DNA of 64,000 bases from Betaproteobacteria bacterium (GTDB taxonomy: Bacteria > Pseudomonadota > Gammaproteobacteria > Burkholderiales > Casimicrobiaceae): positions 2,750 through 66,749 of the forward strand of contig JANNKR010000059.1 in the NCBI GenBank assembly GCA_031396395.1, read 5' to 3'. The notes under the pieces are model-generated. The model did no database searches, had not been told where the DNA came from, and was given only the letters and a program-made list of their open reading frames with translations. This document shows positions 1-64,000 of this stretch, one piece after another (position 1 is the stretch's first letter; each line of letters opens with the position of its first letter). The translations under genes were made by a program, and so were the position numbers.

Positions 1-1
1 C

Positions 2-97
2 GTCAGCGACGACCTGCGGGGGCGTGTCCAGGGCGTGGAGGTGGACATCGAGACCCAGGTATCGGATCACCAGCCGGTGACGCTCACGCTGGGCTGA
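2..97 (+). CDS. 3' end of a probable endonuclease/exonuclease/phosphatase (EEP) family protein (partial)
   Basis: Frame from base 2 reads VSDDLRGRVQGVEVDIETQVSDHQPVTLTLG*; SDHxPV is the C-terminal EEP motif. Confidence 0.6.
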   Translation, partial: VSDDLRGRVQGVEVDIETQVSDHQPVTLTLG

Positions 98-224
98 GGC
101 TCTCCGTGGGGGTTGGCACGGAGGGGAGTAAGTGCGGCATCGGCACCCGAGCCGGATACAATATCGGGTTGGCTGACGCGGGTGGATTTCCACCGTCCGT
201 GCCGGTACGCACATCGACTCGATC

Positions 225-1352
225 TTGACCGCCACTTCCACCGTCACCACCCCCCTCACCTTCACGGGTGAGCGATTCCTGCCGGAAGTGCGGGGCGCCA
301 TCTGGTACGAGCACTGGCATCGCTACGCGGTGGTGGCTCCGCTCGCGGCCGGCAAGCGCGTGCTCGATGCGGCGTCGGGCGAAGGCTATGGCAGCTTTCT
401 GCTGGCGCGCGCAGCCGCAAGTGTCGTCGGCATGGACGTGTCCGCCACCGCGATCGCCCACGCCCAGCAGCGGTATGTGCAATCCAATCTGACCTTTGTC
501 GCTGCATCGGTGACGGCATTGCCACTGCCTGACGCCAGCATCGATCTCGTGGTGTCCTTCGAAACGATCGAACACCTGACCGAGCAGGCGTCGATGCTGG
601 CCGAATTCCGCCGGGTGCTTTCGGCCGATGGCGTGCTGGTGATCTCCTCGCCCAACCGCCCCGTGTACAACGAGGGTGGCGGGATCGACAATCACTTCCA
701 CGTGCGCGAACTCGACCGGGACGAACTCGCTGCGCTGCTGACGCAGCACTTCCCGGCGCAAGCCTGGTACGCGCAACGCGTAATCGCGCAATCCGCGTTG
801 TGGGCCGAAGGACCGGCGGCCGCGCCCAACGCTTTCCTGGGGCTTGCCGCAGACGCGGCACATGCCGTCAAGGCGCCTGCGCCGCCCATGTATTTCATCG
901 TGGTCGCCGCCGCCGCGGGTGCAGGACTGCCGGCATTGCCCGCCCTTTCGCTCTTCGACGACGGCGAGCTGGCGCTGTGGCATGACTATGCGCGCACGTT
1001 GGTGCGTGAAAAGCATCTGTACTGGGAAGAGCTCGATGCCCGGAAGATTGCGCAGCACAGACTCGAGCAGCTGATCGACGTGACCAATGCGCTGGCCAGC
1101 GAACAACAAGCCGATGCCGCCCGAGTGGAGCGTATTGCGATGCTGGAGAAGGCGCTGGCCGACACGCAGGATCGCGCGCAGCGCGCGCTGGACGAGGCCT
1201 ACGCGGCCATGGCGCGCGAAACCCAGGCGCGGGCGCAGAGCACGGAGGCGCTTGCCGCCACGCAGGCGCGGCTCCGCTATCGGGAATCGCTGCAGGGCTG
1301 GCTGCGCTATCCACTGGCGGCCGTGCGGCGCCGCATCGGGGGGGCGCGTTGA
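225..1352 (+). CDS. Class I SAM-dependent methyltransferase with C-terminal coiled coil (glycan-biosynthesis associated)
   Basis: TTG start; FTGERF, VLDAASGEGYG (motif I), DLVVSFETIEH; Ala/Glu/Gln-rich helical C-terminus; 4-bp overlap with the next gene. Confidence 0.85.
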   Translation: MTATSTVTTPLTFTGERFLPEVRGAIWYEHWHRYAVVAPLAAGKRVLDAASGEGYGSFLLARAAASVVGMDVSATAIAHAQQRYVQSNLTFVAASVTALPLPDASIDLVVSFETIEHLTEQASMLAEFRRVLSADGVLVISSPNRPVYNEGGGIDNHFHVRELDRDELAALLTQHFPAQAWYAQRVIAQSALWAEGPAAAPNAFLGLAADAAHAVKAPAPPMYFIVVAAAAGAGLPALPALSLFDDGELALWHDYARTLVREKHLYWEELDARKIAQHRLEQLIDVTNALASEQQADAARVERIAMLEKALADTQDRAQRALDEAYAAMARETQARAQSTEALAATQARLRYRESLQGWLRYPLAAVRRRIGGAR

Positions 1353-3256
1353 TGCAGGTCATCGATGTCGTGATCCCGATCCATGGGGGACTTGCAGCGC
1401 TGCGCCGCTGCGTCGACAGCGTGCATGCCGCGCGCAGCCGTACCGCGCATGAACTGGTGCTGATCAATGACGGTCCGGCGGACCCGGAGGTCGATGCCTA
1501 TCTGCGCGACATCGAGAGCACGGGTCGCGCCACGGTCATCCGCCAATCCGCGCGGCAAGGCGTGGCGGCGGCGATCAATCGCGGCTTCGGCCTGCACCGC
1601 GAGCGTGATGTCGTCGTTCTGCAGTCCGACGCCGAGGTCGCCAACGACTGGCTGGATCGCCTCGCCCAGCATGCTGCAGCGCGTGGCGTTGGCGTGATCG
1701 GTACGTTTACCAACAAAGCGGGCGTCGCGACCTATCCACTGCCACGCAGCGCCAATCCGTTGCCGCCCGGACAATCGGTGGTCACGCTCGACGCACTCTT
1801 TGCGCGCGCCAATGCCGGCCTTTCCACGCCGTTGCCTGCAGTCGATGGACCATGCCTGCTGTTTCGCCGCGACTGCCTCAATGCCGTCGGGTCGCTGGAC
1901 GGCACGCCGCTCGGGAGTGATTACGGTATCGAAATAGACTTCTGCCTGCGGGCCGGCAGCGCCGGATTCCGCCATCTGCTTGCCGGAGACATATTCGTCG
2001 GCCATGCCGGCCATGGGTCGTTTGGCAGCCGCGACGCCGGAGGCCTGCGAGATCGCACCGAGCAGGCGCTGGCCAATCTCTATCCGATGTATGTCGCGCA
2101 AAAAAAGGAAACACTCGAGCGCGAGCCCGCGCGGCCCTTCGCCCGTCGCGTCGACCTGCTGCGCCTCGCGCAGTCGGGCAAGCGCATGCTGGTCTTTGTA
2201 TCTCATCCGTGGGGTGGCGGTATCCGACGTTACATGCACGACGTGGCCGCGTTGGCCGCGGCACGGTGCGAAGTGCTGTACCTCGAGCCAGCAGTCGGCA
2301 ACACCGTCAAGCTTTCATGGCCGCAGGCCGAAGAAAGCTTCGCGTTGTACTTCACGCTGCCGGGCGAACTGCCGCTTCTCGCCGAGACGCTGCGCACGAT
2401 CGGTGTCGATCGCCTGCACTTTCATCATGTGCACCTGCAGCCGCGAGCCATCCTCGAATTGCCGGCGGTTGCGGGGATCCCCTACGATTGCACGCTCCAC
2501 GATTACTATGCGATCTGCCCGCAATACCACCTGGTGACCGAGGATGGCCGCTATTGCGGTGAGCCCGGCCCCGCCGGGTGTGCCGCATGTCTCGCGAAGC
2601 GCCCCGGACAGTGGGGGCTCGACATTGCCGACTGGCGCGCCGCGTTTGGCCGTTTGCTGCGCGATGCGGATCGCGTGATCGCTCCGTCCGAGGATGTGAG
2701 CGTGCGCATCCGCGGCTACTTCCCTGATGTCGACATCGACGTCTGGTCGCATCCGGAAGAGTCGCCGCCGTTGGTGCCGCGCATGGTCCGCGTGGCCATC
2801 CTTGGCAACCTGTCACCGGAGAAGGGCCTGCATGTCGTTGCCGAGTGCGCGCGCGAGGCCCAGGTCCGCAGCCTGCCGTTGACGTTTCGCGTGCTCGGTT
2901 CGACGACCGAGCCGGTGCCGCAGGCGCCGGAAGTACCGCTGACCATCTACGGGCAATATGTGGACAGCGATCTTGCCCGCCTCATTGCGGCGGAAAAGCC
3001 GGACGTGCTGTTGTTTGCAGCGCAGGTGCCCGAAACCTATGCCTATACGATGTCGGTGGCCTTGCAGTCGGGGCTGCCCATCGTGGCATCTGCGCTGGGT
3101 GCCTTTCCCGAACGCCTGCAGGGCGTGTCACGGTCGACGATCATCCCGTGGGATGCGCAGCCCTCGGCATGGAACGATGCGTTGCTCAAGGCGGCGGACT
3201 TGCCGGATCCGGCACGTCGTCGGGGCGCCGATCACGTGCTCCGGCGTTCGCCATGA
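1349..3256 (+). CDS. Glycosyltransferase, GT2 domain fused to a GT4-like domain
   Basis: [27 protein letters not shown] (GT2); [23 protein letters not shown] (GT4-like). Confidence 0.85.
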
Positions 3257-5880
3257 TGACGCCGGATCGCTATCGCGCGCTGTATCTTGCGCCGTTGCCT
3301 GCGGTGGAGCGGGCAAGGCCACCGCCGGAAGCGTTGCCCACGTTGGCGAAGGAAAACTTCTATCTCGAGGAAGGCCAGGTCGAACTGCCTCCATTGTCGC
3401 TGCCGCAACTCTTCACGGCAGGCGTTGAGTGCGGGCATACGGCGGCGCGAGTCGAACTCAAGCATCGCATCGGGCTGGTGAACGCGCAGCTCGAGAATTT
3501 CCGTGCGGTCCGCGACCGTGCGCAGGGCGACCGCGAGCAGTTGGCAGCCGAGGCCGTCGCCACCCAGCGCAAGTTTCACTACGCGCAGATCCAGATGTCC
3601 GAGATGCAGGTCCAGGCCGGGCAGATGCAGCATCACGCCGACCATCTCGAATCGTCGCTCGAAGATGCACGCGATCGCATCGGCGAGCTCGAGTCTTCGA
3701 CGTCATGGCGCTTGACGAAGCCGCTGCGGGACGCCGGACACGGCGCCAAGGTGATGCTCGCGCGGTTTCGCGCGTGGCGCACCGGGGTCAAGCGGCTGCC
3801 CCAGCTGTCGGCATCCGCGTGGTCGTTGCTGCGCGCGGAAGGCCCGGGTGCCGTGGCGCGGCGTGGCTGGGCCAAGGTCAGTCGCGAAGAGGCCTTCAAG
3901 CCGACGGCGAAGGAACAGTTCAAGCTCGAGGAAACGACGTCGCCGCTTGCGTTTGTCGCCGCGGAGACGCCGCGCGTATCGATCGTGATCCCCGTCTACG
4001 GCAAGGCGCTGCTCACCTTCACGTGCCTGAAAAGCGTGCAAGCCAATTCCGCGTCCGGCACCTTCGAGGTGATCGTGATCGACGATGCGGGGCCGGAAGT
4101 GATTGCGGACGAGCTCGTCAATGTGACGGGAGTGCGGTTCGAGCGCAATGCCGCCAACCTGGGTTTCATCGGCACGTGCAATCGGGGTGCGGAACTTGCG
4201 CGCGGCGAAATCGTCGTGTTCCTCAACAACGACACGATCGTGATGCCGGGGTGGCTCGACGCGCTCCTGGCGGTGTTCCGGGACCATCCGGATGCCGGGC
4301 TGGTCGGCGCCAAGCTCCTCTATCCGGACGGCCGCCTGCAGGAAGCCGGCGGCATCGTCTGGCGCGACGGTTCGGCGTGGAACTGGGGCCGTGACGATGA
4401 TCCGGACAAGCCCGAGTACAACTACCTGCGCGAAGCTGACTATTGTTCGGGTGCGTGCCTTGCGATCCCCGCCGAATTGTTCCGCAAGCTCGGCGGCTTC
4501 GATGCCCGTTTCGCACCCGCCTACTATGAAGACGCGGATCTTGCCTTCGCCGTGCGCGCCGAGGGCCGCCGGGTCTACTACCAGCCCGCTGCCGTGGTCG
4601 TGCACTTCGAGGGCCAGACGTCGGGCACCGATGAAACCACGGGCGTGAAGCGCCACCAGGTCGTCAATCGCGGCACTTTCGCGACCAAATGGGCAACCAC
4701 GCTCGCTGCGCATCGCGGCAACGGTGTCCAGCCCGAACTCGAGCGCGACCGCTGGGCGCAGTTGCGAGTGCTGGTGATCGACGCCTGCATGCTCACGCCC
4801 GATCATGACGCCGGGTCGATGCGGATGCTCGCGATCCTCGAGATCCTGACTTCGCTCAACTGCAAGGTGACGTTCGTCGCGGACAACCTCGAGCATCGGC
4901 AACCCTACGTCGGCGACCTGCAGCAGCGCGGCATCGAGGTGCTGTTCCATCCGTTCGTCCGCTCGATCGCCGAGCTGCTGTCCAGGCGCGGCGAGGAATT
5001 CGACCTCGTGATCATGTCGCGGCATTACATCGCCGTGAAGCACATCGACGCGGTGCGCGCTTTCGCGCCGCGCGCGCTGGTGGTGTTCGATACCGTCGAC
5101 CTCCATTTTCTGCGCAACGAGCGCCAGGCCGAGCTCGAAGGCAGTGCCGTGGCGCGGGCCTCGGCCCGGTCGAAGCGTGACGAGGAGCTGACGCTGATCC
5201 GGCGCGCGGACGTCACGCTGGTGGTGTCTCCCTTCGAGAAAACACTGCTGGGCGAGCTGGTGCCCGAGGCGCGCGTGCTGGTGTTGGCCACGATCCAGGA
5301 GTTGCAGCCGGAGGGCCAGCCGTTTGCGCAGCGCAAGGGTCTCGTCTTCATCGGCGGGTTTCAGCACCCGCCTAACACCGATGCCGTGCTCTGGTATGCG
5401 CGTGAAGTGCTGCCGTACGTGCGGTCGAAGCTGCCGGGCGTCATCACGTACATCATCGGCAGCAAGGTGCCGTCCAGCGTTCGTGATCTGGCCGCCGAAG
5501 ACCTGCTAATCACGGGTTACGTCCCCGATGTGGCCCCTTACTTCACCGGGTGCCGCGTCTCGATCGCGCCGTTGCGCTATGGCGCCGGCGTCAAGGGCAA
5601 GATCAACCTGGCGATGAGCTATGGTCTGCCGGTAGTGGCGACCACGCCCTCCATCGAGGGCATGTTCCTGAAGCCGGAGGACGACGTGCTCGTGGCGGAC
5701 GACGCTGCGGCTTTCGCCGCAGCCATCGTGCGCGTGTACCACGACGAGGCGTTGTGGCAGCGTTTGGCCGGCGGTGGCCGCGACAACATCCGCAATCATT
5801 TTTCCCGCGACGTCGCGCGCAGCACGATCACCCGACTGATTGCGCTGGCGCGCGGCAGCGGCAAGTCCAGGGCCGCGTAA
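3253..5880 (+). CDS. Multidomain glycosyltransferase: N-terminal coiled coil + GT2 + GT4
   Basis: Start placed at ATG 3253 (ATGA overlap with the upstream stop); [11 protein letters not shown] after the coiled coil; [22 protein letters not shown] (GT2); [19 protein letters not shown] (GT4). Confidence 0.9.
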
Positions 5881-5906
5881 GGCGTCCGGGCGAAGCGAGG
5901 CGAGGT

Positions 5907-5974
5907 GTAGGCGAGGCTTCAGCCTCGCGGGCACCAGGCGTGGATCGTTCGCGCGAGGCTGAAGCCTCGCCTAC
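5907..5974. repeat. GTAG-type REP doublet (REPIN-like), copy 1
   Basis: GTAG+GCGAGGCT-TC-AGCCTCGC at 5907-5928 and its reverse complement at 5953-5974, between convergent genes. Confidence 0.85.
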
Positions 5975-5981
5975 GGACGGC

Positions 5982-6683
5982 TCATTGCGCCCGCCGGAAC
6001 ACGATGTCCCACACGCCGTGACCGAGTTTCATCCCGCGCGTCTCGAACTTGGTTTGCGGACGCCAGGCCGGGCGCGGCGCAAACGATTCGGCGGTGTTGG
6101 CAAGCAGCGGCTCTGCCGCCAGCGTGGCCAGGATCTCGTGGGCGTATTCCTCCCAGTCCGTCGCCGCGTGCAGGTAGCCTCCCGGCGCGAGCCGCTGCGC
6201 CAGCGCGGTCACGAACGAGGCCTGCAGCAATCGCCGCTTGTGGTGCCGCTTCTTCGGCCATGGGTCGGGAAAATACACATGAACCCCCGCAAGCGAGCCC
6301 GGCGGGATCATCTGCGCGACGACCTCGACGGCATCATGGCGGATCACGCGCACGTTGCGCAGCCCGGCTTCGTCGATGCGCTTCAGCAGTGCGCCAACCC
6401 CCGGCGCATGCACTTCGATGCCGAGAAAATCGTGCTGCGGATGCGCCTTCGCAATGGCCGCCGTGGTCTCGCCCATGCCAAAGCCGATCTCCAGGATCGC
6501 GGGCGCGACGCGTCCGAAGACCCCGGAAAAATCGAGCCGCAGCGGCTGGAACGGCACCCCGTAACGCGGCAGCAATTGCTCGAATGCACGCGTCTGTGCC
6601 GGCGACATCCTGCCCTGGCGCAGCACGAAGCTGCGCACTGGGCGCGATTGGAGCGGCTGCGGCATGTTGAGTTCGTTGGCCAT
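5982..6683 (-). CDS. trmB: tRNA (guanine-N7)-methyltransferase
   Basis: [57 protein letters not shown]; start at ATG 6683 overlapping the upstream stop. Confidence 0.95.
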
Positions 6684-7348
6684 CAGCGGGACGTCCCGGA
6701 GCGCTTCCAGTCCGGTGCCGCAAGCGGCCGGTTGACCGTGCGCGGCTTGTCCTCGCCGGCCACCGTGTATTGCAGGACCAGCATGTCGCCGTCGGTCCAG
6801 CTGACGGTCACGTCCGACCACGGCGTTGCGGGCGTGAAGCTCAATTCCTTGCGGATGCCGTCGCGCGCAACCCGCCACACCGTGAGTTCGTTGGTGCAAT
6901 CGTTCGCGCAGAAATCCGCGACCGCGATGCGTTGCCGGTCCGGTGCCAGCACCGGCTCACCGGGCATCGTGGTCAGTTGCCCATTCGTCCGCTGCAGCAC
7001 GCCGTAGGACAGGCGATCGCCGTTGCTGATGAACAGCACGACGGCATTGGCCGAGCTCCAGTAGTCCCAGATCGCATACGCGCGCTCGTCAGTGCCGACA
7101 ATGGTGTCGACGAATTCCCGTGTTCCCGTCGGAAACAGCGTGATCCGCAGCGTGTCGCCTTCGCGTACCGCGAGGTTGGGCAGCGTCTTCAACTGCTCGG
7201 TCTCGATGCGGCGTCCGCAGTGTCCGGGGCCCTCGGCCTGCGTGCAGAGCTCGATCACGCGCTGCTGCGACAACGGCGCGGCCGGGGACACCAACGGCAG
7301 CCCGCTCAGCAACACCGCAAGCAACGGCGTCCACCACCGCAAGCCCAT
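6683..7348 (-). CDS. Hypothetical secreted protein
   Basis: [24 protein letters not shown] signal-like N-terminus; two Cys pairs; packed between thiG and trmB with tight spacing. Confidence 0.7.
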
Positions 7349-7353
7349 GGCGA

Positions 7354-8163
7354 TCAGCCGATCAGGCCGGTGGTCGGGGAACTGGGGCTGGCCGCGTAGA
7401 GTTTGCGCGGCATCCGTCCCGCCAGAAACGCCTCGCGTCCGGCCTGCACGGCGAGTTTCATCGCCGTGGCCATCCGCACCGGATCCTGTGCCAGGGCGAT
7501 CGCCGTGTTCATCAGCACGCCGGCGCAGCCCAGTTCCATCGCGATCGCCGCATCCGAGGCGGTGCCCACACCGGCATCCACCAGCACCGGCACCTTTGCC
7601 TGCTCCTGGATCAGCTTCAGGTTCCATGGATTGAGGATGCCCATGCCCGACCCGATCAACGACGCGAGCGGCATCACCGCGACGCAGCCGATGGCCTCGA
7701 GCTCGCGCGCGATGATGGGATCATCCGACGTGTAGACCATCACCTGGAAGCCGTCGGCGACGAGAATTTCGGCCGCACGCAAGGTTTCGCGGACATTGGG
7801 ATAGAGCGTATGCGGATCGCCCAGCACTTCGAGCTTGGTCAGCGCGTGGCCATCGAGCAGCTCGCGCGCAAGCTTCAGCGTGCGTACCGCATCGTCGGCC
7901 GTGTAGCACCCCGCGCTGTTGGGCAGATAGGTGAATTCGGACGGTGGCAGCGCATCCAGCAGCGACGGCGCATTGGCGTCCTGGCCGAGGTTGGTGCGGC
8001 GGATGGCCACCGTGACGATCTGCGCGCCGGAGGCCACGACCGCATCGCGTGTCTGCGCGAAGTCGCGGTATTTGCCCGTGCCCACGAGCAGGCGCGACGA
8101 ATACGATTTGCCGGCAATGACCAGCGGATCGGCCAGCGCAGTGGAGGGGGCGGGAGCGTTCAT
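7354..8163 (-). CDS. thiG: Thiazole synthase
   Basis: [47 protein letters not shown]. Confidence 0.97.
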
Positions 8164-8212
8164 CCCACCATTTTACGCCCGACGCGTCATGCCGCGGCCT
8201 GCGGGGAAGGGG

Positions 8213-8416
8213 TCAGCCGCCCCCGACGGCAGCCACCACTTCCAGCCGGTCGCCTGCGCGCACCGGCGTCTGCGCGTAGCGGCTTTTGGGCACGATCTCG
8301 CCATTGCATTCGACCGCGATCCGCTTGCCCTCGAGGTTGAGGGCGCGGACCAGGTCCGCAAGCGTGGCGGGAGGCGGGTCGAGCCGCGTCGGATTGCCGT
8401 TGACGACGATTTCCAT
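8213..8416 (-). CDS. thiS: Sulfur carrier protein
   Basis: 67 aa, IAVECNGEIVPKS...GDRLEVVAAVGGG with C-terminal GG. Confidence 0.95.
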   Translation of the reverse strand: MEIVVNGNPTRLDPPPATLADLVRALNLEGKRIAVECNGEIVPKSRYAQTPVRAGDRLEVVAAVGGG

Positions 8417-8532
8417 GGCACGATCTTACCGCGCGCTCCGGAGGTTGCATTTGGTTTCGCGCACTAAGGCCCGGGCCCTGCCCGGATGCAGGCTTCGTTG
8501 CCGCCACCCCACACCCACCGGAGATCCCTCGG

Positions 8533-9306
8533 ATGAGCAATCCCTTTCACCTGCAAGGCCAGGTGGCCATCGTCACCGGTGGTAATGGCGGCATCGGGCT
8601 CGGCATGGCCCTGGGCCTCGCGCGCAGTGGCGCCAGCGTGGTGGTGGCCGGACGCAATGCGCAGAAGAACGATCGCGCCATGGCCGCGCTGCGTGCCGCC
8701 AACGCCGACGTTGCGCCGTCGTCGATCATTGCGGACGTGACCCAGGAGCGCGATTGCGCCGCCATCGTCGCGCACGCGCTCGACCGCCATGGCCGCATCG
8801 ACGTGCTGGTCAACAACGCCGGCACCAATGTGCGCAAGGCGCCCCAGGACTATTCGCTCGACGAGTGGCAGATGTTGATCGACGCCAACCTGACCAGCGC
8901 GTTCCTGTGCTCGAAGGCGGTCTATCCGGCGATGGCCAAGGCGCGGCGCGGCAAGATCATCAACATCGGTTCGATGACCTCGATCTTCGGCGCATCCTTT
9001 GCGGCACCTTACGGTGCCAGCAAGGGCGGAGTCGTCCAGTTTACGATGGCCACCGCCGTGGCCTGGGCCCGCGACAACATCCAGGTCAACGCCGTGCTGC
9101 CGGGTTGGGTCGATACCGATCTCACCGTCCAGGCACGCAAGGACGTCGAGGGTCTGCACGAGCGCGTGGTGGCGCGCACGCCGGCCGGGCGCTGGGGCTT
9201 GCCGCAGGATTTTGCCGGTATCGCCGTGTTTCTGGCCAGCGCCGCGTCGGACTTCATCACCGGTGTTGCGATTCCGGTCGACGGTGGGTATTCGGCACAG
9301 GGGTGA
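8533..9306 (+). CDS. Short-chain dehydrogenase/reductase (KduD/gluconate 5-dehydrogenase-like)
   Basis: TGGNGGIG, LVNNAG, YGASK, NAVLPGW. Confidence 0.9.
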   Translation: MSNPFHLQGQVAIVTGGNGGIGLGMALGLARSGASVVVAGRNAQKNDRAMAALRAANADVAPSSIIADVTQERDCAAIVAHALDRHGRIDVLVNNAGTNVRKAPQDYSLDEWQMLIDANLTSAFLCSKAVYPAMAKARRGKIINIGSMTSIFGASFAAPYGASKGGVVQFTMATAVAWARDNIQVNAVLPGWVDTDLTVQARKDVEGLHERVVARTPAGRWGLPQDFAGIAVFLASAASDFITGVAIPVDGGYSAQG

Positions 9307-9472
9307 CGGCGCGACAGGAACGGCTTGGCCGTACGCGCAGGATCAGGGCGCTGCAGAGCCGCCAGGCGTGAAATCAATGGCGGCGAGACAGGCAGGCTCC
9401 GCTGCCGCCTTTCAAGACCGTCCGTCGTTCGACATTGCAGCCACCTTTCCAAACGCCACCGGAAGGAACAGG

Positions 9473-10339
9473 ATGGAGCCGAGCGTCATACCGGCGCGAA
9501 CGGGAGAATTCACCGTGTTCAGGACTGCGGCAAGACTGCTTGGTACGGGGGCTGTACTGGTGTGCCTTGGGTTGCCACTCGGGGCAGGCGCGGAAACGAC
9601 GTTTACGCTCAAAACCTCGGTTACCACGGACGTTTCCGACATCTGGTGGAATCCCAATGAATCCGGGTGGGGCATGCAACTTGTTCAATCGGACGACATC
9701 GTTTTCGCCACCGTGTTCATCTATGGCGCTGATGGCAAGCCAACCTGGGTAACGGCGCAACTCACCTACATCGGCAGCGGCGTTTTCACGGGAACACTGT
9801 ACGTGACGACAGGCCCCTACTTCCCCGGTCCATTCAATCCTGCGAGCGTTACGGTCCGCGCTGCGGGAACCATAACATTTACGAATTTGACGGTGCAGAC
9901 CGCGCAGCTGCAATACTCGATCGATGGTGTTTCAGTAAGCAAAGCACTGCAGCGCCAATCGCTGAAGACGGATAACTACAACGGTGGTTACCTGATCGCC
10001 GCCAACCTCACCCAATCCGGCTGTTTCAATCCGGCGAACAACTCCAGTGGTACGGGGGCGTTTGGCATCACCGTTTCACAGACTGCGACGGCGATGAGCA
10101 TGGTCTGGCAGTTCGCCACCACCGATATATGCACGTATAGCGGGGCGTTTTCCCAGTCGGGGAAGATGGGTCGATTCAGTGGGACGTACGCATGCACCAC
10201 GGGGGAAACGGGCAACATGGTGTTCTTCGAGATGACGAACCGCATCGGCATGCTGAGCGGGAGGATTCAAGGGACGTCGACAACTTTTGGTTGCGCGTAT
10301 TCCGGCAGATTCACCGGAATCAATCCGAACGTTCCTTGA
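9473..10339 (+). CDS. Hypothetical secreted beta-rich protein with WWNPNESGWG motif
   Basis: Signal-like LLGTGAVLVCLGLPLGAGA; DIWWNPNESGWGMQLVQ; Thr/Gly-rich; four Cys in the C-terminal half; lower GC; alternative GTG start at 9515. Confidence 0.7.
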   Translation: MEPSVIPARTGEFTVFRTAARLLGTGAVLVCLGLPLGAGAETTFTLKTSVTTDVSDIWWNPNESGWGMQLVQSDDIVFATVFIYGADGKPTWVTAQLTYIGSGVFTGTLYVTTGPYFPGPFNPASVTVRAAGTITFTNLTVQTAQLQYSIDGVSVSKALQRQSLKTDNYNGGYLIAANLTQSGCFNPANNSSGTGAFGITVSQTATAMSMVWQFATTDICTYSGAFSQSGKMGRFSGTYACTTGETGNMVFFEMTNRIGMLSGRIQGTSTTFGCAYSGRFTGINPNVP

Positions 10340-10379
10340 CTGGAGTCGCAGCGATCCGGCAGGCCCCAAGGAGGGCACC

Positions 10380-11081
10380 ATGCGCATAACTGCTTTGAGC
10401 CTTTCTATCCTTGTTCTCGTTCCGCTGACTGCGAGCGCCGATTGGAACAAACCCTACTTTGGCGCGACGCCTGTCGGAAGCTGGGCGACGTACGAGACCA
10501 AGGCTTCGGCCGGCGCGCCGTCGGTCACCACGTCTTCGCGGCTCGAGGATCGCAACGGCCGTATCCGGCTTGAGGATCGCACCGCATATCCGCGCAAGGA
10601 GTACCCGGCGTCGGCGCAACGTTATGAGCTGGCACCTGGCTTCAAGCTGGAAAGCGACCTGCTCGACTTTGCCAGGTCGCTGGTCGCCTCCAGCGGTTCC
10701 ACGGGCGGCGGCGCCTTCCAGCCCATGCCTGCCGCGTCCGTGCTCGTGATGAAAGACGCAGCCACCCCGTATCGCACCGTTGCCGTTTTCGCTCAGACCG
10801 AAACGGTCAACGGCAAAGAGTGCGACAAGTACACGTACTCCGTCCGCAACGAGGTCGCCAAACAAATCGAGGTCGGCGAACTTTGGTTGAGCGATGCCGT
10901 GCCGTTCGGGCTGGTGAAACGCACGATGACGAACAAGGACGAATCGGGCCGCGTCACCATGAGCATGGAGCAAAACCTCATCGATTTCGGAATGACGCCG
11001 AAACCGACGTCGGCGGCCAAGCCGGTCGCGTCGAAGCAGCCGGCGGCGGCAGCCCCACCGGCGGCCACGAAGAGACCGTGA
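10380..11081 (+). CDS. Hypothetical secreted protein
   Basis: AAGGAGG RBS before ATG 10380; MRITALSLSILVLVPLTASA signal peptide; WLSDAVPFGLVK; Ala/Pro/Lys tail. Confidence 0.75.
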   Translation: MRITALSLSILVLVPLTASADWNKPYFGATPVGSWATYETKASAGAPSVTTSSRLEDRNGRIRLEDRTAYPRKEYPASAQRYELAPGFKLESDLLDFARSLVASSGSTGGGAFQPMPAASVLVMKDAATPYRTVAVFAQTETVNGKECDKYTYSVRNEVAKQIEVGELWLSDAVPFGLVKRTMTNKDESGRVTMSMEQNLIDFGMTPKPTSAAKPVASKQPAAAAPPAATKRP

Positions 11082-11107
11082 CACCGGGCAGGCGCATGCG
11101 TGCGGCT

Positions 11108-11194
11108 GTAGTCAAGCTCGCTGGTGCAGCCGGTGTCCTTATGCTGGATGTCGTCGATGTTTTTGAAGGTTGATTCAAAAATTTGGTTGCTCAC
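11108..11194 (-). pseudogene. hsdM: N-terminal stub of a type I restriction-modification M subunit
   Basis: MSNQIFESTFKNIDDIQHKDTGCTSELDY resembles the FEQTFKNIDDILHKDAGCTSELDY start of type I MTases; similarity stops after 29 codons. Confidence 0.7.
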
Positions 11195-11699
11195 AACAGA
11201 GTCAATTTTTGCGGCGTTGACCGCGCTGGCTTTATTTCAATTGCGTCCAAAATGCGTGACGCCACATACACTCCTCCCCACGCGCGGCCCGTTCTCTCGA
11301 TGAGTATGCCCGCGGCTTGAAGCGCCATTACGGCAGCCCTGGCGGTTGGTTGGCTAACTTGCAGCAATCGCGTTGCACGCCTTACCGTCATGTATGGGTT
11401 AGTAAGGAGATGGTCGATCAATGCCAGCGCTTTTGGCTTCGCGTGCATCGACTTCCGAAATTCCTCCCGGATCTGCAGGAGCTCGGTTGCCTGCGCGGCG
11501 GCCTGTGAAGCGGTCTCAATCACGCCCGTCAGAAAGTACCGAATCCAGTCATTCCACGCCAAGTGCGTCCGCCCGCGACGGGAGCGCAACCACATCGTTT
11601 TCGAAGGTGAGGGTGGCGGGAGCGACGCGGGCGCAAACGCCGGGTTGCCTTTTGCGGTTTGGACAATGTTGCCGCTGGCGTTCACGAAGTCTTGAGCAT
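11191..11699 (-). pseudogene. Fic-family gene with the catalytic core deleted and a probable 5' frameshift
   Basis: Fic_N-like SGNIVQTAKGNPAFAPASLPP joined directly to the C-terminal RTHLAWNDWIRYFLTGV + HTH; no HPFxDGNGR motif; AAGGAG RBS precedes ATG 11699, which is one base out of frame. Confidence 0.7.
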
Positions 11700-11778
11700 T
11701 TATAAAAATCGCTCCTTAACTTCTAAAACTATCCCGGAGGTATAAGCCAGTCTATAAGGTTAGACGGGCTTTGAAAGA

Positions 11779-11800
11779 ATTGACCAAAATATTGACCAAA
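11779..11800. repeat. Direct repeat ATTGACCAAA x2 (12-bp period), resembling integrase arm-type sites
   Basis: ATTGACCAAA at 11779-11788 and 11791-11800 in an AT-rich non-coding tract. Confidence 0.45.
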
Positions 11801-11839
11801 CAACCCCAGTCAATCAAGACAGTCAAATCGAGCCTGATC

Positions 11840-11870
11840 AAAGAAAAAGGCCCTGCATCGCTGCAAGGCC
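11840..11870 (-). terminator. Rho-independent terminator
   Basis: Minus strand GGCCTTGCA-GCGA-TGCAGGGCC followed by TTTTTCTTT. Confidence 0.7.
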
Positions 11871-11976
11871 TCCAAGTGTGGACTGCTTTTTGACCGAATC
11901 ATCGCCATCTCCCTCCCCGGATAGGCGATGCAACCACATGAATTCGCCGGCTGGGAGTTGAGTCGGTCTCAGCACC

Positions 11977-12216
11977 CTAGCGCTGTTCGCCCCGGGCCGC
12001 CTGGGAAAGTACCTCGCTGCGGCTTGCCGTCACGGCGATCGACGGCAGCCGATACACTGGAACGCCATCCTGCAACTCTCCGGTGGGTACGGCGACCATC
12101 GACGTGGGGGCCGACGTTTCCTTGGTGGTGTACCAGCTGGCGCCGATGAGTGCGGTGGCGACGAGCACGATGGACAGCGAGGTGATCACGGCGCGGACGA
12201 GGTTCGAAGCTTGCAT
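11977..12216 (-). CDS. Small single-pass membrane/secreted protein (79 aa)
   Basis: AGGAG RBS; hydrophobic VITSLSIVLVATALIGASW; C-terminal PVYRLPSIAVTASR. Confidence 0.75.
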   Translation of the reverse strand: MQASNLVRAVITSLSIVLVATALIGASWYTTKETSAPTSMVAVPTGELQDGVPVYRLPSIAVTASRSEVLSQAARGEQR

Positions 12217-12261
12217 GGTGGTTCTCCTGGTGGGGTGGCGGTGACGACGGTGCCAATGTCC

Positions 12262-12311
12262 GCCTGAAGCCCACCTTCAGTCCTGAAGAACGCCTTAAAC
12301 GTGCCTTAAAC
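12262..12311 (-). promoter_or_regulatory. Phased direct repeats upstream of the small gene (candidate wHTH operator)
   Basis: Plus-strand CCTGAAG/CCTTAAA/CCTTAAA starting at 12282, 12293 and 12304 (11-bp period), plus CCTGAAG at 12263. Confidence 0.55.
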
Positions 12312-12383
12312 ATGGGTTTCGATTCGAACGACTCGCGTGCTTTCGCCAGATCCTCGGGCGTCAATCGATGCGGGCGGGTGGCT

Positions 12384-14927
12384 TCAGGCCCCGTCCGCGA
12401 GGATGAGCCCGAAGGCCTGATCCTCGGAGAGCGCCGCACCCTCGTCGCGCAGGCGCGCGCGCAAGTCTTCGGTCAACGTGTCCGGGACGCCATCCTCGGC
12501 CCATGTGGCGAATCCCTCGTCGGCGATCCCCATCCGCGCGCTCGTGCGCAACGCGTAGCCGACGAACCGAACCGCGGCCTCGTGCCGGCCGCGATCCGCT
12601 GCGAGGCGCGGCAGCAGGCCGAAGAGGATGTTCTGGTCACCCTCGCGGCGCAGCAGCGCATACGCGCGGCGCGCCTGCACCAGCGCCTCGTCGAACTCGC
12701 CGGTCTGGCGCAGCGCTTCGGCGAGGTTGTACACCATGTGGCCCGCTGACCAGCTGGCTCCGAGGCGGTCGAGTTCGGCGATCACCGCACGGAGCACCGG
12801 AATCGCCCGGGCGGGCTCGCCGCCCCAGACGTCGCAGGTTGCCACGTTGCCGCGCGCCAGCTGCTCGCTCAACGCGATGCCTGCCTCGCGGTTGAGATCT
12901 GCCTCGCGGTTGAGATCTGCCTGCCGCTGCGCGTACGGCCGGGCTTCGGCGTAGCGTTCGGCATTGAGGGCCACGATCCATTGCGCGAACGCCAATCGCG
13001 CCCGCCATGGCCGCGGCCACTCGGGACGCTCGAGGCTCGCGGCCTCGGCCAGCGCAGGGTCGGCCGCCGCGAAGTCGCGCCGCCGCCCGCCGATCGCCGC
13101 GCGGACGATCAACGCCTCGTAGAGTCGCTCGCGGACGTCCAGCATCCGGTAGAGGTCGGCCGCGCGCGCGGCGGCCTCGAAGCAATCCCGATCGGTCGAG
13201 AACACGCCGAGCGTGGCCACGGTAAGCCAATAGCGCGCGGCCAGCGCCGGCGGTGTCGCGTCCGTGACGTCCGGCTCGAACTCGCGCACGCGCCGCAATC
13301 CTTCCGCCTGGCCTGCGTTGCTCAGCCAGACGGTGTTCGACTCGGCGGCCAGCGTCATGCCGAGCGCACGGTCGCCATCCGTGCCCGCCGCCCATTCGAG
13401 CGCCGCACGCACGTTGTCGACCTCGACGGCGTAGATCGCGTCGTGCGCGCGGTTGAAGGACAGGTGGCCCGCGCCCAGGCGTTGCAGCAGCGCGACGACC
13501 ACTTGCGCATGCTGGCGCAAGACCTCATGCATCTCGCCCGACGCGGCGAGGCATTCGACCGCGAACGCGCGCGTCGTCTCGAGCAGCCGATAGCGGGGAA
13601 CGCCCGCGCCTTCGGCGATGACGAGGGATTTGTCGACCAGCTGACCGAGCGCGTCCAGCACCGCCCACTCGTCGAGTGTGGCGTCGGCGGCCACCTGCTG
13701 CGCGAACTCCAGCGTGAAGCCGCCGGCGCATGCTCCGAGGCGGCGGAAGACCACCTGCTCCTGCGCGCCGAGCAGGCCGTGGCTCCACTCCAGCGCGGCG
13801 CGCAGCGTCTGGTGCCGGCGCAGCACCGTGCGGGCGCCGGCCGTCAGCAGGCGGAAGCGCTCGTCGAGCCGCGCGCGCAGGCCCTCGACGCCGAGCAGCG
13901 GCACGCGCGCCGCCGCCAGCTCGATCGCGAGCGGGATGCCGTCGAGCCGCGCGCACACCTCGGCAACGGCGGGAAGCGTATCCGCCGTCAGGTGGAAACG
14001 CGGATCGGCCGCGGCAGCGCGCTCGACGAACAGCGCGACCGCACCGCACTGTTCGGCGTCGGCGAACGATGCGTCGGGCCGCGGTACCGCCAGCGTACCC
14101 AACCGATGGCTGTGCTCGGAGGCAGCCTTCAGCGTCTCCTGCGACGTGACGAGGATGCGCACCCCCGGCGCCTGGCTGACCAGCGCTTCGACGACCGGGG
14201 CGACAGCGTCGAGCAGGTGTTCGCAATTGTCGAGCGCCAGCAGCAACCGGGTGTCCGCGAGCGCGGTCGCGAGCGCCGCCGCCGCCGGACGGTCCGGCGC
14301 GAGGCCCACGCCCACGGTGCGCGCGATGGTCGCGGCGACCAGGCTGCCGTCGGTCAGCGCGGCCAACTCGATCCACCACGCGCCGTCCGGGAACCGCTCC
14401 CGCAGCGACATGGCGACGGCGAGCGCGAGGGCCGTCTTGCCGATGCCGCCGGCACCGACGATCGACACGAGGTGATGTGCGTCGACCAGGCGTGCGACCT
14501 CGGCCAGATCGTCGGCGCGGCCGAAGAGAGACTGCGTCGCGGCCGGCAGGTTGCCGCTCCGGACCGACGCGGGTGCAGGTGCGGGTGCGGGCGCAACGTC
14601 GGGATTCGACGCGGCAGGATCGTCCTCGGCGAGCGGCAGCGCGAACCGGTACCCGCGGCCGGGGATGGTCGCGATCGCGTGCGGCCCGAGCAGCTTGCGC
14701 AACGCGCCGACCTGCACCTGCAGGTTGTTCTCCTCGACGACGAGCTTCGGCCAGACGATGTCCAGCAGTTCGTTCTTCGACACCACGCGATCGCGCCGCT
14801 CGACGAGCGCCAGCAGCAGGTCGAACGCGCGCGCGCCGAGCTTCGCCGGCCGGCCGCCGACCTTGACGTGCCGCTCGGCGGCGTCGATTACGGTGTCGCC
14901 GAACTGGAAATGGAGGGGCTTCTGCAT
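12384..14927 (-). CDS. Transcriptional regulator: OmpR-type winged helix + STAND (NB-ARC-like) ATPase + helical repeats
   Basis: AFDLLLALVER...VEENNLQVQVGALRKLLG...TIPGRGYRF (Trans_reg_C); GAGGIGKT Walker A; LLALDNCEH Walker B; LDGIPLAIELAAAR; RHQTLRAALEWS. Confidence 0.9.
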   Translation of the reverse strand: MQKPLHFQFGDTVIDAAERHVKVGGRPAKLGARAFDLLLALVERRDRVVSKNELLDIVWPKLVVEENNLQVQVGALRKLLGPHAIATIPGRGYRFALPLAEDDPAASNPDVAPAPAPAPASVRSGNLPAATQSLFGRADDLAEVARLVDAHHLVSIVGAGGIGKTALALAVAMSLRERFPDGAWWIELAALTDGSLVAATIARTVGVGLAPDRPAAAALATALADTRLLLALDNCEHLLDAVAPVVEALVSQAPGVRILVTSQETLKAASEHSHRLGTLAVPRPDASFADAEQCGAVALFVERAAAADPRFHLTADTLPAVAEVCARLDGIPLAIELAAARVPLLGVEGLRARLDERFRLLTAGARTVLRRHQTLRAALEWSHGLLGAQEQVVFRRLGACAGGFTLEFAQQVAADATLDEWAVLDALGQLVDKSLVIAEGAGVPRYRLLETTRAFAVECLAASGEMHEVLRQHAQVVVALLQRLGAGHLSFNRAHDAIYAVEVDNVRAALEWAAGTDGDRALGMTLAAESNTVWLSNAGQAEGLRRVREFEPDVTDATPPALAARYWLTVATLGVFSTDRDCFEAAARAADLYRMLDVRERLYEALIVRAAIGGRRRDFAAADPALAEAASLERPEWPRPWRARLAFAQWIVALNAERYAEARPYAQRQADLNREADLNREAGIALSEQLARGNVATCDVWGGEPARAIPVLRAVIAELDRLGASWSAGHMVYNLAEALRQTGEFDEALVQARRAYALLRREGDQNILFGLLPRLAADRGRHEAAVRFVGYALRTSARMGIADEGFATWAEDGVPDTLTEDLRARLRDEGAALSEDQAFGLILADGA

Positions 14928-15084
14928 CGCGGCCCCATTATTCCAGATGGCGCGACGCGGAGGTGCGAGTCGTTCCAATCGATCGGAGTGCCCATTTCTA
15001 GATTCGAAATGGCCGCAGGAAGTGGCGATTGGCGGTTGGCCACGGCCGGCCGCCGCCGCGCTCCGACGCTGGCTAGCCGCGGCG

Positions 15085-15490
15085 CTGCAGCAGGCCCGCT
15101 TCGATGCGTTCGTGCAGGAGTTCAATACCGAGCGGCCCGACGAGGCCTTGGCCATGAAGACGCCGGCCGAAGTCTATGCGGCCTCGCCAACACCTTATCG
15201 TGGTCTAGCGGAACTTACCTACCCGCGGCACGATCGGGACGTGCTGGTCACCGCCTGCGGTCGCATCTGCATGCACCGCAAACGCATCAGCAGCGCACAC
15301 GTCCTGGCGGGTCAGCGCGTCGGCATCAAGGAAGTCGACGAGGGCATTTGGATCGTGAGCTTCATGGAGTCCGATCCTGGCTATATCGACATGGAGCAGA
15401 AAACTCTGCAACCTCTCGACAACCCGTTCGGCTTACGGGTGTCACCCATGTCTTAGGTACGGCATGTAACCCATGTCTCAGGGTTGTACA
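15085..15490 (+). mobile_element. IS481-family remnant: transposase C-terminus and right end
   Basis: LQQARFDAFVQEFNTERP..ALAMKTPAEVY..GIKEVDEGIWIVSFM..LDNPFG (stop 15456); sub-terminal repeats TGTCACCCATGTCT (15440) and TGTAACCCATGTCT (15465); ends ...TGTACA at 15490. Confidence 0.85.
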
Positions 15491-15500
15491 CTTAAATAAA

Positions 15501-15577
15501 TGGTGGCGAGCCAGGGACTCGAACCCCGGACCAAAGGATTATGATTCCTCTGCTCTAACCAGCTGAGCTAGCTCGCC
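15501..15577 (-). tRNA. tRNA with CAT anticodon, most likely elongator tRNA-Met
   Basis: GGCGAGCTAGCTCAGCTGGTTAGAGCAGAGGAATCATAATCCTTTGGTCCGGGGTTCGAGTCCCTGGCTCGCCACCA; cloverleaf, encoded CCA; G1-C72 pair excludes fMet; G2-C71/C3-G70 favours Met over Ile2. Confidence 0.93.
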
Positions 15578-15705
15578 AAAGCCCAAAATTGTCGCAGAAA
15601 CGGACCGTGGCGTCCAGTCCGCCGGCACAGCCCGCCGGCATGGCCTGTCGGGGCAGCCCATTGGCGACGCAGCCAAGAGAGCCGTGCGTGGTCGACCTCC
15701 AACCC

Positions 15706-16374
15706 CTACGACAGCGAAAACTCCCCACCCCGCTCAAGCGCCCGCTGGTACGCCGGCCGCGCATGAATCCGCGCCAGCCAGTCCATGAGCCTGGGCCGGG
15801 TTGCGTCGAGACCACCCCGCGCTGCCGCCGCCTCCACGACAAAGCTCATCATGACGTCCGCGGCAGTGAATGAGCGGCCGGCAAACCACGGCGTTTTTCG
15901 AAGCTCGGCTTCCATGTAGTCGAGCTGCCGGTTGAGGTTGGGCTCGATGAAGGTCGATTTCACGTTGCGTGCGATCGCCTTGGCGATGGGCCTGGCAAAG
16001 AATGGCATGGGTGCGGATTCGACCCGGTCGAACACCAGCTTCATCAGCAGCGGTGGCATGCCGGACCCTTCGGCAAAGTGCAGCCAGTAGGTGTAGCGCA
16101 GCTTGTCGGCGGTTCCGGAAGCGGGGATCAACTTGCCATCGCCGTAGCGTTCGACCAGATATTCGGTGATGGCGCCGGACTCGGCGATCGTGTGCTTGCC
16201 ATCGGTGATGACGGGCGACTTGCCGAGCGGATGGATGGCGGTCAACGCCGGCGGCGCCAGCATGGTCTTCGAATCGCGCTGGTAGCGCTCGATGTCGTAG
16301 GGGATGCCCAGTTCCTCCAGCAGCCACAGCACGCGCTGCGAGCGGGAGTTGTTGAGATGGTGAACCACGATCAT
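15706..16374 (-). CDS. Glutathione S-transferase family protein
   Basis: MIVVHHLNNSRSQRVLWLLEELG, HPLGKSPV, AESGAI, FTAADVMMSF. Confidence 0.93.
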   Translation of the reverse strand: MIVVHHLNNSRSQRVLWLLEELGIPYDIERYQRDSKTMLAPPALTAIHPLGKSPVITDGKHTIAESGAITEYLVERYGDGKLIPASGTADKLRYTYWLHFAEGSGMPPLLMKLVFDRVESAPMPFFARPIAKAIARNVKSTFIEPNLNRQLDYMEAELRKTPWFAGRSFTAADVMMSFVVEAAAARGGLDATRPRLMDWLARIHARPAYQRALERGGEFSLS

Positions 16375-16520
16375 GCCGGCCGCCGCAAGGTTGAGTGAAG
16401 TGGCGATTCTGGCAGGTCGCCGCACAATTTGGGTACCATGCCTGCTGCCGTGATCGCTGCCAGCGACAAAGTCGCTGACGGCGCGCCGCAGGGCGGATCC
16501 GGCCTCTCCAATTACTCCCC

Positions 16521-17294
16521 GTGACGTTTCCATTGCCGCTTCCCGACCTGCCGTGGCTTGCGTTGGCCGCGATCCTGTTGATCGTGCTGCTTGCCTATAC
16601 CGTCTTCGGCGCCACGGGCTTCGGGTCGTCGCTGATCGGCGTGCCATTGCTCGCGCACCTGGTGCCCCTGACCTTCGCCGTGCCGCTCATCACGTTGCTC
16701 GATGCCGGCGCGGCGACGACGCAAAGTGTCCGCCAATGGCGCGATGCGTCGTGGCCCGTGTTCCGTCGCATCCTGCCGGCGATGCTGGTCGGCATTGCCA
16801 TTGGCACGACGCTTCTGGTCTCCCTGCCGCAGGCGCCGCTGCTGCTGGCACTCGGTATTTTCGTCAGCGGCTACGGCGCGTACCTTTTCCTCGGCACGCG
16901 TAGGTTGCGCACCGCGCCGGACTGGCTCGCCTACCCGATTGGCCTGGTGGGCGGCGTGTTCTCCGTGACCTTCGGGACCGGCGGGCCGATCTACATGGTG
17001 TTCCTGTCCGCGCGCATCCACGACAAGTCGGTGCTGCGCGCGACATCGTCGGTGGTCATCACGGTAAGCGTGTGGATCCGCCTCGTCGTGTTCCTGGTGG
17101 CAGGACTACTGCTGCACCCGCCGCTGCTCACGCTGGCGCTGCTGATGGTACCGGTGATGATCCTTGGACTCGTCATCGGCAACCGGTTGCATCACGCGCT
17201 CAGCGGGTCCGGGTTCATGCGCCTGCTGGCGCTGCTGTTCCTGATCAACGGGATATCGCTGCTGGTGCGTGCCGTGCAGGGGTTGTCACTGTAA
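16521..17294 (+). CDS. TSUP (TauE/SafE) family membrane protein
   Basis: GATGFGSSLI and FGTGGPI repeat motifs; about 8 TM helices. Confidence 0.88.
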   Translation: MTFPLPLPDLPWLALAAILLIVLLAYTVFGATGFGSSLIGVPLLAHLVPLTFAVPLITLLDAGAATTQSVRQWRDASWPVFRRILPAMLVGIAIGTTLLVSLPQAPLLLALGIFVSGYGAYLFLGTRRLRTAPDWLAYPIGLVGGVFSVTFGTGGPIYMVFLSARIHDKSVLRATSSVVITVSVWIRLVVFLVAGLLLHPPLLTLALLMVPVMILGLVIGNRLHHALSGSGFMRLLALLFLINGISLLVRAVQGLSL

Positions 17295-17297
17295 CTA

Positions 17298-17327
17298 TCG
17301 CTGTGAATGTCGCTGTGAATGTCGCTG
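17298..17327 (+). repeat. Short tandem repeat TCGCTGTGAATG x2.5
   Basis: TCGCTGTGAATG TCGCTGTGAATG TCGCTG directly before REP doublet 2. Confidence 0.7.
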
Positions 17328-17328
17328 C

Positions 17329-17407
17329 GTAGGCGAGGCTTCAGCCTCGCAGCACGGGGTAACCGTCCAAAGTGACCGGAATTCCGCGAGGCTGAAGCCT
17401 CGCCTAC
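17329..17407. repeat. GTAG-type REP doublet, copy 2
   Basis: GTAGGCGAGGCTTCAGCCTCGC at 17329-17350 and its reverse complement ending at 17407. Confidence 0.85.
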
Positions 17408-17603
17408 GGGGCTTTCCCCCGCCCCCGCGGCGCCGTTCGCCCCGCTTCCCGCCGGTTCATCCCCGGTTTCCCGTGTTTCGTCGCTTGGCCATTGAGCCCC
17501 TCAAGGCACCCGCCTAGAGTTCGATCCATGGCAGCCACGCAGTGAATCCGAAACCGGCTACCACGGCATCTTAAAGACGATTCCACAGATTCAGGAGGCA
17601 ACC

Positions 17604-17846
17604 ATGACGACGACGACCTCAACCCGCTGGACCGAAAAGCTTGTGCTGGTAGCGCTTACGCTCGCACTTGGCGTGGGTTCGCTCGAATTGGTGTCGAACG
17701 GGATGCGTTCTCCCGCGCCGGAGACCCTGGCCGCCAAGCAGCAGTTCCTCGCGGCCGAAGAAGCCCGCGCCTACGACATCCGCACGCTGCAAGCCGGAGA
17801 AGTGCGGTTTGCCGAGGTCGACGTGACCGCAACGCGCGACCGCTGA
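17604..17846 (+). CDS. Small single-pass membrane/secreted protein (80 aa)
   Basis: AGGAGG RBS; hydrophobic LVLVALTLALGVGSL; C-terminal RFAEVDVTATRDR; followed by a terminator. Confidence 0.75.
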   Translation: MTTTTSTRWTEKLVLVALTLALGVGSLELVSNGMRSPAPETLAAKQQFLAAEEARAYDIRTLQAGEVRFAEVDVTATRDR

Positions 17847-17900
17847 ACGACGATTCAACGTTTCCCCCTTGCCGGCTCCCCCCTCCCTGCCGGCAATACC

Positions 17901-17926
17901 AAGGGCCCGCGAAAGCGGGCCCTTTT
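17901..17926. terminator. Intrinsic terminator hairpin between convergent genes
   Basis: AAGGGCCCGC-GAAA-GCGGGCCCTT followed by TT. Confidence 0.8.
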
Positions 17927-17946
17927 CTATCGACCACCCCCTGACG

Positions 17947-18732
17947 CTACAACCCGGTGGCCCTGCGGATCAGCGCGAAGTACAGCCGATAGGGCAGTAT
18001 CCGCAGCAATTTCAGCCTGCGGGTAAACGCCTTGGGAAAGTGGATCTCGAATTCGCCGGCGCGCAGTCCGGCCATGATCTCGCGTGCGGCCTCGTCGGCG
18101 GAGATGAGATTCGGCATCGTGAATGCGTTGCTGTCGGTCAGCGGCGTCCGTACGAATCCGGGCATGATCAGATACACGCCCAGTCCCTTGGGATGCAGGT
18201 CGAAGTAGAGCGTCTCGGTGAAGTTGACCAGCGCCGCCTTGGATGCGCCGTAGATCAGCGCCTTGGGCAGACCGGAATAGCCGGCTACGGAGGCGACGAT
18301 GCCGATGCCGCCGCGGCCTTGCGCCAGCAGGCCGGGCAGTACCGCGGAACACGTATTGATGACGCCATGCAGGTTGGTCTCGAGCAGCGCGCGCGAGTCC
18401 TTCTCGTTCAGTTCCCAGGCGCGCACTTCCTGGTGCGTGCCGGCCACGATCAGGATCAGGTCGATGCCGCCCCATTGTGCGTGGATGCGCTGCGCGGCGG
18501 TAGCGACGGCTTCCGTCTTCGTGAAATCGAGCGGTTCGACCAGCGCATGCTCATGGGCGCCGGCCACCGCCTGCAGCTTGTCGGTGGACCGGGCCGACAG
18601 CGCCACGCGCGCGCCGGCGGCCAGCAAAGCCTGCGCCGTGGCCGCGCCAATGCCGGTGGACGCGCCGATGATCCACACGCGACATTGCGGCCAGGCAGGC
18701 GGCGGCGGATTGAGCGGCGAAAAGAGTCCCAT
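17947..18732 (-). CDS. SDR oxidoreductase (RSP1087-like member of the cfa/DUF1365 operon)
   Basis: IIGASTGIG, VASVAGY, YGASK. Confidence 0.88.
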   Translation of the reverse strand: MGLFSPLNPPPPAWPQCRVWIIGASTGIGAATAQALLAAGARVALSARSTDKLQAVAGAHEHALVEPLDFTKTEAVATAAQRIHAQWGGIDLILIVAGTHQEVRAWELNEKDSRALLETNLHGVINTCSAVLPGLLAQGRGGIGIVASVAGYSGLPKALIYGASKAALVNFTETLYFDLHPKGLGVYLIMPGFVRTPLTDSNAFTMPNLISADEAAREIMAGLRAGEFEIHFPKAFTRRLKLLRILPYRLYFALIRRATGL

Positions 18733-18739
18733 GGGACTC

Positions 18740-19267
18740 CTATCGCTTGCGAAACGACAGCGTGACCTGGCCCACCTCGACGCCGAACTTCGACATCCGG
18801 GTGCGATTGAGCATTGTCTTCTCGTCGATCAGGTACATCCAGTCGTCCATGTCCATGTGCCATGTCCTGCCGTCGACCGGCAGCGCCAGCACGTAGTTCC
18901 AGCGCAGCGCGTTGCCCGCGGCGCTGCCCGCCGCGATGCCGACGACGTCGCCCGCGGTGCCAGTGTAGCGATCGCCGTCCTTCACCAGCTTCCAGACGCG
19001 GTTCTCGCGGGTGCCGTCGGAGAACTCGAAGTGCTCGTCGAGCGTGCCCTGGTTGCCGCTCCAGTTTGCGTCGATCCTCACGTAGAAGCGCTTCAGGACC
19101 TTGCCGGAGCGGTCCTGGAACATGCCCCAGCCGTCGATGGTGCCGTTGAAGTACTGCGCCAGGTCGAGCGTCGGCTTCTCGTTGCGGTAGTCGTCGACAT
19201 TGACGCTCGCACATCCCGCAGCGAACAGCACCAGCAGCGTGACCAGCAGACGACGCATCGATTTCAT
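18740..19267 (-). CDS. DUF3833-family lipoprotein (lipocalin-like)
   Basis: Lipobox FAAGC; YFNGTIDGWGMFQDRSG, LDEHF, MDDWMY. Confidence 0.85.
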   Translation of the reverse strand: MKSMRRLLVTLLVLFAAGCASVNVDDYRNEKPTLDLAQYFNGTIDGWGMFQDRSGKVLKRFYVRIDANWSGNQGTLDEHFEFSDGTRENRVWKLVKDGDRYTGTAGDVVGIAAGSAAGNALRWNYVLALPVDGRTWHMDMDDWMYLIDEKTMLNRTRMSKFGVEVGQVTLSFRKR

Positions 19268-20571
19268 CGGATTCTCCAGCGGGCATCGAACCAGGACAGC
19301 GCGAATATCGCACCGATCTTCAAGGCGCTCGGTACGCCTGCGTACACCAGCGCCAACGCGCCCAATGCCGCCGGATCGCGACTACCCGGTGCATAGCCGA
19401 GCGCGGCCAGCAGCGGCAAGGCGATGCCGGCCGCGAGTGCCAGATTGAGCTTGGTGGCCAGCGTCCACAAGCCGAAGTAGGCGCCGGTGCCCTGCATCCG
19501 CCCGTTGCGGCCGATCACATCGGCCAGCAGCGACGGGGGCAGTGCCAGGTCGGCGCCGAGTGCTAAGCCCGACAGCACGCAGATGATGGCAAAGGCGACG
19601 ACATCGCCCGTGCCCAGCAACGCGGCCCATACGAACGCGACCACGGCGGCCAGCATCGCGGCCTGCAATGCCCGCACCTTGCCGAGCCGGGCCGATAACC
19701 GGATCCACAGCGGCATGCCCGCCGCGCCGGCGACGAAGTACAACGTCAGGAAGAGCCCCTGCCGCGACTCGGCGCCCAGCACATCGGCAATGTAGAACAG
19801 CACCAGCGTCGCCGGCACCGCGGAAGCGATGCCGTTCAGCATGAACACCGCCAGGAGGCGCCGGAAGTATGGGTCGGCCAGCGGTGCCCGCATGCCGGCA
19901 AAAATAGGTTCGGATCGGGCGCCCGCACGTGGCGCGGCCGGCGCGAGTGCCAGCGTCACGAGGGCGCACCCCACGCAGAAGACTGCGAATACCAGCGCGA
20001 AGCGCGGCAGGCCCGCTGCTTCGCCGCCAGCGCCACCCAGCAGTCCCGGCGCGATGCTGGCCACCACCACGCCGACCAGTGCCAGCGATTCACGGGTCGC
20101 CGTGATGCGCGTGCGCTCCACCGGATCGTTCGACAGTTCCGCGCCCCACGCGTTGTGATTGATCGTGGCGAGACTGAAAGCGAGATAGACCAGCGCCATC
20201 GCACCGGCCAGCCAGCCGAGCAGCGCCGCTTCGCCTTGCACGGGCGGCATGAACAACGCGATCATGCCCAGTGCCAGCACCGGGATCGACAGCGCGATGA
20301 GGGGCTTGCGCGACGAAGCACGATCGCTCCACGCACCGAGCAATGGGTCGATCAGGCCATCGACCAGGCGCAACACCAGCAGGAGCACCCCCAGCGCCGT
20401 CAGCGAGACACCAAGGTGGCCGCCATAGAACTTGGGCAGGTGGACATAGAGCGGCAACGCGGCCATCGCCAGCGGCATGCCGAGCAGGCCATAGGCCGCG
20501 AGGGCCGTGAAACGCAGGGGCGCCACCGCCGATGTCGGCAGTGGCGCGACCATCGCCGCCGTTGGGGTCAC
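19264..20571 (-). CDS. MFS (GPH/MFS_2-like) transporter
   Basis: DGLIDPLLGAWSDR, ERTRITATRE, 12 TM pattern. Confidence 0.88.
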   Translation of the reverse strand: MTPTAAMVAPLPTSAVAPLRFTALAAYGLLGMPLAMAALPLYVHLPKFYGGHLGVSLTALGVLLLVLRLVDGLIDPLLGAWSDRASSRKPLIALSIPVLALGMIALFMPPVQGEAALLGWLAGAMALVYLAFSLATINHNAWGAELSNDPVERTRITATRESLALVGVVVASIAPGLLGGAGGEAAGLPRFALVFAVFCVGCALVTLALAPAAPRAGARSEPIFAGMRAPLADPYFRRLLAVFMLNGIASAVPATLVLFYIADVLGAESRQGLFLTLYFVAGAAGMPLWIRLSARLGKVRALQAAMLAAVVAFVWAALLGTGDVVAFAIICVLSGLALGADLALPPSLLADVIGRNGRMQGTGAYFGLWTLATKLNLALAAGIALPLLAALGYAPGSRDPAALGALALVYAGVPSALKIGAIFALSWFDARWRIR

Positions 20572-21137
20572 GGCGCGCCCAGCAGCTTTTGCCGGAAGTC
20601 CGCGCGCGAGGATTTTGGATGCAGCCAGATGCCGAAGAAGGCGTCGGCGAAACCAGGGTCGCCGATCTCTCCGATCGCCTTGCCGTTGTGAAAGTAGCGC
20701 ACCGTGCCGGCGCCGACGTTCACCCCTGTCAACCGGTCGCCGCGCTTCACGTCGGGGAACACGCGTGTCATCGCCTCGCCCCAGCGTGTCCGGTCCCCGG
20801 GGCTGCCCATGCCGAGCTTGGTGATTTCATCCATGCTGCGCTCGGCGATCTTCGCGCCATCGAGGCTGCGGTGATAGTGCAGGTCCAGTGCATAAGGCCC
20901 GGTTTGCGGCCAGCCGGGCACGGCGCTCCAGAACCAGCCGTCGTAGACCGAGATACCGAAGAAGGTGAGCTCGCCGCCGCCCCGGGCCTTGAGCGTGGGG
21001 GCGATCTCGGCAATCGCCGCGGGCAGCGGTGGCGCCGCGGCGCGTGCGGGTGCCTGCACCACGATCAGCGCAAGCGCACTGGCGGCGATCAGCAGGCGCA
21101 CGCGCCTAGCGGCGGATGAATGTGTATTGCGCGACAT
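20568..21137 (-). CDS. Chalcone-isomerase-fold secreted protein
   Basis: Signal peptide; GGGELTFFGISVYD, VFPDVKRGDRLTG, FFGIWL; alternative GTG start at 21101. Confidence 0.8.
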   Translation of the reverse strand: MSRNTHSSAARRVRLLIAASALALIVVQAPARAAAPPLPAAIAEIAPTLKARGGGELTFFGISVYDGWFWSAVPGWPQTGPYALDLHYHRSLDGAKIAERSMDEITKLGMGSPGDRTRWGEAMTRVFPDVKRGDRLTGVNVGAGTVRYFHNGKAIGEIGDPGFADAFFGIWLHPKSSRADFRQKLLGAP

Positions 21138-22338
21138 CAGTGGTACCCGAATCGAAGCCGGCGGCGCAGTAGGCGAGATAGAAGCGCCAGCAACGCAGGA
21201 ATTTCTCGTCGAAGCCCAGGGCGCGGATCGCCGGGGCCTTGGCATCGAAGTTTGCCAGCCAGCGCTTGAGTGTCTCCGCGTAGTCAGGTCCGAAGGCACG
21301 CACCCGTTCGAGTTCGAGGCCGGCGGCCAGTGCAACGTCGACGAAGCGCTTGGGCGAGGCCAGCATCCCGCCGGGAAAGATGTATTGCTGGATGAAGTCG
21401 GACTGCGTGCGATAGCGTTCGAACCGGTCCTCGGCGATCGTGATCGTCTGCACGCAGGCACGCGCACCGGGACGCAGCGCCGCATGCACGGTGCGGAAGT
21501 AGGCGGGCCAGTACCGCTCGCCCACCGCCTCGAACATCTCGATCGACGCAATGCCATCGAAGGTACCCTCCACCGTGCGGTAATCCTGAATCCGCAGGTC
21601 GGCGCGATCCGCGAGGTCGGCCCGGTCGAGACGCGCCCGTGCCCACGCGGTCTGCTCGTCGGAGAGCGATATCCCGGTGACGTGGTGTCCGGCCCGCGCC
21701 GCGGTCTCGGCAAAGCCACCCCAGCCGCAGCCGATCTCGAGCAGCCGCGCGCCATCGGGCAGCGCCAGGTCGGCCAGCATGCGCTCGTACTTCGCTTGTT
21801 GCGCCCCCGGCAGCGCACGGCCGAAGTCGCCTTCGAAGAGTGCCGATGAGTAGGTCATCGTCGGATCGAGCCACAGGCGATAGAACTCGTTGCCGAGGTC
21901 GTAGTGCGCGAGGATGTTGCGGCGCGCCTGCCGCTTGGTGTTGGCATTGAGGAAGTGCTTGGCGCGCAGCAGCGAGCGCGTCCACCAGTGCCCATAGAAC
22001 GTGCGCTCCAGTGCCGACTGGTTGGCGGCGAGCACGGTCAGCAACTGCGTCAGATCGGGCGTATCCCAATGTCCGGCCATGTAGCCTTCGGCAAAGCCGA
22101 CGTCCCCACCCTTGAAGGCATCGGCCGCCACGCGCCAGTCGCGCAGGTACAGCACGGCAGGCACCGCTTTGGCGTGGGGCGCCGGGGCGCCGCCGGGGCC
22201 GAAGCGGCGCATCACGCCGTCGGGCGTAGTCAGTTCAACGCTCCCCGTCTCGAGGCGCTGCAGCAGCGCAAACAGGAAGCGGGTGGCGGCAGGCACCCGT
22301 GCCGGCGCCGCGGTGATCGTGGTGTCGAGGGAGGTCAT
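21106..22338 (-). CDS. cfa: Cyclopropane-fatty-acyl-phospholipid synthase family methyltransferase (UfaM-like)
   Basis: AHYDLGNEFY..WLDPTMTYSSA, LLEIGCGWGG, SIEMFEAVG, YIFPGG, WRFYLAYC; ATGA overlap with the upstream gene. Confidence 0.9.
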   Translation of the reverse strand: MTSLDTTITAAPARVPAATRFLFALLQRLETGSVELTTPDGVMRRFGPGGAPAPHAKAVPAVLYLRDWRVAADAFKGGDVGFAEGYMAGHWDTPDLTQLLTVLAANQSALERTFYGHWWTRSLLRAKHFLNANTKRQARRNILAHYDLGNEFYRLWLDPTMTYSSALFEGDFGRALPGAQQAKYERMLADLALPDGARLLEIGCGWGGFAETAARAGHHVTGISLSDEQTAWARARLDRADLADRADLRIQDYRTVEGTFDGIASIEMFEAVGERYWPAYFRTVHAALRPGARACVQTITIAEDRFERYRTQSDFIQQYIFPGGMLASPKRFVDVALAAGLELERVRAFGPDYAETLKRWLANFDAKAPAIRALGFDEKFLRCWRFYLAYCAAGFDSGTTDVAQYTFIRR

Positions 22339-23174
22339 GAATTGCGCGTGAGCAGATGGGCAGGAGGCTGCGGTTTGGAAAAGAACGGCACGCGCTTGCG
22401 CCACAGGCGCACGGCTTGCCAATGGATGCGGGCGACGACACCGACGGTGAACCAGCGGTAGCGCCACAGCAGCATGCGGGCCGCTGCCGGCGACAGCGGC
22501 GCTTCGTCGCCGGAAACGTGTGTTGCGAGCAATGGCTCCTGGTCGTCGTCGCCGCCATCGAAGTAATCGATGCGGGCCAGCCAGCGGCCGGGGCCGAAGT
22601 GGAAGCGGAACGTGTAGTGACCGGTGACGGCGCAAAACGGCGAGACGTGGAACACCTTCTGCGCCGCCAGCGTTTCACCAGTGCGCAAGGCGCGGCCATC
22701 GGCATGCGCCAGCAGGTAATGGTGCGTTTCGCCGAAGGTATTGTTCACCTCCGCCAGCACGGCACGAACCTCGCCGTTGGCCGCGTGGCACACCCAGAAG
22801 CTGACCGGATTGAACACATAGCCCAGCATCCGCGGAAAGGCATACAGCACGATCGGGCCGTCGGCGGCGATGCCTTCGCGCGCCAGCAGCGTCTTGATCC
22901 ATGTCGCCAGGGATGACCCGTCGCGGGGCCCATGATCGCGTTCGTGGAAGGCGATCACGCCGCCGCGATTGAAACGCACGCCGCACGACTCCAGCGCGTC
23001 GAGCCCCGAAAGCGGCAGGCGCAGGCAGAACGCGGGATAGGTGAACGCATTGCGGGCCGGCCGCGAACGCCGGTGCATCACGTCGCCCGCCACAAGGGTC
23101 GGCGTCGTGGCGGCGGTGGCCGGGTCGGTTGCCCCTGGCGGCGTGTTCAGGGCGCCTTGCATGTTCATGGTCAC
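22335..23174 (-). CDS. DUF1365 family protein (UfaO-like)
   Basis: HRRSRPARNAFTY, PRMLGYVFNPVSFW, AEVNNTFGE, KVFHVSPF, IHWQAVRLW. Confidence 0.9.
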   Translation of the reverse strand: MTMNMQGALNTPPGATDPATAATTPTLVAGDVMHRRSRPARNAFTYPAFCLRLPLSGLDALESCGVRFNRGGVIAFHERDHGPRDGSSLATWIKTLLAREGIAADGPIVLYAFPRMLGYVFNPVSFWVCHAANGEVRAVLAEVNNTFGETHHYLLAHADGRALRTGETLAAQKVFHVSPFCAVTGHYTFRFHFGPGRWLARIDYFDGGDDDQEPLLATHVSGDEAPLSPAAARMLLWRYRWFTVGVVARIHWQAVRLWRKRVPFFSKPQPPAHLLTRNS

Positions 23175-24463
23175 GCGGCGATGCGCTCGGCAGTGCCGCG
23201 ATCGGCGTTCGCCGAAAGTCGCGCAATCCCGTCGGCCACGGCATGGGCCGACGCAAGCCCGTCCTCATGAAAGCCGTGCCCGAGCCATGCGCCTGCAAAC
23301 CAGGTGTTGCGGCTGCCCTGCAGCGCCGCGAATCCCGCCTGTGCCTTGTGGGCGCGGCCATCGAGCAGCGGATGCGCGTACTCGAACTCGCCCAGCACAT
23401 GGCTGCGCGCAGGCTCGAACGGCGGATTCAGCGTGACGATGACGGGCGTGCGGCACGGCAGCGGCTGCAGTTTGTTGATGAGATAGGAAACCGCCACCGG
23501 GCGATCGCCCTGGGGGTCGTCGGCGGCCAGGTAGTTCCACGCGGACCACGCGCGCGTGGAGCGTGGCAGCAGTGCCGTGTCGGTGTGAAGCACCACGCGG
23601 TTGGGTTGATAGCGCACCGCCGCCAGCAGCCGGTCCTCGACGTGGGAAGCGTCGCCCAGCAACGCGCGGGCCTGGTCGCTGTGGCAGGCCAGCACGACAT
23701 GATCGAAGTGCTCGCGCGCCGCCGCCGGCGAGTCGATCTCCACGCCGTTGGCGCGGCGGATGATCTGTTGCACCGGCATGGCAACGCGCACATCGGGCAA
23801 CTGTCCGGCAATGATGTCGACGTACGTGCGGGCGCCGCCGACGACCGTTTTCCATTGTGGCCGATCGACGACCTGCAGCAGGCCATGGTTGTGGCAGAAG
23901 CGGATGAAGGTGGGCAGCGGGAAGTCGAGAATGTCGCGCTGGGGCGCGGACCAGATCGCGGCGGCCATCGGCAGCAGGTACCAGTCCCGGAATGCAGCGC
24001 TGTAGCGCTCGGCGTCGAGAAACTGGCTCAGGGCAAGCGTTGGCACGATGCCCTGCGCATGCATGGCGGTGGTGGTGCGGTTGAACCGCATGATGTCGCG
24101 CAGCATGCGCCAGAACGCGGGGCGAAGGGCGTTGGCCGGCTGCGCGAACACGGCGCGCAGGTTGGTTCCCGACCACTCGAGACCTGCACGGTCCACGCGG
24201 CATGAAAACGACATCTCGCTGTGCACGCTCCGGACGCCGAGTTGCGCAAACAACGCATTGAGCCGCGGATACGTGCGGTCGTTGAAGACCAGGAAGCCGG
24301 TATCGACCGGAAACGTGCGGCCATCGACCGTGACGTCGACGGTAGCCGTATGTCCGCCAAGCCGCGTTGCGGCCTCGAACAACGTGACCGCATGGCCCTG
24401 CTGGTGCAGGAGCCATGCAGCGCCCAGTCCGGAGATGCCGGAGCCGACAATCGCTATGCGCAC
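23171..24463 (-). CDS. FAD-dependent oxidoreductase (UfaD-like desaturase)
   Basis: IVGSGISGL, LGGH, VDTGFLVFN..TYP, AWSAWNY, WLGHGFHEDG. Confidence 0.9.
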   Translation of the reverse strand: MRIAIVGSGISGLGAAWLLHQQGHAVTLFEAATRLGGHTATVDVTVDGRTFPVDTGFLVFNDRTYPRLNALFAQLGVRSVHSEMSFSCRVDRAGLEWSGTNLRAVFAQPANALRPAFWRMLRDIMRFNRTTTAMHAQGIVPTLALSQFLDAERYSAAFRDWYLLPMAAAIWSAPQRDILDFPLPTFIRFCHNHGLLQVVDRPQWKTVVGGARTYVDIIAGQLPDVRVAMPVQQIIRRANGVEIDSPAAAREHFDHVVLACHSDQARALLGDASHVEDRLLAAVRYQPNRVVLHTDTALLPRSTRAWSAWNYLAADDPQGDRPVAVSYLINKLQPLPCRTPVIVTLNPPFEPARSHVLGEFEYAHPLLDGRAHKAQAGFAALQGSRNTWFAGAWLGHGFHEDGLASAHAVADGIARLSANADRGTAERIAA

Positions 24464-24524
24464 GTGACGACGACTTTCAGTGGGTTCAACATGGCTTCGA
24501 AGTGCAGGCGGCGAGCCGCGGGAG

Positions 24525-25340
24525 TCAGTCGATCAGCGCCGCGCCGCAGCCTTCAATCTCTGCATACGCGGAATGGTTGTGGATGGATTCAAAATTCTCG
24601 CTCGCGACCGTGAAGCGGCCTACGCGCGGGTCGCGCTGCAGCCGCAACGCGATGTCGCGGACGAGATCCTCGACGAACTTGGGGTTGTCATAGGCGCGTT
24701 CGGTCACCCACTTTTCGTCCGGCCGCTTGAGCAGGCCATACACCGCGCATGAAGCCTCGTCCTCGGCGATGCGTGCCAGTTCCTCCAGCGAAAGCTCGCC
24801 CACCATGACATCGGCCCGAAGCGTCAGGTGCGACCGCTGGTTGTGCGCGCCATAGTCCGAGATTTTTTTCGAGCATGGACAAAGGCTCGTCACCGGCGCC
24901 GTCATGGCCACGGTGACGCGCACGGGCGCACCGACGTCCTTGGTGATCGTCAGCCTGGCCTGGTAGTCGAGCAGGCTTTCGACGCCGGACACGGGCGCTG
25001 CCTTGCGGATGAAATAGGGGAACGAGAGTTCGAGATGTCCCGAATCGGCCTCGAGACGCGTCAGCATCTGCGTGAACATGCGCCTCAGTCCGGCCAGATC
25101 GAGTGGCTCGCGCGGTACCTCGAGTGTCTCGACAAACCGCGACATGTGCGTGCCCTTCACGTCGTGCGGCAGGCCCACGTACATCGCGAACTCCGCCACC
25201 GTATGCTGCACGTCACCGCCCGCCGTGCGCAGTGCAAGGGGGTAGCGCAGGCCCTTGATGCCGACCTTCTGAATGGGAAGCTGGCGCACATCGGGCAGCG
25301 ACTGCGTATCGGGGAGAAAGAATTTTTCCGGAGCGTTCAT
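24525..25340 (-). CDS. folE2: GTP cyclohydrolase IB
   Basis: IQKVGIK, KGTHMSRF, TSLCPCSK, AHNQRS, NPKFVED, ESIHNHSA. Confidence 0.95.
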   Translation of the reverse strand: MNAPEKFFLPDTQSLPDVRQLPIQKVGIKGLRYPLALRTAGGDVQHTVAEFAMYVGLPHDVKGTHMSRFVETLEVPREPLDLAGLRRMFTQMLTRLEADSGHLELSFPYFIRKAAPVSGVESLLDYQARLTITKDVGAPVRVTVAMTAPVTSLCPCSKKISDYGAHNQRSHLTLRADVMVGELSLEELARIAEDEASCAVYGLLKRPDEKWVTERAYDNPKFVEDLVRDIALRLQRDPRVGRFTVASENFESIHNHSAYAEIEGCGAALID

Positions 25341-25509
25341 CGAAAACCCTTCGAGGACGTTACGCCCGCTATGCCAGCGGGCGGTGCTGCGGCAATCCAC
25401 TGCCGTCACCAGGAGACCGGGCCGGCGCCGTTCGGGATGCGCCGGATGCCTGCAGTGTCCGGTTGCCCGTGGTCGTACATGTTGGTACGTGGTGTGGGTC
25501 GGCGCGGAT

Positions 25510-26076
25510 TCAACCCTTCGCCGAGGCGGGTTTCTGCGCCAGCAACTGCTCGATGAGGCGGGTGATTTCTCGTGCGTCCGGCGCCACCGCGCTGGCGAAG
25601 CTCGCGACGGGCTTGCCGTCCCGGTCGATCAGATATTTGTGAAAATTCCATTTCGGCACCTGTGCCGTCGCCTTGGCCAGCTCGGCATACAGAGGATTGC
25701 CCGACAACTTGGATACCGAGGCCTTTTCGTAGAGCGGAAACTGGATGCCGAAACTCGTTCGACAAAACTCGGCGATCTCCTTGTTGGTGCCAGGCTCCTG
25801 TCCGCCGAAGTCGTTGGACGGGAATCCGACCACCACCAGACCCCGGTCGCGATACTTGCGATAAAGGGCCTCCAGGCTCTCGTACTGGTTGGTGTAGCCG
25901 CACTGGCTTGCCGTGTTCACGACCAGGATCACGTTGCCGTGGTACCGACACAGGGACTGCGGGTCGCCGGTTTGCAGGAGCTTGAACGAATGCTGCAGCA
26001 GCGCGGGACAAGCGGCATGGGCGGTCGACGCGACGCCCGCGGCCTGCGTCCATAGCGCGGGGAACGGAGGCGCCAT
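25510..26076 (-). CDS. Glutathione peroxidase family protein (start uncertain)
   Basis: VVNTASQCGYT, GFPSNDFGGQEPG, PKWNFHKYL; in-frame ATGs also at 26256 and 26343. Confidence 0.85.
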   Translation of the reverse strand: MAPPFPALWTQAAGVASTAHAACPALLQHSFKLLQTGDPQSLCRYHGNVILVVNTASQCGYTNQYESLEALYRKYRDRGLVVVGFPSNDFGGQEPGTNKEIAEFCRTSFGIQFPLYEKASVSKLSGNPLYAELAKATAQVPKWNFHKYLIDRDGKPVASFASAVAPDAREITRLIEQLLAQKPASAKG

Positions 26077-26320
26077 CGCTTGACGTACTGTTGTTTCGTC
26101 CAGGTAGACAATACCGTCCCGAAGACCTGGCGCCGATGGCCCCCCCCAGCTCGCCGGAAGCGTCGCTGAAATGGCGGTGGCGACAGCACTTTCGTTGAAG
26201 AATGGCGCAGCGTCCAGGCGACCGCCGTAGGACAACGTGGCGAAAGCGGCAACCATACAGGCCAGAGACCGAGTCTGGACTCGCCACTTGGCCAATGGAT
26301 TGGGCCAGGAATACTTGGAA

Positions 26321-26411
26321 TGGACAAAGTTTGATTGGGTCATGGACATTAGTTCCGTTAGGCTGTACATTAACAGCTGACCTAATTTTTGTCAACCACA
26401 TGTCCTGGACA
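26321..26411. promoter_or_regulatory. Overlapping divergent sigma70-like promoters with TnnACA repeats (candidate CarH/LitR operator)
   Basis: Rightward TGGACA(26343)-N17-TACATT(26366); leftward TTGACA(26395-26390)-N17-TAATGT(26372-26367); TGGACA at 26321, 26343 and 26406, TGTACA at 26364. Confidence 0.6.
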
Positions 26412-26413
26412 AA

Positions 26414-27346
26414 ATGAACGATCTAGCTGAAGTGCAAGGAATGTTTCTCAACATCACGGCCGTCGAGCGCGAGACCGGACTATCCAAGGACGTTCTGCGC
26501 ATGTGGGAGCGGCGCTACGGCTATCCCAAGCCGGATCGCGATCCCAATGGCGAACGGCAGTACACGCCCGCTGATATCGGCAAGCTAAGGGCCATGAAGC
26601 GGCTCCTGGATATCGGCCTGCGACCCGGCAAGATTATCGCGCTTTCGCATGACGAACTCGATGCAATGGCCGACGCGCGAACCCCGTCGCGGCAGGACGC
26701 GCTTGCGCCGGCGCTGGAAAACGATGTGATCGCGATGTTGAAGGTGCACGATGCGACCGCGCTGCAAAATACGCTGGCCAACCTGATGATGCGCCAGGGG
26801 CTGCAGCGATTCGTGCTCGATACCATCACGCCGCTCAACCGCGCGGTTGGCGATGCGTGGATGCGGGGCGAACTCCAAGTTTTCGAGGAACATCTCTACA
26901 CCGAGCAATTGCAGGCGGCACTGCGCACCGCGATCAACACGTTCCCGCGCCAGGTGGGTTCGCCGCGGGTACTGCTCACCACCTTCCCGTCCGAACAACA
27001 CGGCCTCGGACTGCTGATGGTCGAGGCGATGATGGTGCCCGAGGCGGCGCAATGCATTTCACTGGGGCCGCAAACGCCGCTCGAGGATATCCGGCGGGCG
27101 GCGCTCGCCCACAAGGTCAATATCGTGGCGCTGTCATTTTCGGCGGCGTTTCAGATGCGGCAGGCCATCGACGGCCTCGCCACGCTGCGCCGGCAGCTGC
27201 CGGCCCACGTCACGCTATGGGCTGGCGGCGAAATGACGCGGCGCATCCGCAAGACCATCCCCGGCATCGTCCTCATCCCCGACCTCGCATCGATCGTCAA
27301 CGCGTTGCGCAGCTGGCGCTCGCACTACGTGCCGCATCCGCAGTAG
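26414..27346 (+). CDS. litR: MerR-family regulator with cobalamin-binding domain (CarH/LitR type)
   Basis: VERETGLSKDVLRMWERRYG (MerR HTH); W-x9-EH (WMRGELQVFEEH); E-x-H-x2-G-x41-S-x-S-x27-GG. Confidence 0.85.
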   Translation: MNDLAEVQGMFLNITAVERETGLSKDVLRMWERRYGYPKPDRDPNGERQYTPADIGKLRAMKRLLDIGLRPGKIIALSHDELDAMADARTPSRQDALAPALENDVIAMLKVHDATALQNTLANLMMRQGLQRFVLDTITPLNRAVGDAWMRGELQVFEEHLYTEQLQAALRTAINTFPRQVGSPRVLLTTFPSEQHGLGLLMVEAMMVPEAAQCISLGPQTPLEDIRRAALAHKVNIVALSFSAAFQMRQAIDGLATLRRQLPAHVTLWAGGEMTRRIRKTIPGIVLIPDLASIVNALRSWRSHYVPHPQ

Positions 27347-27431
27347 GCGGCAAGGATGCCGGGACCGAGGAACCGGGACGCCCGGCGCGCCGACGGGTAA
27401 TATGGTGCTTTCCCGTCCTCTTTCGACCCCA

Positions 27432-28265
27432 ATGCTCTATCCCGAACTCTTCAAGGCCTTCGAAGCGGTGCGCTGGAGCCTCGACACCGACGTGCCGTGG
27501 CACGAATTTGACGCGACCAGGCTCACCGACGAGCAGGCGCGCACGATCAAGATGAACGCCATCACCGAGTGGTCGGCATTGCCGGCCACCGAGATGTTCC
27601 TGCGCGACAACCGGGACGACAGCGACTTTGCCGCCTTCATGTCCATCTGGTTCTACGAGGAGCAGAAGCACGCGCTGGTGCTGATGGAATACCTGCAGCG
27701 CTTCCGCCCCGACTTCGTGCCCACGGAAGAGGAACTGCACGCGGTGCGCTTCGAGTTCGATCCGGCGCCTGCCTTCGAGACGCTGATGCTGCATTTCTGC
27801 GGCGAGATCCGGCTCAACCACTGGTACCGCTGCGCGGCCGAGTGGCACACCGAGCCGGTGATCAAGAAGATCTACGAGCTCATTTCGCGCGACGAGGCCC
27901 GCCACGGTGGCGCCTACCTGCGCTTCATGAGGCGCGCGCTGGACCGCGGTGGTGCCGGAGCCAAGCAGGCCTTTGCCAAGATCGGGGTGCTGATGGCCAG
28001 CGCCGCGCGGGCCAGCAAGCCGCTGCACCCCACCAACCTGCACGTCAACCGATCCATGTTTCCCGAGGACACCGTGCAGAGCAAGCTGCCGGACCCGTCC
28101 TGGCTCGAGCGCTGGCTGGACGAGCAGATCCGCTTCGACGCGAAGTGGGAGCAGCGGGTGATCGGGATGATCCTCAAGAACCTGTCGTCGCTGTTCGGCG
28201 AGACCTTCGAATCGGTGCAGCAGCTGAACCGGTTCCGCAAATCGCTGGCGCCTGCCCCGAGCTGA
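27432..28265 (+). CDS. Ferritin-like diiron protein (acyl-ACP desaturase-like fold)
   Basis: ITEW, EEQKH, GE, DEARH diiron ligands; start MLYPELFK (alternative ATG 27402). Confidence 0.8.
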   Translation: MLYPELFKAFEAVRWSLDTDVPWHEFDATRLTDEQARTIKMNAITEWSALPATEMFLRDNRDDSDFAAFMSIWFYEEQKHALVLMEYLQRFRPDFVPTEEELHAVRFEFDPAPAFETLMLHFCGEIRLNHWYRCAAEWHTEPVIKKIYELISRDEARHGGAYLRFMRRALDRGGAGAKQAFAKIGVLMASAARASKPLHPTNLHVNRSMFPEDTVQSKLPDPSWLERWLDEQIRFDAKWEQRVIGMILKNLSSLFGETFESVQQLNRFRKSLAPAPS

Positions 28266-28296
28266 CTGACCCGCGGTACGCTTATCATGGGCGGTC

Positions 28297-29211
28297 ATGT
28301 GGACCGCGATCACCCTGGCACTGTTGATTGCCGCCGGCGTTGCCGCCTACGGGGCCTGGGCAGCGCATGCCGTTGCCCACGGCGCGGCCGCCTGGCCTTT
28401 CGTGCTCGGACTGCCGCTTGCCTATCTGGCGGTGCCGTTTTTGTTCACCTGCCTGTGGGTGACGATGGGATGGTGGATGCGTTCGCCGCGACCGGAAGAC
28501 GCGGTGCTCGATTGGGGGCAGAAGGCGCGCCTCTTCGTCGACGAATTCGTGGCCCTGTCGCGGTCGGCGCCGAAAATGATCTTCTATCGCTGGCTGGTGC
28601 GCGACCCGCCGCCGGCGCCAGCGAAGCTGCCGGTGCTGCTGATCCATGGCGTGGGCTGCAACGCCGGAGTCTGGTCCGGCATGAAGAAATATCTGGATGC
28701 GCAGGGGGTGGGGCCGGTGTACGCGCTCTCCTACGGTCCACCGCTGGCGAGCGTTGACAGTTTCGCGGCACAGGTGGCCGCGAAGATCGACGCAATCCGT
28801 GTGGCAACCGGTGCTGCCCAGGTCATCATGGTCGGGCACAGCATGGGCGGACTCGTCGGCATTGCCTATCTGCGTCGCTATGGCGGCGATCGTGTGCGCC
28901 GGCTGATCACGATCGGCACGCCATTCCACGGCAGTCGCCATGCGTACATGATGTTCGGACAATCCATGCAGGATCTGCGCCCCGGCAGCAATTTCGTATC
29001 CGACATCGATGTTCCGGGCACCTACGCCGCGCAGGTGCCGGTGGTGTCGCTATGGTCCTGGCATGACTCGATGGTGACGCCACAGACCTCGGCGCGCCTC
29101 GATTGGGCCGACAACATCGCGATCACCGGCGTGGCGCACAACGCTTTGCTGGGCGATCGCGGCGTGTGGGCGCGCGTGGCCGGCGAAATCCGCAAGGCGC
29201 GTGCCGCGTAG
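28297..29211 (+). CDS. Membrane-anchored alpha/beta hydrolase (lipase/esterase)
   Basis: Two N-terminal TM helices; LLIHG, GHSMGG nucleophile elbow, GTPFHGS, HN near the C-terminus. Confidence 0.88.
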   Translation: MWTAITLALLIAAGVAAYGAWAAHAVAHGAAAWPFVLGLPLAYLAVPFLFTCLWVTMGWWMRSPRPEDAVLDWGQKARLFVDEFVALSRSAPKMIFYRWLVRDPPPAPAKLPVLLIHGVGCNAGVWSGMKKYLDAQGVGPVYALSYGPPLASVDSFAAQVAAKIDAIRVATGAAQVIMVGHSMGGLVGIAYLRRYGGDRVRRLITIGTPFHGSRHAYMMFGQSMQDLRPGSNFVSDIDVPGTYAAQVPVVSLWSWHDSMVTPQTSARLDWADNIAITGVAHNALLGDRGVWARVAGEIRKARAA

Positions 29212-29241
29212 GTGTTGTGCAGGCGTGGTGCATGCGTGGGT

Positions 29242-29307
29242 GTAGGCGAGGCTTCAGCCTCGCAGGTGATACCGACGCGTTGCCCGCAAGGCCGAAGCCT
29301 CGCCTAC
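29242..29307. repeat. GTAG-type REP doublet, copy 3 (one arm degenerate)
   Basis: GTAGGCGAGGCTTCAGCCTCGC at 29242-29263; second arm GCAAGGCCGAAGCCTCGCCTAC ending at 29307; between convergent genes. Confidence 0.82.
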
Positions 29308-29345
29308 ACGTTGTCCCTGCCGCGCCTTTCGCCGCAACGCAATCC

Positions 29346-31337
29346 CTACCAGTGAATGCCCTGCGTCAACTGCGCGAATGCCATCTGCTCGGGACTCAAA
29401 GCCTGCTGTACGGCCGGCTCGCCTTTCTTGCCCTGTGCCGCGGCTGAATCGGGAAACATGTTGAACGCGGTGTTGAGCAGGATCTGCGTCAGGCGCGGCG
29501 CGGCGGCGTGACTGATCGCCCCGAAGATGCCCAGCCTCGTCGCGATGCGCACCGACTTGTAGACAATCGCCTCGACCACCAGGTCGGCCGCCTGTTCCGG
29601 CGACAGGGTCGGGACATTCTCGTACATCTTGGTGGGCGCGATCATCGGCGTGCGCACCAGCGGCATGTTGATCGTCGTGAAATTGATGCCCTTGTCGAGG
29701 AACTCCGACGATGCGCAGGCCGCAAACGAATCCAGTGCCGCCTTGGACGCGACGTACGCGGAGAAACGCGGGGCATTCGACAGCACGCCGATCGACGAGA
29801 TATTGATGATGTGACCCTGATGCTGCTCGATCATCTTCGGCAGGAAGCCCATGATGAGCCTCAGCGCGCCGAAATAGTTCAACTGCATCGTGCGCTCGTA
29901 GTCGTGGAAGCGATCGAAGGAGTTGATCACCCCGCGCCGGATCGAACGGCCGGCATTGTTGACGAGATAGTGACAGGTGCCGTGTTCCTTCAGCACGCGC
30001 GCCACCAGCGCATCGCATGACGCGAGTTCAGACACGTCCGCCGTGTACATCCAGCAGCGCCCGCCCGCGGCTTCGATCTCCTTTTTCGTCTCGATCAGCT
30101 TTTCCTCGCCACGCGCGACCAGGATCACCTTGGCGCCGGCGCTGGCCATCTTGATCGCGGTCGCCTTGCCGATGCCCGACGACGCGCCGGTGACCACGAT
30201 CACCTTGTCCTTGACCTTGCCGGCAAGCGTGCGGTCGATGAAGAGATCGGGATCGAGATTGCGTTCCCAGTAGTCCCAGATCTTCGGCGCATAGGACTCG
30301 AGCGCCGGCACGCTGATGCCGGAGCCCTTCAAGGCCTTGACCGTTTCGCGGTTGTCGTAGCGGGTGGGCCAGTTGATGAACTGGAAGACGTCCTTCGGCA
30401 CGCCGAGGTCGGTGAGCACCGCGCGCATCATGCGCTTGACCGGCGCCAGCGAACCCAGGCCGTAGAGGATGGGCGCGGGAATGAAGCCGAACATCCGCGC
30501 GTTGAGGCGCATGGTCATCTGCGGCGCATGCGCCACCTTGGCGAAGATATTGAGCACCTCGCCGATCCGGTTCGGTTGCGGATCCGTCAGGTGGAAGCAC
30601 TTGCCGTCGAGGCCCTTCTTGTGCGCGAGATGGTCGATCGCATCGGCGACATAGTCCACGGGCACGATGTTGATGCGGCCACCTTCGATGCCGACCATCG
30701 GCATCCACGGCGGCAGCATGTTGCGCATTTTCTGGATGAACTTGAAGAAATAGTAGGGGCCGTCGATCTTGTCGATGTAGCCGGTCTTCGAGTCGCCGAC
30801 GACGAAGCCCGGGCGGTAGATTCGATACGGCCGCTTGCATTCGTTGCGGACCACGGCCTCGGAATCGTGCTTGGTCGCGAAGTAGGGATGATCGAGGTCT
30901 TCGGCCTCGTCGAACATGTCCTCGCGGAACACGCCGTCATAGAGGCCCGCGGCCGCGATCGAACTCACATGGTGGAAGCATTTGGCCGTCACGGCCGTGG
31001 CGAACTCGACGGCATGCCGGGTGCCATCGACGTTGGCAATCTGCTGCGATTGCGCATCGGCCTTGAGGTCGTAGATCGCGGCCAGGTGGAACATCTGGTC
31101 GACCTTGCCTTTGAGCTTGCGCAGGTCCGCATCCGCGACACCGAGGTTCTTCTTGCCGAGATCGCCGATGACCGGAATGATCTGCTTGTCGGTCGCGCCC
31201 CACTCGATGCGCAACGCATCAAGTTTCTTGACCGAGGCCTTGCGCACCAGCACATGGATCGGCTGTCCGCGTTTCAGGAGATTGCGGACCAGGAACTGTC
31301 CGATGAATCCGGTCGCGCCGGTGACGAAGTAGGCCAT
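29346..31337 (-). CDS. Two-domain fatty acyl-CoA reductase (alcohol-forming; Marinobacter Maqu_2507-like)
   Basis: N-terminal extended SDR (YFVTGATGFIG, FHLAAIYD, HVSSIAAAG, KIDGPYYFFK) + C-terminal SDR (VTGASSGIG, NNAGRSIRR, MQLNYFG, SAYVASK, ...QGIHW); AAGGAGG RBS. Confidence 0.88.
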   Translation of the reverse strand: MAYFVTGATGFIGQFLVRNLLKRGQPIHVLVRKASVKKLDALRIEWGATDKQIIPVIGDLGKKNLGVADADLRKLKGKVDQMFHLAAIYDLKADAQSQQIANVDGTRHAVEFATAVTAKCFHHVSSIAAAGLYDGVFREDMFDEAEDLDHPYFATKHDSEAVVRNECKRPYRIYRPGFVVGDSKTGYIDKIDGPYYFFKFIQKMRNMLPPWMPMVGIEGGRINIVPVDYVADAIDHLAHKKGLDGKCFHLTDPQPNRIGEVLNIFAKVAHAPQMTMRLNARMFGFIPAPILYGLGSLAPVKRMMRAVLTDLGVPKDVFQFINWPTRYDNRETVKALKGSGISVPALESYAPKIWDYWERNLDPDLFIDRTLAGKVKDKVIVVTGASSGIGKATAIKMASAGAKVILVARGEEKLIETKKEIEAAGGRCWMYTADVSELASCDALVARVLKEHGTCHYLVNNAGRSIRRGVINSFDRFHDYERTMQLNYFGALRLIMGFLPKMIEQHQGHIINISSIGVLSNAPRFSAYVASKAALDSFAACASSEFLDKGINFTTINMPLVRTPMIAPTKMYENVPTLSPEQAADLVVEAIVYKSVRIATRLGIFGAISHAAAPRLTQILLNTAFNMFPDSAAAQGKKGEPAVQQALSPEQMAFAQLTQGIHW

Positions 31338-31526
31338 CCCATCCTCCTTGCGGTATCGATCTTGGCGCCGATCCCGTTCCCGGAGCAACGGGAATCGATT
31401 CGACGTTCGTTGTTGGCTCATTGCGTACCCGGCGGGCCTGCCACATCCGCGCGGGTCGCGCCTGCGCATTCTACCCGGCGACCGGGTCGCGCGGCCGCGC
31501 GGGGATAGCCGCGCGGCGAAGATGCC

Positions 31527-31544
31527 ATTAGTATGAATGCTCTA
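31527..31544 (+). promoter_or_regulatory. Shared motif copy 1 (ATTAGTATGAATGCTCTA)
   Basis: In the divergent region between the acyl-CoA reductase and phasin 1; matches copies at 38641 and 40856. Confidence 0.65.
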
Positions 31545-31618
31545 GTCCTGCAACCTAAAATCGACCATGCCCCGTCGTTGCTTCGCATCGGCGCGGGTAC
31601 ATAACCGGAGAAACCACC

Positions 31619-32257
31619 ATGCTGAAGAAGGCCAAGGCCGGCCATGCCGCCAAGGAAACCGGCGACGGAAAGGACATGTCGCAAGCCGTCCTCGATTCGT
31701 CCCGGCATATATGGCTCGCCGGACTCGGCGCCTTTTCGCGAGCGCAGGCCGAAGGCATGAAGGTCTTCGAAACGCTGGTCAAGCAAGGAGAAGTCTTGGA
31801 AACGAAAACGCGCCGCGCGGCGGCAGACACTGCGGCCGCGGCCAAGGGTGCGGCCAAGGCCAAGGTCAGCGAGGTCAAGCAGGGTGTGGGCGGCACGTGG
31901 GACAAGCTGGAACAGGTCTTCGAGGACCGAGTGGCCCGCGCGCTGTCCAAACTCGGTGTGCATACGCAAACCGACGTGGAACGGCTGACCGAACGGGTGG
32001 ACGTGCTGTCCGAGGCGGTCAACGAACTGATCAAGGCCACCGGCGTCAAGCCCAGGCGGCGGCCGGCCCCGCCGGCTTCGACCGTCGAGCGCATGATGAA
32101 GGGCGCGGTCTCGACCGCCACGCGTACCACCACCAGTGCGGCGCGAACGGCCTCCAAGGCGGCGCGGTCGGCCACCGGGGCCGTGACCAGCGCCACCAAG
32201 ACCGCGCAGAAAACCGTGCGCAAGGCCACCCGGGTTGCCAAGGCGGCACTGAAGTAG
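31619..32257 (+). CDS. Phasin family (PhaF/PhaI-like) granule-associated protein with basic Ala/Thr/Lys tail
   Basis: SRHIWLAGLGAF..EGMKVFETLVKQGE, WDKLEQVFEDRVARALSKLGV. Confidence 0.9.
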   Translation: MLKKAKAGHAAKETGDGKDMSQAVLDSSRHIWLAGLGAFSRAQAEGMKVFETLVKQGEVLETKTRRAAADTAAAAKGAAKAKVSEVKQGVGGTWDKLEQVFEDRVARALSKLGVHTQTDVERLTERVDVLSEAVNELIKATGVKPRRRPAPPASTVERMMKGAVSTATRTTTSAARTASKAARSATGAVTSATKTAQKTVRKATRVAKAALK

Positions 32258-32306
32258 GCGCCGCGTCGCCGCCGGTGCCCCGGCCCGGGTCCGGCGAGCC
32301 TCGCGG

Positions 32307-32585
32307 TTACTCGCGGTTGAGCTTGTCGACCAGATTGATGTAGTTGGTCATTGCCTCGTCGCGGGTGGTGCCGGCCAGCTTGGACCAGGCGTCGTACTTG
32401 GCGCCGCCCACGAAATCGAAGCCGCCCGGGCGGTCGCCCTTGACGTCGCCCTCGGTGGCCTGCTTGTAGTACGAATAGAGCTTGAGCAACGTGGCGTTGT
32501 CGGGCTTCTTCTTCGTTTGCTTGGCCGCGCCGGTTGCGGCGTCGAACTTGGCCTTGAGATCGTCTTTCTTCGGGGCTGCGGCCAT
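32307..32585 (-). CDS. Acyl-CoA-binding protein (ACBP)
   Basis: LLKLYSYYKQATEGD, RPGGFDFVGGAKYDAW, AMTNYINLV; GAGGAGG RBS. Confidence 0.93.
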   Translation of the reverse strand: MAAAPKKDDLKAKFDAATGAAKQTKKKPDNATLLKLYSYYKQATEGDVKGDRPGGFDFVGGAKYDAWSKLAGTTRDEAMTNYINLVDKLNRE

Positions 32586-32683
32586 GCGGTCCTCCTCGTC
32601 CTGAATCGGCAATTCGTGCTACTTTAGCGCGAACGCAACAGCGCACGCAACGCATGCGCCTACGCCCAACTTCCCGCGAGACC

Positions 32684-34150
32684 ATGGCCGCGACTTCAAA
32701 ACGCGAAAAGATCTCCGCGGTCGATACCGCATGGCTGCGGATGGATCGGCCGCAGAATCTGATGATGATATGCGGCGTGATGCTGTTTCGTGACCGCATT
32801 TCGCTGTCCCGTCTGCGCGACGTCATCGGCGAGCGTTTTCTGAGCTTCCGCCGCTTTCGCCAGCGCGCGGTCGAGATGCCCGGGATGGCCTTCTGGGAAA
32901 CGGACCGGCACTTCGACATCGAGCGGCACGTGGTGCACACGGCGCTGCCCGGCAGCGCGGGGCGGAAGGAACTGCAGGAATTCGTGTCGCGGCTTGCCAC
33001 CACGCCGCTCGATCCGGCGCGGCCGATGTGGCAGTTTCACCTGGTCGACAACTACGCCGGCGGCAGCGCCGTGGTGGTGCGCATCCATCACAGCTACGCC
33101 GATGGCATCGCGCTGGTGCGGGTGATGCTGTCGATGACCGACGCCGGCCCCAATGGCCCGCCGGCGATGCCCTTCGAGCCGAGGCCTCGCCGCAAAGCCC
33201 AGGCGGAAGATGCGCTGGGCCAGTTGCTGGCACCGCTCTCCGGCGCGATGGACACCGCGCGCAAGATCGGCGCCACGATCCTCGACAAGGGGGCCGACCT
33301 CTGGTCGGACCCGAGCAAGGCGGTGGCGCTGGCCGGCCAGGGGACTGCACTGACCGCGGAAATCGCCAAGCTGGTGCTGATGCCCCAGGATTCGGCCACG
33401 CGCTTCAAGGGCAAGCCGGGGATCGGCAAGCGCGTTGCGTGGGCCGACCCGTTGCCGCTTGCCGACGTCAAGGCCATCGGCAAGGCGTTGGGGGCGTCGG
33501 TGAACGACGTCCTGCTGTCGTGCGTCGCGGGCGCCATTCGAGCCTACCTGGTCGGCAAGGGCGATGACGTGGAAGGCGTGATGATCCGCGCGTTGGTGCC
33601 CGTCAACCTGCGGCCGATGGAAAAGGCCTATAAGCTCGGCAATCAGTTCGGCCTGGTGTTCCTCGAATTGCCAATTGGCATCGAGAATCCGGTCGAGCGG
33701 CTCTACGCGGTGCGCGCCAACATGAATGCGCTGAAGGGCTCGTTCCAGCCGGTGCTCGCGTTGGGACTGCTGGCGGCAATGGGGGCCGCGCCCAAGGCGC
33801 TGCAGGAAGTCCTGCTGTATGCGTTGGCGCGCAACGCGACGTCGGTGATGACCAACGTGCCGGGGCCGCAGGAAGCGCTCTACCTCGCCGGCAAGCGGAT
33901 CGAAAGCATGATGGTCTGGGTACCGCAGTCAGGCGACATCGGCATGGGCGTGTCGATCCTGTCATACCACGGCTCGGTGCAGTTCGGCCTCATCACCGAT
34001 CGCGGCATGTGCCCCGACCCCGAGGCCATCATCGAGCGTTTCGCCGGTGAGTTCGAGCAGCTGGTGCTGGTCACGTTGATGGCGCCGTGGCCCCGGGAAG
34101 GCGATCTCGACCCGGCTGAAGCGGCAGCCGTCGCCGGGGTCCGGGCCTGA
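32684..34150 (+). CDS. Wax ester synthase / diacylglycerol acyltransferase (WS/DGAT)
   Basis: ISAVDTAWLRMD, PLDPARPMWQ, HHSYADG catalytic motif, SVNDV, PVNLR, GNQFG, TNVPGP. Confidence 0.93.
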   Translation: MAATSKREKISAVDTAWLRMDRPQNLMMICGVMLFRDRISLSRLRDVIGERFLSFRRFRQRAVEMPGMAFWETDRHFDIERHVVHTALPGSAGRKELQEFVSRLATTPLDPARPMWQFHLVDNYAGGSAVVVRIHHSYADGIALVRVMLSMTDAGPNGPPAMPFEPRPRRKAQAEDALGQLLAPLSGAMDTARKIGATILDKGADLWSDPSKAVALAGQGTALTAEIAKLVLMPQDSATRFKGKPGIGKRVAWADPLPLADVKAIGKALGASVNDVLLSCVAGAIRAYLVGKGDDVEGVMIRALVPVNLRPMEKAYKLGNQFGLVFLELPIGIENPVERLYAVRANMNALKGSFQPVLALGLLAAMGAAPKALQEVLLYALARNATSVMTNVPGPQEALYLAGKRIESMMVWVPQSGDIGMGVSILSYHGSVQFGLITDRGMCPDPEAIIERFAGEFEQLVLVTLMAPWPREGDLDPAEAAAVAGVRA

Positions 34151-34195
34151 GCAGTTGGTGCCTGCACCACACCGCAGCGCATCAGGGCTTCGGGT

Positions 34196-35179
34196 TCAGG
34201 GCCACGCCGGATAGGTGTTGGGAGCCGCGAAGGCTTCGCGCAGGTACTGATTGAGCGGCACCACCAGATCCTTGGTATTGAACCACTTGGCGTAGATGCG
34301 ACGGACTTCGCCGGACTGGAAGAGGTCGATCAGCGCGCGATTGACGATCTTCTCGAACGCCGGCTCGTCACGCCGCAGCATGATCGCGTACGGCTCGACC
34401 GAAACGTAGCGACCTACCACGGCGAAGTCATCCGGCTTCTTCGACTTCGAGATGAGCCCGTACAGCAGCACGTCGTCCATCGGAAAGGCGACGGCCTTGC
34501 CGTCCTCGACGGCTCTGAACGATTCGCCGTGGTCCCTCGCCACGATGATGTTCATGTTGAGCACCCGGTCGGTGTTCATCGCCACCATTATCTTTTCGCT
34601 GGTGGTGCCCTTGGTCACCACGATGTCCTTGCCGCGCAGGTCCTCGATGCTCGTGATGTTGGCAGTGCGCTTGGCCAGCATCTTGATGCCGGCGACGAAG
34701 GTCGTGTACGCGAAGGCGACCTGCTGCTGCCGCTCGCGGGTGTTGGTCGTCGATCCGCATTCAAGATCGACCTTGCCCGCGACCAGCATCGGGATGCGGT
34801 CGGACGACGACACCGGCACGAACCTGACGTCGAGCCGGGGCAGCTTGAGTTCGGCCTTGATGGCGTCAGCGATGCGCAGGCACAGGTCCACCGAGTATCC
34901 CTGTGCCTGCTTCTGCGCGTCGATGAACGAAAACGGCACGCTTGACTCCCGGACGCCGAGCGTGATCGCGCCGGTTTCGCGGATGCGGCGCAACGTGTCG
35001 ATCCGCTCCGCGGGTTTTTCGACCGCCTTGGCCTGGGTGATCGCTGTCGGCGCCGTGACGGCGGGCGCGACCTTGTCCTGCGCGCCTAGGGGCAAGGCCA
35101 GCAGCGAACCGGTGACGGCAAGCGCCACGGCCAGACGGAGAGCTACGGCCAGAAGCCGTATCGGTAGGCGTGACAACAT
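34196..35179 (-). CDS. Amino-acid ABC transporter periplasmic binding protein (GltI-like), without adjacent permeases
   Basis: LGVRESSVPFSF, DLECGSTTNT, AFPMDDVLL, SVEPYAIM. Confidence 0.88.
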   Translation of the reverse strand: MLSRLPIRLLAVALRLAVALAVTGSLLALPLGAQDKVAPAVTAPTAITQAKAVEKPAERIDTLRRIRETGAITLGVRESSVPFSFIDAQKQAQGYSVDLCLRIADAIKAELKLPRLDVRFVPVSSSDRIPMLVAGKVDLECGSTTNTRERQQQVAFAYTTFVAGIKMLAKRTANITSIEDLRGKDIVVTKGTTSEKIMVAMNTDRVLNMNIIVARDHGESFRAVEDGKAVAFPMDDVLLYGLISKSKKPDDFAVVGRYVSVEPYAIMLRRDEPAFEKIVNRALIDLFQSGEVRRIYAKWFNTKDLVVPLNQYLREAFAAPNTYPAWP

Positions 35180-35208
35180 CGGTTCTCTTCTCAAGATGGC
35201 TATCGACG

Positions 35209-35985
35209 CTATTCCAGTTCCGATTTCGCGAGTTCGACGTCCAGACGCTCCATGGCGTCGAGCGGCTTTTGCGCTGCCGCCTGCTCATAGAGCTTGGTGG
35301 CGTCCGCGATCCTGCCCTTGCCGAAGAGCATGATGAGCCCATTCCCGTATTCGATGCGCGTGATCGCGGATTCGGGAAAGAGCTTGATTGCCTTTTCGAA
35401 GTGCTCGACCGCCGAGTCCTTCTTGGCGCCATAGGTCAGGCCGGCGACGATGCCTCCGACCTTGTTGATGACCTCGGCCTGATAGGACCCGAACGCGATG
35501 TGCGCGTCGGCGTGCTTGGCTTCCAGCTTGATCGTGTTCAGCAGCGCATCCTTGATCTTGCCCCCGTAACCCTGCGCCAGTGCCTTGGCCACGCTGATGC
35601 CCTGGCTGTACCGGCCGAGCGCGAACGCATAAAAGTAATGTCCATTGGCGTCCTTCGGTGCTTCCGCGCGGCGCTCATCGGCCCAGCCCGCGGCTTCCTC
35701 GAAGAGCGCCAGCTTGGCCGTGGCCGCCTTCTCGAGGTAGTGGGCGTGGACGACCTGCGCCTTGACGGCGGCGTTGACACCAGGCCCGCCAGCCGCCATG
35801 CCGGCTTCAACCGCCTGCTGGAACTCGCCCGCGTGAAAATGCCGCCAGGCCTCCAGCACGCCCGCCTCCTTGGGGAACGGTTCGCAATCGCCACGGTGAA
35901 GGCGAGCCCACTGCTTCTTCAATGCCGCCGCGTCATAGGAATAGGCTTTGTCGGCGTGCGGAAATTTCGCCCATTTCTTCGCCAT
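35209..35985 (-). CDS. Conserved hypothetical protein, helical/TPR-like
   Basis: 258-aa ORF with typical codon use; WARLHRGDCEPFP, FALGRYSQGISVAKAL; in an operon with the TetR and patatin. Confidence 0.75.
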   Translation of the reverse strand: MAKKWAKFPHADKAYSYDAAALKKQWARLHRGDCEPFPKEAGVLEAWRHFHAGEFQQAVEAGMAAGGPGVNAAVKAQVVHAHYLEKAATAKLALFEEAAGWADERRAEAPKDANGHYFYAFALGRYSQGISVAKALAQGYGGKIKDALLNTIKLEAKHADAHIAFGSYQAEVINKVGGIVAGLTYGAKKDSAVEHFEKAIKLFPESAITRIEYGNGLIMLFGKGRIADATKLYEQAAAQKPLDAMERLDVELAKSELE

Positions 35986-36012
35986 CTTTTCTTCCTCCCG
36001 GCGCCGCGGCGC

Positions 36013-36669
36013 CTAAAGATAATCTTCGCCGAGGCGCTCGATCAGCGTGCGGCCATCCCCCAACAGGAACGGCGCGATCAGGGCCAGCACCTGATACACG
36101 GCGTGGTCGAGACTCACGTCACGGGGGTCGCCGTGCTGCCCCGCCGCGAGGCCCGCGACGCGCTGCCACGACATCCAGTACGTGGAAACCAGGACCACGT
36201 TGGCCGCCAAAGCGCCGATTTCGCGCTCGGTGGCGAGCATCTGGCCGCTTTGCACCAAGGCTCGACACAACTCTATCACGGTGCGTTCGCCGCGCCGGGT
36301 GACATCCGCGAAGCGCGTTGCGAGCTTGCGATTGCGGGACGTGATCTCGTCCAGGTCGCGATAGAAGAACCGGTATTCGCGCATCCGCTCGAACAGGGCA
36401 TGCAGCAGGAACCACAGGTCCTCCACGCCGGGCGGCGGGTCCTGCGGCACGACCAGCAGTGGCAGGACGGTGGCCTCGTAGCCGGCGTACAGCTCGCCGA
36501 TGATGTCGTCCTTGTTGCGGAAGTGGTAGTACAGGTTGCCGGGGCTGATGTTCATCTCGTCGGCGATATCGGCCGTCGTGATGTGCGGCTCGCCGAAACG
36601 ATTTAACAGCGCGAGACTCGTTTCATGGATGCGCTCGCGCGTGCGCCGCGGGGTTTTTTTCTCTGCCAT
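36013..36669 (-). CDS. TetR/AcrR-family regulator (PhaD-like)
   Basis: RTRERI..LNRFGEPHITTADIADEMNISPGNLYYHFRNKDDII; YRFFYRDL. Confidence 0.9.
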   Translation of the reverse strand: MAEKKTPRRTRERIHETSLALLNRFGEPHITTADIADEMNISPGNLYYHFRNKDDIIGELYAGYEATVLPLLVVPQDPPPGVEDLWFLLHALFERMREYRFFYRDLDEITSRNRKLATRFADVTRRGERTVIELCRALVQSGQMLATEREIGALAANVVLVSTYWMSWQRVAGLAAGQHGDPRDVSLDHAVYQVLALIAPFLLGDGRTLIERLGEDYL

Positions 36670-36720
36670 GGGCCGGCCAGTGTAAGGCCAAGCCGCCCGC
36701 ACGCAAACTGTGCAGCGCGC

Positions 36721-38019
36721 TCAGCGCGTCACGGCCAGCGCGCGTTCGAGGGTTTCGAGCGTATGGCGCAATTCGCGCTTGGCCCGGCGCACGTTGTTGC
36801 CCTTGATGTCGGTATGCAGCGGCCGCGCATCGTTGACCGCCGCGTTGACGTGGCGCGTCGTGTCGTTCAGCTTGTCCACCCGCAGCGTGATGCCATGCTG
36901 CTTCAGCAGCGGTTTGAGGTGGCTGGCGCGGGCGAGCAGGCTCTGCCGGGTCTTGGCAAAGGCCAGCCCGCAGAGGCGCTTGCGCTGCCAATAGCTGAAG
37001 ATGTTGGCAAAGAACATGTCGGCATCCTCGCGGTCCGGCTCGAACAACAGGATGTCGGCATCCGGATACTGCTGCCGATACTTCTCCATGCCCGTCTTCA
37101 TCCGCGAATGGATGATGGCGCGAAAGGTCTGCCCCAGCACCAGCGGCAGTCCGCCCTGGTTGAGCTTGGCAACCGTGAGGCGCTTGCCGTGGGTGGACGA
37201 ACTGGCATCGAAGGGGACCAGCGGGTTGATGCACAGCAAGAGCTGCACGCCCTCGTCGAGCGCCACGGAGGCATGCAGCGTCTTGTTGAGCGCGCCATCG
37301 ACGTAGTGCGCGCCGTTGATGACGACCGGTGGAAACAGGCCCGGCAGGGCACTCGAGGCCTCGATCGCGCGGGAGATCGGCACGTGCTCGTGCTGTCCCG
37401 GGCCAAAGGTGACCGAGGCGCCAGTGTCGAGATTGGTCGCGACAAGAAAGAGCTTGTGCTTCAGCTTGCGGAAGTCGTTGGTGCGCCCCGGCGCGGCGAA
37501 GAGCCGCGCCAGAAAGGTATCGATCGCCCGGTTCTCGAAGAAGCCGGTAGGGATGGCCCGCGCCAGTGTTGCAAAGGACTCCACCAGTCCATGATGGAAG
37601 GGGTCCCGCACATACTGCAGCGTGGCGCGCGCGGCCAAGCGCGGCAATGACGCGAGGCAGCGGCCGAATTCCGCGAACGCGGGCCGCAGAAAGATCTCGG
37701 GCTTCAGCGCGGCGTCGGCGCCGTCGTCGATGAAAAGCCGGTACATCTGCGCCGGCGAGAGGCCATTGGCCAGTGCCGCAGCGACGAATCCGCCCGACGA
37801 CACGCCGACGTACACGTCGAGGTCATTGAGGTCGAGGCCATCGAGTGAATCGGCCAGGGCCAGCAACGCACCGACCTCGTAGATGCCGCCCAACGGACCG
37901 CCGCCGGCAAGCGCCAGCCCGACGCCGGACTTGCCGCCGCGGACTGGGGCACGGGTCTTTGCTGCTGCGCTACGCTTCCGGACACGCGTTGCGCGTCCGG
38001 AAGGTTTCGGGTCCGACAT
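36721..38019 (-). CDS. Patatin-like phospholipase/esterase
   Basis: LAGGGPLGG, GVSSG nucleophile, ASSALPG, YVDG; AGGAG RBS. Confidence 0.9.
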   Translation of the reverse strand: MSDPKPSGRATRVRKRSAAAKTRAPVRGGKSGVGLALAGGGPLGGIYEVGALLALADSLDGLDLNDLDVYVGVSSGGFVAAALANGLSPAQMYRLFIDDGADAALKPEIFLRPAFAEFGRCLASLPRLAARATLQYVRDPFHHGLVESFATLARAIPTGFFENRAIDTFLARLFAAPGRTNDFRKLKHKLFLVATNLDTGASVTFGPGQHEHVPISRAIEASSALPGLFPPVVINGAHYVDGALNKTLHASVALDEGVQLLLCINPLVPFDASSSTHGKRLTVAKLNQGGLPLVLGQTFRAIIHSRMKTGMEKYRQQYPDADILLFEPDREDADMFFANIFSYWQRKRLCGLAFAKTRQSLLARASHLKPLLKQHGITLRVDKLNDTTRHVNAAVNDARPLHTDIKGNNVRRAKRELRHTLETLERALAVTR

Positions 38020-38086
38020 GGCGCTCCTCATTCAAGACGAAGGGAGCGTCTGCCGGCCCCCTTTCGCATTCAATGGTAGCGGAGAA

Positions 38087-38572
38087 TCACCTGCGGGTGG
38101 CGGACTTCGCAGCGCGCTTCACACGCTTGACAACCTTGGGCGTGCGGGTTGCCGTGGCGCGCTTGGCCTTGACCGTGCGCTTGACGCGCTTCACTGCCTT
38201 GGCACGCGTGGCTGGTTTCAGCATCGCGGGCAACGTCACCTTCGGCAGCGACTTCGGCAGATTGCTCTGCACGAGAGTGACGGCAGTATCCGCGGCTTGC
38301 TTGACCGTGGCCTGTACCGTCGTGCGCGCCTGTTTCCAGAACGTGTTGGCGACGGCAAACGAACCTTCGAGGCGATCGCCGACGAGGCGGATCGTCCGCG
38401 ATTCGACGGCCGTGCCTTCCTTGACCAGCGTGCGGAAGACATTGCTGGCTTCGGTTTGCGCCCATTCGCGCGTGACCACTGCGGCGCCGAGGCTGGCAAG
38501 CCACATCTGGCGGGAAGCGTTCATCACGGCATCGCCGACGGGGTTGAAACGGGTTTCGATGGTGGTGCGCAT
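38087..38572 (-). CDS. Phasin family protein with Lys/Arg-rich tail
   Basis: SRQMWLASLGA..FRTLVKEG; tail KAVKRVKRTVKAKR..KRVKRAAK; AGGAG RBS. Confidence 0.8.
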   Translation of the reverse strand: MRTTIETRFNPVGDAVMNASRQMWLASLGAAVVTREWAQTEASNVFRTLVKEGTAVESRTIRLVGDRLEGSFAVANTFWKQARTTVQATVKQAADTAVTLVQSNLPKSLPKVTLPAMLKPATRAKAVKRVKRTVKAKRATATRTPKVVKRVKRAAKSATRR

Positions 38573-38640
38573 GGTGAGTTCTCCTGTTGATGAAGTCACG
38601 CGTGCGGGGCACGCTTGAACACGAATTTACGCAGATCGTC

Positions 38641-38658
38641 TAGAGCAGTCACACTAAT
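38641..38658 (-). promoter_or_regulatory. Shared motif copy 2 (ATTAGTGTGACTGCTCTA on minus strand)
   Basis: About 68 bp upstream of phasin 2, same orientation relative to its gene as copy 1. Confidence 0.65.
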
Positions 38659-40298
38659 CGATACCGCGAAGGGGAAGCGGCTGCGGCGGGAGGCTTCAGC
38701 TGGGCGGCAAGTCCGGCGGCCAGGCGGGCCGCGAGTGCGTAGATCGAGAGCTGCGGATTGGCACCGATCGAAGTCGGGAACAGCGAACCATCCATCACAT
38801 GCAGATTGCGCAGGTGGTGATGCCGGCCGTCGACGTCGACGACGGCGCGGCGGGGATCAGGGCCGAGCGGTGCGCCGCCCATCACGTGGGCCGACACCAC
38901 GCGCGTGACGAGCGGCGCGAGTTCGAAGCCGCCGATGGCCGCTTTTGCCTGCGTGAAACTGCTGAAGGCAACGCCTGAGCCATGGCCCGGGCTGACGGAG
39001 GTTGCGCCGGCGGCAAACTGGATCTCCGCCATCGCCACGAAGGCACGGCGAACGCCGTCCCAGACGAACGGGGTCAACGGGTAGTCGAGGACCGGCGTGC
39101 CGTCGTCGCGCAAGTGCACGGTTCCGCCCGGACTGTCGGGATGAAAGCCGTCGCGCAGCAACGCTATCACGACCTGCAGGTGGCGGAATTGCTGCATCGA
39201 GCGTGCATGCGCCGCGCCATCCTCGGGCAGCGTGATGGCAGTGAGGATGGGATGCAGCGGTGGGGCCTCGAGCTTGTAGCCGATCGGACCATCGACCGGT
39301 TGAGTATCGAGAAAGTGGTCCGAGAAGATGGTTTGCGGCGCGCCGGCAAAGGCATCGATCGTGTCGGGCATCACGGCTGCCGAAACCACGGAGGGATGCA
39401 GGAACGTCCGGCGTCCGATCAGGGACAGTGGATCGGGCAGGCGGCTGCGCAGCAGCAGTCCCGGCGTGCCGATGGCGCCTGCCGCCGCCACAAAGGTCGT
39501 ACCGCGCAGGGTCACCCGATGTCCGGTGGACGCTGTACCGGCGGCATTCATCGCCCTCGCTTCGAGGGCCACCACGCGATCACCGCGCATGACGAAGCGT
39601 TCGGCACGCACGCGCGTCACCAGCGTCGCGCCCTTCGCCAGCGCCGCGGGAATGGTGGTCACCAGCATCGATTGCTTGGCATTCGTCGGACAGCCCATGC
39701 CGCAGTAGCCGAGGTTCCAGCAACCCTTCACATTGCGTCGGATGGCGGGTGCGGCGATCCCGATGCGGTGGGCGCCCCGCGCGAGCGCGCCGTTGTTGGC
39801 GTTGGGCGCCACTTCCCACGGCGCGATCGACAGCCGGGCCTCCATGCGCGAGAACCATGGCGCCAGCGCCGCTTCGGTGAACCCGGGCAGCCCGCAGTGT
39901 TCGCGCCAGTGGGCGAGCGTGGTGGGCGGCGTGCGGAACGAGCTGGTCCAGTTCACGGTGGTACCGCCGCCGACGCATCGGCCTTGCAGGATGTTGATGG
40001 CCTTGTCGCGCGTCTTGCGCGCGGCCGAGTCCATATAGAGCTGTGGATACGCCTCCGCTTCGAGCATGTTGAAATCACGTGAAGACTTGAGCGGACCTTC
40101 CTCGACCAGCAGCACGCGCAGCCCTGCGTCGGCCAGGATTTCGGCAGCAGTGCCGCCGCCGGCGCCGCTGCCGACGATGACGACATCGGCCTCGAGCGTG
40201 GTGGCGCCGGCGAGGGTGGCCGCGTCGACGATGCGCCATCCCGCGGTGGCTGCACCGGCCCACGGATCGATGATGGTGGAGGACGGACCTGCGCTCAT
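38649..40298 (-). CDS. GMC-family flavin oxidoreductase, LaoA-like long-chain alcohol oxidoreductase
   Basis: EADVVIVGSGAGGG, GRCVGGGTTVNWTSSFRTP, GCWNLGYCGMGCPTNAKQSML, SAHVMGG, FPTSIGANPQL. Confidence 0.85.
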   Translation of the reverse strand: MSAGPSSTIIDPWAGAATAGWRIVDAATLAGATTLEADVVIVGSGAGGGTAAEILADAGLRVLLVEEGPLKSSRDFNMLEAEAYPQLYMDSAARKTRDKAINILQGRCVGGGTTVNWTSSFRTPPTTLAHWREHCGLPGFTEAALAPWFSRMEARLSIAPWEVAPNANNGALARGAHRIGIAAPAIRRNVKGCWNLGYCGMGCPTNAKQSMLVTTIPAALAKGATLVTRVRAERFVMRGDRVVALEARAMNAAGTASTGHRVTLRGTTFVAAAGAIGTPGLLLRSRLPDPLSLIGRRTFLHPSVVSAAVMPDTIDAFAGAPQTIFSDHFLDTQPVDGPIGYKLEAPPLHPILTAITLPEDGAAHARSMQQFRHLQVVIALLRDGFHPDSPGGTVHLRDDGTPVLDYPLTPFVWDGVRRAFVAMAEIQFAAGATSVSPGHGSGVAFSSFTQAKAAIGGFELAPLVTRVVSAHVMGGAPLGPDPRRAVVDVDGRHHHLRNLHVMDGSLFPTSIGANPQLSIYALAARLAAGLAAQLKPPAAAASPSRYRLV

Positions 40299-40831
40299 GC
40301 GAGCACCGGCGGCCCGGGGTAGCCGATCGCGACCCAGGATCTTGGATTGCCGTACCAGGCGGCAAAGGTCAGCTGGTGCAGGGCACCGTAGGCAGAGCGG
40401 AGCAGCAACAGTGAACTGTCGCGCATGCGGTCGAGGCACAAGCGCACCTGGTCGGGTGCGGCCTGCCGCCATGGGGCATCGATGCGCGCCACCGCAATGC
40501 GCACCGGTGGCAGCGACAGCAGGTCGAAGAGTTGCGCCAGTTCGGCCTGTGCCGCGGCAGGCAGGCCACCGACGGCGACCTCCAGCGCAGCAAGCGTCTC
40601 GTCCACAGCGGCGGCCTGCGCGGCGGGCTCCTTCGGCAGGGCGCCGGCGAGTATGACCGGCACGATGGCACGGAGGATGTCGATGCCGTCGGCGGAAATG
40701 TACGATGGCGCAACGCCATGGGCGGGCAACCGCGGGCGCCGCAGCCATCCCGCGACGACCAGGGCGCCGGCGCCAACGACGCCGGCGGCGATGAACGCGC
40801 GACGACCCGGCTTGAGTGGTGAATTCGGCAC
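40295..40831 (-). CDS. Twin-arginine-signal small partner protein (LaoB-like)
   Basis: GRRAFIAAGVVG signal; AELAQLFDLL, LLRSAYGALHQL..WY..GYPGPP; ATGA overlap with the GMC gene; start uncertain. Confidence 0.75.
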   Translation of the reverse strand: MPNSPLKPGRRAFIAAGVVGAGALVVAGWLRRPRLPAHGVAPSYISADGIDILRAIVPVILAGALPKEPAAQAAAVDETLAALEVAVGGLPAAAQAELAQLFDLLSLPPVRIAVARIDAPWRQAAPDQVRLCLDRMRDSSLLLLRSAYGALHQLTFAAWYGNPRSWVAIGYPGPPVLA

Positions 40832-40855
40832 AGGCAGACGATAGGCATGCCCCCG

Positions 40856-40873
40856 TAGAGCAAACAATCTAAT
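40856..40873 (-). promoter_or_regulatory. Shared motif copy 3 (ATTAGATTGTTTGCTCTA on minus strand)
   Basis: In the divergent region upstream of the laoB-like gene. Confidence 0.65.
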
Positions 40874-40929
40874 GCACCGCGCGGTGCCTGCTAGACTTCA
40901 CCTTGTCGCATCGCGCGGTAACGCGTTCC

Positions 40930-41685
40930 ATGGCCGAAACCATCGCCGCAAGCGCCGCTCAAGGCGCCCTCATCCGTGAGCTCGAACGTGTGGCGCGCCT
41001 GCACGGCGAACGCGTGGACAACCCCATCCTCGCCGGCGCATTGAATCGCGTTGCGCTTTGGCAGTCGCGCCGATTGCGCATGACTTATGCGGACCTGGCC
41101 GTGGATCGGCGGTACGCCAAGGCGGTCGAGTTCTTCCAGAACGATCTCTATGGCGCAGGGGACTTCTCCCGTCGCGATGCCGACCTGGCGCGCGTGGTCC
41201 CGGTCATGGTGAAGGTACTGCCGGCGGGCGTGATCAATACGATGGCGCAGGCGGTGGAATTGAATGCGTTGTCACAGGAGCTTGATCGTGCGCTGCTGTC
41301 GCGATTGCCGCGCGCCGACGGCCACCTGACCGTCGCCGATTACTGCAGGTCGTACCGCCGTGCCGGCAACATTCCGCTGCGGCGTCGTCAGATCGGCCTC
41401 ATCGTCGAGGTGGGGAGTGCGCTCGACCGCTATGTGGGGAAGCCGCTGATTCGTGGCGCGCTGGCCATGATGCGGCAGCCGGCGAGGATGGCCGGCCTCG
41501 GCGCCCTGCAGGACTTTCTGGAGCGCGGCTTCTCGTCGTTTCGCAGCATGGGTGGGGCCGTGACGTTTCTCGACACGGTGCAGACCCGCGAAACGGAAAT
41601 TCTGGAAGCGATCGTCGGTGGCGCGGTCGATGTGTTTCCCGATCCGCTGACGTTTCGCGCGCCCGAACCGGTTGCGCCGCGCTGA
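40930..41685 (+). CDS. Conserved hypothetical protein (FFLEELY-motif-like)
   Basis: WQSRRLRMTYADL..YAKAVEFFQNDLYG, LQDFLERGF. Confidence 0.7.
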   Translation: MAETIAASAAQGALIRELERVARLHGERVDNPILAGALNRVALWQSRRLRMTYADLAVDRRYAKAVEFFQNDLYGAGDFSRRDADLARVVPVMVKVLPAGVINTMAQAVELNALSQELDRALLSRLPRADGHLTVADYCRSYRRAGNIPLRRRQIGLIVEVGSALDRYVGKPLIRGALAMMRQPARMAGLGALQDFLERGFSSFRSMGGAVTFLDTVQTRETEILEAIVGGAVDVFPDPLTFRAPEPVAPR

Positions 41686-41715
41686 TCGTCCGGAGGATCG
41701 GGATCGCGCCGTCGA

Positions 41716-41997
41716 TCAGGGCTTGCCGATCAGCTTGTCGAACTGCAGGTGGATTTCCTTTTCGAACGCCGGCTTGAGCGGCGTCAGCAACCAGCCGAGG
41801 TTCACGTCGAGGTGAAAGCGGTCCTTGGCCACCAGCAGGCGGCCAGTGACGCCGGGGCGCTCGAACTCGACCTCCTCGCCATCCCATTCGTATTCGAGTT
41901 CGAAGCGCTTGCGCAGATCCTTGGCGATCTTTTCGGCGACATCGCGGGCCTTCTTGTGTGACAGCGTATGCGTGCGGATGATCTTGATCGTGGCCAT
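41716..41997 (-). CDS. Polyhydroxyalkanoate granule region protein (PHA_gran_rgn-like)
   Basis: MATIKIIRTHTL..AEKIAKDL..FELEYEWDG..FERPGVTG..LGWLLTPLK; GGAGG RBS. Confidence 0.85.
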   Translation of the reverse strand: MATIKIIRTHTLSHKKARDVAEKIAKDLRKRFELEYEWDGEEVEFERPGVTGRLLVAKDRFHLDVNLGWLLTPLKPAFEKEIHLQFDKLIGKP

Positions 41998-42164
41998 CGG
42001 TGCCTTCCTCCCAGCCGCGGAGTATAGCCAACGCGCGCATTGGCGTCCCATGGATTGTAGGCGCGCACGCAGGCACAATCGCTGCGCGAACAAGACGCTG
42101 CAGGTTTGAGGTGCAATCGTGGGGGGGGGGGCCTGCCGCGGCAGCGGCGAGTGATGCGCAGCGC

Positions 42165-43085
42165 TCAGGCGCGCCGTCCCATGGCAATCGCAGCGATCAC
42201 GAGGCCTGCGCTGATGTAGGTTGCGGTCGTCACCGGTTCGGCCAGCAACCACGCCGACGCGAAGATCGTCAGGAACGGCTGCAGCAGTTGCGTCTGCCCG
42301 ACGGCGGCGATGCCTCCCACCGCAAGGCCGCGGTACCAGACGAAGAATCCCAGGAATTGCGAAATGACCGCGACATAGGCGAACGCAGCCCATGCCTGCC
42401 ACGGCGCCGCGAGACTGCGGCTGTCGAAGGTGAGCCAGGTCGGGATCACGACAAATGGCGCGGCCAGGATCAGCACCCAGCAGATGACCTGCCAGCCGCC
42501 GAGAATGCGGGCAAGGCGCGCGCCTTCGGCATAGCCGATAGCAGCCGCGGCCACCGCGCCGGCGAGCAGGAGGTCGGCCGGCTGCAGCGCGCCGCCGCCC
42601 TCCCAGAGGGCGAAGACCATCACGACCGCGCTGCCGACGCCAGCCCAGATCCAGAATCGGCGCCGCGGCCTCTCGTGCGCCAGCCATGCGCCGGCCAATG
42701 CGGTGGCGAGTGGCAACAGGCCTGCGACCACCGCCCCGTGGGACGCGGGCACATGGCGCATCGCGAATGCCGTCAATACGGGCCATCCTGCCACCACGCC
42801 CAACGCGACCACGCCCAACCGCGGCCATAGCGCGCGCCGGGGTATCGGCGTCCGCGTGGCGGCCAGCACGATGGCGGCCAGCACCGCCGCCACCAGGGCG
42901 CGACCGAGGCCGACAAACACCGGATCGAGCCACGTCACCGCGAGCCGGGTGGCCGGAAGTGTGCCGCTGAACGCGACCACGGCGAGCAGTCCAAGCCAGA
43001 GGCCGAGGTTGCGATTGGCTGCGGTCGGAACGTAGGCGACGCCTGGCGCAGATACGCTGGGCAGGACCGGCTGGCGGGAGGGCAT
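42165..43085 (-). CDS. DMT/EamA family transporter
   Basis: FSGTLPATR, SQFLGFFVWYRGL, QLLQPF; 10 TM. Confidence 0.9.
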   Translation of the reverse strand: MPSRQPVLPSVSAPGVAYVPTAANRNLGLWLGLLAVVAFSGTLPATRLAVTWLDPVFVGLGRALVAAVLAAIVLAATRTPIPRRALWPRLGVVALGVVAGWPVLTAFAMRHVPASHGAVVAGLLPLATALAGAWLAHERPRRRFWIWAGVGSAVVMVFALWEGGGALQPADLLLAGAVAAAAIGYAEGARLARILGGWQVICWVLILAAPFVVIPTWLTFDSRSLAAPWQAWAAFAYVAVISQFLGFFVWYRGLAVGGIAAVGQTQLLQPFLTIFASAWLLAEPVTTATYISAGLVIAAIAMGRRA

Positions 43086-43272
43086 GGTGACGAAATTGTA
43101 TCCGACCGATTTTATCAACTAAGGGCGGCCGCTCGGGGTGACGGCGCCTGGCGCCAACGGGCCATCGTGCAACGTCAGGTGCCGCGCGGGCCCGGGTCCA
43201 TAAGATACGGAGCGCCGCGGCCGACCGATGGTTGGCCCAATCCACGCCAGACCGGAATGGACGCCTTGGGAC

Positions 43273-43319
43273 TTGACAACTACATTCGATCAAACATAGG
43301 ATTAAAACAGTTGTTTGAA
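43273..43319 (+). promoter_or_regulatory. sigma70 promoter with PsrA-type operator
   Basis: TTGACA(43273)-N18-TAGGAT(43297); AAAC-AGTT-GTTT palindrome within TTAAAACAGTTGTTTGAA (43302-43319). Confidence 0.7.
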
Positions 43320-43352
43320 TACTCCGTTTCCAGGCATCCGTTTCGAGGACCA

Positions 43353-44075
43353 ATGGACACCAACGTTGTTGCCATTCCCGAGCTGCGCGGTGCCGCCGCG
43401 ACCAAGGTGCGCCTGCTCGACGCGGCCGAGTCCCTGTTCATGGAGCATGGCTTCGAAGCCACCAGCTTGCGCTTGATCACGGCAGCCGCGGGCGCCAATC
43501 TGGCGGCCGCGAATTATCACTTCGGCAGCAAGGAAGCGATGTTCGAAGCGGTGCTGACCCGGCGGCTTGATCCGATGAACCAGGAGCGGGTCGAGCTGCT
43601 GGATCGTTTCGAGCGCGAAAGCGCGCCGATGCCGCTTGGTTGCGATCGCATTCTCGCCGCCCTGTTCATTCCGGCGCTGCGGCTGGCGCGTGATCCGGCA
43701 CTGGGCGGCAACAATTTCCTGCGCCTGCTGGGGCGCGCCTACGCCGATCCGGCGCCGTTCATCCGGCGCTTCCTGTCGGAGCAGTACGCGCTGATGATCG
43801 CCCGTTTCAAGGCGGCGTTCGGGCGCGCCTTGCCGCATCTGTCGAAGAAAGAGCTGTCGTGGCGCTTGCACTTCATCATGGGCGCGCTGTCGTACACGCT
43901 GGCTGGTACCGACGCGCTCAAGATCATTTCCGAATTGAACCCGCTCGCCACGGACAACGACGAAATACTGCTGCGCCGGCTCGCCCCGTTCCTGCTGGCC
44001 GGCCTCACCGCGCCATTGCCTGATTTATCCGACGTGACCCGCGAGTTCGATGCCGAAATCGAACGCGGCCGCTGA
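43353..44075 (+). CDS. TetR-family fatty-acid degradation regulator (PsrA-like)
   Basis: TKVRLLDAAESLF..GFEATSLRLIT..NLAAANYHFGSKEA; heads the fad operon. Confidence 0.88.
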   Translation: MDTNVVAIPELRGAAATKVRLLDAAESLFMEHGFEATSLRLITAAAGANLAAANYHFGSKEAMFEAVLTRRLDPMNQERVELLDRFERESAPMPLGCDRILAALFIPALRLARDPALGGNNFLRLLGRAYADPAPFIRRFLSEQYALMIARFKAAFGRALPHLSKKELSWRLHFIMGALSYTLAGTDALKIISELNPLATDNDEILLRRLAPFLLAGLTAPLPDLSDVTREFDAEIERGR

Positions 44076-44138
44076 TACACCGTACCCCCTGCGGGCAGGT
44101 CGCGCACCGCGCACCGCCTGCCGCCAAGGAGCTTTGCC

Positions 44139-46655
44139 ATGCTGACTTTGTTCTGGTTCGTCACCGTCACCGCCGGGTTGCTGGCGCTGGCCTACGTCAA
44201 TGCGTCGGGTCGTGGCTGGGCCGCCGGCATTGCCGCCGCGCTCGGGCTGTCGTGGGGACTCGGTGCGCTGCCGCTGGCGCTGAACCTGGTGCTCACCGTC
44301 ATCTTCATCGCGCTAGGCATTGCGCTGGCGATCCCCTCGCTACGGCGCCGCCTCATCAGCGATGCGGTACTGGGGATGTTCCGCAAGGTGATGCCGGCGA
44401 TGTCGCAGACGGAACGCGAGGCGATCGAGGCGGGTACGGTGTGGTGGGACGGCGAACTGTTTTCGGGACGCCCGAACTGGAACCGACTGCTGCAAACACC
44501 GCTGTCCGCGCTCACGGCGGAAGAACAGCGTTTCATCGACCACGAAACCGAGGCACTGTGCGCGCTGACCAGCGACTGGGAGACCACCAACGTCCACAAG
44601 GACCTGCCGCCGCACGTCTGGCAGTTCGTGAAGGAAAAGGGATTCCTCGGGATGATCATTCCGAAGGCCTACGGCGGACTCGGCTTCTCGGCCTGGGCGC
44701 ACTCACAGGTCGTGAACAAGCTCTCCACGCGATCCGGGACGGTGGCGGTCACCGTGATGGTGCCCAACTCGCTCGGGCCGGGTGAACTGCTGCTGCATTA
44801 CGGCACCGACGCGCAGAAGCAGTACTACCTGCCCCGGTTGGCCCGCGGCCTCGAGATTCCATGTTTCGCATTGACCAATCCCAATGCCGGTTCGGATGCC
44901 GCGGCCATTCCCGACTATGCCCACGTGTGCTGGGGCGAGCACGAGGGGAAGCGCGTGCTTGGACTGTCAGTGACCTGGGACAAGCGCTACATTACGCTGG
45001 GCCCGGTGGCAACGCTGCTCGGCCTCGCGTTTCGTGTCTACGACCGTGACAAGCTGCTGGGCGACAAGGAGGATCTCGGCATCACCTGCGCGCTGATCCC
45101 GGCGTCGCATCCGGGCGTGCAGATAGGCCGTCGGCACATGCCGCTCAATGCCGTGTTCCAGAACGGCCCCAACTCGGGCAAGGACGTGTTCATTCCGCTC
45201 GACTGGGTGATCGGTGGGCGGCCGATGATCGGACAAGGCTGGCGGATGCTGATGGAGTGCCTGGCGACGGGACGTGGCATTTCGTTGCCTTCGTCGAACA
45301 CGGGCATGTCGATGCTGGCGGTGCGCGCGGTGGGCGGCTATGCGCGCGTGCGCACGCAGTTCAAGACCGCGATCGGCAAGTTCGAAGGCATCGAGGAAGC
45401 GCTGGCCCGGATGGGCGGCAACCTCTACATGATGGACGCCACGCGCATGCTGACCGCGGCGGCGATCGACCTCGGCGAAAAGCCGGCCGTGGCCTCGGCC
45501 ATCGCCAAGTATCACATCACCGAGCGCGCGCGCCAGACGATCAACGATGGCATGGACGTGATCGGCGGCAAGGGCATCTGCATGGGTCCGTCGAACTTCC
45601 TCGGTGGCGCCTACATGCAGCATCCGGTGGCGATCACGGTGGAGGGCGCCAACATCCTGACCCGCAGCCTCATCATCTTCGGGCAGGGCGCCATTCGCTG
45701 CCATCCATTCGTGCTGAAGGAAATCGCCGCCACGCGGGAAACGGACCGGGAGCGCGCGTCAGTGGCCTTTGACGACGCATTGTTCGGGCACATCCGCTTC
45801 ACCATCGCGAGCCTTGCGCGCACCTTCGTCACCGGCATCACCGGTTCGCATTTCGTGCGCGTCCCGCAGGACGTGGCGCCGGAAACGCGCCGCTACTACC
45901 AGCAGCTCACCCGCTTCTCGGCCGCGCTCGCGTTTCTCGCTGACGTGTCGATGGGCACGCTGGGCGGCGCGTTGAAGCGCAAGGAGAAGCTGTCGGCCCG
46001 GCTGGGCGACATCCTGTCGCTCATGTACCTGTGCTCGGCGACGCTGAAGCGCTTCGAGGCCGAGGGCCGCCAGGAAGCCGACGCCCCGCTGATGCACTGG
46101 TCGATCTGGGATGCGATGTTCCGGATCCAGGGCGCGTTCGAAGGCGTCATCTCCAATTTTCCGAACCGGTTCATCGCCATCGCGTTGCGCCTGATAGTGT
46201 TTCCGCTGGGCCGGCCCTATGTCACCCCGTCGGACCAGCTCGGGCACGAGGTCGCGCGGCTGCTGATCGCGCCGTCGGCCACGCGTGACCGCCTGACGGC
46301 GGGCACGTACATCGGCACCGGCGAGAACGATCCGGTGCGGCTGATCGAGCGCGCACTTGACGCGACCGTGGTGGTCGAACCCATCGAAGCGAAGCTGAAG
46401 GCCGCGATCCGCGAGGAGCGGATGGACGGACGCCTGCCGCCAGGCGCCGGCAGCGAGATCCTGGCGATGCGCGGCGTCGAGGCCGGCGTGATCGATGCGG
46501 GCGAAGCGCGTGCGCTGATCACCCAGCGCGAACTGGTGGCACGCGTGATCAAGGTCGACGACTTCGACCAGGATCTTGGCGCCACGCTGCTGCAGCCGGC
46601 GATCGACGCCGTGCGGCCGCGCGCCGATCCGGCGATACGCCGCGTCGCGGCCTGA
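44139..46655 (+). CDS. fadE: Acyl-CoA dehydrogenase (FadE type, large)
   Basis: SQTEREAIEAG..WWDGELFSG, MVPNSLGPGELL, CFALT, GRGISLP, ITVEGANILTR. Confidence 0.95.
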   Translation: MLTLFWFVTVTAGLLALAYVNASGRGWAAGIAAALGLSWGLGALPLALNLVLTVIFIALGIALAIPSLRRRLISDAVLGMFRKVMPAMSQTEREAIEAGTVWWDGELFSGRPNWNRLLQTPLSALTAEEQRFIDHETEALCALTSDWETTNVHKDLPPHVWQFVKEKGFLGMIIPKAYGGLGFSAWAHSQVVNKLSTRSGTVAVTVMVPNSLGPGELLLHYGTDAQKQYYLPRLARGLEIPCFALTNPNAGSDAAAIPDYAHVCWGEHEGKRVLGLSVTWDKRYITLGPVATLLGLAFRVYDRDKLLGDKEDLGITCALIPASHPGVQIGRRHMPLNAVFQNGPNSGKDVFIPLDWVIGGRPMIGQGWRMLMECLATGRGISLPSSNTGMSMLAVRAVGGYARVRTQFKTAIGKFEGIEEALARMGGNLYMMDATRMLTAAAIDLGEKPAVASAIAKYHITERARQTINDGMDVIGGKGICMGPSNFLGGAYMQHPVAITVEGANILTRSLIIFGQGAIRCHPFVLKEIAATRETDRERASVAFDDALFGHIRFTIASLARTFVTGITGSHFVRVPQDVAPETRRYYQQLTRFSAALAFLADVSMGTLGGALKRKEKLSARLGDILSLMYLCSATLKRFEAEGRQEADAPLMHWSIWDAMFRIQGAFEGVISNFPNRFIAIALRLIVFPLGRPYVTPSDQLGHEVARLLIAPSATRDRLTAGTYIGTGENDPVRLIERALDATVVVEPIEAKLKAAIREERMDGRLPPGAGSEILAMRGVEAGVIDAGEARALITQRELVARVIKVDDFDQDLGATLLQPAIDAVRPRADPAIRRVAA

Positions 46656-46675
46656 AGCGAAGGCGGACGCAATCC

Positions 46676-47965
46676 ATGGCCATGAACGAACCTGTCTACA
46701 TCGTCGACGGCAAGCGCACGCCGTTTCTCAAGTCGCGCAACCGGCCGGGGCCCTTTGCCGCGTCGGATCTTGCCACCGATGCCGGCCGCGCGCTGTTGCT
46801 GCGCCAGGGCTTCGACCCCACGCAATTGGACGAGGTGATCCTCGGCTGTGCGGCGCCGTCCCCCGATGAAGTGAACATCGGTCGGGTGGCCGCATTGCGG
46901 ATGGGCTGCGGCCTCAAGGTGCCGGGCTGGACCGTGATGCGCAATTGCGCGTCGGGCATGCAGTCCATCGATTCGGCGGTCAACAACATCCGCGCGGGCC
47001 GATCGAACCTGGTGCTTGCCGGTGGCGTCGACGCATTGTCGCGGGCGCCGCTGCTCTTCTCCGACACCATGGTGATGTGGTTGTCGAAATGGTATGCCGC
47101 GAAGACCACCGGGCAGCGCGCCGCGCTGCTGGCGCAATTCCGGCCCGGCTACTTCGCGCCGGTGATCGCGCTGATGAAGGGCCTCACCGACCCGATCTGC
47201 GGGCTGCTGATGGGGCAGACGGCTGAAAATCTCGCCTATCGCTTCGGCATCACGCGCCAGGAAATGGATGCCTACTCCGCAGGCAGTCACGCCAGGGTGA
47301 TTGCTGCGCAGAAGGCCGGACACTTCGCCGACGAGGTGGTGGCGCTCTACGACAAGGCCGGCAAGGTCTACGCGGAGGACGACGGCGCGCGCACGGACTC
47401 GACGGCGGAGAATCTCGCCAAGCTTCGCCCCTTCTTTGACAAGAAATACGGCAACGTCACTGCCGGCAACAGTTCGCAGATCACCGACGGCGGCGCCTGG
47501 GTGGTGGTGGCCTCCGCCCGCGCGGTGGACGAACACCGGCTGACGCCGCTTGGCCGCATCGTCGACTCGCAATGGGCAGGTCTCGATCCGGCGCAGATGG
47601 GGCTTGGGCCCGTGCATGCGGCGACCCCCATCCTGCAGCGACATGGGCTGAAACTCGATGATCTCGATGCCGTGGAAATCAACGAGGCGTTTGCCGCCCA
47701 GGTGCTGGCGTGCGAACGGGCGTGGGCCAGTGACGACTATTGCCGCGACGAACTCGGGCTGCCCGGGGCGCTGGGCGCCATCGACCCGGCGCGGCTCAAC
47801 GTCGACGGCGGCGCCATCGCATTGGGCCACCCGGTGGGGGCTTCCGGCACGCGCATCGTGCTGCATGTGCTGAACGTGCTGCGGCGCACCGGCGGCAAAC
47901 GCGGTCTGGCCGCCATCTGCATCGGCGGCGGTCTGGGCGGCGCCATGCTGGTCGAGCGCGTATGA
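46676..47965 (+). CDS. Acetyl-CoA C-acyltransferase (FadI/FadA-like thiolase)
   Basis: NCASG catalytic Cys, NEAFAAQ, GHPVGASG, CIGGG. Confidence 0.93.
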   Translation: MAMNEPVYIVDGKRTPFLKSRNRPGPFAASDLATDAGRALLLRQGFDPTQLDEVILGCAAPSPDEVNIGRVAALRMGCGLKVPGWTVMRNCASGMQSIDSAVNNIRAGRSNLVLAGGVDALSRAPLLFSDTMVMWLSKWYAAKTTGQRAALLAQFRPGYFAPVIALMKGLTDPICGLLMGQTAENLAYRFGITRQEMDAYSAGSHARVIAAQKAGHFADEVVALYDKAGKVYAEDDGARTDSTAENLAKLRPFFDKKYGNVTAGNSSQITDGGAWVVVASARAVDEHRLTPLGRIVDSQWAGLDPAQMGLGPVHAATPILQRHGLKLDDLDAVEINEAFAAQVLACERAWASDDYCRDELGLPGALGAIDPARLNVDGGAIALGHPVGASGTRIVLHVLNVLRRTGGKRGLAAICIGGGLGGAMLVERV

Positions 47966-48056
47966 GCGCGGTGACGCATCGCGTCCGGAGCAGGCGCGTC
48001 GACCCGCGGCCCGATGGCGCCGCGACTCCCATTCACCCGAACCCGCAGGATCACTG

Positions 48057-49975
48057 ATGCAACACTGGACCATTGAACGCAATGCCGACGGCATTGCGTG
48101 GCTTACGCTGGACCGGGTCGGCGCCACCGCCAACACGCTTTCCGGCGAGGTGCTGGCCGAACTGAATGAGGCGCTCGACCTGCTGGACCGCGATGCGCCG
48201 AAGGCGCTCGTCATCCGCTCCGGCAAGGCCAATGGCTTCATCGCCGGCGCTGACGTCGACGAATTCGCCGGCGTCACCGACGAGGCGGGCGCATTGGCCA
48301 TCGTCAAGCGGGGCTGGGACACGTTCGAGCGCCTGGCGCATGTGCGCTATCCGACGCTGGCGCTGGTCAGGGGATTCTGCCTGGGCGGGGGCCTCGAGCT
48401 TGCGCTGGCCTGCAGGTATCGCGTGGTCGTCGACGAACCGGGCACGAGGCTTGGACTGCCCGAAGTGATGCTGGGCATCGTGCCTGGATGGGGGGGCATT
48501 CGCCGGCTGCCGCGGTTGATCGGCGCGCCCGCGGCGCTCGACCTCCTGTTGACCGGCAGGACGATCGATGCGCGGCGCGCGAAGAAGCTGGGCGTGGCGG
48601 ACGAGTGCGTGCCGCCGCGCGTGATGGAGAACACGGCGCGCGGCGTGCTGCGCGCGCTGCCGGCGCCACGGCGGCTGAAGCTGCCGCTGTCGTTGACGCT
48701 CAATCCGCTGGCGCGTCGCTACATCGCCGCAAAGGCGAGGAAGCAGGTTGCGCAGCGCGCCCGCCGCGAGCACTATCCGGCGCCGTACGCCATCCTCGAC
48801 CTGTGGGTGCGCTACGACGGCAACGCGCTGGATGCGCCGGCCTCCGATCCTGCATCGGTGCCGTCGCTGCTGAAGACGCCGACTGCGTCCAACCTGATCC
48901 GCGTCTTCCGGCTGCAGGAGCGCCTGAAGAGCATGGGCAAGGAGGGCGACTTCAAGGCGGCGCACGTGCACGTCGTGGGTGCCGGCACGATGGGGGCGAC
49001 ATCGCCGCCTGGTGTGCGCTGCGCGGGCTGCGGGTCACGCTGCAGGACCAGAGTGCAGAGCGCCTGGTGCCCGCGATGACACGCGCGGCCAAACTGTTCG
49101 CGGACCGCCTGCGCGATCCGCGGCGGGTGCGCGATGCGACCGACCGGCTGATCCCCGACGTCGCGGGTGATGGCGTGGCCCATGCCGATGTCATCATCGA
49201 GGCGATCTTCGAGAACGTCGAGGCCAAGCGCAGCCTGTTCGCGGCACTGGAACAGAAGGCCCGGCCCGACGCGGTGCTGGCCACCAACACCTCGAGCATT
49301 CCGCTCGAGGACATTGCATCCACGCTGCAGGCCCCCGAGCGGCTGATCGGACTGCATTTCTTCAATCCGGTGGCGAAGATGATGCTGGTCGAGATCGTCG
49401 TAGGGGCCGGCACGGCGGCGGCACTGGTGCCGCAAGCCGCCGCGTTCGTGCGCCAGATCGACAAGCTGCCGCTGCCGGTCAGGAGCGCGCCCGGCTTCCT
49501 TGTCAATCGCGTGCTGGCGCCGTACCTCATGGAGGCCATGCGTTGCGTCGACGAGGGCATTGCGCCGGAAGCCGTCGATGAGGCGGCACTGGCCTTTGGC
49601 ATGCCGATGGGGCCGATCGAACTTGCCGATACCGTCGGCCTCGATATCTGCGTTGCGGTGGGCCGGCTGCTGGGCAGCGACGCGCAGCCGCCCCGGCGGC
49701 TGCAGGAACTCATTGCGGCGGGCCATCTCGGCCGCAAGACCGGGCAGGGCTTCTATCGATGGTCCAACGGCAAGCCGCAGAAGGCCGCGGCCGGCGCGGT
49801 ACCGGCGGGACTTGCGGATCGCCTGGTCGGCCCGATGGTCGACGAAGCGCGCGCGGCGCTGGCCGCCCACATCGTTGCCGACGCCGACCTGGTCGATGCC
49901 GGCGCGATCTTCGGCACGGGCTTCGCGCCGTTTCGCGGCGGCCCGCTGCACTTCGCCGGCGAGGCATTAACGTGA
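48057..49975 (+). pseudogene. FadJ/FadB-like enoyl-CoA hydratase/3-hydroxyacyl-CoA dehydrogenase split by a single-base loss
   Basis: Hydratase frame runs to VVGAGTMG; GDIAAW...IIEAIFE...TNTSS...HFFNP continues in another frame; G5 run at 48992-48996 is one G short of restoring MGGDI. Confidence 0.85.
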
Positions 49976-50140
49976 TCCGTTCGTACCCCGGGACGCCGCA
50001 ACTGGTGTAGGATTTTTGGACGGACGCCCCTCCCACGCGAGGATCGGCGCCGCAGGCTGAACCACCCCGCGTCGACCCCCCCACCGCGTTCTGGCGGTGG
50101 TGGAAATGCGGCGAAAACGGGTGGCACAAGGAGGCGTGTC

Positions 50141-51823
50141 GTGGACAAGATCTGGCTCAAGCACTATCCAAAGGGCGTTCCCGCGGAAATCGACATCAAC
50201 GAGTATGCGTCGGTGTGCGAAGTTTTCGAGGAGAGTGTGGCCAAGTTCGCCACCCGGCCCGCGTTCACCTGCATGGGCAAGACACTGACGTTTGCCGAGC
50301 TCGACACGCTCTCCGCGGCATTTGGCGCCTGGTTGCAGGGGATCGGCTGCAAGAAGGGCACGCGGGTCGCGCTGATGATGCCCAACATCCTGCAGTATCC
50401 GGTGGCCCTGTTCGGCACGCTTCGCGCGGGTTGCACGGTCGTCAATGTCAACCCGCTGTACACCGCGCGCGAACTCGAACACCAGCTGAGCGATTCCGGC
50501 GCCGAGGTGCTGGTCTGCGTCGAAAACTTTGCCGCCACCGTGGCCATCGTGGTCGGCCGGACCAAGGTCCGGCAGGTCGTGATGACCTCGATCGGAGAAT
50601 TGCTGGGCTTCAAGGGTATCGCGGTCGACTTCGTCATCCGGCACGTCAAGAAGATGGTTCCCGCGTATTCGCTGCCGGGCGCGATCCGCCTGTCCGATGC
50701 GCTGGCTGCCGGTCGCCGCAGCACCCTCACCCGGGTGCCGCAGGACCACAATGACATCGCGTTCCTGCAATACACCGGGGGCACGACCGGGGTGGCCAAG
50801 GGCGCGATGCTGCTCAACCGCAACATCGTCGCCAACCTGTTGCAGGCGCGCGCCTGGTTGAGCCCTTCCCTGAAGGCGGACCGCCGCGAAATCATCATCA
50901 CCCCGCTGCCGCTCTATCACATTTTTTCGCTGACCGCGAACTGCCTGGTCTTCATGACGCTTGGCGGCGAAAACGTGCTCATCCCCAACCCGCGCGACAT
51001 CCCGGGCTTCGTGAAGGAGATGGGCAAGTACAAGTTCACCGCCTTCACCGGCGTCAATACGCTGTTCAATGCGCTCGTCAACAACGAGGACTTCAAGAAG
51101 CTCGATTTCTCGGCGCTGGTGCTGACACTGGGCGGCGGCATGGCGGTGCAGGAAGCGGTGGCGAAGAAGTGGAAGGAGATCACGGGCGTGCCGTTGATCG
51201 AAGCCTACGGGCTCACCGAAACTTCGCCTGCGGCAACGATCAATCCACTCGATCTTCCCGAATTCAACGGCTCCATCGGTTTGCCGATTTCCTCGACCGA
51301 GGTGACGCTGCGCGATGATGCCGGCGTCACCGTGGCCCTGGGCAAGCCTGGCGAGATCTGCATCCGCGGGCCGCAGGTGATGGCGGGCTACTGGCACCGG
51401 CAGGACGAGACCGACAAGGTGATGGACAAGGACGGCTGGTTCGCGACCGGGGACGTCGGCGTGATGGACGACCGCGGCTTCGTCCGGATCGTGGACCGGA
51501 AGAAGGACATGATCCTGGTATCGGGCTTCAACGTGTATCCGAACGAGATCGAGGGTGTGGTCGCCGGTCATCCGGGGGTCCTCGAATGCGCCGCCGTCGG
51601 CGTGCCGGATGCCAAATCGGGGGAGGCGGTCAAGCTCTACGTCGTCAAGAAGGACCCGACGCTCACCAACGAGGACGTGCTGAAGTATTGTCGCGAGCAC
51701 CTCACCAGCTACAAGATTCCCCGTACCGTCGAGTTCCGCAGCGAGCTGCCCAAATCCAACGTCGGCAAGATCCTGCGCCGCGAGCTGCGGGACGAAATGA
51801 AGCGTCCGGGCGCCTCCGGCTGA
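50141..51823 (+). CDS. fadD: Long-chain fatty-acid-CoA ligase
   Basis: [44 protein letters not shown]. Confidence 0.95.
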
Positions 51824-51838
51824 CCTGCGCGGCCGCCG

Positions 51839-52219
51839 ATGACGCTTCCCGACAAGCAGCCGGTCCTGCGCGTGGTCCCGATGCCGGCGGATGTGAACCA
51901 ACATGGCGACATCTTCGGCGGCTGGATCATGGCGCAGGTGGACATTGCCGGGGGCGTCGTCGCGGCGCGCCATGCGCGGGGCCGGGTGGCCACCGTGGCG
52001 GTCAATTCCTTCACGTTCAAGCAACCGGTGCTGGTCGGTGACCTGGTGACCTTCTTCGCCGCCGTCACCCGTATCGGAAAGACGTCGATAACGGTTGATG
52101 TCGAGGTTTTTGCGCAGCGCAACCCGAAAGAGGAAGTTACCGTACGGGTGACCGAAGCGAGTCTTACCTACGTTGCGGTAGGTCCGGACCGCCGGCCGCG
52201 GCTGCTCGATTTGCCGTGA
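51839..52219 (+). CDS. Acyl-CoA thioesterase (hotdog fold, YciA-like)
   Basis: MPADVNQHGDIFGGWIMAQVD. Confidence 0.9.
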   Translation: MTLPDKQPVLRVVPMPADVNQHGDIFGGWIMAQVDIAGGVVAARHARGRVATVAVNSFTFKQPVLVGDLVTFFAAVTRIGKTSITVDVEVFAQRNPKEEVTVRVTEASLTYVAVGPDRRPRLLDLP

Positions 52220-52382
52220 TCATGTTCCCGGTCGAAGTCTCTCGATTCCGCTCTATTGCGAGTGTATAGTCATGAATGAGGGTTTCCGTCGCTTTACCGC
52301 CCCATGGGCGGGTGGATTCAAAAAAGATCAATTCGGAAGTCATACCAATCGTGCCGTCCACGGCACCCAGGAGGAGCAAGTG

Positions 52383-53798
52383 ATGGCATCGACAACGATA
52401 CGCAAGACGCAACTCGCCTCGGCGGTCAGCGCGCTGGTGCTGGCACTTGGCGCCGGGCAGGCGTTTGGCACCGGCTTCCAGTTGAACGAAAACAGCGCCA
52501 GCGGTCTCGGCAATGCGTTTGCCGGCGGCGCTGTGGCCACCGACGACGTTTCGGCGATGTGGTCGAACCCGGCCGCGATCTCGCAGTTTTCCAGGACTCA
52601 GGCGGCACAGGCCATCCACATCATCACGCCGTCGATCAAATTCAACAACAACGCTTCGCTTCCGGCCGCCAATCAGCCGCTGGGTGGCGATGGCGGCGAC
52701 GCCGGCGGGTTCAACTTCGTGCCGAACCTGTATCTGGCCGTGCCGATCAATGCGGCGTGGACCTTCGGCATCGGCATCAACGCCCCGTTTGGCCTGACCA
52801 CGGAGTTCGATGACGGCTGGCTCGGCCGTTACCAGGCAAAGAAATCGCAGATCCAGACGCTCAACGTCAACCCGGTGCTGTCGTGGAAGGCGACCCCGAC
52901 GCTGGCGATCGGTGCGGGTATCAACTATCAGTACCTCAAGGCCACGCTTACCAACAATGCCAACTACTCGGGGGCGCTGCTCTCCGCCGCCGGCGCCGCC
53001 GGCATCGCGCCTGGATCCCCGACCTTCAACGCCATCGCTGGCGCCACGCGCGGCCTCGACTCGGACGTGCAGGTCAAAGGCGAGGACGGCGCATGGGGCT
53101 GGAACATCGGGTTCGCCTGGGATGCCACGCCGCAGCTTCGCGCGGGCTTTTCCTACCGCTCGGAGATGAAGTACGACGTATCCGGCAACATCGATTTCAG
53201 CAACCCGACTGTCGTGCTTCCTCCGGGGACATCGCCGCAGTTGGCGGGAACGATTGCCGCGCTGTCTGCTGGCGTCAACCAGCGTGCCTTGTACAACCGC
53301 AGCGTGACCTCCGACATCACGCTTCCGGCCATCGCCAACCTGTCGATGCTCTACCGGTTGAACAGCCGGTGGGATGTGATGGCCGATATCCAGTACACCG
53401 GCTGGTCCAGCATTCCGGAACTCAAGTTCGTCCCGACCGACGGCTCCGTTCTCCCGGCGACACCGCTCAATTGGGACGATTCCTACAAATTCTCGGTCGG
53501 CGCGACCTACAAGGCCAACGAAGTGTGGAAAGCGCGCTTCGGTGTTGCCTTCGACCAGACACCCGTCACCAACGCTCCCACGACGCGGTTGCCCGACTCC
53601 GACCGCTGGTGGTTGGCGGTCGGCGGTGAGTACAAGTGGTCGCCGACCCTGAAACTCGATGGCGGCTTTGCCTACATCATCGGCGACAAGACCAATTTCA
53701 ACCGGAACGAGGGCTCGACGGCGAGCTATGGGCTGGTCAACGGCGAGTTCGAGGCAAGCACCTGGATCCTGTCGCTGCAGGCCACCATGACGTTCTAG
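52383..53798 (+). CDS. fadL: Outer-membrane long-chain fatty-acid transporter
   Basis: Signal peptide then GFQLNENSASGLGNAFAG, NPA, PFGL.TEFD, RLPDSDR, terminal Phe; AGGAGG RBS (GTG 52380 alternative). Confidence 0.92.
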   Translation: MASTTIRKTQLASAVSALVLALGAGQAFGTGFQLNENSASGLGNAFAGGAVATDDVSAMWSNPAAISQFSRTQAAQAIHIITPSIKFNNNASLPAANQPLGGDGGDAGGFNFVPNLYLAVPINAAWTFGIGINAPFGLTTEFDDGWLGRYQAKKSQIQTLNVNPVLSWKATPTLAIGAGINYQYLKATLTNNANYSGALLSAAGAAGIAPGSPTFNAIAGATRGLDSDVQVKGEDGAWGWNIGFAWDATPQLRAGFSYRSEMKYDVSGNIDFSNPTVVLPPGTSPQLAGTIAALSAGVNQRALYNRSVTSDITLPAIANLSMLYRLNSRWDVMADIQYTGWSSIPELKFVPTDGSVLPATPLNWDDSYKFSVGATYKANEVWKARFGVAFDQTPVTNAPTTRLPDSDRWWLAVGGEYKWSPTLKLDGGFAYIIGDKTNFNRNEGSTASYGLVNGEFEASTWILSLQATMTF

Positions 53799-53848
53799 TG
53801 TCATCGGGGCGGCAACGCTCCAGCATCGGTTGAAATTCACGAGGCATG

Positions 53849-53875
53849 ACGGCCGGGGCAACCCGGCCGTTTTTT
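53849..53875 (+). terminator. Rho-independent terminator after fadL
   Basis: ACGGCCGGG-GCAA-CCCGGCCGT followed by TTTTT. Confidence 0.8.
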
Positions 53876-54030
53876 CGGCGGCAGCGTGCTTGGCCATGCG
53901 CAAGGATTGTCGCCAATCCTTGGCCACGACGACGATTCGGCCCAGTAGCGTTTGGTAGAATGGTCTTCCCGCTGCGTGCAGTTTTCTCATACCTGCCCGT
54001 GACGCCACGGGTCTTTCCGGCACTCCATTC

Positions 54031-56436
54031 ATGTCAACATCATCGTTCTTCATCCGCAAGGCCGCCGTGCTCGGCGCCGGCGTGATGGGCGCGCAGATCG
54101 CCGCGCACTTCGCCAACGCCGGCATCCCGGTCATCCTGTTCGACCTGCCGGCCAAGGAAGGCGACCCCAACGGCCTCGCCGAGCGCGGCATAGCAGGCCT
54201 GGCCAAGCTCGAGCCGGCACCCTTCGCGGCGAAGGACCGCGCGGCGGCCATCGTTGCCGCGAACTATGGCAGCGACCTGGCGCGCCTGGCCGAGTGCGAC
54301 ATCGTGATCGAAGCCATCGCCGAGCGCATCGACTGGAAGCGCGACCTGTACGAAAAGATCACGCCGCATCTGGCGCCGGAAGCCGTGCTCGTGACGAACA
54401 CGTCGGGGCTGTCGCTGGCGGCGCTGTCGGCGGCTGTGCCCGAGACGCTGCGGCCGCGCTTTTGTGGCATGCACTTCTTCAATCCGCCGCGGTACATGTA
54501 CCTGGTCGAACTGATCGCGGGCCCGCAGACCGATCCCGCGCTGCTCGATGCGCTCGAGACCTTCCTGACGTCGACGCTGGGCAAGGGCGTGATCCGCGCC
54601 AAGGACACGCCCAACTTCATCGCCAACCGCGTCGGCATCTTCTCCGTGCTGGCCACGATGAAGCACGCCGAGACCTTCGGACTGTCGTTCGACGTGGTCG
54701 ATGCCCTCACTGGTCCCGCCATCGGCCGCGCGAAGAGCGCGACTTACCGCACCGCCGACGTCGTGGGACTCGACACGATGGCGCACGTGGTCAAGACGAT
54801 GTGGGACACGTTGCCCGACGATCCGTGGCATCCGTTGTTTGCCACGCCGCCGGTGCTGGCGGGCCTGGTGGCGCAAGGTGCGCTGGGTGCCAAGACCAAG
54901 GCAGGGTTCTTCCGCAAGGTCGGGAAATACATCGAGGTGCTGGATCCTGCCGCGCGCGAATACCGGGTGGCGGCGGGCGTAGTTGCGCCGGAGGTCGCGG
55001 AGATCCTGAAGCTCAAGTCTCCGGCGGAAAAATTTGCGGCGTTGCGCGCGCTGCAGCATCCGCAGGCGCAGTTCCTGTGGGCCATCTTCCGCGACCTGTT
55101 CCACTACAGCGCGTTTCACCTGGCAGCCATCGCCGATAATGCGCGCGACGTCGACCTTGCGATCCGCTGGGGTTTCGGCTGGCAGATGGGGCCGTTCGAA
55201 ACGTGGCAGTCGGCCGGGTGGGACCAGGTGGCGGCATGGGTTGCCGAGGACATCGCGGCGGGTCGCGCGCTGGCGAAGGTGGATCTGCCGGCGTGGGTGG
55301 CGGGGGAGGCGGTGCGCGCGGCCAAAGGCGTCCACGGTCGCGCTGGCGCCTATGCGCCGAGGGAGGGCAAGTTCGTCGCGCGGTCGACGCTGCCCGTCTA
55401 TCGCCGCCAGTTGTTTCCGGAGGCCGTATTCGGCGAAGCCCCAGCCGATCGCGGCACGACGATCTTCGAAACCGACGCCGTGCGCATGTGGCACCAGGGC
55501 GACGACGTGGCGATCGTGTCGTTCAAGAGCAAGGCCAACACGATCGGCGAGGATGTGCTCGATGGCCTGCTGCGCGCGATCGACGAAGCGGAGCGCGGCT
55601 ATGCCGGCCTCGTGATCTGGCAGACGCGGGAGCCGTTTTCGCTGGGCGCCAACCTGGCGGCCGTATCGCCGGGCATCGCGGCCCAGCAGTGGGACAAGAT
55701 TGACGCGGTGGTCGCCAAGTTCCAGCGCACCGCGATGCGGTTGCGCCACAGCCTGATCCCCACGGTGTGTGCCGTGCGCGGCATGGCGCTGGGCGGGTCG
55801 TGCGAGCTGATCATGCACGCGGATCGCACGGTGGCCGCGCTGGAGTCCTACATCGGGCTCGTGGAAGTGGGTGTCGGCTTGTTGCCTGCCGGTGGCGGCA
55901 GCAAGGAGTTTGCCGTGCGCGCGGCCGAGGAAGTGCGGCGCGGCGCCAACGGCAGCCAGATCGATCAGTTTCCGTTCATCCGCACCTATTTCCAGACGAT
56001 CGCCACCGCCACGGTGTCGAAGAGCGCGCTGGAGGCGAAGGAGCTGGGTTTCCTGCGCGCGTCCGACGTCGTGGTGATGAACGCCAACGAGCTGCTGTAT
56101 GTGGCCAAGGGCCAGGCACGGGCGCTGGCGGAGGCCGGTTACCGGCCGCCGCTGCCGGCGCGCAACATTCCGGTGGCGGGCAGGACGGGGTTCGCCACGC
56201 TGCAGATGATGCTGGTCAACATGCGCGATGGCGGCTTCATCAGTGCCTACGACTTCGAGGTGGGCAAGCGGGTGGCACGGGTGCTGTGCGGCGGCGAGGT
56301 CGAGTCCGGCAGCCTGGTCGACGAGGACTGGCTGCTCGAGCTCGAGCGCGCGGAATTCATGCACCTTTTGCGCCACGAATCCACGCAGGCTCGCATCGCG
56401 CATACGCTTGCGACCGGCAAGCCGCTGCGGAACTGA
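54031..56436 (+). CDS. 3-hydroxyacyl-CoA dehydrogenase/enoyl-CoA hydratase (FadN-type, dehydrogenase first)
   Basis: AVLGAGVMG, TNTSGL, HFFNPPRY, NFIANR, GLVEVGVGLLP, TGKPLRN. Confidence 0.93.
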   Translation: MSTSSFFIRKAAVLGAGVMGAQIAAHFANAGIPVILFDLPAKEGDPNGLAERGIAGLAKLEPAPFAAKDRAAAIVAANYGSDLARLAECDIVIEAIAERIDWKRDLYEKITPHLAPEAVLVTNTSGLSLAALSAAVPETLRPRFCGMHFFNPPRYMYLVELIAGPQTDPALLDALETFLTSTLGKGVIRAKDTPNFIANRVGIFSVLATMKHAETFGLSFDVVDALTGPAIGRAKSATYRTADVVGLDTMAHVVKTMWDTLPDDPWHPLFATPPVLAGLVAQGALGAKTKAGFFRKVGKYIEVLDPAAREYRVAAGVVAPEVAEILKLKSPAEKFAALRALQHPQAQFLWAIFRDLFHYSAFHLAAIADNARDVDLAIRWGFGWQMGPFETWQSAGWDQVAAWVAEDIAAGRALAKVDLPAWVAGEAVRAAKGVHGRAGAYAPREGKFVARSTLPVYRRQLFPEAVFGEAPADRGTTIFETDAVRMWHQGDDVAIVSFKSKANTIGEDVLDGLLRAIDEAERGYAGLVIWQTREPFSLGANLAAVSPGIAAQQWDKIDAVVAKFQRTAMRLRHSLIPTVCAVRGMALGGSCELIMHADRTVAALESYIGLVEVGVGLLPAGGGSKEFAVRAAEEVRRGANGSQIDQFPFIRTYFQTIATATVSKSALEAKELGFLRASDVVVMNANELLYVAKGQARALAEAGYRPPLPARNIPVAGRTGFATLQMMLVNMRDGGFISAYDFEVGKRVARVLCGGEVESGSLVDEDWLLELERAEFMHLLRHESTQARIAHTLATGKPLRN

Positions 56437-56469
56437 TCGGTAACGAACATCACGTCGAGATCGCGAACC

Positions 56470-57666
56470 ATGGACAGACAGATTCAGGATGCCTACATCG
56501 TGGCCGCCACGCGTACCGCCGTGGGCAAGGCCCCCCGCGGAGCGTTTCGGTCCACGCGCCCTGACACGTTGCTGGCACACGTGTTGAAAGCGGTATTGGC
56601 GCAGGTGCCGGCCATCGACGCGAATCGGATCGAGGATGCCATCATCGGCTGCGCGATGCCCGAGTTCGAACAGGGCATGAACGTCGCGCGCATCGGCGTG
56701 TTGCTGGCGGGATTGCCGAACAGCGTCGCGGGCATGACCATCAACCGGTTCTGCTCGTCCGGCCTCAATGCCGTGTCGGTTGCCGCGGATCGCATCCGTA
56801 CCGGCGAGGCCGACATCATGATCGCCGGCGGCACGGAGAGCATGAGCATGATTCCGATGCTCGGCCGCCTCGCGCTGAACGAGGCGGTGTTCGAGCAGGG
56901 CGAGAACGTCGGCATCGCCTATGGCATGGGGCTGACCGCCGAGAAGGTGGCGGCCCAATGGAAAGTCACCCGCGACGAACAGGATGCCTTCGCGCTGCAG
57001 TCGCACCAGCGGGCGCTGGCGGCGCAGGCGACCGGCGAATTTGCCACCGAGGTCAGCGCGATCACGATCGACGAAAGCGTGCCCGATCTCGCCGCGGACA
57101 GGATCGTGAAGCGCAGCAAGGTGTTCGAGCGCGACGAGGGCCCTCGTGCCGACACCACGGCCGAGGGCCTGGCCAAGCTGCGGCCGGTGTTTGCCGCGCG
57201 GGGCTCCGTCACCGCCGGCAACAGCTCGCAGATGTCGGATGGGGCCGGCGCATCGATCCTCGTGTCCGAACGCGTCCTGAAGGAGCTGAATCTCGCGCCA
57301 CTCGCGCGCTGGGTGGGCTATGCGGTGGCCGGCGTGGCGCCGGAGATCATGGGCATCGGGCCGATTGCGGCCATCCCGAAGGTGCTGAAGACCACGGGCA
57401 TCCGCCAGGACCAGCTCGACTGGATCGAACTGAACGAGGCTTTTGCCGCGCAGGCCATTGCGGTGATGCGCGAATTGAAGCTCGACCCGGCCAAGGTCAA
57501 TCCGCTGGGCGGCGCGATCGCACTGGGCCATCCGCTGGGCGCCACCGGCGCGATCCGGACGGCCACCATCACGCACGCGCTGCGGCGGCGCAAGCTGAAG
57601 TACGGCATGGTGTCGATGTGCGTGGGTACGGGTATGGGCGCCGCGGGAATCTTCGAGGCGATGTAG
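56470..57666 (+). CDS. Acetyl-CoA C-acyltransferase (thiolase)
   Basis: NRFCSSG, NEAFAAQ, GHPLGATG, CVGTGMG. Confidence 0.95.
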   Translation: MDRQIQDAYIVAATRTAVGKAPRGAFRSTRPDTLLAHVLKAVLAQVPAIDANRIEDAIIGCAMPEFEQGMNVARIGVLLAGLPNSVAGMTINRFCSSGLNAVSVAADRIRTGEADIMIAGGTESMSMIPMLGRLALNEAVFEQGENVGIAYGMGLTAEKVAAQWKVTRDEQDAFALQSHQRALAAQATGEFATEVSAITIDESVPDLAADRIVKRSKVFERDEGPRADTTAEGLAKLRPVFAARGSVTAGNSSQMSDGAGASILVSERVLKELNLAPLARWVGYAVAGVAPEIMGIGPIAAIPKVLKTTGIRQDQLDWIELNEAFAAQAIAVMRELKLDPAKVNPLGGAIALGHPLGATGAIRTATITHALRRRKLKYGMVSMCVGTGMGAAGIFEAM

Positions 57667-57725
57667 CCAGGCAGAACGGTCGCGGCGGATTGCCGCGGGG
57701 ATAACGCGTTGATGGAGGAGTGAAC

Positions 57726-58283
57726 ATGCGTACATTGATGATCATCGTGGCAGCGGCCTTGCTTGCCACTTCCGTGCAGGCCGCCGAAGTCGGCGGCGTC
57801 AAGCTCGACGACAAGATGAGCGTGGGCGGGCAGGATCTGGTGCTGAACGGCGCGGGCATCCGTACGCGCGCGGTTTTCAAGGTCTATGTCGGCAGCCTGT
57901 ATCTGCCGGCCAAGGCCACGACACTGGCCGGTGTGCTGGAGAAAGGGCCACGGCGATTCCAGCTCAACCTCCTGCGCACGTTGTCGGCCGATCAACTGGT
58001 CGATGCGCTGACCGACGGGATCAAGGAAAACAGCTCGCCGGCCGAGCTGGCCGCGATCAAGCCGCAGATCGACCAGATGGTCACGACCATGAAAGCCTTC
58101 AACGAAGTGAAGGAAAAGGACGTCGTCACGCTGGACTTCGTCGACGGTGCCACGAAGATCGGGCTGAATGGCGCAGCCAAGGGCTCGATTGCGGGTGACG
58201 CCTTCAACAAGGCACTCACGCGTATCTGGCTCGGCGACAATCCGGTCCAGGCCGATCTCAAGAAGGCGATGCTCGGCACCTGA
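57726..58283 (+). CDS. Chalcone-isomerase-fold secreted protein
   Basis: Signal peptide; LVLNGAGIRTRAVFKVYV..LYL, IWLGDNPV...LKKAMLG. Confidence 0.88.
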   Translation: MRTLMIIVAAALLATSVQAAEVGGVKLDDKMSVGGQDLVLNGAGIRTRAVFKVYVGSLYLPAKATTLAGVLEKGPRRFQLNLLRTLSADQLVDALTDGIKENSSPAELAAIKPQIDQMVTTMKAFNEVKEKDVVTLDFVDGATKIGLNGAAKGSIAGDAFNKALTRIWLGDNPVQADLKKAMLGT

Positions 58284-59299
58284 TGCCCGACTTCTGGCCT
58301 TCCTGCGGTTACGCGCTGCTGCAACCCGGGCCAGACGGCAGGCTTGCCGTCACCGACGATTTCCTGCGCAGCTTTCTCGTTCGCCCGGAGCTGGCCCCGG
58401 TGCCGGAATCGTGCCCGGCCGAACTGGCGCTGCACGATGCATTGCTGGCCGAACCTCGTCGTGCGGTCGCGGACGCCCAGCTCGCGGCGCTGGTCGATGT
58501 CGACGCGCGGGAAAACTACGCCATCTGGCTGCGTTTCCGCGCGCGGCTAACTGCGGCCCCGTCGCTCGAGGCTGCCTACACCGGACTCTTTCGCGGCGAC
58601 GGCGTGGATGTGCCACCGCTGTTCGTGCACCAGATGACGCAGGTCCTGTTGCGGCACATTCTCACCGCCGACGCGGATCCGATGGCCGCCCGCGCGGCCG
58701 AAATGCTCTTTCGCCCGCAGAAGATCGCCGTGATGGAGGATGGCGCGGTGATGGCGGCGGACGAGACGACGGTCGAACTCTTTGCCACCACCGGCGGGTT
58801 CGGCTCGCTGGGCGAACTGCTGGCGCAGAACCGTACGCCCACGCGCGACATCGAACTCGATGTCCTCGATGCCGAAGGCGCGGCGCGCTACTGGGAGCGC
58901 GACGAGCGGCACGACTTCTCGGTCAGCATCAACCGCGGTCGCCCGGCGCTGGATGCGCTATGTCGAGTGCTTGAGCGGTGGGTGCAGCACTTTCTCGGCG
59001 TCGAAGTCACGATCGTGCACGAGCGCGCGATCGACGATGCGCGCTGGGTCTGGCACGTGGGCCTCGATGCCGAGGCCAGCGCGCTCCTGAACGACCTGTA
59101 CAACAAGGTGGACATCGACGAGGCGCGGATGGGCCGGCTTCTATGCTTGTTCCGCCTCGAATTTCGCAACCCGGCCGACATGCGACCGGGTCTCATGGGG
59201 CGCCCCGTCTATCTCGCCATGGCCATGGATGACCGGCAACGGCTGAAGCTCAAGCCCCAGAATCTCCTTCTCAATCTGCCTCTCGCGCGAGTCCAATGA
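58283..59299 (+). CDS. Conserved hypothetical protein (DUF6352-like)
   Basis: MPDFWPSCG, RPELAP.PESC, PPLF, WHVGLDAE, PVYLAMAM..KPQNLLLNLP; family name from memory. Confidence 0.7.
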   Translation: MPDFWPSCGYALLQPGPDGRLAVTDDFLRSFLVRPELAPVPESCPAELALHDALLAEPRRAVADAQLAALVDVDARENYAIWLRFRARLTAAPSLEAAYTGLFRGDGVDVPPLFVHQMTQVLLRHILTADADPMAARAAEMLFRPQKIAVMEDGAVMAADETTVELFATTGGFGSLGELLAQNRTPTRDIELDVLDAEGAARYWERDERHDFSVSINRGRPALDALCRVLERWVQHFLGVEVTIVHERAIDDARWVWHVGLDAEASALLNDLYNKVDIDEARMGRLLCLFRLEFRNPADMRPGLMGRPVYLAMAMDDRQRLKLKPQNLLLNLPLARVQ

Positions 59300-59895
59300 C
59301 CATGACGATCATCACGTCCAACCTGTTCGCACGCCGGCCGGCCATGATGATGGCGGCACTCGTCCTCGTCAGCCTGGGGTCGGCGAATGCACAGCCGACG
59401 CCGGCATCCTCGCCGGCTGCGGCCGCCGCTCCACGCGTTGCGGCGTCCGCGGCGGACCTCGCGAACGTCGCCGGGCTGGCATGGCTCGAGGGGTGCTGGG
59501 CCGGCACGGTCAATCAGCGCGATTTCCGCGAGCAGTGGGGCCCGTTGCGCGGCGGCATGCTGGTCGGCGCCGGGTCCACCGTCTACCAGGGTAAGACGCA
59601 GAGCTATGAATACTTGCGCATCGAAAGCCGGCCGGAGGGGGTCTTCTACGTGGCCTTGCCGTCGGGGCAGCGTGAGACCGCATTCAAGCTGACCGCGATC
59701 GACAAGGATGACAAGGACTCGATCTTCGTCTTCGCCAATCCCGAGCACGATTTTCCGCAGCGGATCTCCTACCGTCGCGGCACCGAGGGTTGGCTATACG
59801 CGACGACCGAGGGCAAGATCAAGGGCGAGGACAAGCAGGTGATTTTTCCGATGCGTCGCGTGGGCTGCGAGTCCGGCGAGTTCATCCTCAAGTAA
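59296..59895 (+). CDS. Secreted hypothetical protein (DUF6265-like)
   Basis: Signal peptide; LAWLEGCW, EQW, F.NPEHDFPQRISY. Confidence 0.75.
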   Translation: MTMTIITSNLFARRPAMMMAALVLVSLGSANAQPTPASSPAAAAAPRVAASAADLANVAGLAWLEGCWAGTVNQRDFREQWGPLRGGMLVGAGSTVYQGKTQSYEYLRIESRPEGVFYVALPSGQRETAFKLTAIDKDDKDSIFVFANPEHDFPQRISYRRGTEGWLYATTEGKIKGEDKQVIFPMRRVGCESGEFILK

Positions 59896-60246
59896 ATGTC
59901 CGATTCGCCGTCCCCCATCCTGGCCAGCTTCGAGCGCATGCTGGCGTCCGGCAAGGAAGGCGCGTTGCTGCGCTATTCGCTCGGTAACGAATACCTCAAG
60001 GCGGGCGACGTCGCCCGTGCTGCGCTCCACCTGCGCGAAGCCGTCGCCCTCGACCCCGGATACACGGCCGCCTGGAAGCTGCTGGGGCGCGCGCTGACGG
60101 AGACGGGTGACGCCGAAGGCGCATTGACGGCGTATCGTGCCGGCATCGCCGTGGCCCAACGCAAGGGCGACAAGCAGGCCGGCCGCGAGATGGAAGTGTT
60201 CGCGAAGCGGCTGATGAAAGCGGCCGCTGCGCCGGATGTTCCGTAG
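59896..60246 (+). CDS. Small TPR protein
   Basis: LLRYSLGNEYL, AVALDPGYTAAWKLLGRAL, GDKQAGREMEVF. Confidence 0.8.
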   Translation: MSDSPSPILASFERMLASGKEGALLRYSLGNEYLKAGDVARAALHLREAVALDPGYTAAWKLLGRALTETGDAEGALTAYRAGIAVAQRKGDKQAGREMEVFAKRLMKAAAAPDVP

Positions 60247-60271
60247 GCCTGGCCCCTCCTTTGCACCCCAG

Positions 60272-60703
60272 TTACGGCACGCGCATCATTTCCACGCCCT
60301 GGTTGGCCAGTGCGTCGGCGCGCAGGTTGCCCGCATTGTCGGCATGTCCCTTCACCCAATGCCATGACACTGCGTGCTGGATGACGAGTGCGTCGAGTTC
60401 GCGCCAAAGCTCCGCGTTCTTGACGGGCTTCCGATCGGCCGTCTTCCAACCGTTGCGCTTCCAGCCGTGGATCCAGGTTTCGATGCCGTTCTTCACATAC
60501 TGCGAGTCGGTGTAGACCTGCGCGGTGGTGGTTCGCGTCAGCGATTCCAGCGCGCGGATCACCGCGGTGAGCTCCATCCGGTTGTTGGTGGTCAGCGCCT
60601 CGCCGCCAAAAATCTCGCGCTCGTGTTCGCCCGTTAGCAGCAGCGCGCCCCAGCCACCGGGGCCGGGATTGCCCTTGCAGGCCCCGTCCGTATAGATCAC
60701 CAC
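60272..60703 (-). CDS. rnhA: Ribonuclease HI
   Basis: [39 protein letters not shown]; start GTG 60703 or upstream TTG 60787. Confidence 0.95.
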
Positions 60704-60713
60704 CGCGCTTGCA

Positions 60714-60787
60714 CCTCCCCCCCGAACGGCGCTGCGCGCCGCTCCCCCCGGGGGGCGATCGCCTTGGGGCGGCCCGGCGGCGCTCAA
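60714..60787. repeat. GC-rich palindromic element between yafS-like gene and rnhA, open in the rnhA frame
   Basis: CCCCCCGGGGGG (60744-60755), GCGATCGC, CCTTGGGGCGGCCCGGCGGC; reads [25 protein letters not shown]. Confidence 0.45.
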
Positions 60788-61545
60788 TGCGGCAGCCGAT
60801 CCGCCGTGGTCAGGCTTTCGCGTACTCGCGCGGGCGCCAGGGCCTTGGACCGCCGTTCGCGGCGTTGCCACACGGGGGTGAGCAAACGCATGCCAAGCAC
60901 CTTCTTCGTGGCGCGCAGAAAATAGACGCCGCCGGCAATGGGCCACCACCGGTCGCCGGTGCGCTCGAAGAAGCCGAAGCGCTGCAGCCACTTGGGACTG
61001 GCAAAGGGCGGCGCGTAACCGTCGAGGCGGCCACCGACCACATCGAAGCCGAGCAGTGTCAACCAGTCCTTCAACCGGTAGAGTGCGATGAAATTGCCGT
61101 TCCACGGCGGGGACTGGGAGCGACCGAAGTAGCGCTTGGCGCCGTAGAGCGAGAATGGGTTGAAACCGGCGATGACGATCTGGCCTTCGGGCCGGATCAC
61201 GCGCCAGGCCTCGCGCAGCATGAGATGCGGGTCATCGGTGAACTCGAGGGCATGCGGCAGCACGATGAGGTCGAAGGAGTTCTCGGCGAACGGCAGTTCA
61301 TGCGGGTCGGCGATGATCTGCCCGGGCGGATCGTAATCGAGCGTCCAGCGCGACGAGATCCTGCTCTGGTCGAGAAACGGGCACTCGGGCAGGCCGATCT
61401 GCAGCGCGCGGAACCCGAAGATGTCGGCCACGGTCTGATCGAAATACGCCTGCTCCCGCGCCAGCAGATATTGTCCCAGCGGCGTCGCAAACCAGTGCGC
61501 GAGCGTCGTTGACACCCCGGCGCCAGGTCCCGAAGATGCATCCAT
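60784..61545 (-). CDS. Class I SAM methyltransferase (YafS-like)
   Basis: [36 protein letters not shown]; conserved position between gloB and rnhA. Confidence 0.88.
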
Positions 61546-62320
61546 GACAGCGATTATCCCCATCCCGGCATTTGCGGACAACTACATCTGGCTGCTGCAT
61601 GCCGATGGTCGTGCAGCGGTCGTGGATCCCGGCGACGCCGTGCCCGTGCTGGAGGTGCTTGAGCGCGAAGGGCTGGCGCTGACGGCGATCCTCACGACCC
61701 ATCACCATGGCGACCACGTGGGAGGCGTCACGGCGCTGCTGGCGCAGTTCCCGGTGCCGGTTTTCGGCCCCGCGAATGAGCGCATTCCCGGTCGTACGCG
61801 GGCCCTGGTGCAGGGCGACGCGGTGAACGTGCCCGGCCTCCCGCTGCGTTTTACCGTGCTTGATGTCCCGGGGCACACTGCCGGACACATTGCCTATTTC
61901 GGCGACGTGGACGGCCAGCCTTCGCTCTTCTGCGGTGATACGCTCTTTGCCGGTGGCTGCGGTCGGCTGTTCGAGGGCACGCCGACGCAGATGTGGACAT
62001 CGCTGTCGTCATGCGCGCGGCTGCCCGCGGCGACGCACGTATACTGCGCCCACGAGTACACGCTGGCCAATCTGCGTTTTGCGGCCGCGGTGGAGCCGCA
62101 CAATGCGGCCCTTGCGGCGCGGCAGTTGCGCGACGCCGACAAGCGTGCGCGCGACCTGCCCACGGTGCCGTCCACGCTGGCCGACGAGATCGCGACCAAT
62201 CCGTTCCTGCGCGCCGGGGTTCCGGAAGTGAGGGCAGCTGCGCAACGACGCGCCGGACGCGAACTTGCCGACGATATCGCGGTGTTCGCGGAGCTGCGGG
62301 AGTGGAAAAACCAGTTCTGA
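61544..62320 (+). CDS. gloB: Hydroxyacylglutathione hydrolase (glyoxalase II)
   Basis: PAFADNYIW, THHHGDH, GHT.GH, GDTLF..GCGR, CAHEYT, TNPFLR. Confidence 0.95.
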   Translation: MTAIIPIPAFADNYIWLLHADGRAAVVDPGDAVPVLEVLEREGLALTAILTTHHHGDHVGGVTALLAQFPVPVFGPANERIPGRTRALVQGDAVNVPGLPLRFTVLDVPGHTAGHIAYFGDVDGQPSLFCGDTLFAGGCGRLFEGTPTQMWTSLSSCARLPAATHVYCAHEYTLANLRFAAAVEPHNAALAARQLRDADKRARDLPTVPSTLADEIATNPFLRAGVPEVRAAAQRRAGRELADDIAVFAELREWKNQF

Positions 62321-62444
62321 GCCTGCTGCAAATCGGCAGCAGGACGGGGCCCCTCGGGTTGACCCGTCTTCGTCCTCGGGCCTACCATCGCCGTCCACAG
62401 GCGTCATGCCCAGCGGCGCAGACTTCTGGAAAGGGAACCACGAT

Positions 62445-64000
62445 TTGCGAATAGTGCTGTTGGTCGTTGTCGGAGTCCTCCTGTCGGCGTGCGCGACGGC
62501 GCCGCCCGCGCCCGTGGCCGTGGTCGCACCAGCGGTCGTGCCGGCGCCGGAGCCGGAGCCCCCCCCATCGGTGGTCGCCGTGGTTGCCGTGCCCAAGGAA
62601 CCCGAGCTGTTTCCGTCCGCGGCAGGCGCGGACCTGGAGCCGCTGCCGCCCCCCGCAGGCGATCTGTGGGAACGCATCGTCGCCGGTTACGCGATCCCCG
62701 ACATCAACGATCCGCTGGTCGAAAAGTGGGAGCAGTGGTATTCGTCGCGACCCGAATACATGGCGCGGATGATCGAGCGCAGCCGCCGGTACCTCTATCA
62801 CATCGTCTCCGAAGTCTCCCAGCGGCAAATGCCCACCGAGATCGCGCTGCTGCCGATGATCGAGAGCGCCTTCAATCCCGTGGCGATGTCCTCTGCCCGC
62901 GCGGCGGGGATCTGGCAATTCATTCCGTCGACCGGCAAGCACTACGGGCTGGCCCAGAATTTCTGGGTGGACTCGCGGCGGGACGTGATTGCCGCCACCG
63001 ACAAGGCGCTCGACTACCTGGAAAAGCTGCACGGGGATTTCGGCGACTGGCAGCTGGCACTTGCCGGGTACAACTGGGGCGAGGGCAACGTCGGCAAGGC
63101 GATTGCCCGCAACAAGGCCAAGGGGCTGCCTATGGACTACATCAGCCTTTCGATGCCGGCGGAAACGCGCAACTACCTGCCCAAGCTGCAGGCAGTGAAG
63201 AACATCGTTCGCGATCCGGAAAAATACGGACTCGTGCTGGCCGACATCCCGGATGCGCCGTTCTTCGCCGTGGTGAAGACGACGCGCAAGATGGACACCA
63301 AGCGCGCGGCCGAACTGGCGGAACTGTCGCTGGAGGATTTTCTCGCGCTCAATCCGCAGCACAACCGGCCGGTGATCGCGGGCGCCGACGAACATTCGAT
63401 CCTGCTGCCGATCGACAATGCCGAGCTGTTCGCGGCCAAGCTCGAGCTGACCGACCAGCCCCTCGTGTCATGGCAGGCGTATCGCATGAAGGCGGGCGAA
63501 ACCCTGCCGCAGGTCGCGGTCAAGTACGGCATGTCGGTGGAGACCTTGCGGGCGGTCAACGGCCTTGGTCCCCGCTCGCGGATCCACGAAGGCCATGCGT
63601 TGCTGGTCCCGGCGCAGCGCCCCACGCTGGAATCGGTGCAGTCGCTGCAGCTCGCAGTGTTCACGGCCGTGCCCTCGGGTCGCACGTTCTACTACACGGC
63701 GGCGAAGGGTGACACGCTGCAACGGGTGGCCGTCCGCTACGGAGTGACGGCGCAGGAGCTGAAAGCCTGGAACAGCCTGTCCCGCGAAACGCTGGTGGCC
63801 GGCCAGAAACTGCGGGTCACGAGCGACGTCGCACCGGCTGCCGCCAAAGCGGGTACAAAGGGAAAGAGCGTGGCGGCGACGCGGGGTGCGGGCAAGCGGA
63901 CGAAGTCGGCTGCGCAACCGGCCGCCGCCAATTCAACCGCAAAACCCGGAGCGGCCAAGACGAGTGCGTCGACCCCGGCCAAGACGCCGCCGACACGAAT
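62445..64000 (+). CDS. mltD: Membrane-bound lytic murein transglycosylase with LysM domains (partial, runs off the window)
   Basis: Open frame with no stop; lipobox LSAC; LPMIESAFNP, AGIWQFIPSTG, YNWGEG, ETRNY; two LysM repeats; TTG start (ATG 62406 alternative). Confidence 0.93.
   Translation, partial: MRIVLLVVVGVLLSACATAPPAPVAVVAPAVVPAPEPEPPPSVVAVVAVPKEPELFPSAAGADLEPLPPPAGDLWERIVAGYAIPDINDPLVEKWEQWYSSRPEYMARMIERSRRYLYHIVSEVSQRQMPTEIALLPMIESAFNPVAMSSARAAGIWQFIPSTGKHYGLAQNFWVDSRRDVIAATDKALDYLEKLHGDFGDWQLALAGYNWGEGNVGKAIARNKAKGLPMDYISLSMPAETRNYLPKLQAVKNIVRDPEKYGLVLADIPDAPFFAVVKTTRKMDTKRAAELAELSLEDFLALNPQHNRPVIAGADEHSILLPIDNAELFAAKLELTDQPLVSWQAYRMKAGETLPQVAVKYGMSVETLRAVNGLGPRSRIHEGHALLVPAQRPTLESVQSLQLAVFTAVPSGRTFYYTAAKGDTLQRVAVRYGVTAQELKAWNSLSRETLVAGQKLRVTSDVAPAAAKAGTKGKSVAATRGAGKRTKSAAQPAAANSTAKPGAAKTSASTPAKTPPTR

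Follow-up and report, generated by a model that had tools for sequence, protein, structure and literature searches.

A putative cobalamin-dependent light switch between litR/carH and a furan-fatty-acid-type operon in Casimicrobiaceae

RESULTS

Genes of the divergent nine-gene operon

The window analyzed in this study is a stretch of 64,000 nucleotides from the genome of a Casimicrobiaceae bacterium (assembly GCA_031396395.1, contig JANNKR010000059.1). It carries a litR/carH gene on the plus strand and, divergent from it, an operon of nine genes on the minus strand. The sequence-only reading of this DNA had placed gpx, folE2, and genes for FAD oxidoreductase, DUF1365, cfa-type, CHI-fold, MFS, DUF3833, and SDR proteins opposite litR, and Pfam searches recovered all of them. 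The first gene, gpx (25510..26349), encodes an exported protein of the glutathione peroxidase family with a Sec signal peptide (GSHPx, 104.9 bits). A longer gpx reading frame starting at position 26370 was rejected because this ATG falls within a promoter −10 element; the closest relatives share an MSM start at 26349, which was seen in an alignment of orthologues together with a signal-like N-terminal region. In Shewanella, a periplasmic Gpx (PgpD) is a member of the RpoE2-ChrR regulon (PMC4336711). The second gene, folE2 (24525..25340), encodes GTP cyclohydrolase IB (GCHY-1, 298.7 bits; NCBIfam FolE2, 275 bits versus a cut-off of 215).

The next three genes form the core of the operon. The first of them (23171..24463) encodes a UfaD-like FAD-dependent oxidoreductase of the phytoene desaturase/amine oxidase superfamily (Amino_oxidase and NAD_binding_8) with LkcE as the nearest solved structure (E = 5e-32), the UfaD-like assignment being a family-level match only. 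Its gene overlaps by 4 nt with that for a UfaO-like protein (22335..23174), which matches the full DUF1365 model (PF07103, 246 bits) and is encoded by a single-copy gene. UfaD is a protein of the FAD/NAD-binding, phytoene desaturase-like type, and UfaO carries DUF1365 (PMC7380195). The third gene (21106..22338) codes for an S-adenosylmethionine-dependent methylase of the CMAS family (270 bits). A homologue search with this protein gave matches with generic names only, and as its score lies below every NCBIfam Cfa/CfaB cut-off, its product is not readable from sequence. It is a candidate UfaM or possibly a paralogue of the RSP1089 type.

The remaining four genes encode an exported CHI-fold protein (20568..21137; Chalcone_3, 36.4 bits) with a signal peptide and the N-terminus MSRNTHSSAARRVRLLIAASALALIVVQAPARA, a GPH-type MFS_2 transporter (19264..20571; 222 bits), a DUF3833 lipoprotein (18740..19267; 230 bits) with the lipobox LFAAGC, and, as the last gene, an SDR (17947..18732; adh_short, 147 bits). 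From the FAD oxidoreductase gene to the SDR gene, neighboring genes overlap by 4 nt, except for the CMAS and CHI-like genes, which overlap by 32 nt, and a gap of 7 nt between the DUF3833 and SDR genes.

Sequence features of LitR

The litR/carH gene (26414..27346, plus strand; alternative start at 26441) encodes a MerR-type winged helix-turn-helix domain followed by a bundle of four helices and a B12-binding domain of the Rossmann type. The Pfam scores were 50.9 bits for MerR_1, 30.9 bits for B12-binding_2 (cut-off 23), and 33.9 bits for B12-binding (cut-off 32.1). In phmmer searches LitR aligned end to end with Thermus thermophilus CarH (5c8d/3whp; E = 1.7e-30), residues 5 to 67 aligning to the DNA-binding domains of CarH/CarA. 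An AF2 model gave CarH (5c8e/5c8d, E = 1e-13) as top PDB matches in Foldseek, and the predicted secondary structure of the C-terminus fits a four-helix bundle plus a Rossmann B12-binding domain.

CarH homologues are defined by the possession of two motifs (PMC8156234): Wx9EH, which caps the adenosyl group, and the cobalamin motif ExHx2G-x41-SxV/T-x22-27-GG. Numbered from M10, LitR contains W140-x9-E150-H151 and E185-x-H187-x2-G190, x41, S232-F-S234, x27, G262-G263, exactly as the motifs had been read from the sequence alone. Wx9EH and ExHxxG line up with their TtCarH counterparts in the phmmer alignment, and the third position of SxV/T is a serine (SxS), a small departure from the published consensus. 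Both motifs are invariant among 26 orthologues, which indicates that the B12 residues are under selection. With its two B12 domains and the invariant motifs, it does not belong to class II or III, the types that do not depend on B12. Judged by domains and both motifs, LitR is a class I (CarH-type) protein, which removes the earlier worry that it might be a LitR that does not use AdoB12. From this sequence we infer AdoB12 binding, repression, and a light response.

Partners of litR on the plus strand

Two further genes follow litR on the same strand. The second gene of the litR operon (27432..28265; the open reading frame opens at 27402) encodes a di-iron carboxylate protein whose fold resembles that of acyl-ACP desaturases. 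It shows a weak match to FA_desaturase_2, and its E...ExxH...E...ExxH residues are invariant in the orthologue alignment. The best PDB matches of its AF2 model (pLDDT 77, pTM 0.77) were acyl-ACP desaturases and R2lox, with TM scores of 0.5 to 0.6. The gene lies within the interval 17947-28265 covered by the sequence-only reading, which did not mention it. The third gene (28297..29211), which lies outside that interval, encodes a membrane-anchored, lipase-like alpha/beta-hydrolase of the LipA type (Abhydrolase_1, Lipase_2, LCAT) that matches Bacillus subtilis LipA/EstA in the PDB (E = 1e-12). Among related loci, the lipase-like gene was found downstream of litR in all 64 loci with enough flanking sequence, and the di-iron gene follows litR in 36 of 64. 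These two genes, both missed earlier, are the most constant partners of litR.

Promoters and predicted operator sites in the litR-gpx spacer

The spacer between litR and gpx measures 64 bp and holds two overlapping divergent sigma70 promoters. The palindrome TGTCCTGGACA stands on either side of this promoter pair, its two copies lying 63 bp apart (center to center). P_litR (26343..26371, plus strand) consists of the −35 element TGGACA and the −10 element TACATT separated by 17 nt and was the only sigma70-like match when positions 24400-27450 were scanned; the orthologues keep TGGACA-N17-TACAAT. P_gpx, the predicted promoter of the nine-gene operon (26367..26395, minus strand), has the −35 element TTGACA (26395-26390) and, after a 17-nt spacer, the −10 element TAATGT (26372-26367), which overlaps the −10 element of P_litR. 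In orthologues P_gpx reads TTGACA-N17-TATTGT. The −10 element in the window is weak and below the threshold of the scanner; P_gpx was read directly from the sequence. Among the related loci, an exact TGTCAA is associated with the presence of a divergent gene, the counts being 36/53 versus 2/9 (Fisher p = 0.02).

Putative operator site A (26338..26348) overlaps the −35 element of P_litR and, relative to P_gpx, a stretch from about +10 to +20 that contains the start codon of gpx. It reads GGTCATGGACA in the window, where it is degenerate with two mismatches, and has the family consensus TTGTCYTGGACAA; a site at this position was found in 67 of 80 related loci, and it is the most conserved block of the spacer among 68 aligned loci. 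Putative site B (26401..26411) is a perfect palindrome and lies just upstream of the P_gpx −35 element within the litR leader. The exact 11-mer TGTCCTGGACA occurs four times in the 4.0-Mb genome compared to 0.75 copies expected, and two of the four copies are located upstream of LitR-family genes. The layout site A, N17, TACAAT, N17, TGTCAA, N5, site B, ATG is kept in 68 of 80 loci of related species, with LitR identities in these loci of only 71 to 93%.

The CarH operators of Thermus and Bacillus consist of tandem 11-bp direct repeats (nAnnTnnACAn). Such repeats were not found in the spacer, where single 11-mers fit the repeat consensus at only 3 to 4 of the 5 specified positions and the conserved elements are the two TTGTCCWGGACAA palindromes 63 bp apart plus TGTCAA. 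Because published CarH operators vary by species, the palindrome pair in place of the known repeats weakens the case for an identical, CarH-like binding mode, not that for class membership.

Gene linkage among relatives

In Casimicrobiaceae metagenome-assembled genomes, the FAD oxidoreductase/DUF1365/CMAS core is divergent from litR in 38 of 62 loci, and folE2 adjoins litR in 15 of 62. A DUF1365 gene is missing altogether from 19 of the 24 genomes without core-litR adjacency, and the other five have only a distant one (35 to 51% identity), in one case beside another LitR-like gene. An intact DPRP/CryB ((6-4)-photolyase-type) gene follows litR in seven loci, among them those of the window's four closest relatives, and a remnant of a photolyase/CryB-type gene is present at locus L002. 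By this comparison, the window has lost a CryB/(6-4)-photolyase-type gene that close relatives hold inside the litR operon.

The statement that the window lacks photolyase, carotenoid, and ECF genes held in family searches of the genome contigs. Matches to PF04244 and PF03441 occurred only on contigs C7 and C33, phytoene/squalene synthase family (SQS_PSY) genes only on C181, and no sigma-70-family gene was found on the contig of the window. A sigmaE-type promoter (TGATC-N-CGTA) is absent from positions 17947-28265. The genome contains no canonical ChrR anti-sigma factor, its Cupin_7 matches being a cupin that stands alone (C224) and a protein that lacks a zinc anti-sigma domain (C347). The ECF sigma/ChrR pair and promoter upstream of the operon that mark a sigmaE-ChrR regulon were thus not found.

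DISCUSSION

We consider it probable, with considerable room for doubt, that the locus works as a light switch in which a LitR repressor of the CarH type (class I) governs both divergent units. In the dark, LitR would hold adenosylcobalamin, oligomerize, and occupy both palindromes. Since site A covers the −35 element of P_litR together with the first bases of the gpx operon transcript, and site B abuts the −35 element of P_gpx within the litR leader, the bound repressor would shut both promoters. In the light, photolysis of the Co-C bond would release the repressor and switch on two transcription units. The first would comprise litR, the di-iron desaturase-like gene, and the membrane lipase gene, plus the CryB/(6-4)-photolyase-type gene in close relatives. 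The second would comprise all nine genes from gpx to the SDR gene, and its most likely output is phospholipid vaccenate that is methylated, desaturated, and oxygenated to methyl-branched, diunsaturated, and furan fatty acids scavenging singlet oxygen, along with an exported peroxidase and additional pterin/folate precursor. Movement of the products within the envelope is a speculative role for the exported CHI-fold protein, the lipoprotein, and the transporter.

The furan/methyl fatty-acid product is predicted from the resemblance of the core genes to the UfaM/UfaD/UfaO pathway of Rhodobacter sphaeroides (RSP2144, RSP1091-1090), with which the locus shares a FAD-dependent desaturase-like protein, DUF1365, and CMAS; the SDR parallels RSP1087. 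It is possible, although we would not favor it, that the regulation is as proposed and that no furan fatty acids are made, the CMAS being an RSP1089-type paralogue. The output would then be another modified lipid (cyclopropane, methyl-branched, or oxidized) or the processing of photo-oxidized lipids. This would agree with R. sphaeroides, where the in-operon CMAS (RSP1089), RSP1088, and RSP1087 are dispensable for furan fatty acids and UfaM is encoded elsewhere, with the position of the CMAS under all curated Cfa thresholds, and with the presence of four further operon genes without an assigned role. However, UfaD-like and UfaO-like genes are present in single copy and translationally coupled to the methylase gene, the only other CMAS of the genome (C19) is CfaB-like (447 bits), and the order FAD oxidoreductase, DUF1365, CMAS is that of ufaD-ufaO-ufaM in Rhodopseudomonas palustris (RPA2571-2569), where the in-cluster CMAS is UfaM itself and the three genes are necessary and sufficient. 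The genes gpx and folE2 and those for the CHI-like, MFS_2, and DUF3833 proteins stand outside the characterized Ufa pathway, and in R. sphaeroides, in contrast to the control proposed here, the ufa genes are controlled by sigmaE-ChrR.

As to the light input, the genome encodes riboswitch-controlled (cobalamin) btuB/btuF and a PduO adenosyltransferase, and by this gene content it can import corrinoids and adenosylate them. It also encodes three further LitR-like proteins, two of them class III-like (C7 and C342) and one without B12 motifs (C61). We regard it as unlikely that the switch is real and that light acts not only or not mainly via B12, the palindromes being shared with these paralogues, which would use another chromophore or a relayed signal like several PplR proteins of Pseudomonas putida. 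All four proteins share a nearly identical recognition-helix region (LR[MV]WERRYG), and the same perfect palindrome with a similar TTGTCAA element lies upstream of the C342 regulator gene; therefore, another paralogue could occupy the sites. Moreover, the C7 regulator gene adjoins the only CryB gene of the genome, and class II and III LitRs function without B12 (PMC9758184; PMC6739363). On the other hand, the palindromes accompany window-type litR in 72 of 80 related loci, whatever lies upstream, the B12 residues of LitR are conserved by selection, and no LOV signature, and hence no LOV partner, was found in the genome. That the regulator reports cobalamin status instead of light, as a dark-acting B12-dependent repressor of a regulon merely related to oxidative stress, seems highly improbable to us: B12 is imported, with no obvious synthesis pathway in the genome, so that its availability could vary, but the Wx9EH cap, which MetH-type domains lack, is a specific feature of AdoCbl photoreceptors, relatives have a photolyase-family gene in the litR operon, and homologous regulons are light induced.

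The light switch favored here has its closest regulatory counterpart in CarH/class I LitR of T. thermophilus, Myxococcus xanthus, Bacillus megaterium, and Streptomyces. Common to both are the three-part architecture and the two motifs and, under the proposal made here, an operator overlapping a sigma70/sigmaA promoter, an autoregulated gene, and a regulon directed at photo-oxidative damage. LitR is about 29% identical to TtCarH and has SxS instead of SxV/T. CarH targets are carotenoid genes, whereas the predicted targets here are genes for fatty-acid modification, peroxidase, pterin, and lipase; CarH operators have three to four tandem 11-bp direct repeats, whereas two palindromes of 11 to 13 bp lie 63 bp apart here, and this one pair would act on both of the overlapping divergent promoters.

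The regulon itself resembles that of the class II LitR proteins (PplR/PmlR) of P. putida and Pseudomonas mendocina, MerR-type repressors working with short-LOV proteins, which includes an operon for SDR, FAD oxidoreductase, hypothetical protein, and UfaM together with photolyase and folE genes. Their palindrome-like operator (TGTACA type), which overlaps a sigma70 promoter, is also similar, and the homologous Pseudomonas cluster is induced 25- to 33-fold by light. Class II proteins, however, lack the Rossmann B12 domain, are B12 independent, and receive light via a separate FMN-LOV protein, whereas both B12 domains are intact in the window-encoded LitR. Similar gene content (periplasmic glutathione peroxidase, cfa-type operon, photolyases, SDR) is also found in the RpoE2-ChrR regulon of Shewanella and Vibrio and that of Vibrio cholerae VCA0056; these use an ECF sigma/anti-sigma pair or a B12-less MerR protein, in contrast to the locus here, which has no sigmaE-type promoter within positions 17947-28265 and no ECF gene on its contig.

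A more far-reaching version of the proposal, which we find doubtful, is that one oligomer held together by AdoB12 bridges the two symmetric 13-bp palindromes, six helical turns apart, loops or wraps about 75 bp, and thereby silences two promoters that share their −10 region, its release freeing a carotenoid-free lipid regulon with three arms. These would be the synthesis of furan-type fatty acids, a new di-iron desaturase-like enzyme, and the litR-linked membrane lipase, which perhaps excises photo-oxidized acyl chains. Such a bridging geometry would be a DNA-binding mode not described for CarH-type photoreceptors.

To our knowledge, nearly all known B12 photoreceptors switch carotenoid genes, and the furan-fatty-acid-type operon is known under the control of sigmaE-ChrR or of B12-independent LitR classes. 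The locus joins a putative B12 photoreceptor and a furan-type operon in a clade of Betaproteobacteria from soil and freshwater that are uncultured. Both parts are already known; the finding is credible as two known photoprotection systems wired together in a new way and does not amount to a new kind of system. If the proposal is true, AdoB12 photoreception would drive membrane-lipid photoprotection in unpigmented bacteria, a compact and well-defined operator/promoter cassette would provide two outputs from a single switch of about 75 bp, and the di-iron protein and the LipA-like membrane lipase would be nominated as uncharacterized enzymes of a light regulon.

Gene organization of the litR locus

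The gene set that the sequence-only reading had placed divergent from litR, the gene of a CarH-type regulator, was confirmed by an ORF listing and by Pfam and NCBIfam scans, from which the gene calls were taken. The plus-strand gene litR (26414-27346) encodes a protein with MerR, B12-binding_2, and B12-binding domains and is followed by genes for a di-iron protein (27432-28265) and a membrane-anchored, lipase-like alpha/beta hydrolase of the LipA type (28297-29211). On the minus strand, nine genes encode a glutathione-peroxidase-family protein (gpx, 25510-26349), FolE2 (24525-25340), an FAD amine-oxidase/phytoene-desaturase-type oxidoreductase (23171-24463), a DUF1365 protein (22335-23174), a CMAS-family methylase (21106-22338), an exported CHI-fold (Chalcone_3) protein (20568-21137), an MFS_2 transporter (19264-20571), a DUF3833 lipoprotein (18740-19267), and an SDR (17947-18732). 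In the stretch that begins with the FAD oxidoreductase gene and ends with the SDR gene, neighbors overlap by 4 nt, except for a 32-nt overlap of the CMAS and CHI-like genes and a distance of 7 nt between the DUF3833 and SDR genes. The only two gaps in the minus-strand run, of 169 nt (gpx-folE2) and 61 nt (folE2-FAD oxidoreductase), contained no promoter-like or operator-like site, and no Rfam match was found in 17000-30000, a region covering the spacer and the operon. Downstream of the hydrolase gene, a long near-perfect inverted repeat (29228-29300, GTGTAGGCGAGGCTTC...GAAGCCTCGCCTACAC) separates this gene from a convergent gene for a 707-amino acid fatty-acyl reductase; it probably acts as a terminator in both directions or represents a REP-like element.

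Motifs and predicted structure of the regulator

The regulator could be aligned over its full length with Thermus thermophilus CarH/LitR (5c8d, 3whp; E 1.7e-30), with the Wx9EH cap and the ExHxxG lower-ligand loop in register. In M10 numbering, the motifs read W140-x9-E150-H151 and E185-x-H187-x2-G190-x41-S232-x-S234-x27-G262-G263. The complete W-x9-EH and ExHxxG-x41-SxS-x27-GG signature claimed earlier was borne out, all of these residues being invariant in 26 orthologues whose overall identity is only 71-92%. An AlphaFold model calculated from the ortholog alignment was of moderate quality (pLDDT 71); its top PDB matches were full-length CarH in free and DNA-bound form (E ~1e-13), and the next best were domains of other B12 photoreceptors. 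A CarH homologue is defined by the presence of both motifs (PMC8156234), and the regulator fits this definition, but with S replacing V/T in the SxV/T element.

A caution had been raised that some proteobacterial LitR proteins are independent of B12. Such proteins do exist, namely the LOV-dependent class II LitR of Pseudomonas and the class III LitR of Burkholderia (PMC9758184; PMC6739363), but since it carries both CarH motifs, the regulator studied here is of the CarH type and belongs to neither B12-independent class. A LOV partner was rejected, because the LOV signature NCRF[LM] was absent from every reading frame of the genome. SigmaE/ChrR control was rejected as well: no sigmaE-type motif (TGATC-N14-20-CGTA) was found in the region, no canonical ChrR was recognised, the Cupin_7 matches being a stand-alone cupin and a protein without a zinc anti-sigma domain, and the contig carries no sigma gene, in agreement with the earlier statement that the window lacks an ECF gene.

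Divergent promoters and a candidate operator

The start codons of gpx (26349) and litR (26414) are separated by a 64-bp spacer. The predicted litR promoter, P_litR (TGGACA-N17-TACATT, 26343-26371, plus strand), was the only sigma70-like site in 24400-27450; the predicted gpx promoter, P_gpx, reads TTGACA (26395-26390)-N17-TAATGT (26372-26367) on the minus strand (26367-26395). As a consequence of these positions the two -10 hexamers overlap, and the -35 hexamer of each promoter sits in the early transcribed region of the other unit. Transcription is predicted to begin at about 26378 from P_litR and at about 26360 from P_gpx. ATG 26370 was not accepted as an alternative gpx start, because it lies within the -10 region. 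Directly next to the -35 hexamer of P_gpx lies a perfect palindrome, TGTCCTGGACA (site B, 26401-26411). The -35 hexamer of P_litR falls within a degenerate copy of it, GGTCATGGACA (site A, 26338-26348), which also overlaps the gpx start codon; the centres of the two sites are 63 bp apart.

We compared the locus with 80 related loci, one per species, from records labelled Casimicrobiaceae or Burkholderiales. The palindrome (≤2 mismatches, within 260 nt upstream of litR) occurred once or more in 72 of the 80 loci, and in 24 of these 72 it was present twice, near -101 and -38. Alignment of 68 loci on site A gave the consensus TTGTCYTGGACAA, N15-17, TACAAT, ~17 nt, TGTCAAC, N5, GTCCWRGACAA, ATG. 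The exact minus-strand -35 sequence TGTCAA was found in 36 of 53 loci with a divergent gene versus 2 of 9 without one (Fisher p = 0.02). Four exact copies of the 11-mer are present in the window's own genome, where 0.75 would be expected: at site B, upstream of a LitR-like gene on contig C342, in the glnS/xseA spacer on contig C54, and inside one ORF. A wider regulon based on near-consensus palindromes elsewhere in the genome was set aside, as these were mostly located within ORFs and were intergenic only at C342 and possibly at C54. The perfect copy between the glutaminyl-tRNA synthetase gene and xseA (C54:8674) could have arisen by chance or represent an additional site of the regulon.

Promoters controlled by MerR-type activators have a spacer of 19-20 nt. 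As the P_litR spacer is 17 nt instead, occlusion, i.e., repression, appears to be the likelier mode of action at this promoter. The predicted operator overlaps the promoter as in known CarH systems, where this is a sigmaA promoter. Unlike the Thermus and Bacillus CarH operators, which are tandem arrays of 11-bp direct repeats (PMC8156234), it lacks such an array, and interpreting it as a Thermus-type tandem-repeat arrangement gave partial matches only.

Lipid genes and companion genes

In the furan fatty acid pathway described by Lemke et al., the CMAS-type methylase UfaM yields 11Me-12t-18:1, the phytoene-desaturase-like FAD enzyme UfaD yields 11Me-10t,12t-18:2, and the DUF1365 protein UfaO adds O2-derived oxygen to give 9M5-FuFA (PMC7380195). 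The contiguous genes RPA2571-2570-2569 (ufaD-ufaO-ufaM) of R. palustris are necessary and sufficient (PMC7380195), and the window repeats this order of families in translationally coupled genes. An important caveat is that R. sphaeroides can dispense with its in-operon CMAS (RSP1089), as well as with RSP1088 and RSP1087, and has its ufaM gene at another place. The CMAS methylase of the window scored below all curated Cfa/CfaB thresholds, and in a large homologue search it matched only proteins of close relatives labelled "cyclopropane-fatty-acyl-phospholipid synthase"; the genome's only other CMAS, on contig C19, is CfaB-like. This two-CMAS pattern resembles that of P. putida, in which cfaB is split from an in-cluster cfaA/ufaM.

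The gpx product carries a Sec-type signal peptide and has a parallel in PgpD, a periplasmic peroxidase that belongs to the regulon of RpoE2-ChrR in Shewanella (PMC4336711). Within 25990-26349, Gpx of the subclade formed by the window and the related loci L001-L006 has an extra conserved stretch of ~50-60 amino acids (APFFDE.AVA...GLVYLDETSV) between signal peptide and peroxidase domain that is missing from other family members. Pseudomonas folE genes are light-induced LitR targets, and FolE2 could plausibly supply precursors for photolyase antenna pterins or folates. A role of the exported CHI-fold protein, the DUF3833 lipoprotein, and the MFS_2 transporter in lipid traffic may be speculated.

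In the di-iron protein, an E...ExxH...E...ExxH pattern is invariant, and identity exceeds 80% over more than 100 protein clusters. Its structural model (pLDDT 77, pTM 0.77) gave weak but consistent matches to soluble acyl-ACP desaturases and lipid-binding R2lox (TM 0.5-0.6). The N-terminal hydrophobic stretch of the hydrolase was read by eye as two transmembrane helices; the enzyme's catalytic domain is similar to B. subtilis LipA and to lipases of Burkholderia (E 1e-12 to 1e-8). Both proteins are thus probably lipid-directed, light-induced enzymes.

Conservation of the locus and a photolyase-type gene in relatives

Of the loci, 62 had 4 kb or more of sequence upstream of litR; among these, the FAD oxidoreductase/DUF1365/CMAS core was divergent from litR in 38, gpx was present in 38, and folE2 in 15. 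In the 64 loci with enough downstream sequence, the di-iron gene was found in 36 and the LipA-type lipase-like gene in all, making the latter the most constant neighbor of litR, ahead of the furan-type cluster. When litR lacked the lipid cluster, 19 of 24 genomes had no DUF1365 homologue anywhere, and the remaining five had only a distant lipid cluster (35-51% identity), in one case beside another LitR-like gene (L097:4004-13277) and in one case downstream of a TGTCCAGGACA site (L094:3027-10382), the clusters of these two loci showing 35-47% identity. It follows from these two arrangements that the pairing of a LitR-type regulator with an FAD/DUF1365/CMAS cluster has arisen more than once.

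Seven loci contain an intact DPRP gene (CryB/FeS (6-4)-photolyase type) between litR and the di-iron gene. They include L001, L004 (6369-7919), L005, and L006, which are among the closest relatives of the window (LitR identity 90-94%); L002 retains an internally deleted remnant (11110-11693), and L003 and the window lack the gene, with only ~55-85 bp at this place in the window (27347-27431). Given four intact copies in close relatives, the remnant in L002, and the short stretch in the window, the DPRP/CryB gene has been lost recently from the window's lineage. Its presence in the litR operons of relatives is the best sequence-level argument for a light-responsive regulator.

Other light- and B12-related genes in the genome

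The genome, a MAG of 4.0 Mb in 387 contigs, is 96% complete. In a full-length LitR paralogue with 33% identity (C61:6413-7432), the B12 signatures are gone, by the exchanges W to V, EH to EL, and ExH to DxN, and the protein resembles a CarA-like or B12-independent derivative. The LitR-family proteins encoded on C7 and C342 have a cysteine-rich C-terminal domain in place of a B12 domain and would be class-III-like. On C7 (12491-15927), the genome's single DPRP/CryB/(6-4)-photolyase-type gene, 53% identical to the DPRP/CryB gene of the relatives, is preceded by the divergently oriented regulator gene; the TGTCCTGGACA palindrome was absent from this region. Between the two genes (~13835-14142), a small gene encodes a cysteine-rich product with a signal peptide that looks HiPIP-like by eye. 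On C342 (4038-4106), a perfect TGTCCTGGACA palindrome precedes the MerR-family gene (4101/4131-5204), together with the element TTGTCAA and a further, degenerate copy of the palindrome; this suggests cross-regulation among the LitR paralogues. The C342 regulator gene adjoins a DUF393 gene, with folE1 ~2.4 kb away. A CPD photolyase gene is located on C33. For B12 supply, the genome has a cobalamin riboswitch ahead of btuB/btuF and a PduO-type adenosyltransferase; no CobA-type enzyme was found in it.

Comparison with known photo-oxidative stress systems

The gene content of the locus is a set well known from photo-oxidative stress. Alpha- and gammaproteobacteria have this set under sigmaE-ChrR, Pseudomonas has it under class II LitR and LOV (PMC9758184), and Vibrio and Burkholderia have it under B12-less proteins of the MerR/LitR type. 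A full-text literature search found no report of CarH joined with DUF1365, or with genes for cyclopropane or furan fatty acids that are controlled by B12. In contrast to the known systems, the controller in the window appears to be a bona fide CarH-type B12 photoreceptor, and the interpretation of the locus as a light-switched lipid-protection module is supported at the level that sequence allows.

Follow-up and report, generated by a model that had tools for sequence, protein, structure and literature searches.

Classical repression is the usual mode of action in the TetR family of regulators. PhaD, the TetR protein of the pha clusters and a regulator of phasin genes in Pseudomonas, is reported to be an activator (PMC7590123). 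Its operators, OPRc1 and OPRi in the Pseudomonas putida pha cluster, are described as 6-bp inverted half-sites that lie 8 bp apart at PC1 and PI (PMC7590123), and its binding at the phaC1 and phaI promoters has been shown experimentally (de Eugenio et al. 2010, as cited in PMC7590123). A second relevant member is LaoR, the TetR regulator of laoCBA in Pseudomonas aeruginosa, for which the gene organisation is given in PMC7318663.

The stretch of DNA analysed here, referred to as the window, is 64,000 nucleotides long and carries a wax-ester/lipid-body cluster with genes for two phasins, a fatty acyl-CoA reductase, WS/DGAT, a patatin-like lipase, LaoB-like and LaoA-like proteins and a TetR of the PhaD/LaoR family (Table 1). 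The source organism is uncultured, and its genome is metagenome-assembled. Three copies of an 18-bp box, predicted to be operators of this TetR, are found within the cluster.

Table 1. Positions in the window of the predicted operators, the promoter elements and the genes of the cluster
Feature	Position	Strand	Remark
Fatty acyl-CoA reductase gene	29346-31337		divergent from phasin 1
Candidate -10 TAGAAT, reductase gene	31468-31473	-	53 nt from O-P1
Predicted operator O-P1 (ATTAGTATGAATGCTCTA)	31527-31544	+	covers -35 region of phasin 1 promoter
-10 hexamer TAAAAT, phasin 1 promoter	31556-31561	+	11 nt after O-P1; TAGAAT/TACAAT in orthologous spacers of the genus
Phasin 1 (PF05597, 137 bits)	31619-32257	+	basic, A/K/T/R-rich C-terminal tail
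WS/DGAT	32654-34150		downstream of phasin 1
Solute-binding protein (SBP)	34196-35194	-	distal gene of P2 operon
TPR protein	35209-35985	-	distal gene of P2 operon
PhaD/LaoR-family TetR (PF00440 + PF13972)	36013-36669	-	recognition helix ISPGNLYYHF; proposed binder
Patatin-like lipase	36721-38031	-	in P2 operon
Phasin 2 (PF05597, 39 bits)	38087-38572	-	first gene of TetR-containing operon
-10 hexamer TAAATT, phasin 2 promoter	38624-38629	-	11 nt after O-P2
Predicted operator O-P2 (ATTAGTGTGACTGCTCTA)	38641-38658	-	heads operon phasin2-patatin-TetR-TPR-SBP
GMC oxidoreductase, LaoA-like	38649-40298	-	under O-PL with LaoB-like gene
LaoB-like protein, twin-arginine signal	40295-40831	-	joined to LaoA-like gene by ATGA overlap
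-10 hexamer TATCGT, lao promoter	40838-40843	-	12 nt after O-PL; laoB GTG start 7 nt further
Predicted operator O-PL (ATTAGATTGTTTGCTCTA)	40856-40873	-	-35 region of laoB/laoA promoter; spacer shared with FFLEELY gene
Candidate -10 TAGACT, FFLEELY gene	40892-40897	+	its -35 would overlap TTAG end of O-PL here
FFLEELY gene	40930-41685	+	divergent from laoB
Second local TetR (PF17939)	43167-44075		upstream of fadE

The box and its rarity

An earlier note on this DNA described three 18-bp copies of the box in a shared orientation, and all three are present at the positions and on the strands listed in Table 1, each facing its gene (phasin 1, phasin 2 and the laoB-like/laoA-like pair). O-P2 also includes the TGA with which the GMC/LaoA-like gene ends (38651-38649). 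A search for ATTAGnnTGnnTGCTCTA gives three matches in the window, and the 4,018,641-bp assembly as a whole has no more than these three, all inside the cluster, which is not the random frequency that the genome-wide scan proposed in the note might have found. With one mismatch, no further match was found anywhere in the assembly, and with two mismatches there were two. By composition alone (65.7% GC), about 0.004 boxes would be expected against the 3 seen. A weight matrix built from the boxes of genus genomes gives the three window boxes 31-33 bits, while the runner-up site genome-wide reaches 20 bits. PhaC_N genes were found on other contigs only, none with a high-scoring box, so that control of phaC1ZC2, which belongs to the PhaD regulon, is not seen here. 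A box of 15.5 bits at C151:9265 was judged spurious; it appears to have a PhaP-like gene beside it and to fall in a spacer that separates two convergent genes, as far as ORF coordinates and N-terminal sequence only can tell. Another of the weaker sites is upstream of an acyl-CoA dehydrogenase gene on contig C252.

The TAG-N10-CTA dyad noticed earlier is real, but it is weak within the genus and becomes clearer in other lineages. Among 62 genus sites, TTAG (positions 2-5) and CTA (positions 16-18), separated by N10, are invariant or nearly so, giving the two half-sites of a PhaD-type operator. The symmetry is limited to TAG/CTA: the right half reads GCTCTA, and the final A of CTAA is found in 8 of the 62.

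Predicted promoter architecture

A TAnnnT hexamer, which was outside the search pattern used to find the genus boxes, follows the box after 11-12 nt in 59 of 62 genus sites. Because of this downstream -10, box positions 7-12 are taken as the -35 region. If the -35 is read as nTGayt, the spacer to TAnnnT is 17-18 bp, and the operator is centred at about -31.5, straight over the -35 hexamer. The phasin start codons follow O-P1 and O-P2 after 69-74 nt, which places both boxes at phasin promoters, as expected of a PhaD-type operator. The -35 hexamers of the three promoters (P1, P2 and PL) agree with TTGACA at just 3-4 of 6 positions, and none of these promoters, at 7-8 of 12 matches, reached the threshold of a standard scan for the sigma-70 consensus. 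The promoter assignment therefore rests on the phylogenetic footprint. Metatranscriptome data yielded short contigs only, over the phasin 1 coding sequence.

Coverage of the reductase and FFLEELY genes by the boxes of their spacers had also been suggested, and this holds in part: both genes have conserved -10 boxes of their own, at a variable distance from the operator. The reductase -10, being 53 nt away, is not position-locked to O-P1, and control of the reductase promoter by O-P1 in this genome is doubtful. Control of the FFLEELY promoter by O-PL is plausible in this genome, and is not conserved.

Conservation of the box within the genus

Phylogenetic footprinting, another proposal of the note, finds the box kept at the three orthologous promoters (those of phasin 1, phasin 2 and laoB) in 21 of 24 genus genomes, with the form wTTAGnnTGnnnGCTCTA. 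In the genus alignment, information content drops to about zero just beyond box positions 1-18. The other three genomes, without the box, are without the whole cluster. Within the genus, the link is therefore one of box to cluster and not to the TetR specifically, and these three genomes are uninformative as a test of TetR dependence since the whole cluster is missing. Two outgroup matches were rejected: a one-mismatch match in G033 lies inside a pilO gene and is attributed to chance, and one in G022 (contig C170) is away from the cluster. As a whole, the footprint supports the three boxes as conserved predicted TetR binding sites on the -35 region of three cluster promoters.

Association with the TetR regulator

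A related box, often a clean palindrome such as CATAGTGTGAACACTCTAAT, is found in the phasin/reductase spacer of many other Burkholderiales families, each time beside an ortholog of the cluster TetR. The core module, consisting of the reductase, the box and then phasin-patatin-TetR-TPR, has counterparts in many families of Burkholderiales and also in other orders. Across 79 TetR loci, 87 box sites were counted against 22 in reversed-sequence controls, and the box was present in 44 of 53 phasin-linked loci, both lao-linked loci and 3 of 24 others, the latter defined as having no phasin or lao match nearby. In the genome of the window, the TetR subfamily has a single member at E <= 1e-20, within the predicted P2 operon. 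The recognition helix ISPGNLYYHF is invariant between the window TetR and the PhaD-type and LaoR-type proteins. Most of the 24 other homologs keep the helix and have no such box within 3 kb; the helix alone is therefore no predictor of a nearby site.

On all the evidence, we put the probability that the 18-bp box serves as an operator for the TetR encoded in the cluster at roughly 85%. The idea of one regulon under the local PhaD-like TetR, put forward in the note, is thereby strengthened, as the box travels with the TetR orthologs across families and in other orders.

Related boxes in pha and lao clusters

A confirmed phaC1-phaZ-phaC2-phaD-phaF-phaI cluster has TTAG-N10-CTAA palindromes upstream of both phaC1 and phaI, which fit OPRc1 and OPRi in architecture and location; the one upstream of phaC1 is in the same register and comes from this one pha cluster only. 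In the Pseudomonas family, yTAGTATG-N4-TTCTAA is found upstream of phaI in 15 of 15 regions examined, followed after exactly 11 nt by a -10-like hexamer, and the best of these Pseudomonas-type boxes is identical to O-P1 at 14 of 18 positions. As in a PhaD-type system, the presumed cognate TetR (PF00440 + PF13972) is encoded in the same cluster. The window TetR shares 36% identity (E = 1.9e-36) with the protein at the phaD position of a confirmed class II pha cluster. In the protein tree, the PhaD-type protein falls outside the wax-cluster TetR clade (97/94 support, on a long branch), so the window TetR is best described, by its sequence, as a PhaD-subfamily homolog and not an ortholog. The earlier reading of the regulator as PhaD-like is borne out by the class of box and the -10 spacing, both matching the phaI element, and by the identity of the recognition helix.

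LaoR-type TetRs are 35% identical to the window TetR and have the same recognition helix. Beside them stands the palindrome TTTAGAGTCATTGCTCTAAA, of which the GCTCTA half is identical to the right half of the window box, and we infer that this palindrome is a LaoR-type operator. To our knowledge, no LaoR operator sequence has been published.

Proposed regulation and its alternatives

In the proposed mechanism, a TetR dimer would read the degenerate inverted repeat TTAG-N10-CTA(A), with a half-site close to TTAG(A/T)(G/A)(T/C)G, centred over the -35 region of three putative sigma-70-type promoters. Physical binding of the TetR to the boxes is inferred from the sequence comparisons above. P1 would serve phasin 1 and probably also WS/DGAT; P2 would serve phasin 2, the patatin lipase, the TetR itself, TPR and SBP, making the TetR autoregulated; and PL would serve laoB and laoA. 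With these gene sets under one operator, the result would be a single autoregulated regulon for neutral-lipid-body coating, mobilisation and fatty-alcohol oxidation. By analogy with PhaD and LaoR, the ligand is expected to be an acyl-CoA or a related fatty-acid-derived compound, with the genes induced when it is plentiful. Activation in the manner of PhaD has, in our estimate, slightly better than even odds.

A substantial but less than even chance is given to the same operator and TetR working as a classical repressor, which would block sigma region 4 at the -35 until released by an acyl-CoA-type ligand. An operator centred at about -31.5 would normally keep RNA polymerase from binding, and with good -10 boxes (TAGAAT, TAAAAT) and an invariant TG in the -35, the promoters might not need an activator. 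LaoR-type relatives, too, have a palindrome of this kind beside them, and LaoR was reportedly described as a repressor by Panasia and Philipp in 2018. However, the 11-nt spacing from operator to -10 is identical to that of the phaI promoters, where PhaD is the reported activator (PMC7590123), and the poor -35 hexamers and sub-threshold sigma-70 scores are what activator-dependent promoters would be expected to show.

It is improbable that the box is bound by another regulator, such as the second local TetR or an unrecognised DNA-binding protein, for which the FFLEELY protein would be a candidate. Within the genus, the second TetR shows synteny with the cluster, and the FFLEELY gene adjoins a box in every genus locus, even L031, which is without laoBA. 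However, among the fetched loci, synteny of the second TetR is confined to family f1, and no match to it was found in box-bearing loci from outside that family. Both genes are absent or non-adjacent in minimal modules that keep the box (L043, L048, L049, L051, L057 and others), FFLEELY has no recognisable DNA-binding domain, and in pha clusters, which carry this box as well, it is PhaD that has been shown to bind.

Just as little weight is given to the box as a mere promoter element, that is, an unusual -35/spacer signature or an alternative sigma site with no dedicated regulator. The strict spacing to the -10 and the TG at the -35 position would fit such an element, but the conserved TTAG and GCTCTA flank the -35 hexamer instead of forming it, and the box is a true palindrome in other lineages, occurs just three times in the genome and is co-inherited with one TetR subfamily. 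A sigma-54 or ECF-sigma promoter was rejected on inspection, as neither the spacing nor the conserved bases agree with one. Chance likeness, a dispersed repeat or the end of a mobile element can be dismissed, having nothing but the AT-richness of the box in their favour, whereas none of 100 dinucleotide shuffles gave a box match, orthologous positions keep the box amid randomised flanks, and the lone one-mismatch matches in outgroups (e.g., in pilO) look random, unlike the clustered ones.

A wider evolutionary reading of the preferred TetR operator, held only tentatively and on balance unlikely, is that one TetR merged the PhaD (phasin) and LaoR (long-chain alcohol oxidation) regulons, which Pseudomonas keeps apart, as a -35-centred activator in an ancestral Burkholderiales module. 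The operators would then be hybrids, with TTAGTrTG on the left resembling PhaD sites and GCTCTA on the right resembling LaoR sites, and the TetR would coordinate how wax-ester bodies are coated and mobilised and how their alcohols are recycled. The reductase-phasin-patatin-TetR-TPR arrangement would be the ancestral form, widespread in Burkholderiales.

Significance

As the predicted counterpart of the PhaD operator, the box would represent a familiar regulatory switch in a new metabolic setting, the wax-ester/lipid-body cluster. A literature search on PhaD or phasin regulation in connection with wax-ester clusters gave no relevant results. The analysis provides an operator consensus and a predicted three-promoter regulon for an uncharacterised, widespread module (reductase, phasin, patatin lipase, TetR, TPR and WS/DGAT) whose apparent role in many Burkholderiales is the formation and turnover of wax-ester or triacylglycerol bodies. 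PhaD and LaoR, which have been studied separately in Pseudomonas, are also brought together by a common recognition helix and operator class. The many natural operator variants offer material for studying how a TetR bound at the -35 can activate transcription, and the compact promoter/regulator pair, probably responsive to acyl-CoA, may be of use in engineering. If the two regulons were indeed merged, PF05597 phasins and PhaD-type control would belong equally to neutral-lipid bodies and to PHA granules.

Comparison with known systems

The PhaR/PhaP systems of Cupriavidus and Paracoccus resemble the window in that a granule-linked regulator acts on phasin promoters. However, the PhaR family is unrelated to TetR and its operators are TGC-rich; neither PhaR-type TGC-rich sites nor a phaR gene were found in the cluster.

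The likeness to the LaoR system lies in the LaoB-like and GMC LaoA-like genes under a window box. In the LaoR-type arrangement, the TetR gene is divergent from laoCBA and the operator lies in the shared spacer, whereas in the window laoB is divergent from the FFLEELY gene and the TetR gene is 2 kb downstream, in the next operon. The window operon is also without laoC, and the same regulator would serve two phasin promoters as well.

The window differs from the PhaD system in its gene content, which comprises fatty acyl-CoA reductase, WS/DGAT, patatin lipase and LaoBA instead of phaC1-phaZ-phaC2, in its right half-site, GCTCTA, which has lost the last A, and in the place of the TetR gene, which is inside a phasin-led operon whereas phaD ends phaC1ZC2D. 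What the two have in common is a TetR that has PF13972 as its C-terminal domain and whose recognition helix is identical, phasins with basic C-terminal tails like that of PhaF, and an inverted TTAG...CTA(A) repeat spanning 18-20 bp upstream of PF05597 phasins, with the -10 exactly 11 nt downstream.

Three Boxes in One Genome

The pattern ATTAGNNTGNNTGCTCTA has exactly three matches in the window, with the positions and strands that the earlier note had read, and each box is directed at its own gene: P1 at phasin 1, P2 at phasin 2 and PL at laoB. Dinucleotide shuffles produced no match to the pattern (0/100). Across the whole assembly (4.02 Mb, 387 contigs, 65.7% GC), the same three are the only exact copies, no copy with one mismatch is present, and the two copies with two mismatches are unrelated. 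On a weight matrix derived from genus sites, the three boxes score 31-33 bits against 20 bits for the genome's next best site. Given the shuffles, the genome-wide counts and this gap in score, the boxes are real and far beyond chance. The TGA stop of the GMC gene falls inside box P2.

Boxes, promoter elements and genes of the cluster, with double-box spacers of related loci
Feature	Position	Strand	Remarks
Reductase	29346-31337	-	fatty acyl-CoA reductase with SDR fusion
Reductase -10	31468-31473	-	candidate, TAGAAT
Box P1	31527-31544	+	exact match
Phasin 1	31619-32257	+	PF05597
WS/DGAT	32654-34150	+
Solute-binding protein (SBP)	34196-35194	-
TPR protein	35209-35985	-
TetR	36013-36669	-	PF00440 + PF13972
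Patatin lipase	36721-38031	-
Phasin 2	38087-38572	-	PF05597, 39 bits
Box P2	38641-38658	-	exact match
GMC oxidoreductase, LaoA-like	38649-40298	-
LaoB-like	40295-40831	-	twin-arginine signal; ATGA overlap with laoA
Box PL	40856-40873	-	exact match
FFLEELY -10	40892-40897	+	candidate, TAGACT
FFLEELY-motif protein	40930-41685	+	NF047641
Second TetR	43167-44075		PF00440 + PF17939; upstream of FadE-type acyl-CoA dehydrogenase
Double-box spacer, L062	12854-12901
Double-box spacer, L055	12602-12650
Double-box spacer, L050	7257-7306
Double-box spacer, L058	12846-12885
Double-box spacer, L093	11557-11594

Conservation and Promoter Geometry

The box (at most one mismatch) is found in 20 of 24 genus genomes, clustered within 7-10 kb, and a reversed-pattern control over these genomes gave almost no matches. 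When the loci are mapped, it lies at the same three orthologous promoters in every cluster-bearing genome (21/24), with synteny kept; two of the 21 have slightly more diverged boxes. Neither TetR nor reductase has a match in the remaining three genomes, and the whole cluster is thus absent there.

Among the aligned genus sites, the information content is about zero outside box positions 1-18. Position 1, which the search pattern does not constrain, is A/T in 59 of 62 sites, and a TAnnnT hexamer, also outside the pattern, lies 11-12 nt past the box in 59/62. From this hexamer, box positions 7-12 (nTGayt) would be the -35 region of sigma-70-type promoters with spacers of 17-18 bp, whose -10 hexamers in the genus are TAGAAT at P1, TAnnTT at P2 and TATCGT at PL. 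Conserved TTAG and GCTCTA blocks flank the -35 hexamer. A standard sigma-70 consensus scan does not report the three promoters, since they match at 7-8 of 12 positions, mainly because of their weak -35 hexamers. The laoB-like GTG start is 7 nt past the predicted -10 TATCGT (40831-40843), and the lao mRNA may have little or no leader.

The suggestion that the boxes also cover the divergent genes holds only in part. The FFLEELY gene has a -10 that is strongly conserved in the genus, at distances from the box of between 7 and about 95 nt; the gap in the window is 18 nt, which would put the -35 of this gene partly on the TTAG end of box PL, and co-regulation is plausible here, although not a conserved feature. 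The reductase has its own -10 (TAGAAT/TACAAT/TATAAT), strongly kept across the genus at about 10 to 115 nt from the box. Because this distance varies, and in the window amounts to 53 nt, it is doubtful that box P1 controls the reductase in this genome.

The Surrounding Cluster

Both phasins (31619-32257, 38087-38572) end in long basic A/K/T/R-rich tails, reminiscent of the histone-like tail with which Pseudomonas PhaF binds DNA; PhaF is described as interacting with PhaD (PMC7590123). Freshwater-sediment metatranscriptome contigs match the phasin 1 coding sequence at 31621-32051 (0-1 differences) and so suggest that the gene is expressed in situ, though they may stem from DNA carry-over; window DNA is also found in freshwater-sediment metagenomes. 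Judging by how the proteins of close homologs are named, the organism belongs with uncultured Burkholderiales. PF09650 (PHA_gran_rgn, a putative PHA system protein) matches the C-terminal ~90 residues of an open frame at 41716-43353 (-); the true coding sequence is probably short and located at the frame's 3' end. Elsewhere in the genome, contigs C23, C151 and C288 carry three PHA synthase genes, as judged by their PhaC_N domain, so that only this cluster, and not the organism, is PHA-synthase-free.

Linkage of the Box to One TetR Subfamily

At E <= 1e-20, a single TetR in the genome belongs to the PF13972 subfamily, and its gene is part of the P2-driven operon. Of 301 genomes sampled from the order, 51 have homologs with 40-60% identity to it, and a few further orders of the class have them too. 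In about 55 fetched loci, a core module of reductase, box and phasin-patatin-TetR-TPR is seen in many families, often with WS/DGAT, and its reductase/phasin spacer carries wTTAGTGTGnnnnCTCTA. Several lineages have a clean palindrome, such as CATAGTGTGAACACTCTAAT. In some lineages this spacer holds two adjacent boxes, 14-32 bp apart, possibly one per divergent promoter. TTAG-N10-CTAA or TTAG-N8-CTCTA sites number 87 in 79 TetR loci (1.44 Mb), against 22 in reversed-sequence controls, and are present in 44/53 phasin-linked, 2/2 lao-linked and 3/24 other loci.

The second TetR is syntenic only within its family (f1) among the fetched loci and has no match in the box-keeping loci of other families. 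It is followed by an 838-aa FadE-type acyl-CoA dehydrogenase (43167-46655), and the two seem to make up a regulator pair of their own for fatty-acid degradation.

Outside the window, the weight-matrix scan found a possible fourth, weaker box, ATTAGAACGTTTCGTCTA (20 bits, contig C252:3301-3318). It lies in the spacer between an etfA-like gene and a predicted 600-aa acyl-CoA dehydrogenase gene, about 50 nt upstream of the latter; we take these neighbours, recognised by eye from the sequence, to be etfA and an acyl-CoA dehydrogenase. A -10-like TACGCT lies 12 nt downstream, and comparable sites are at the same position in about six of those genus genomes in which this spacer is present, which hints that the regulon extends to beta-oxidation.

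A Proposed Regulon and Its Likeness to PhaD and LaoR Systems

The boxes lie on three predicted -35 regions and are co-inherited with one TetR subfamily. Conservation, this co-inheritance and the likeness to PhaD sites support the earlier note's reading of the box as a putative operator of the local PhaD-like TetR. A TetR dimer would bind TTAG-N10-CTA(A) and control phasin 1, probably with WS/DGAT, the phasin2-patatin-TetR-TPR-SBP operon, and laoBA; as its gene lies within that operon, the TetR would be autoregulated. A molecule of the acyl-CoA type is its likely ligand, in line with the proposal made for PhaD (PMC7590123).

The operator-to-(-10) spacing, identical to that of PhaD-activated phaI promoters, and the weak -35 hexamers favor PhaD-like activation. 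Repression is favored by the site centre at about -31.5 and by the family itself, most TetR-family proteins, LaoR among them, being repressors.

The class-level relative L088 has a confirmed class II pha cluster (phaC1-phaZ-phaC2-phaD-phaF-phaI), in which the TetR at the phaD position is 36% identical to the window's. Its palindromes, TTTAGAGGGCATTTTCTAAT 214 nt upstream of phaC1 and CTTAGGGTGCCGATTCTAAT upstream of phaI, match the published architecture of the operators at PC1 and PI, described as single sites with 6-bp inverted half-sites 8 bp apart at which PhaD is an activator (PMC7590123). All 15 phaI loci examined from the family of L088 carry yTAGTATGnnnnTTCTAA with a -10-like hexamer exactly 11 nt past it, and the best of these sites agrees with box P1 at 14/18 positions. 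Judged by sequence, box class and geometry are the same as at the two promoters where others footprinted PhaD.

The L088 genome also has a second TetR, 35% identical, divergent from laoC-laoB-laoA, with TTTAGAGTCATTGCTCTAAA in its spacer; L090, from another order, has a similar arrangement. The window's TetR shares an invariant recognition helix, ISPGNLYYHF, with the PhaD-type protein and the LaoR-type proteins. In the maximum-likelihood tree, wax-cluster TetRs for the most part group by taxonomy; LaoR-type proteins branch within the class-level relatives, with the PhaD-type protein as a long-branch outgroup. By this placement, the window's TetR is a member of the same subfamily and an ortholog of neither PhaD nor LaoR. 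The closest solved structures, 3nnr and 3rh2, are deposited simply as regulators of the TetR family, without a functional name. The evidence supports the element as a predicted TetR operator of the PhaD/LaoR class, set in another metabolic context, where one regulator seemingly serves targets that are split between two separate regulators in Pseudomonas.
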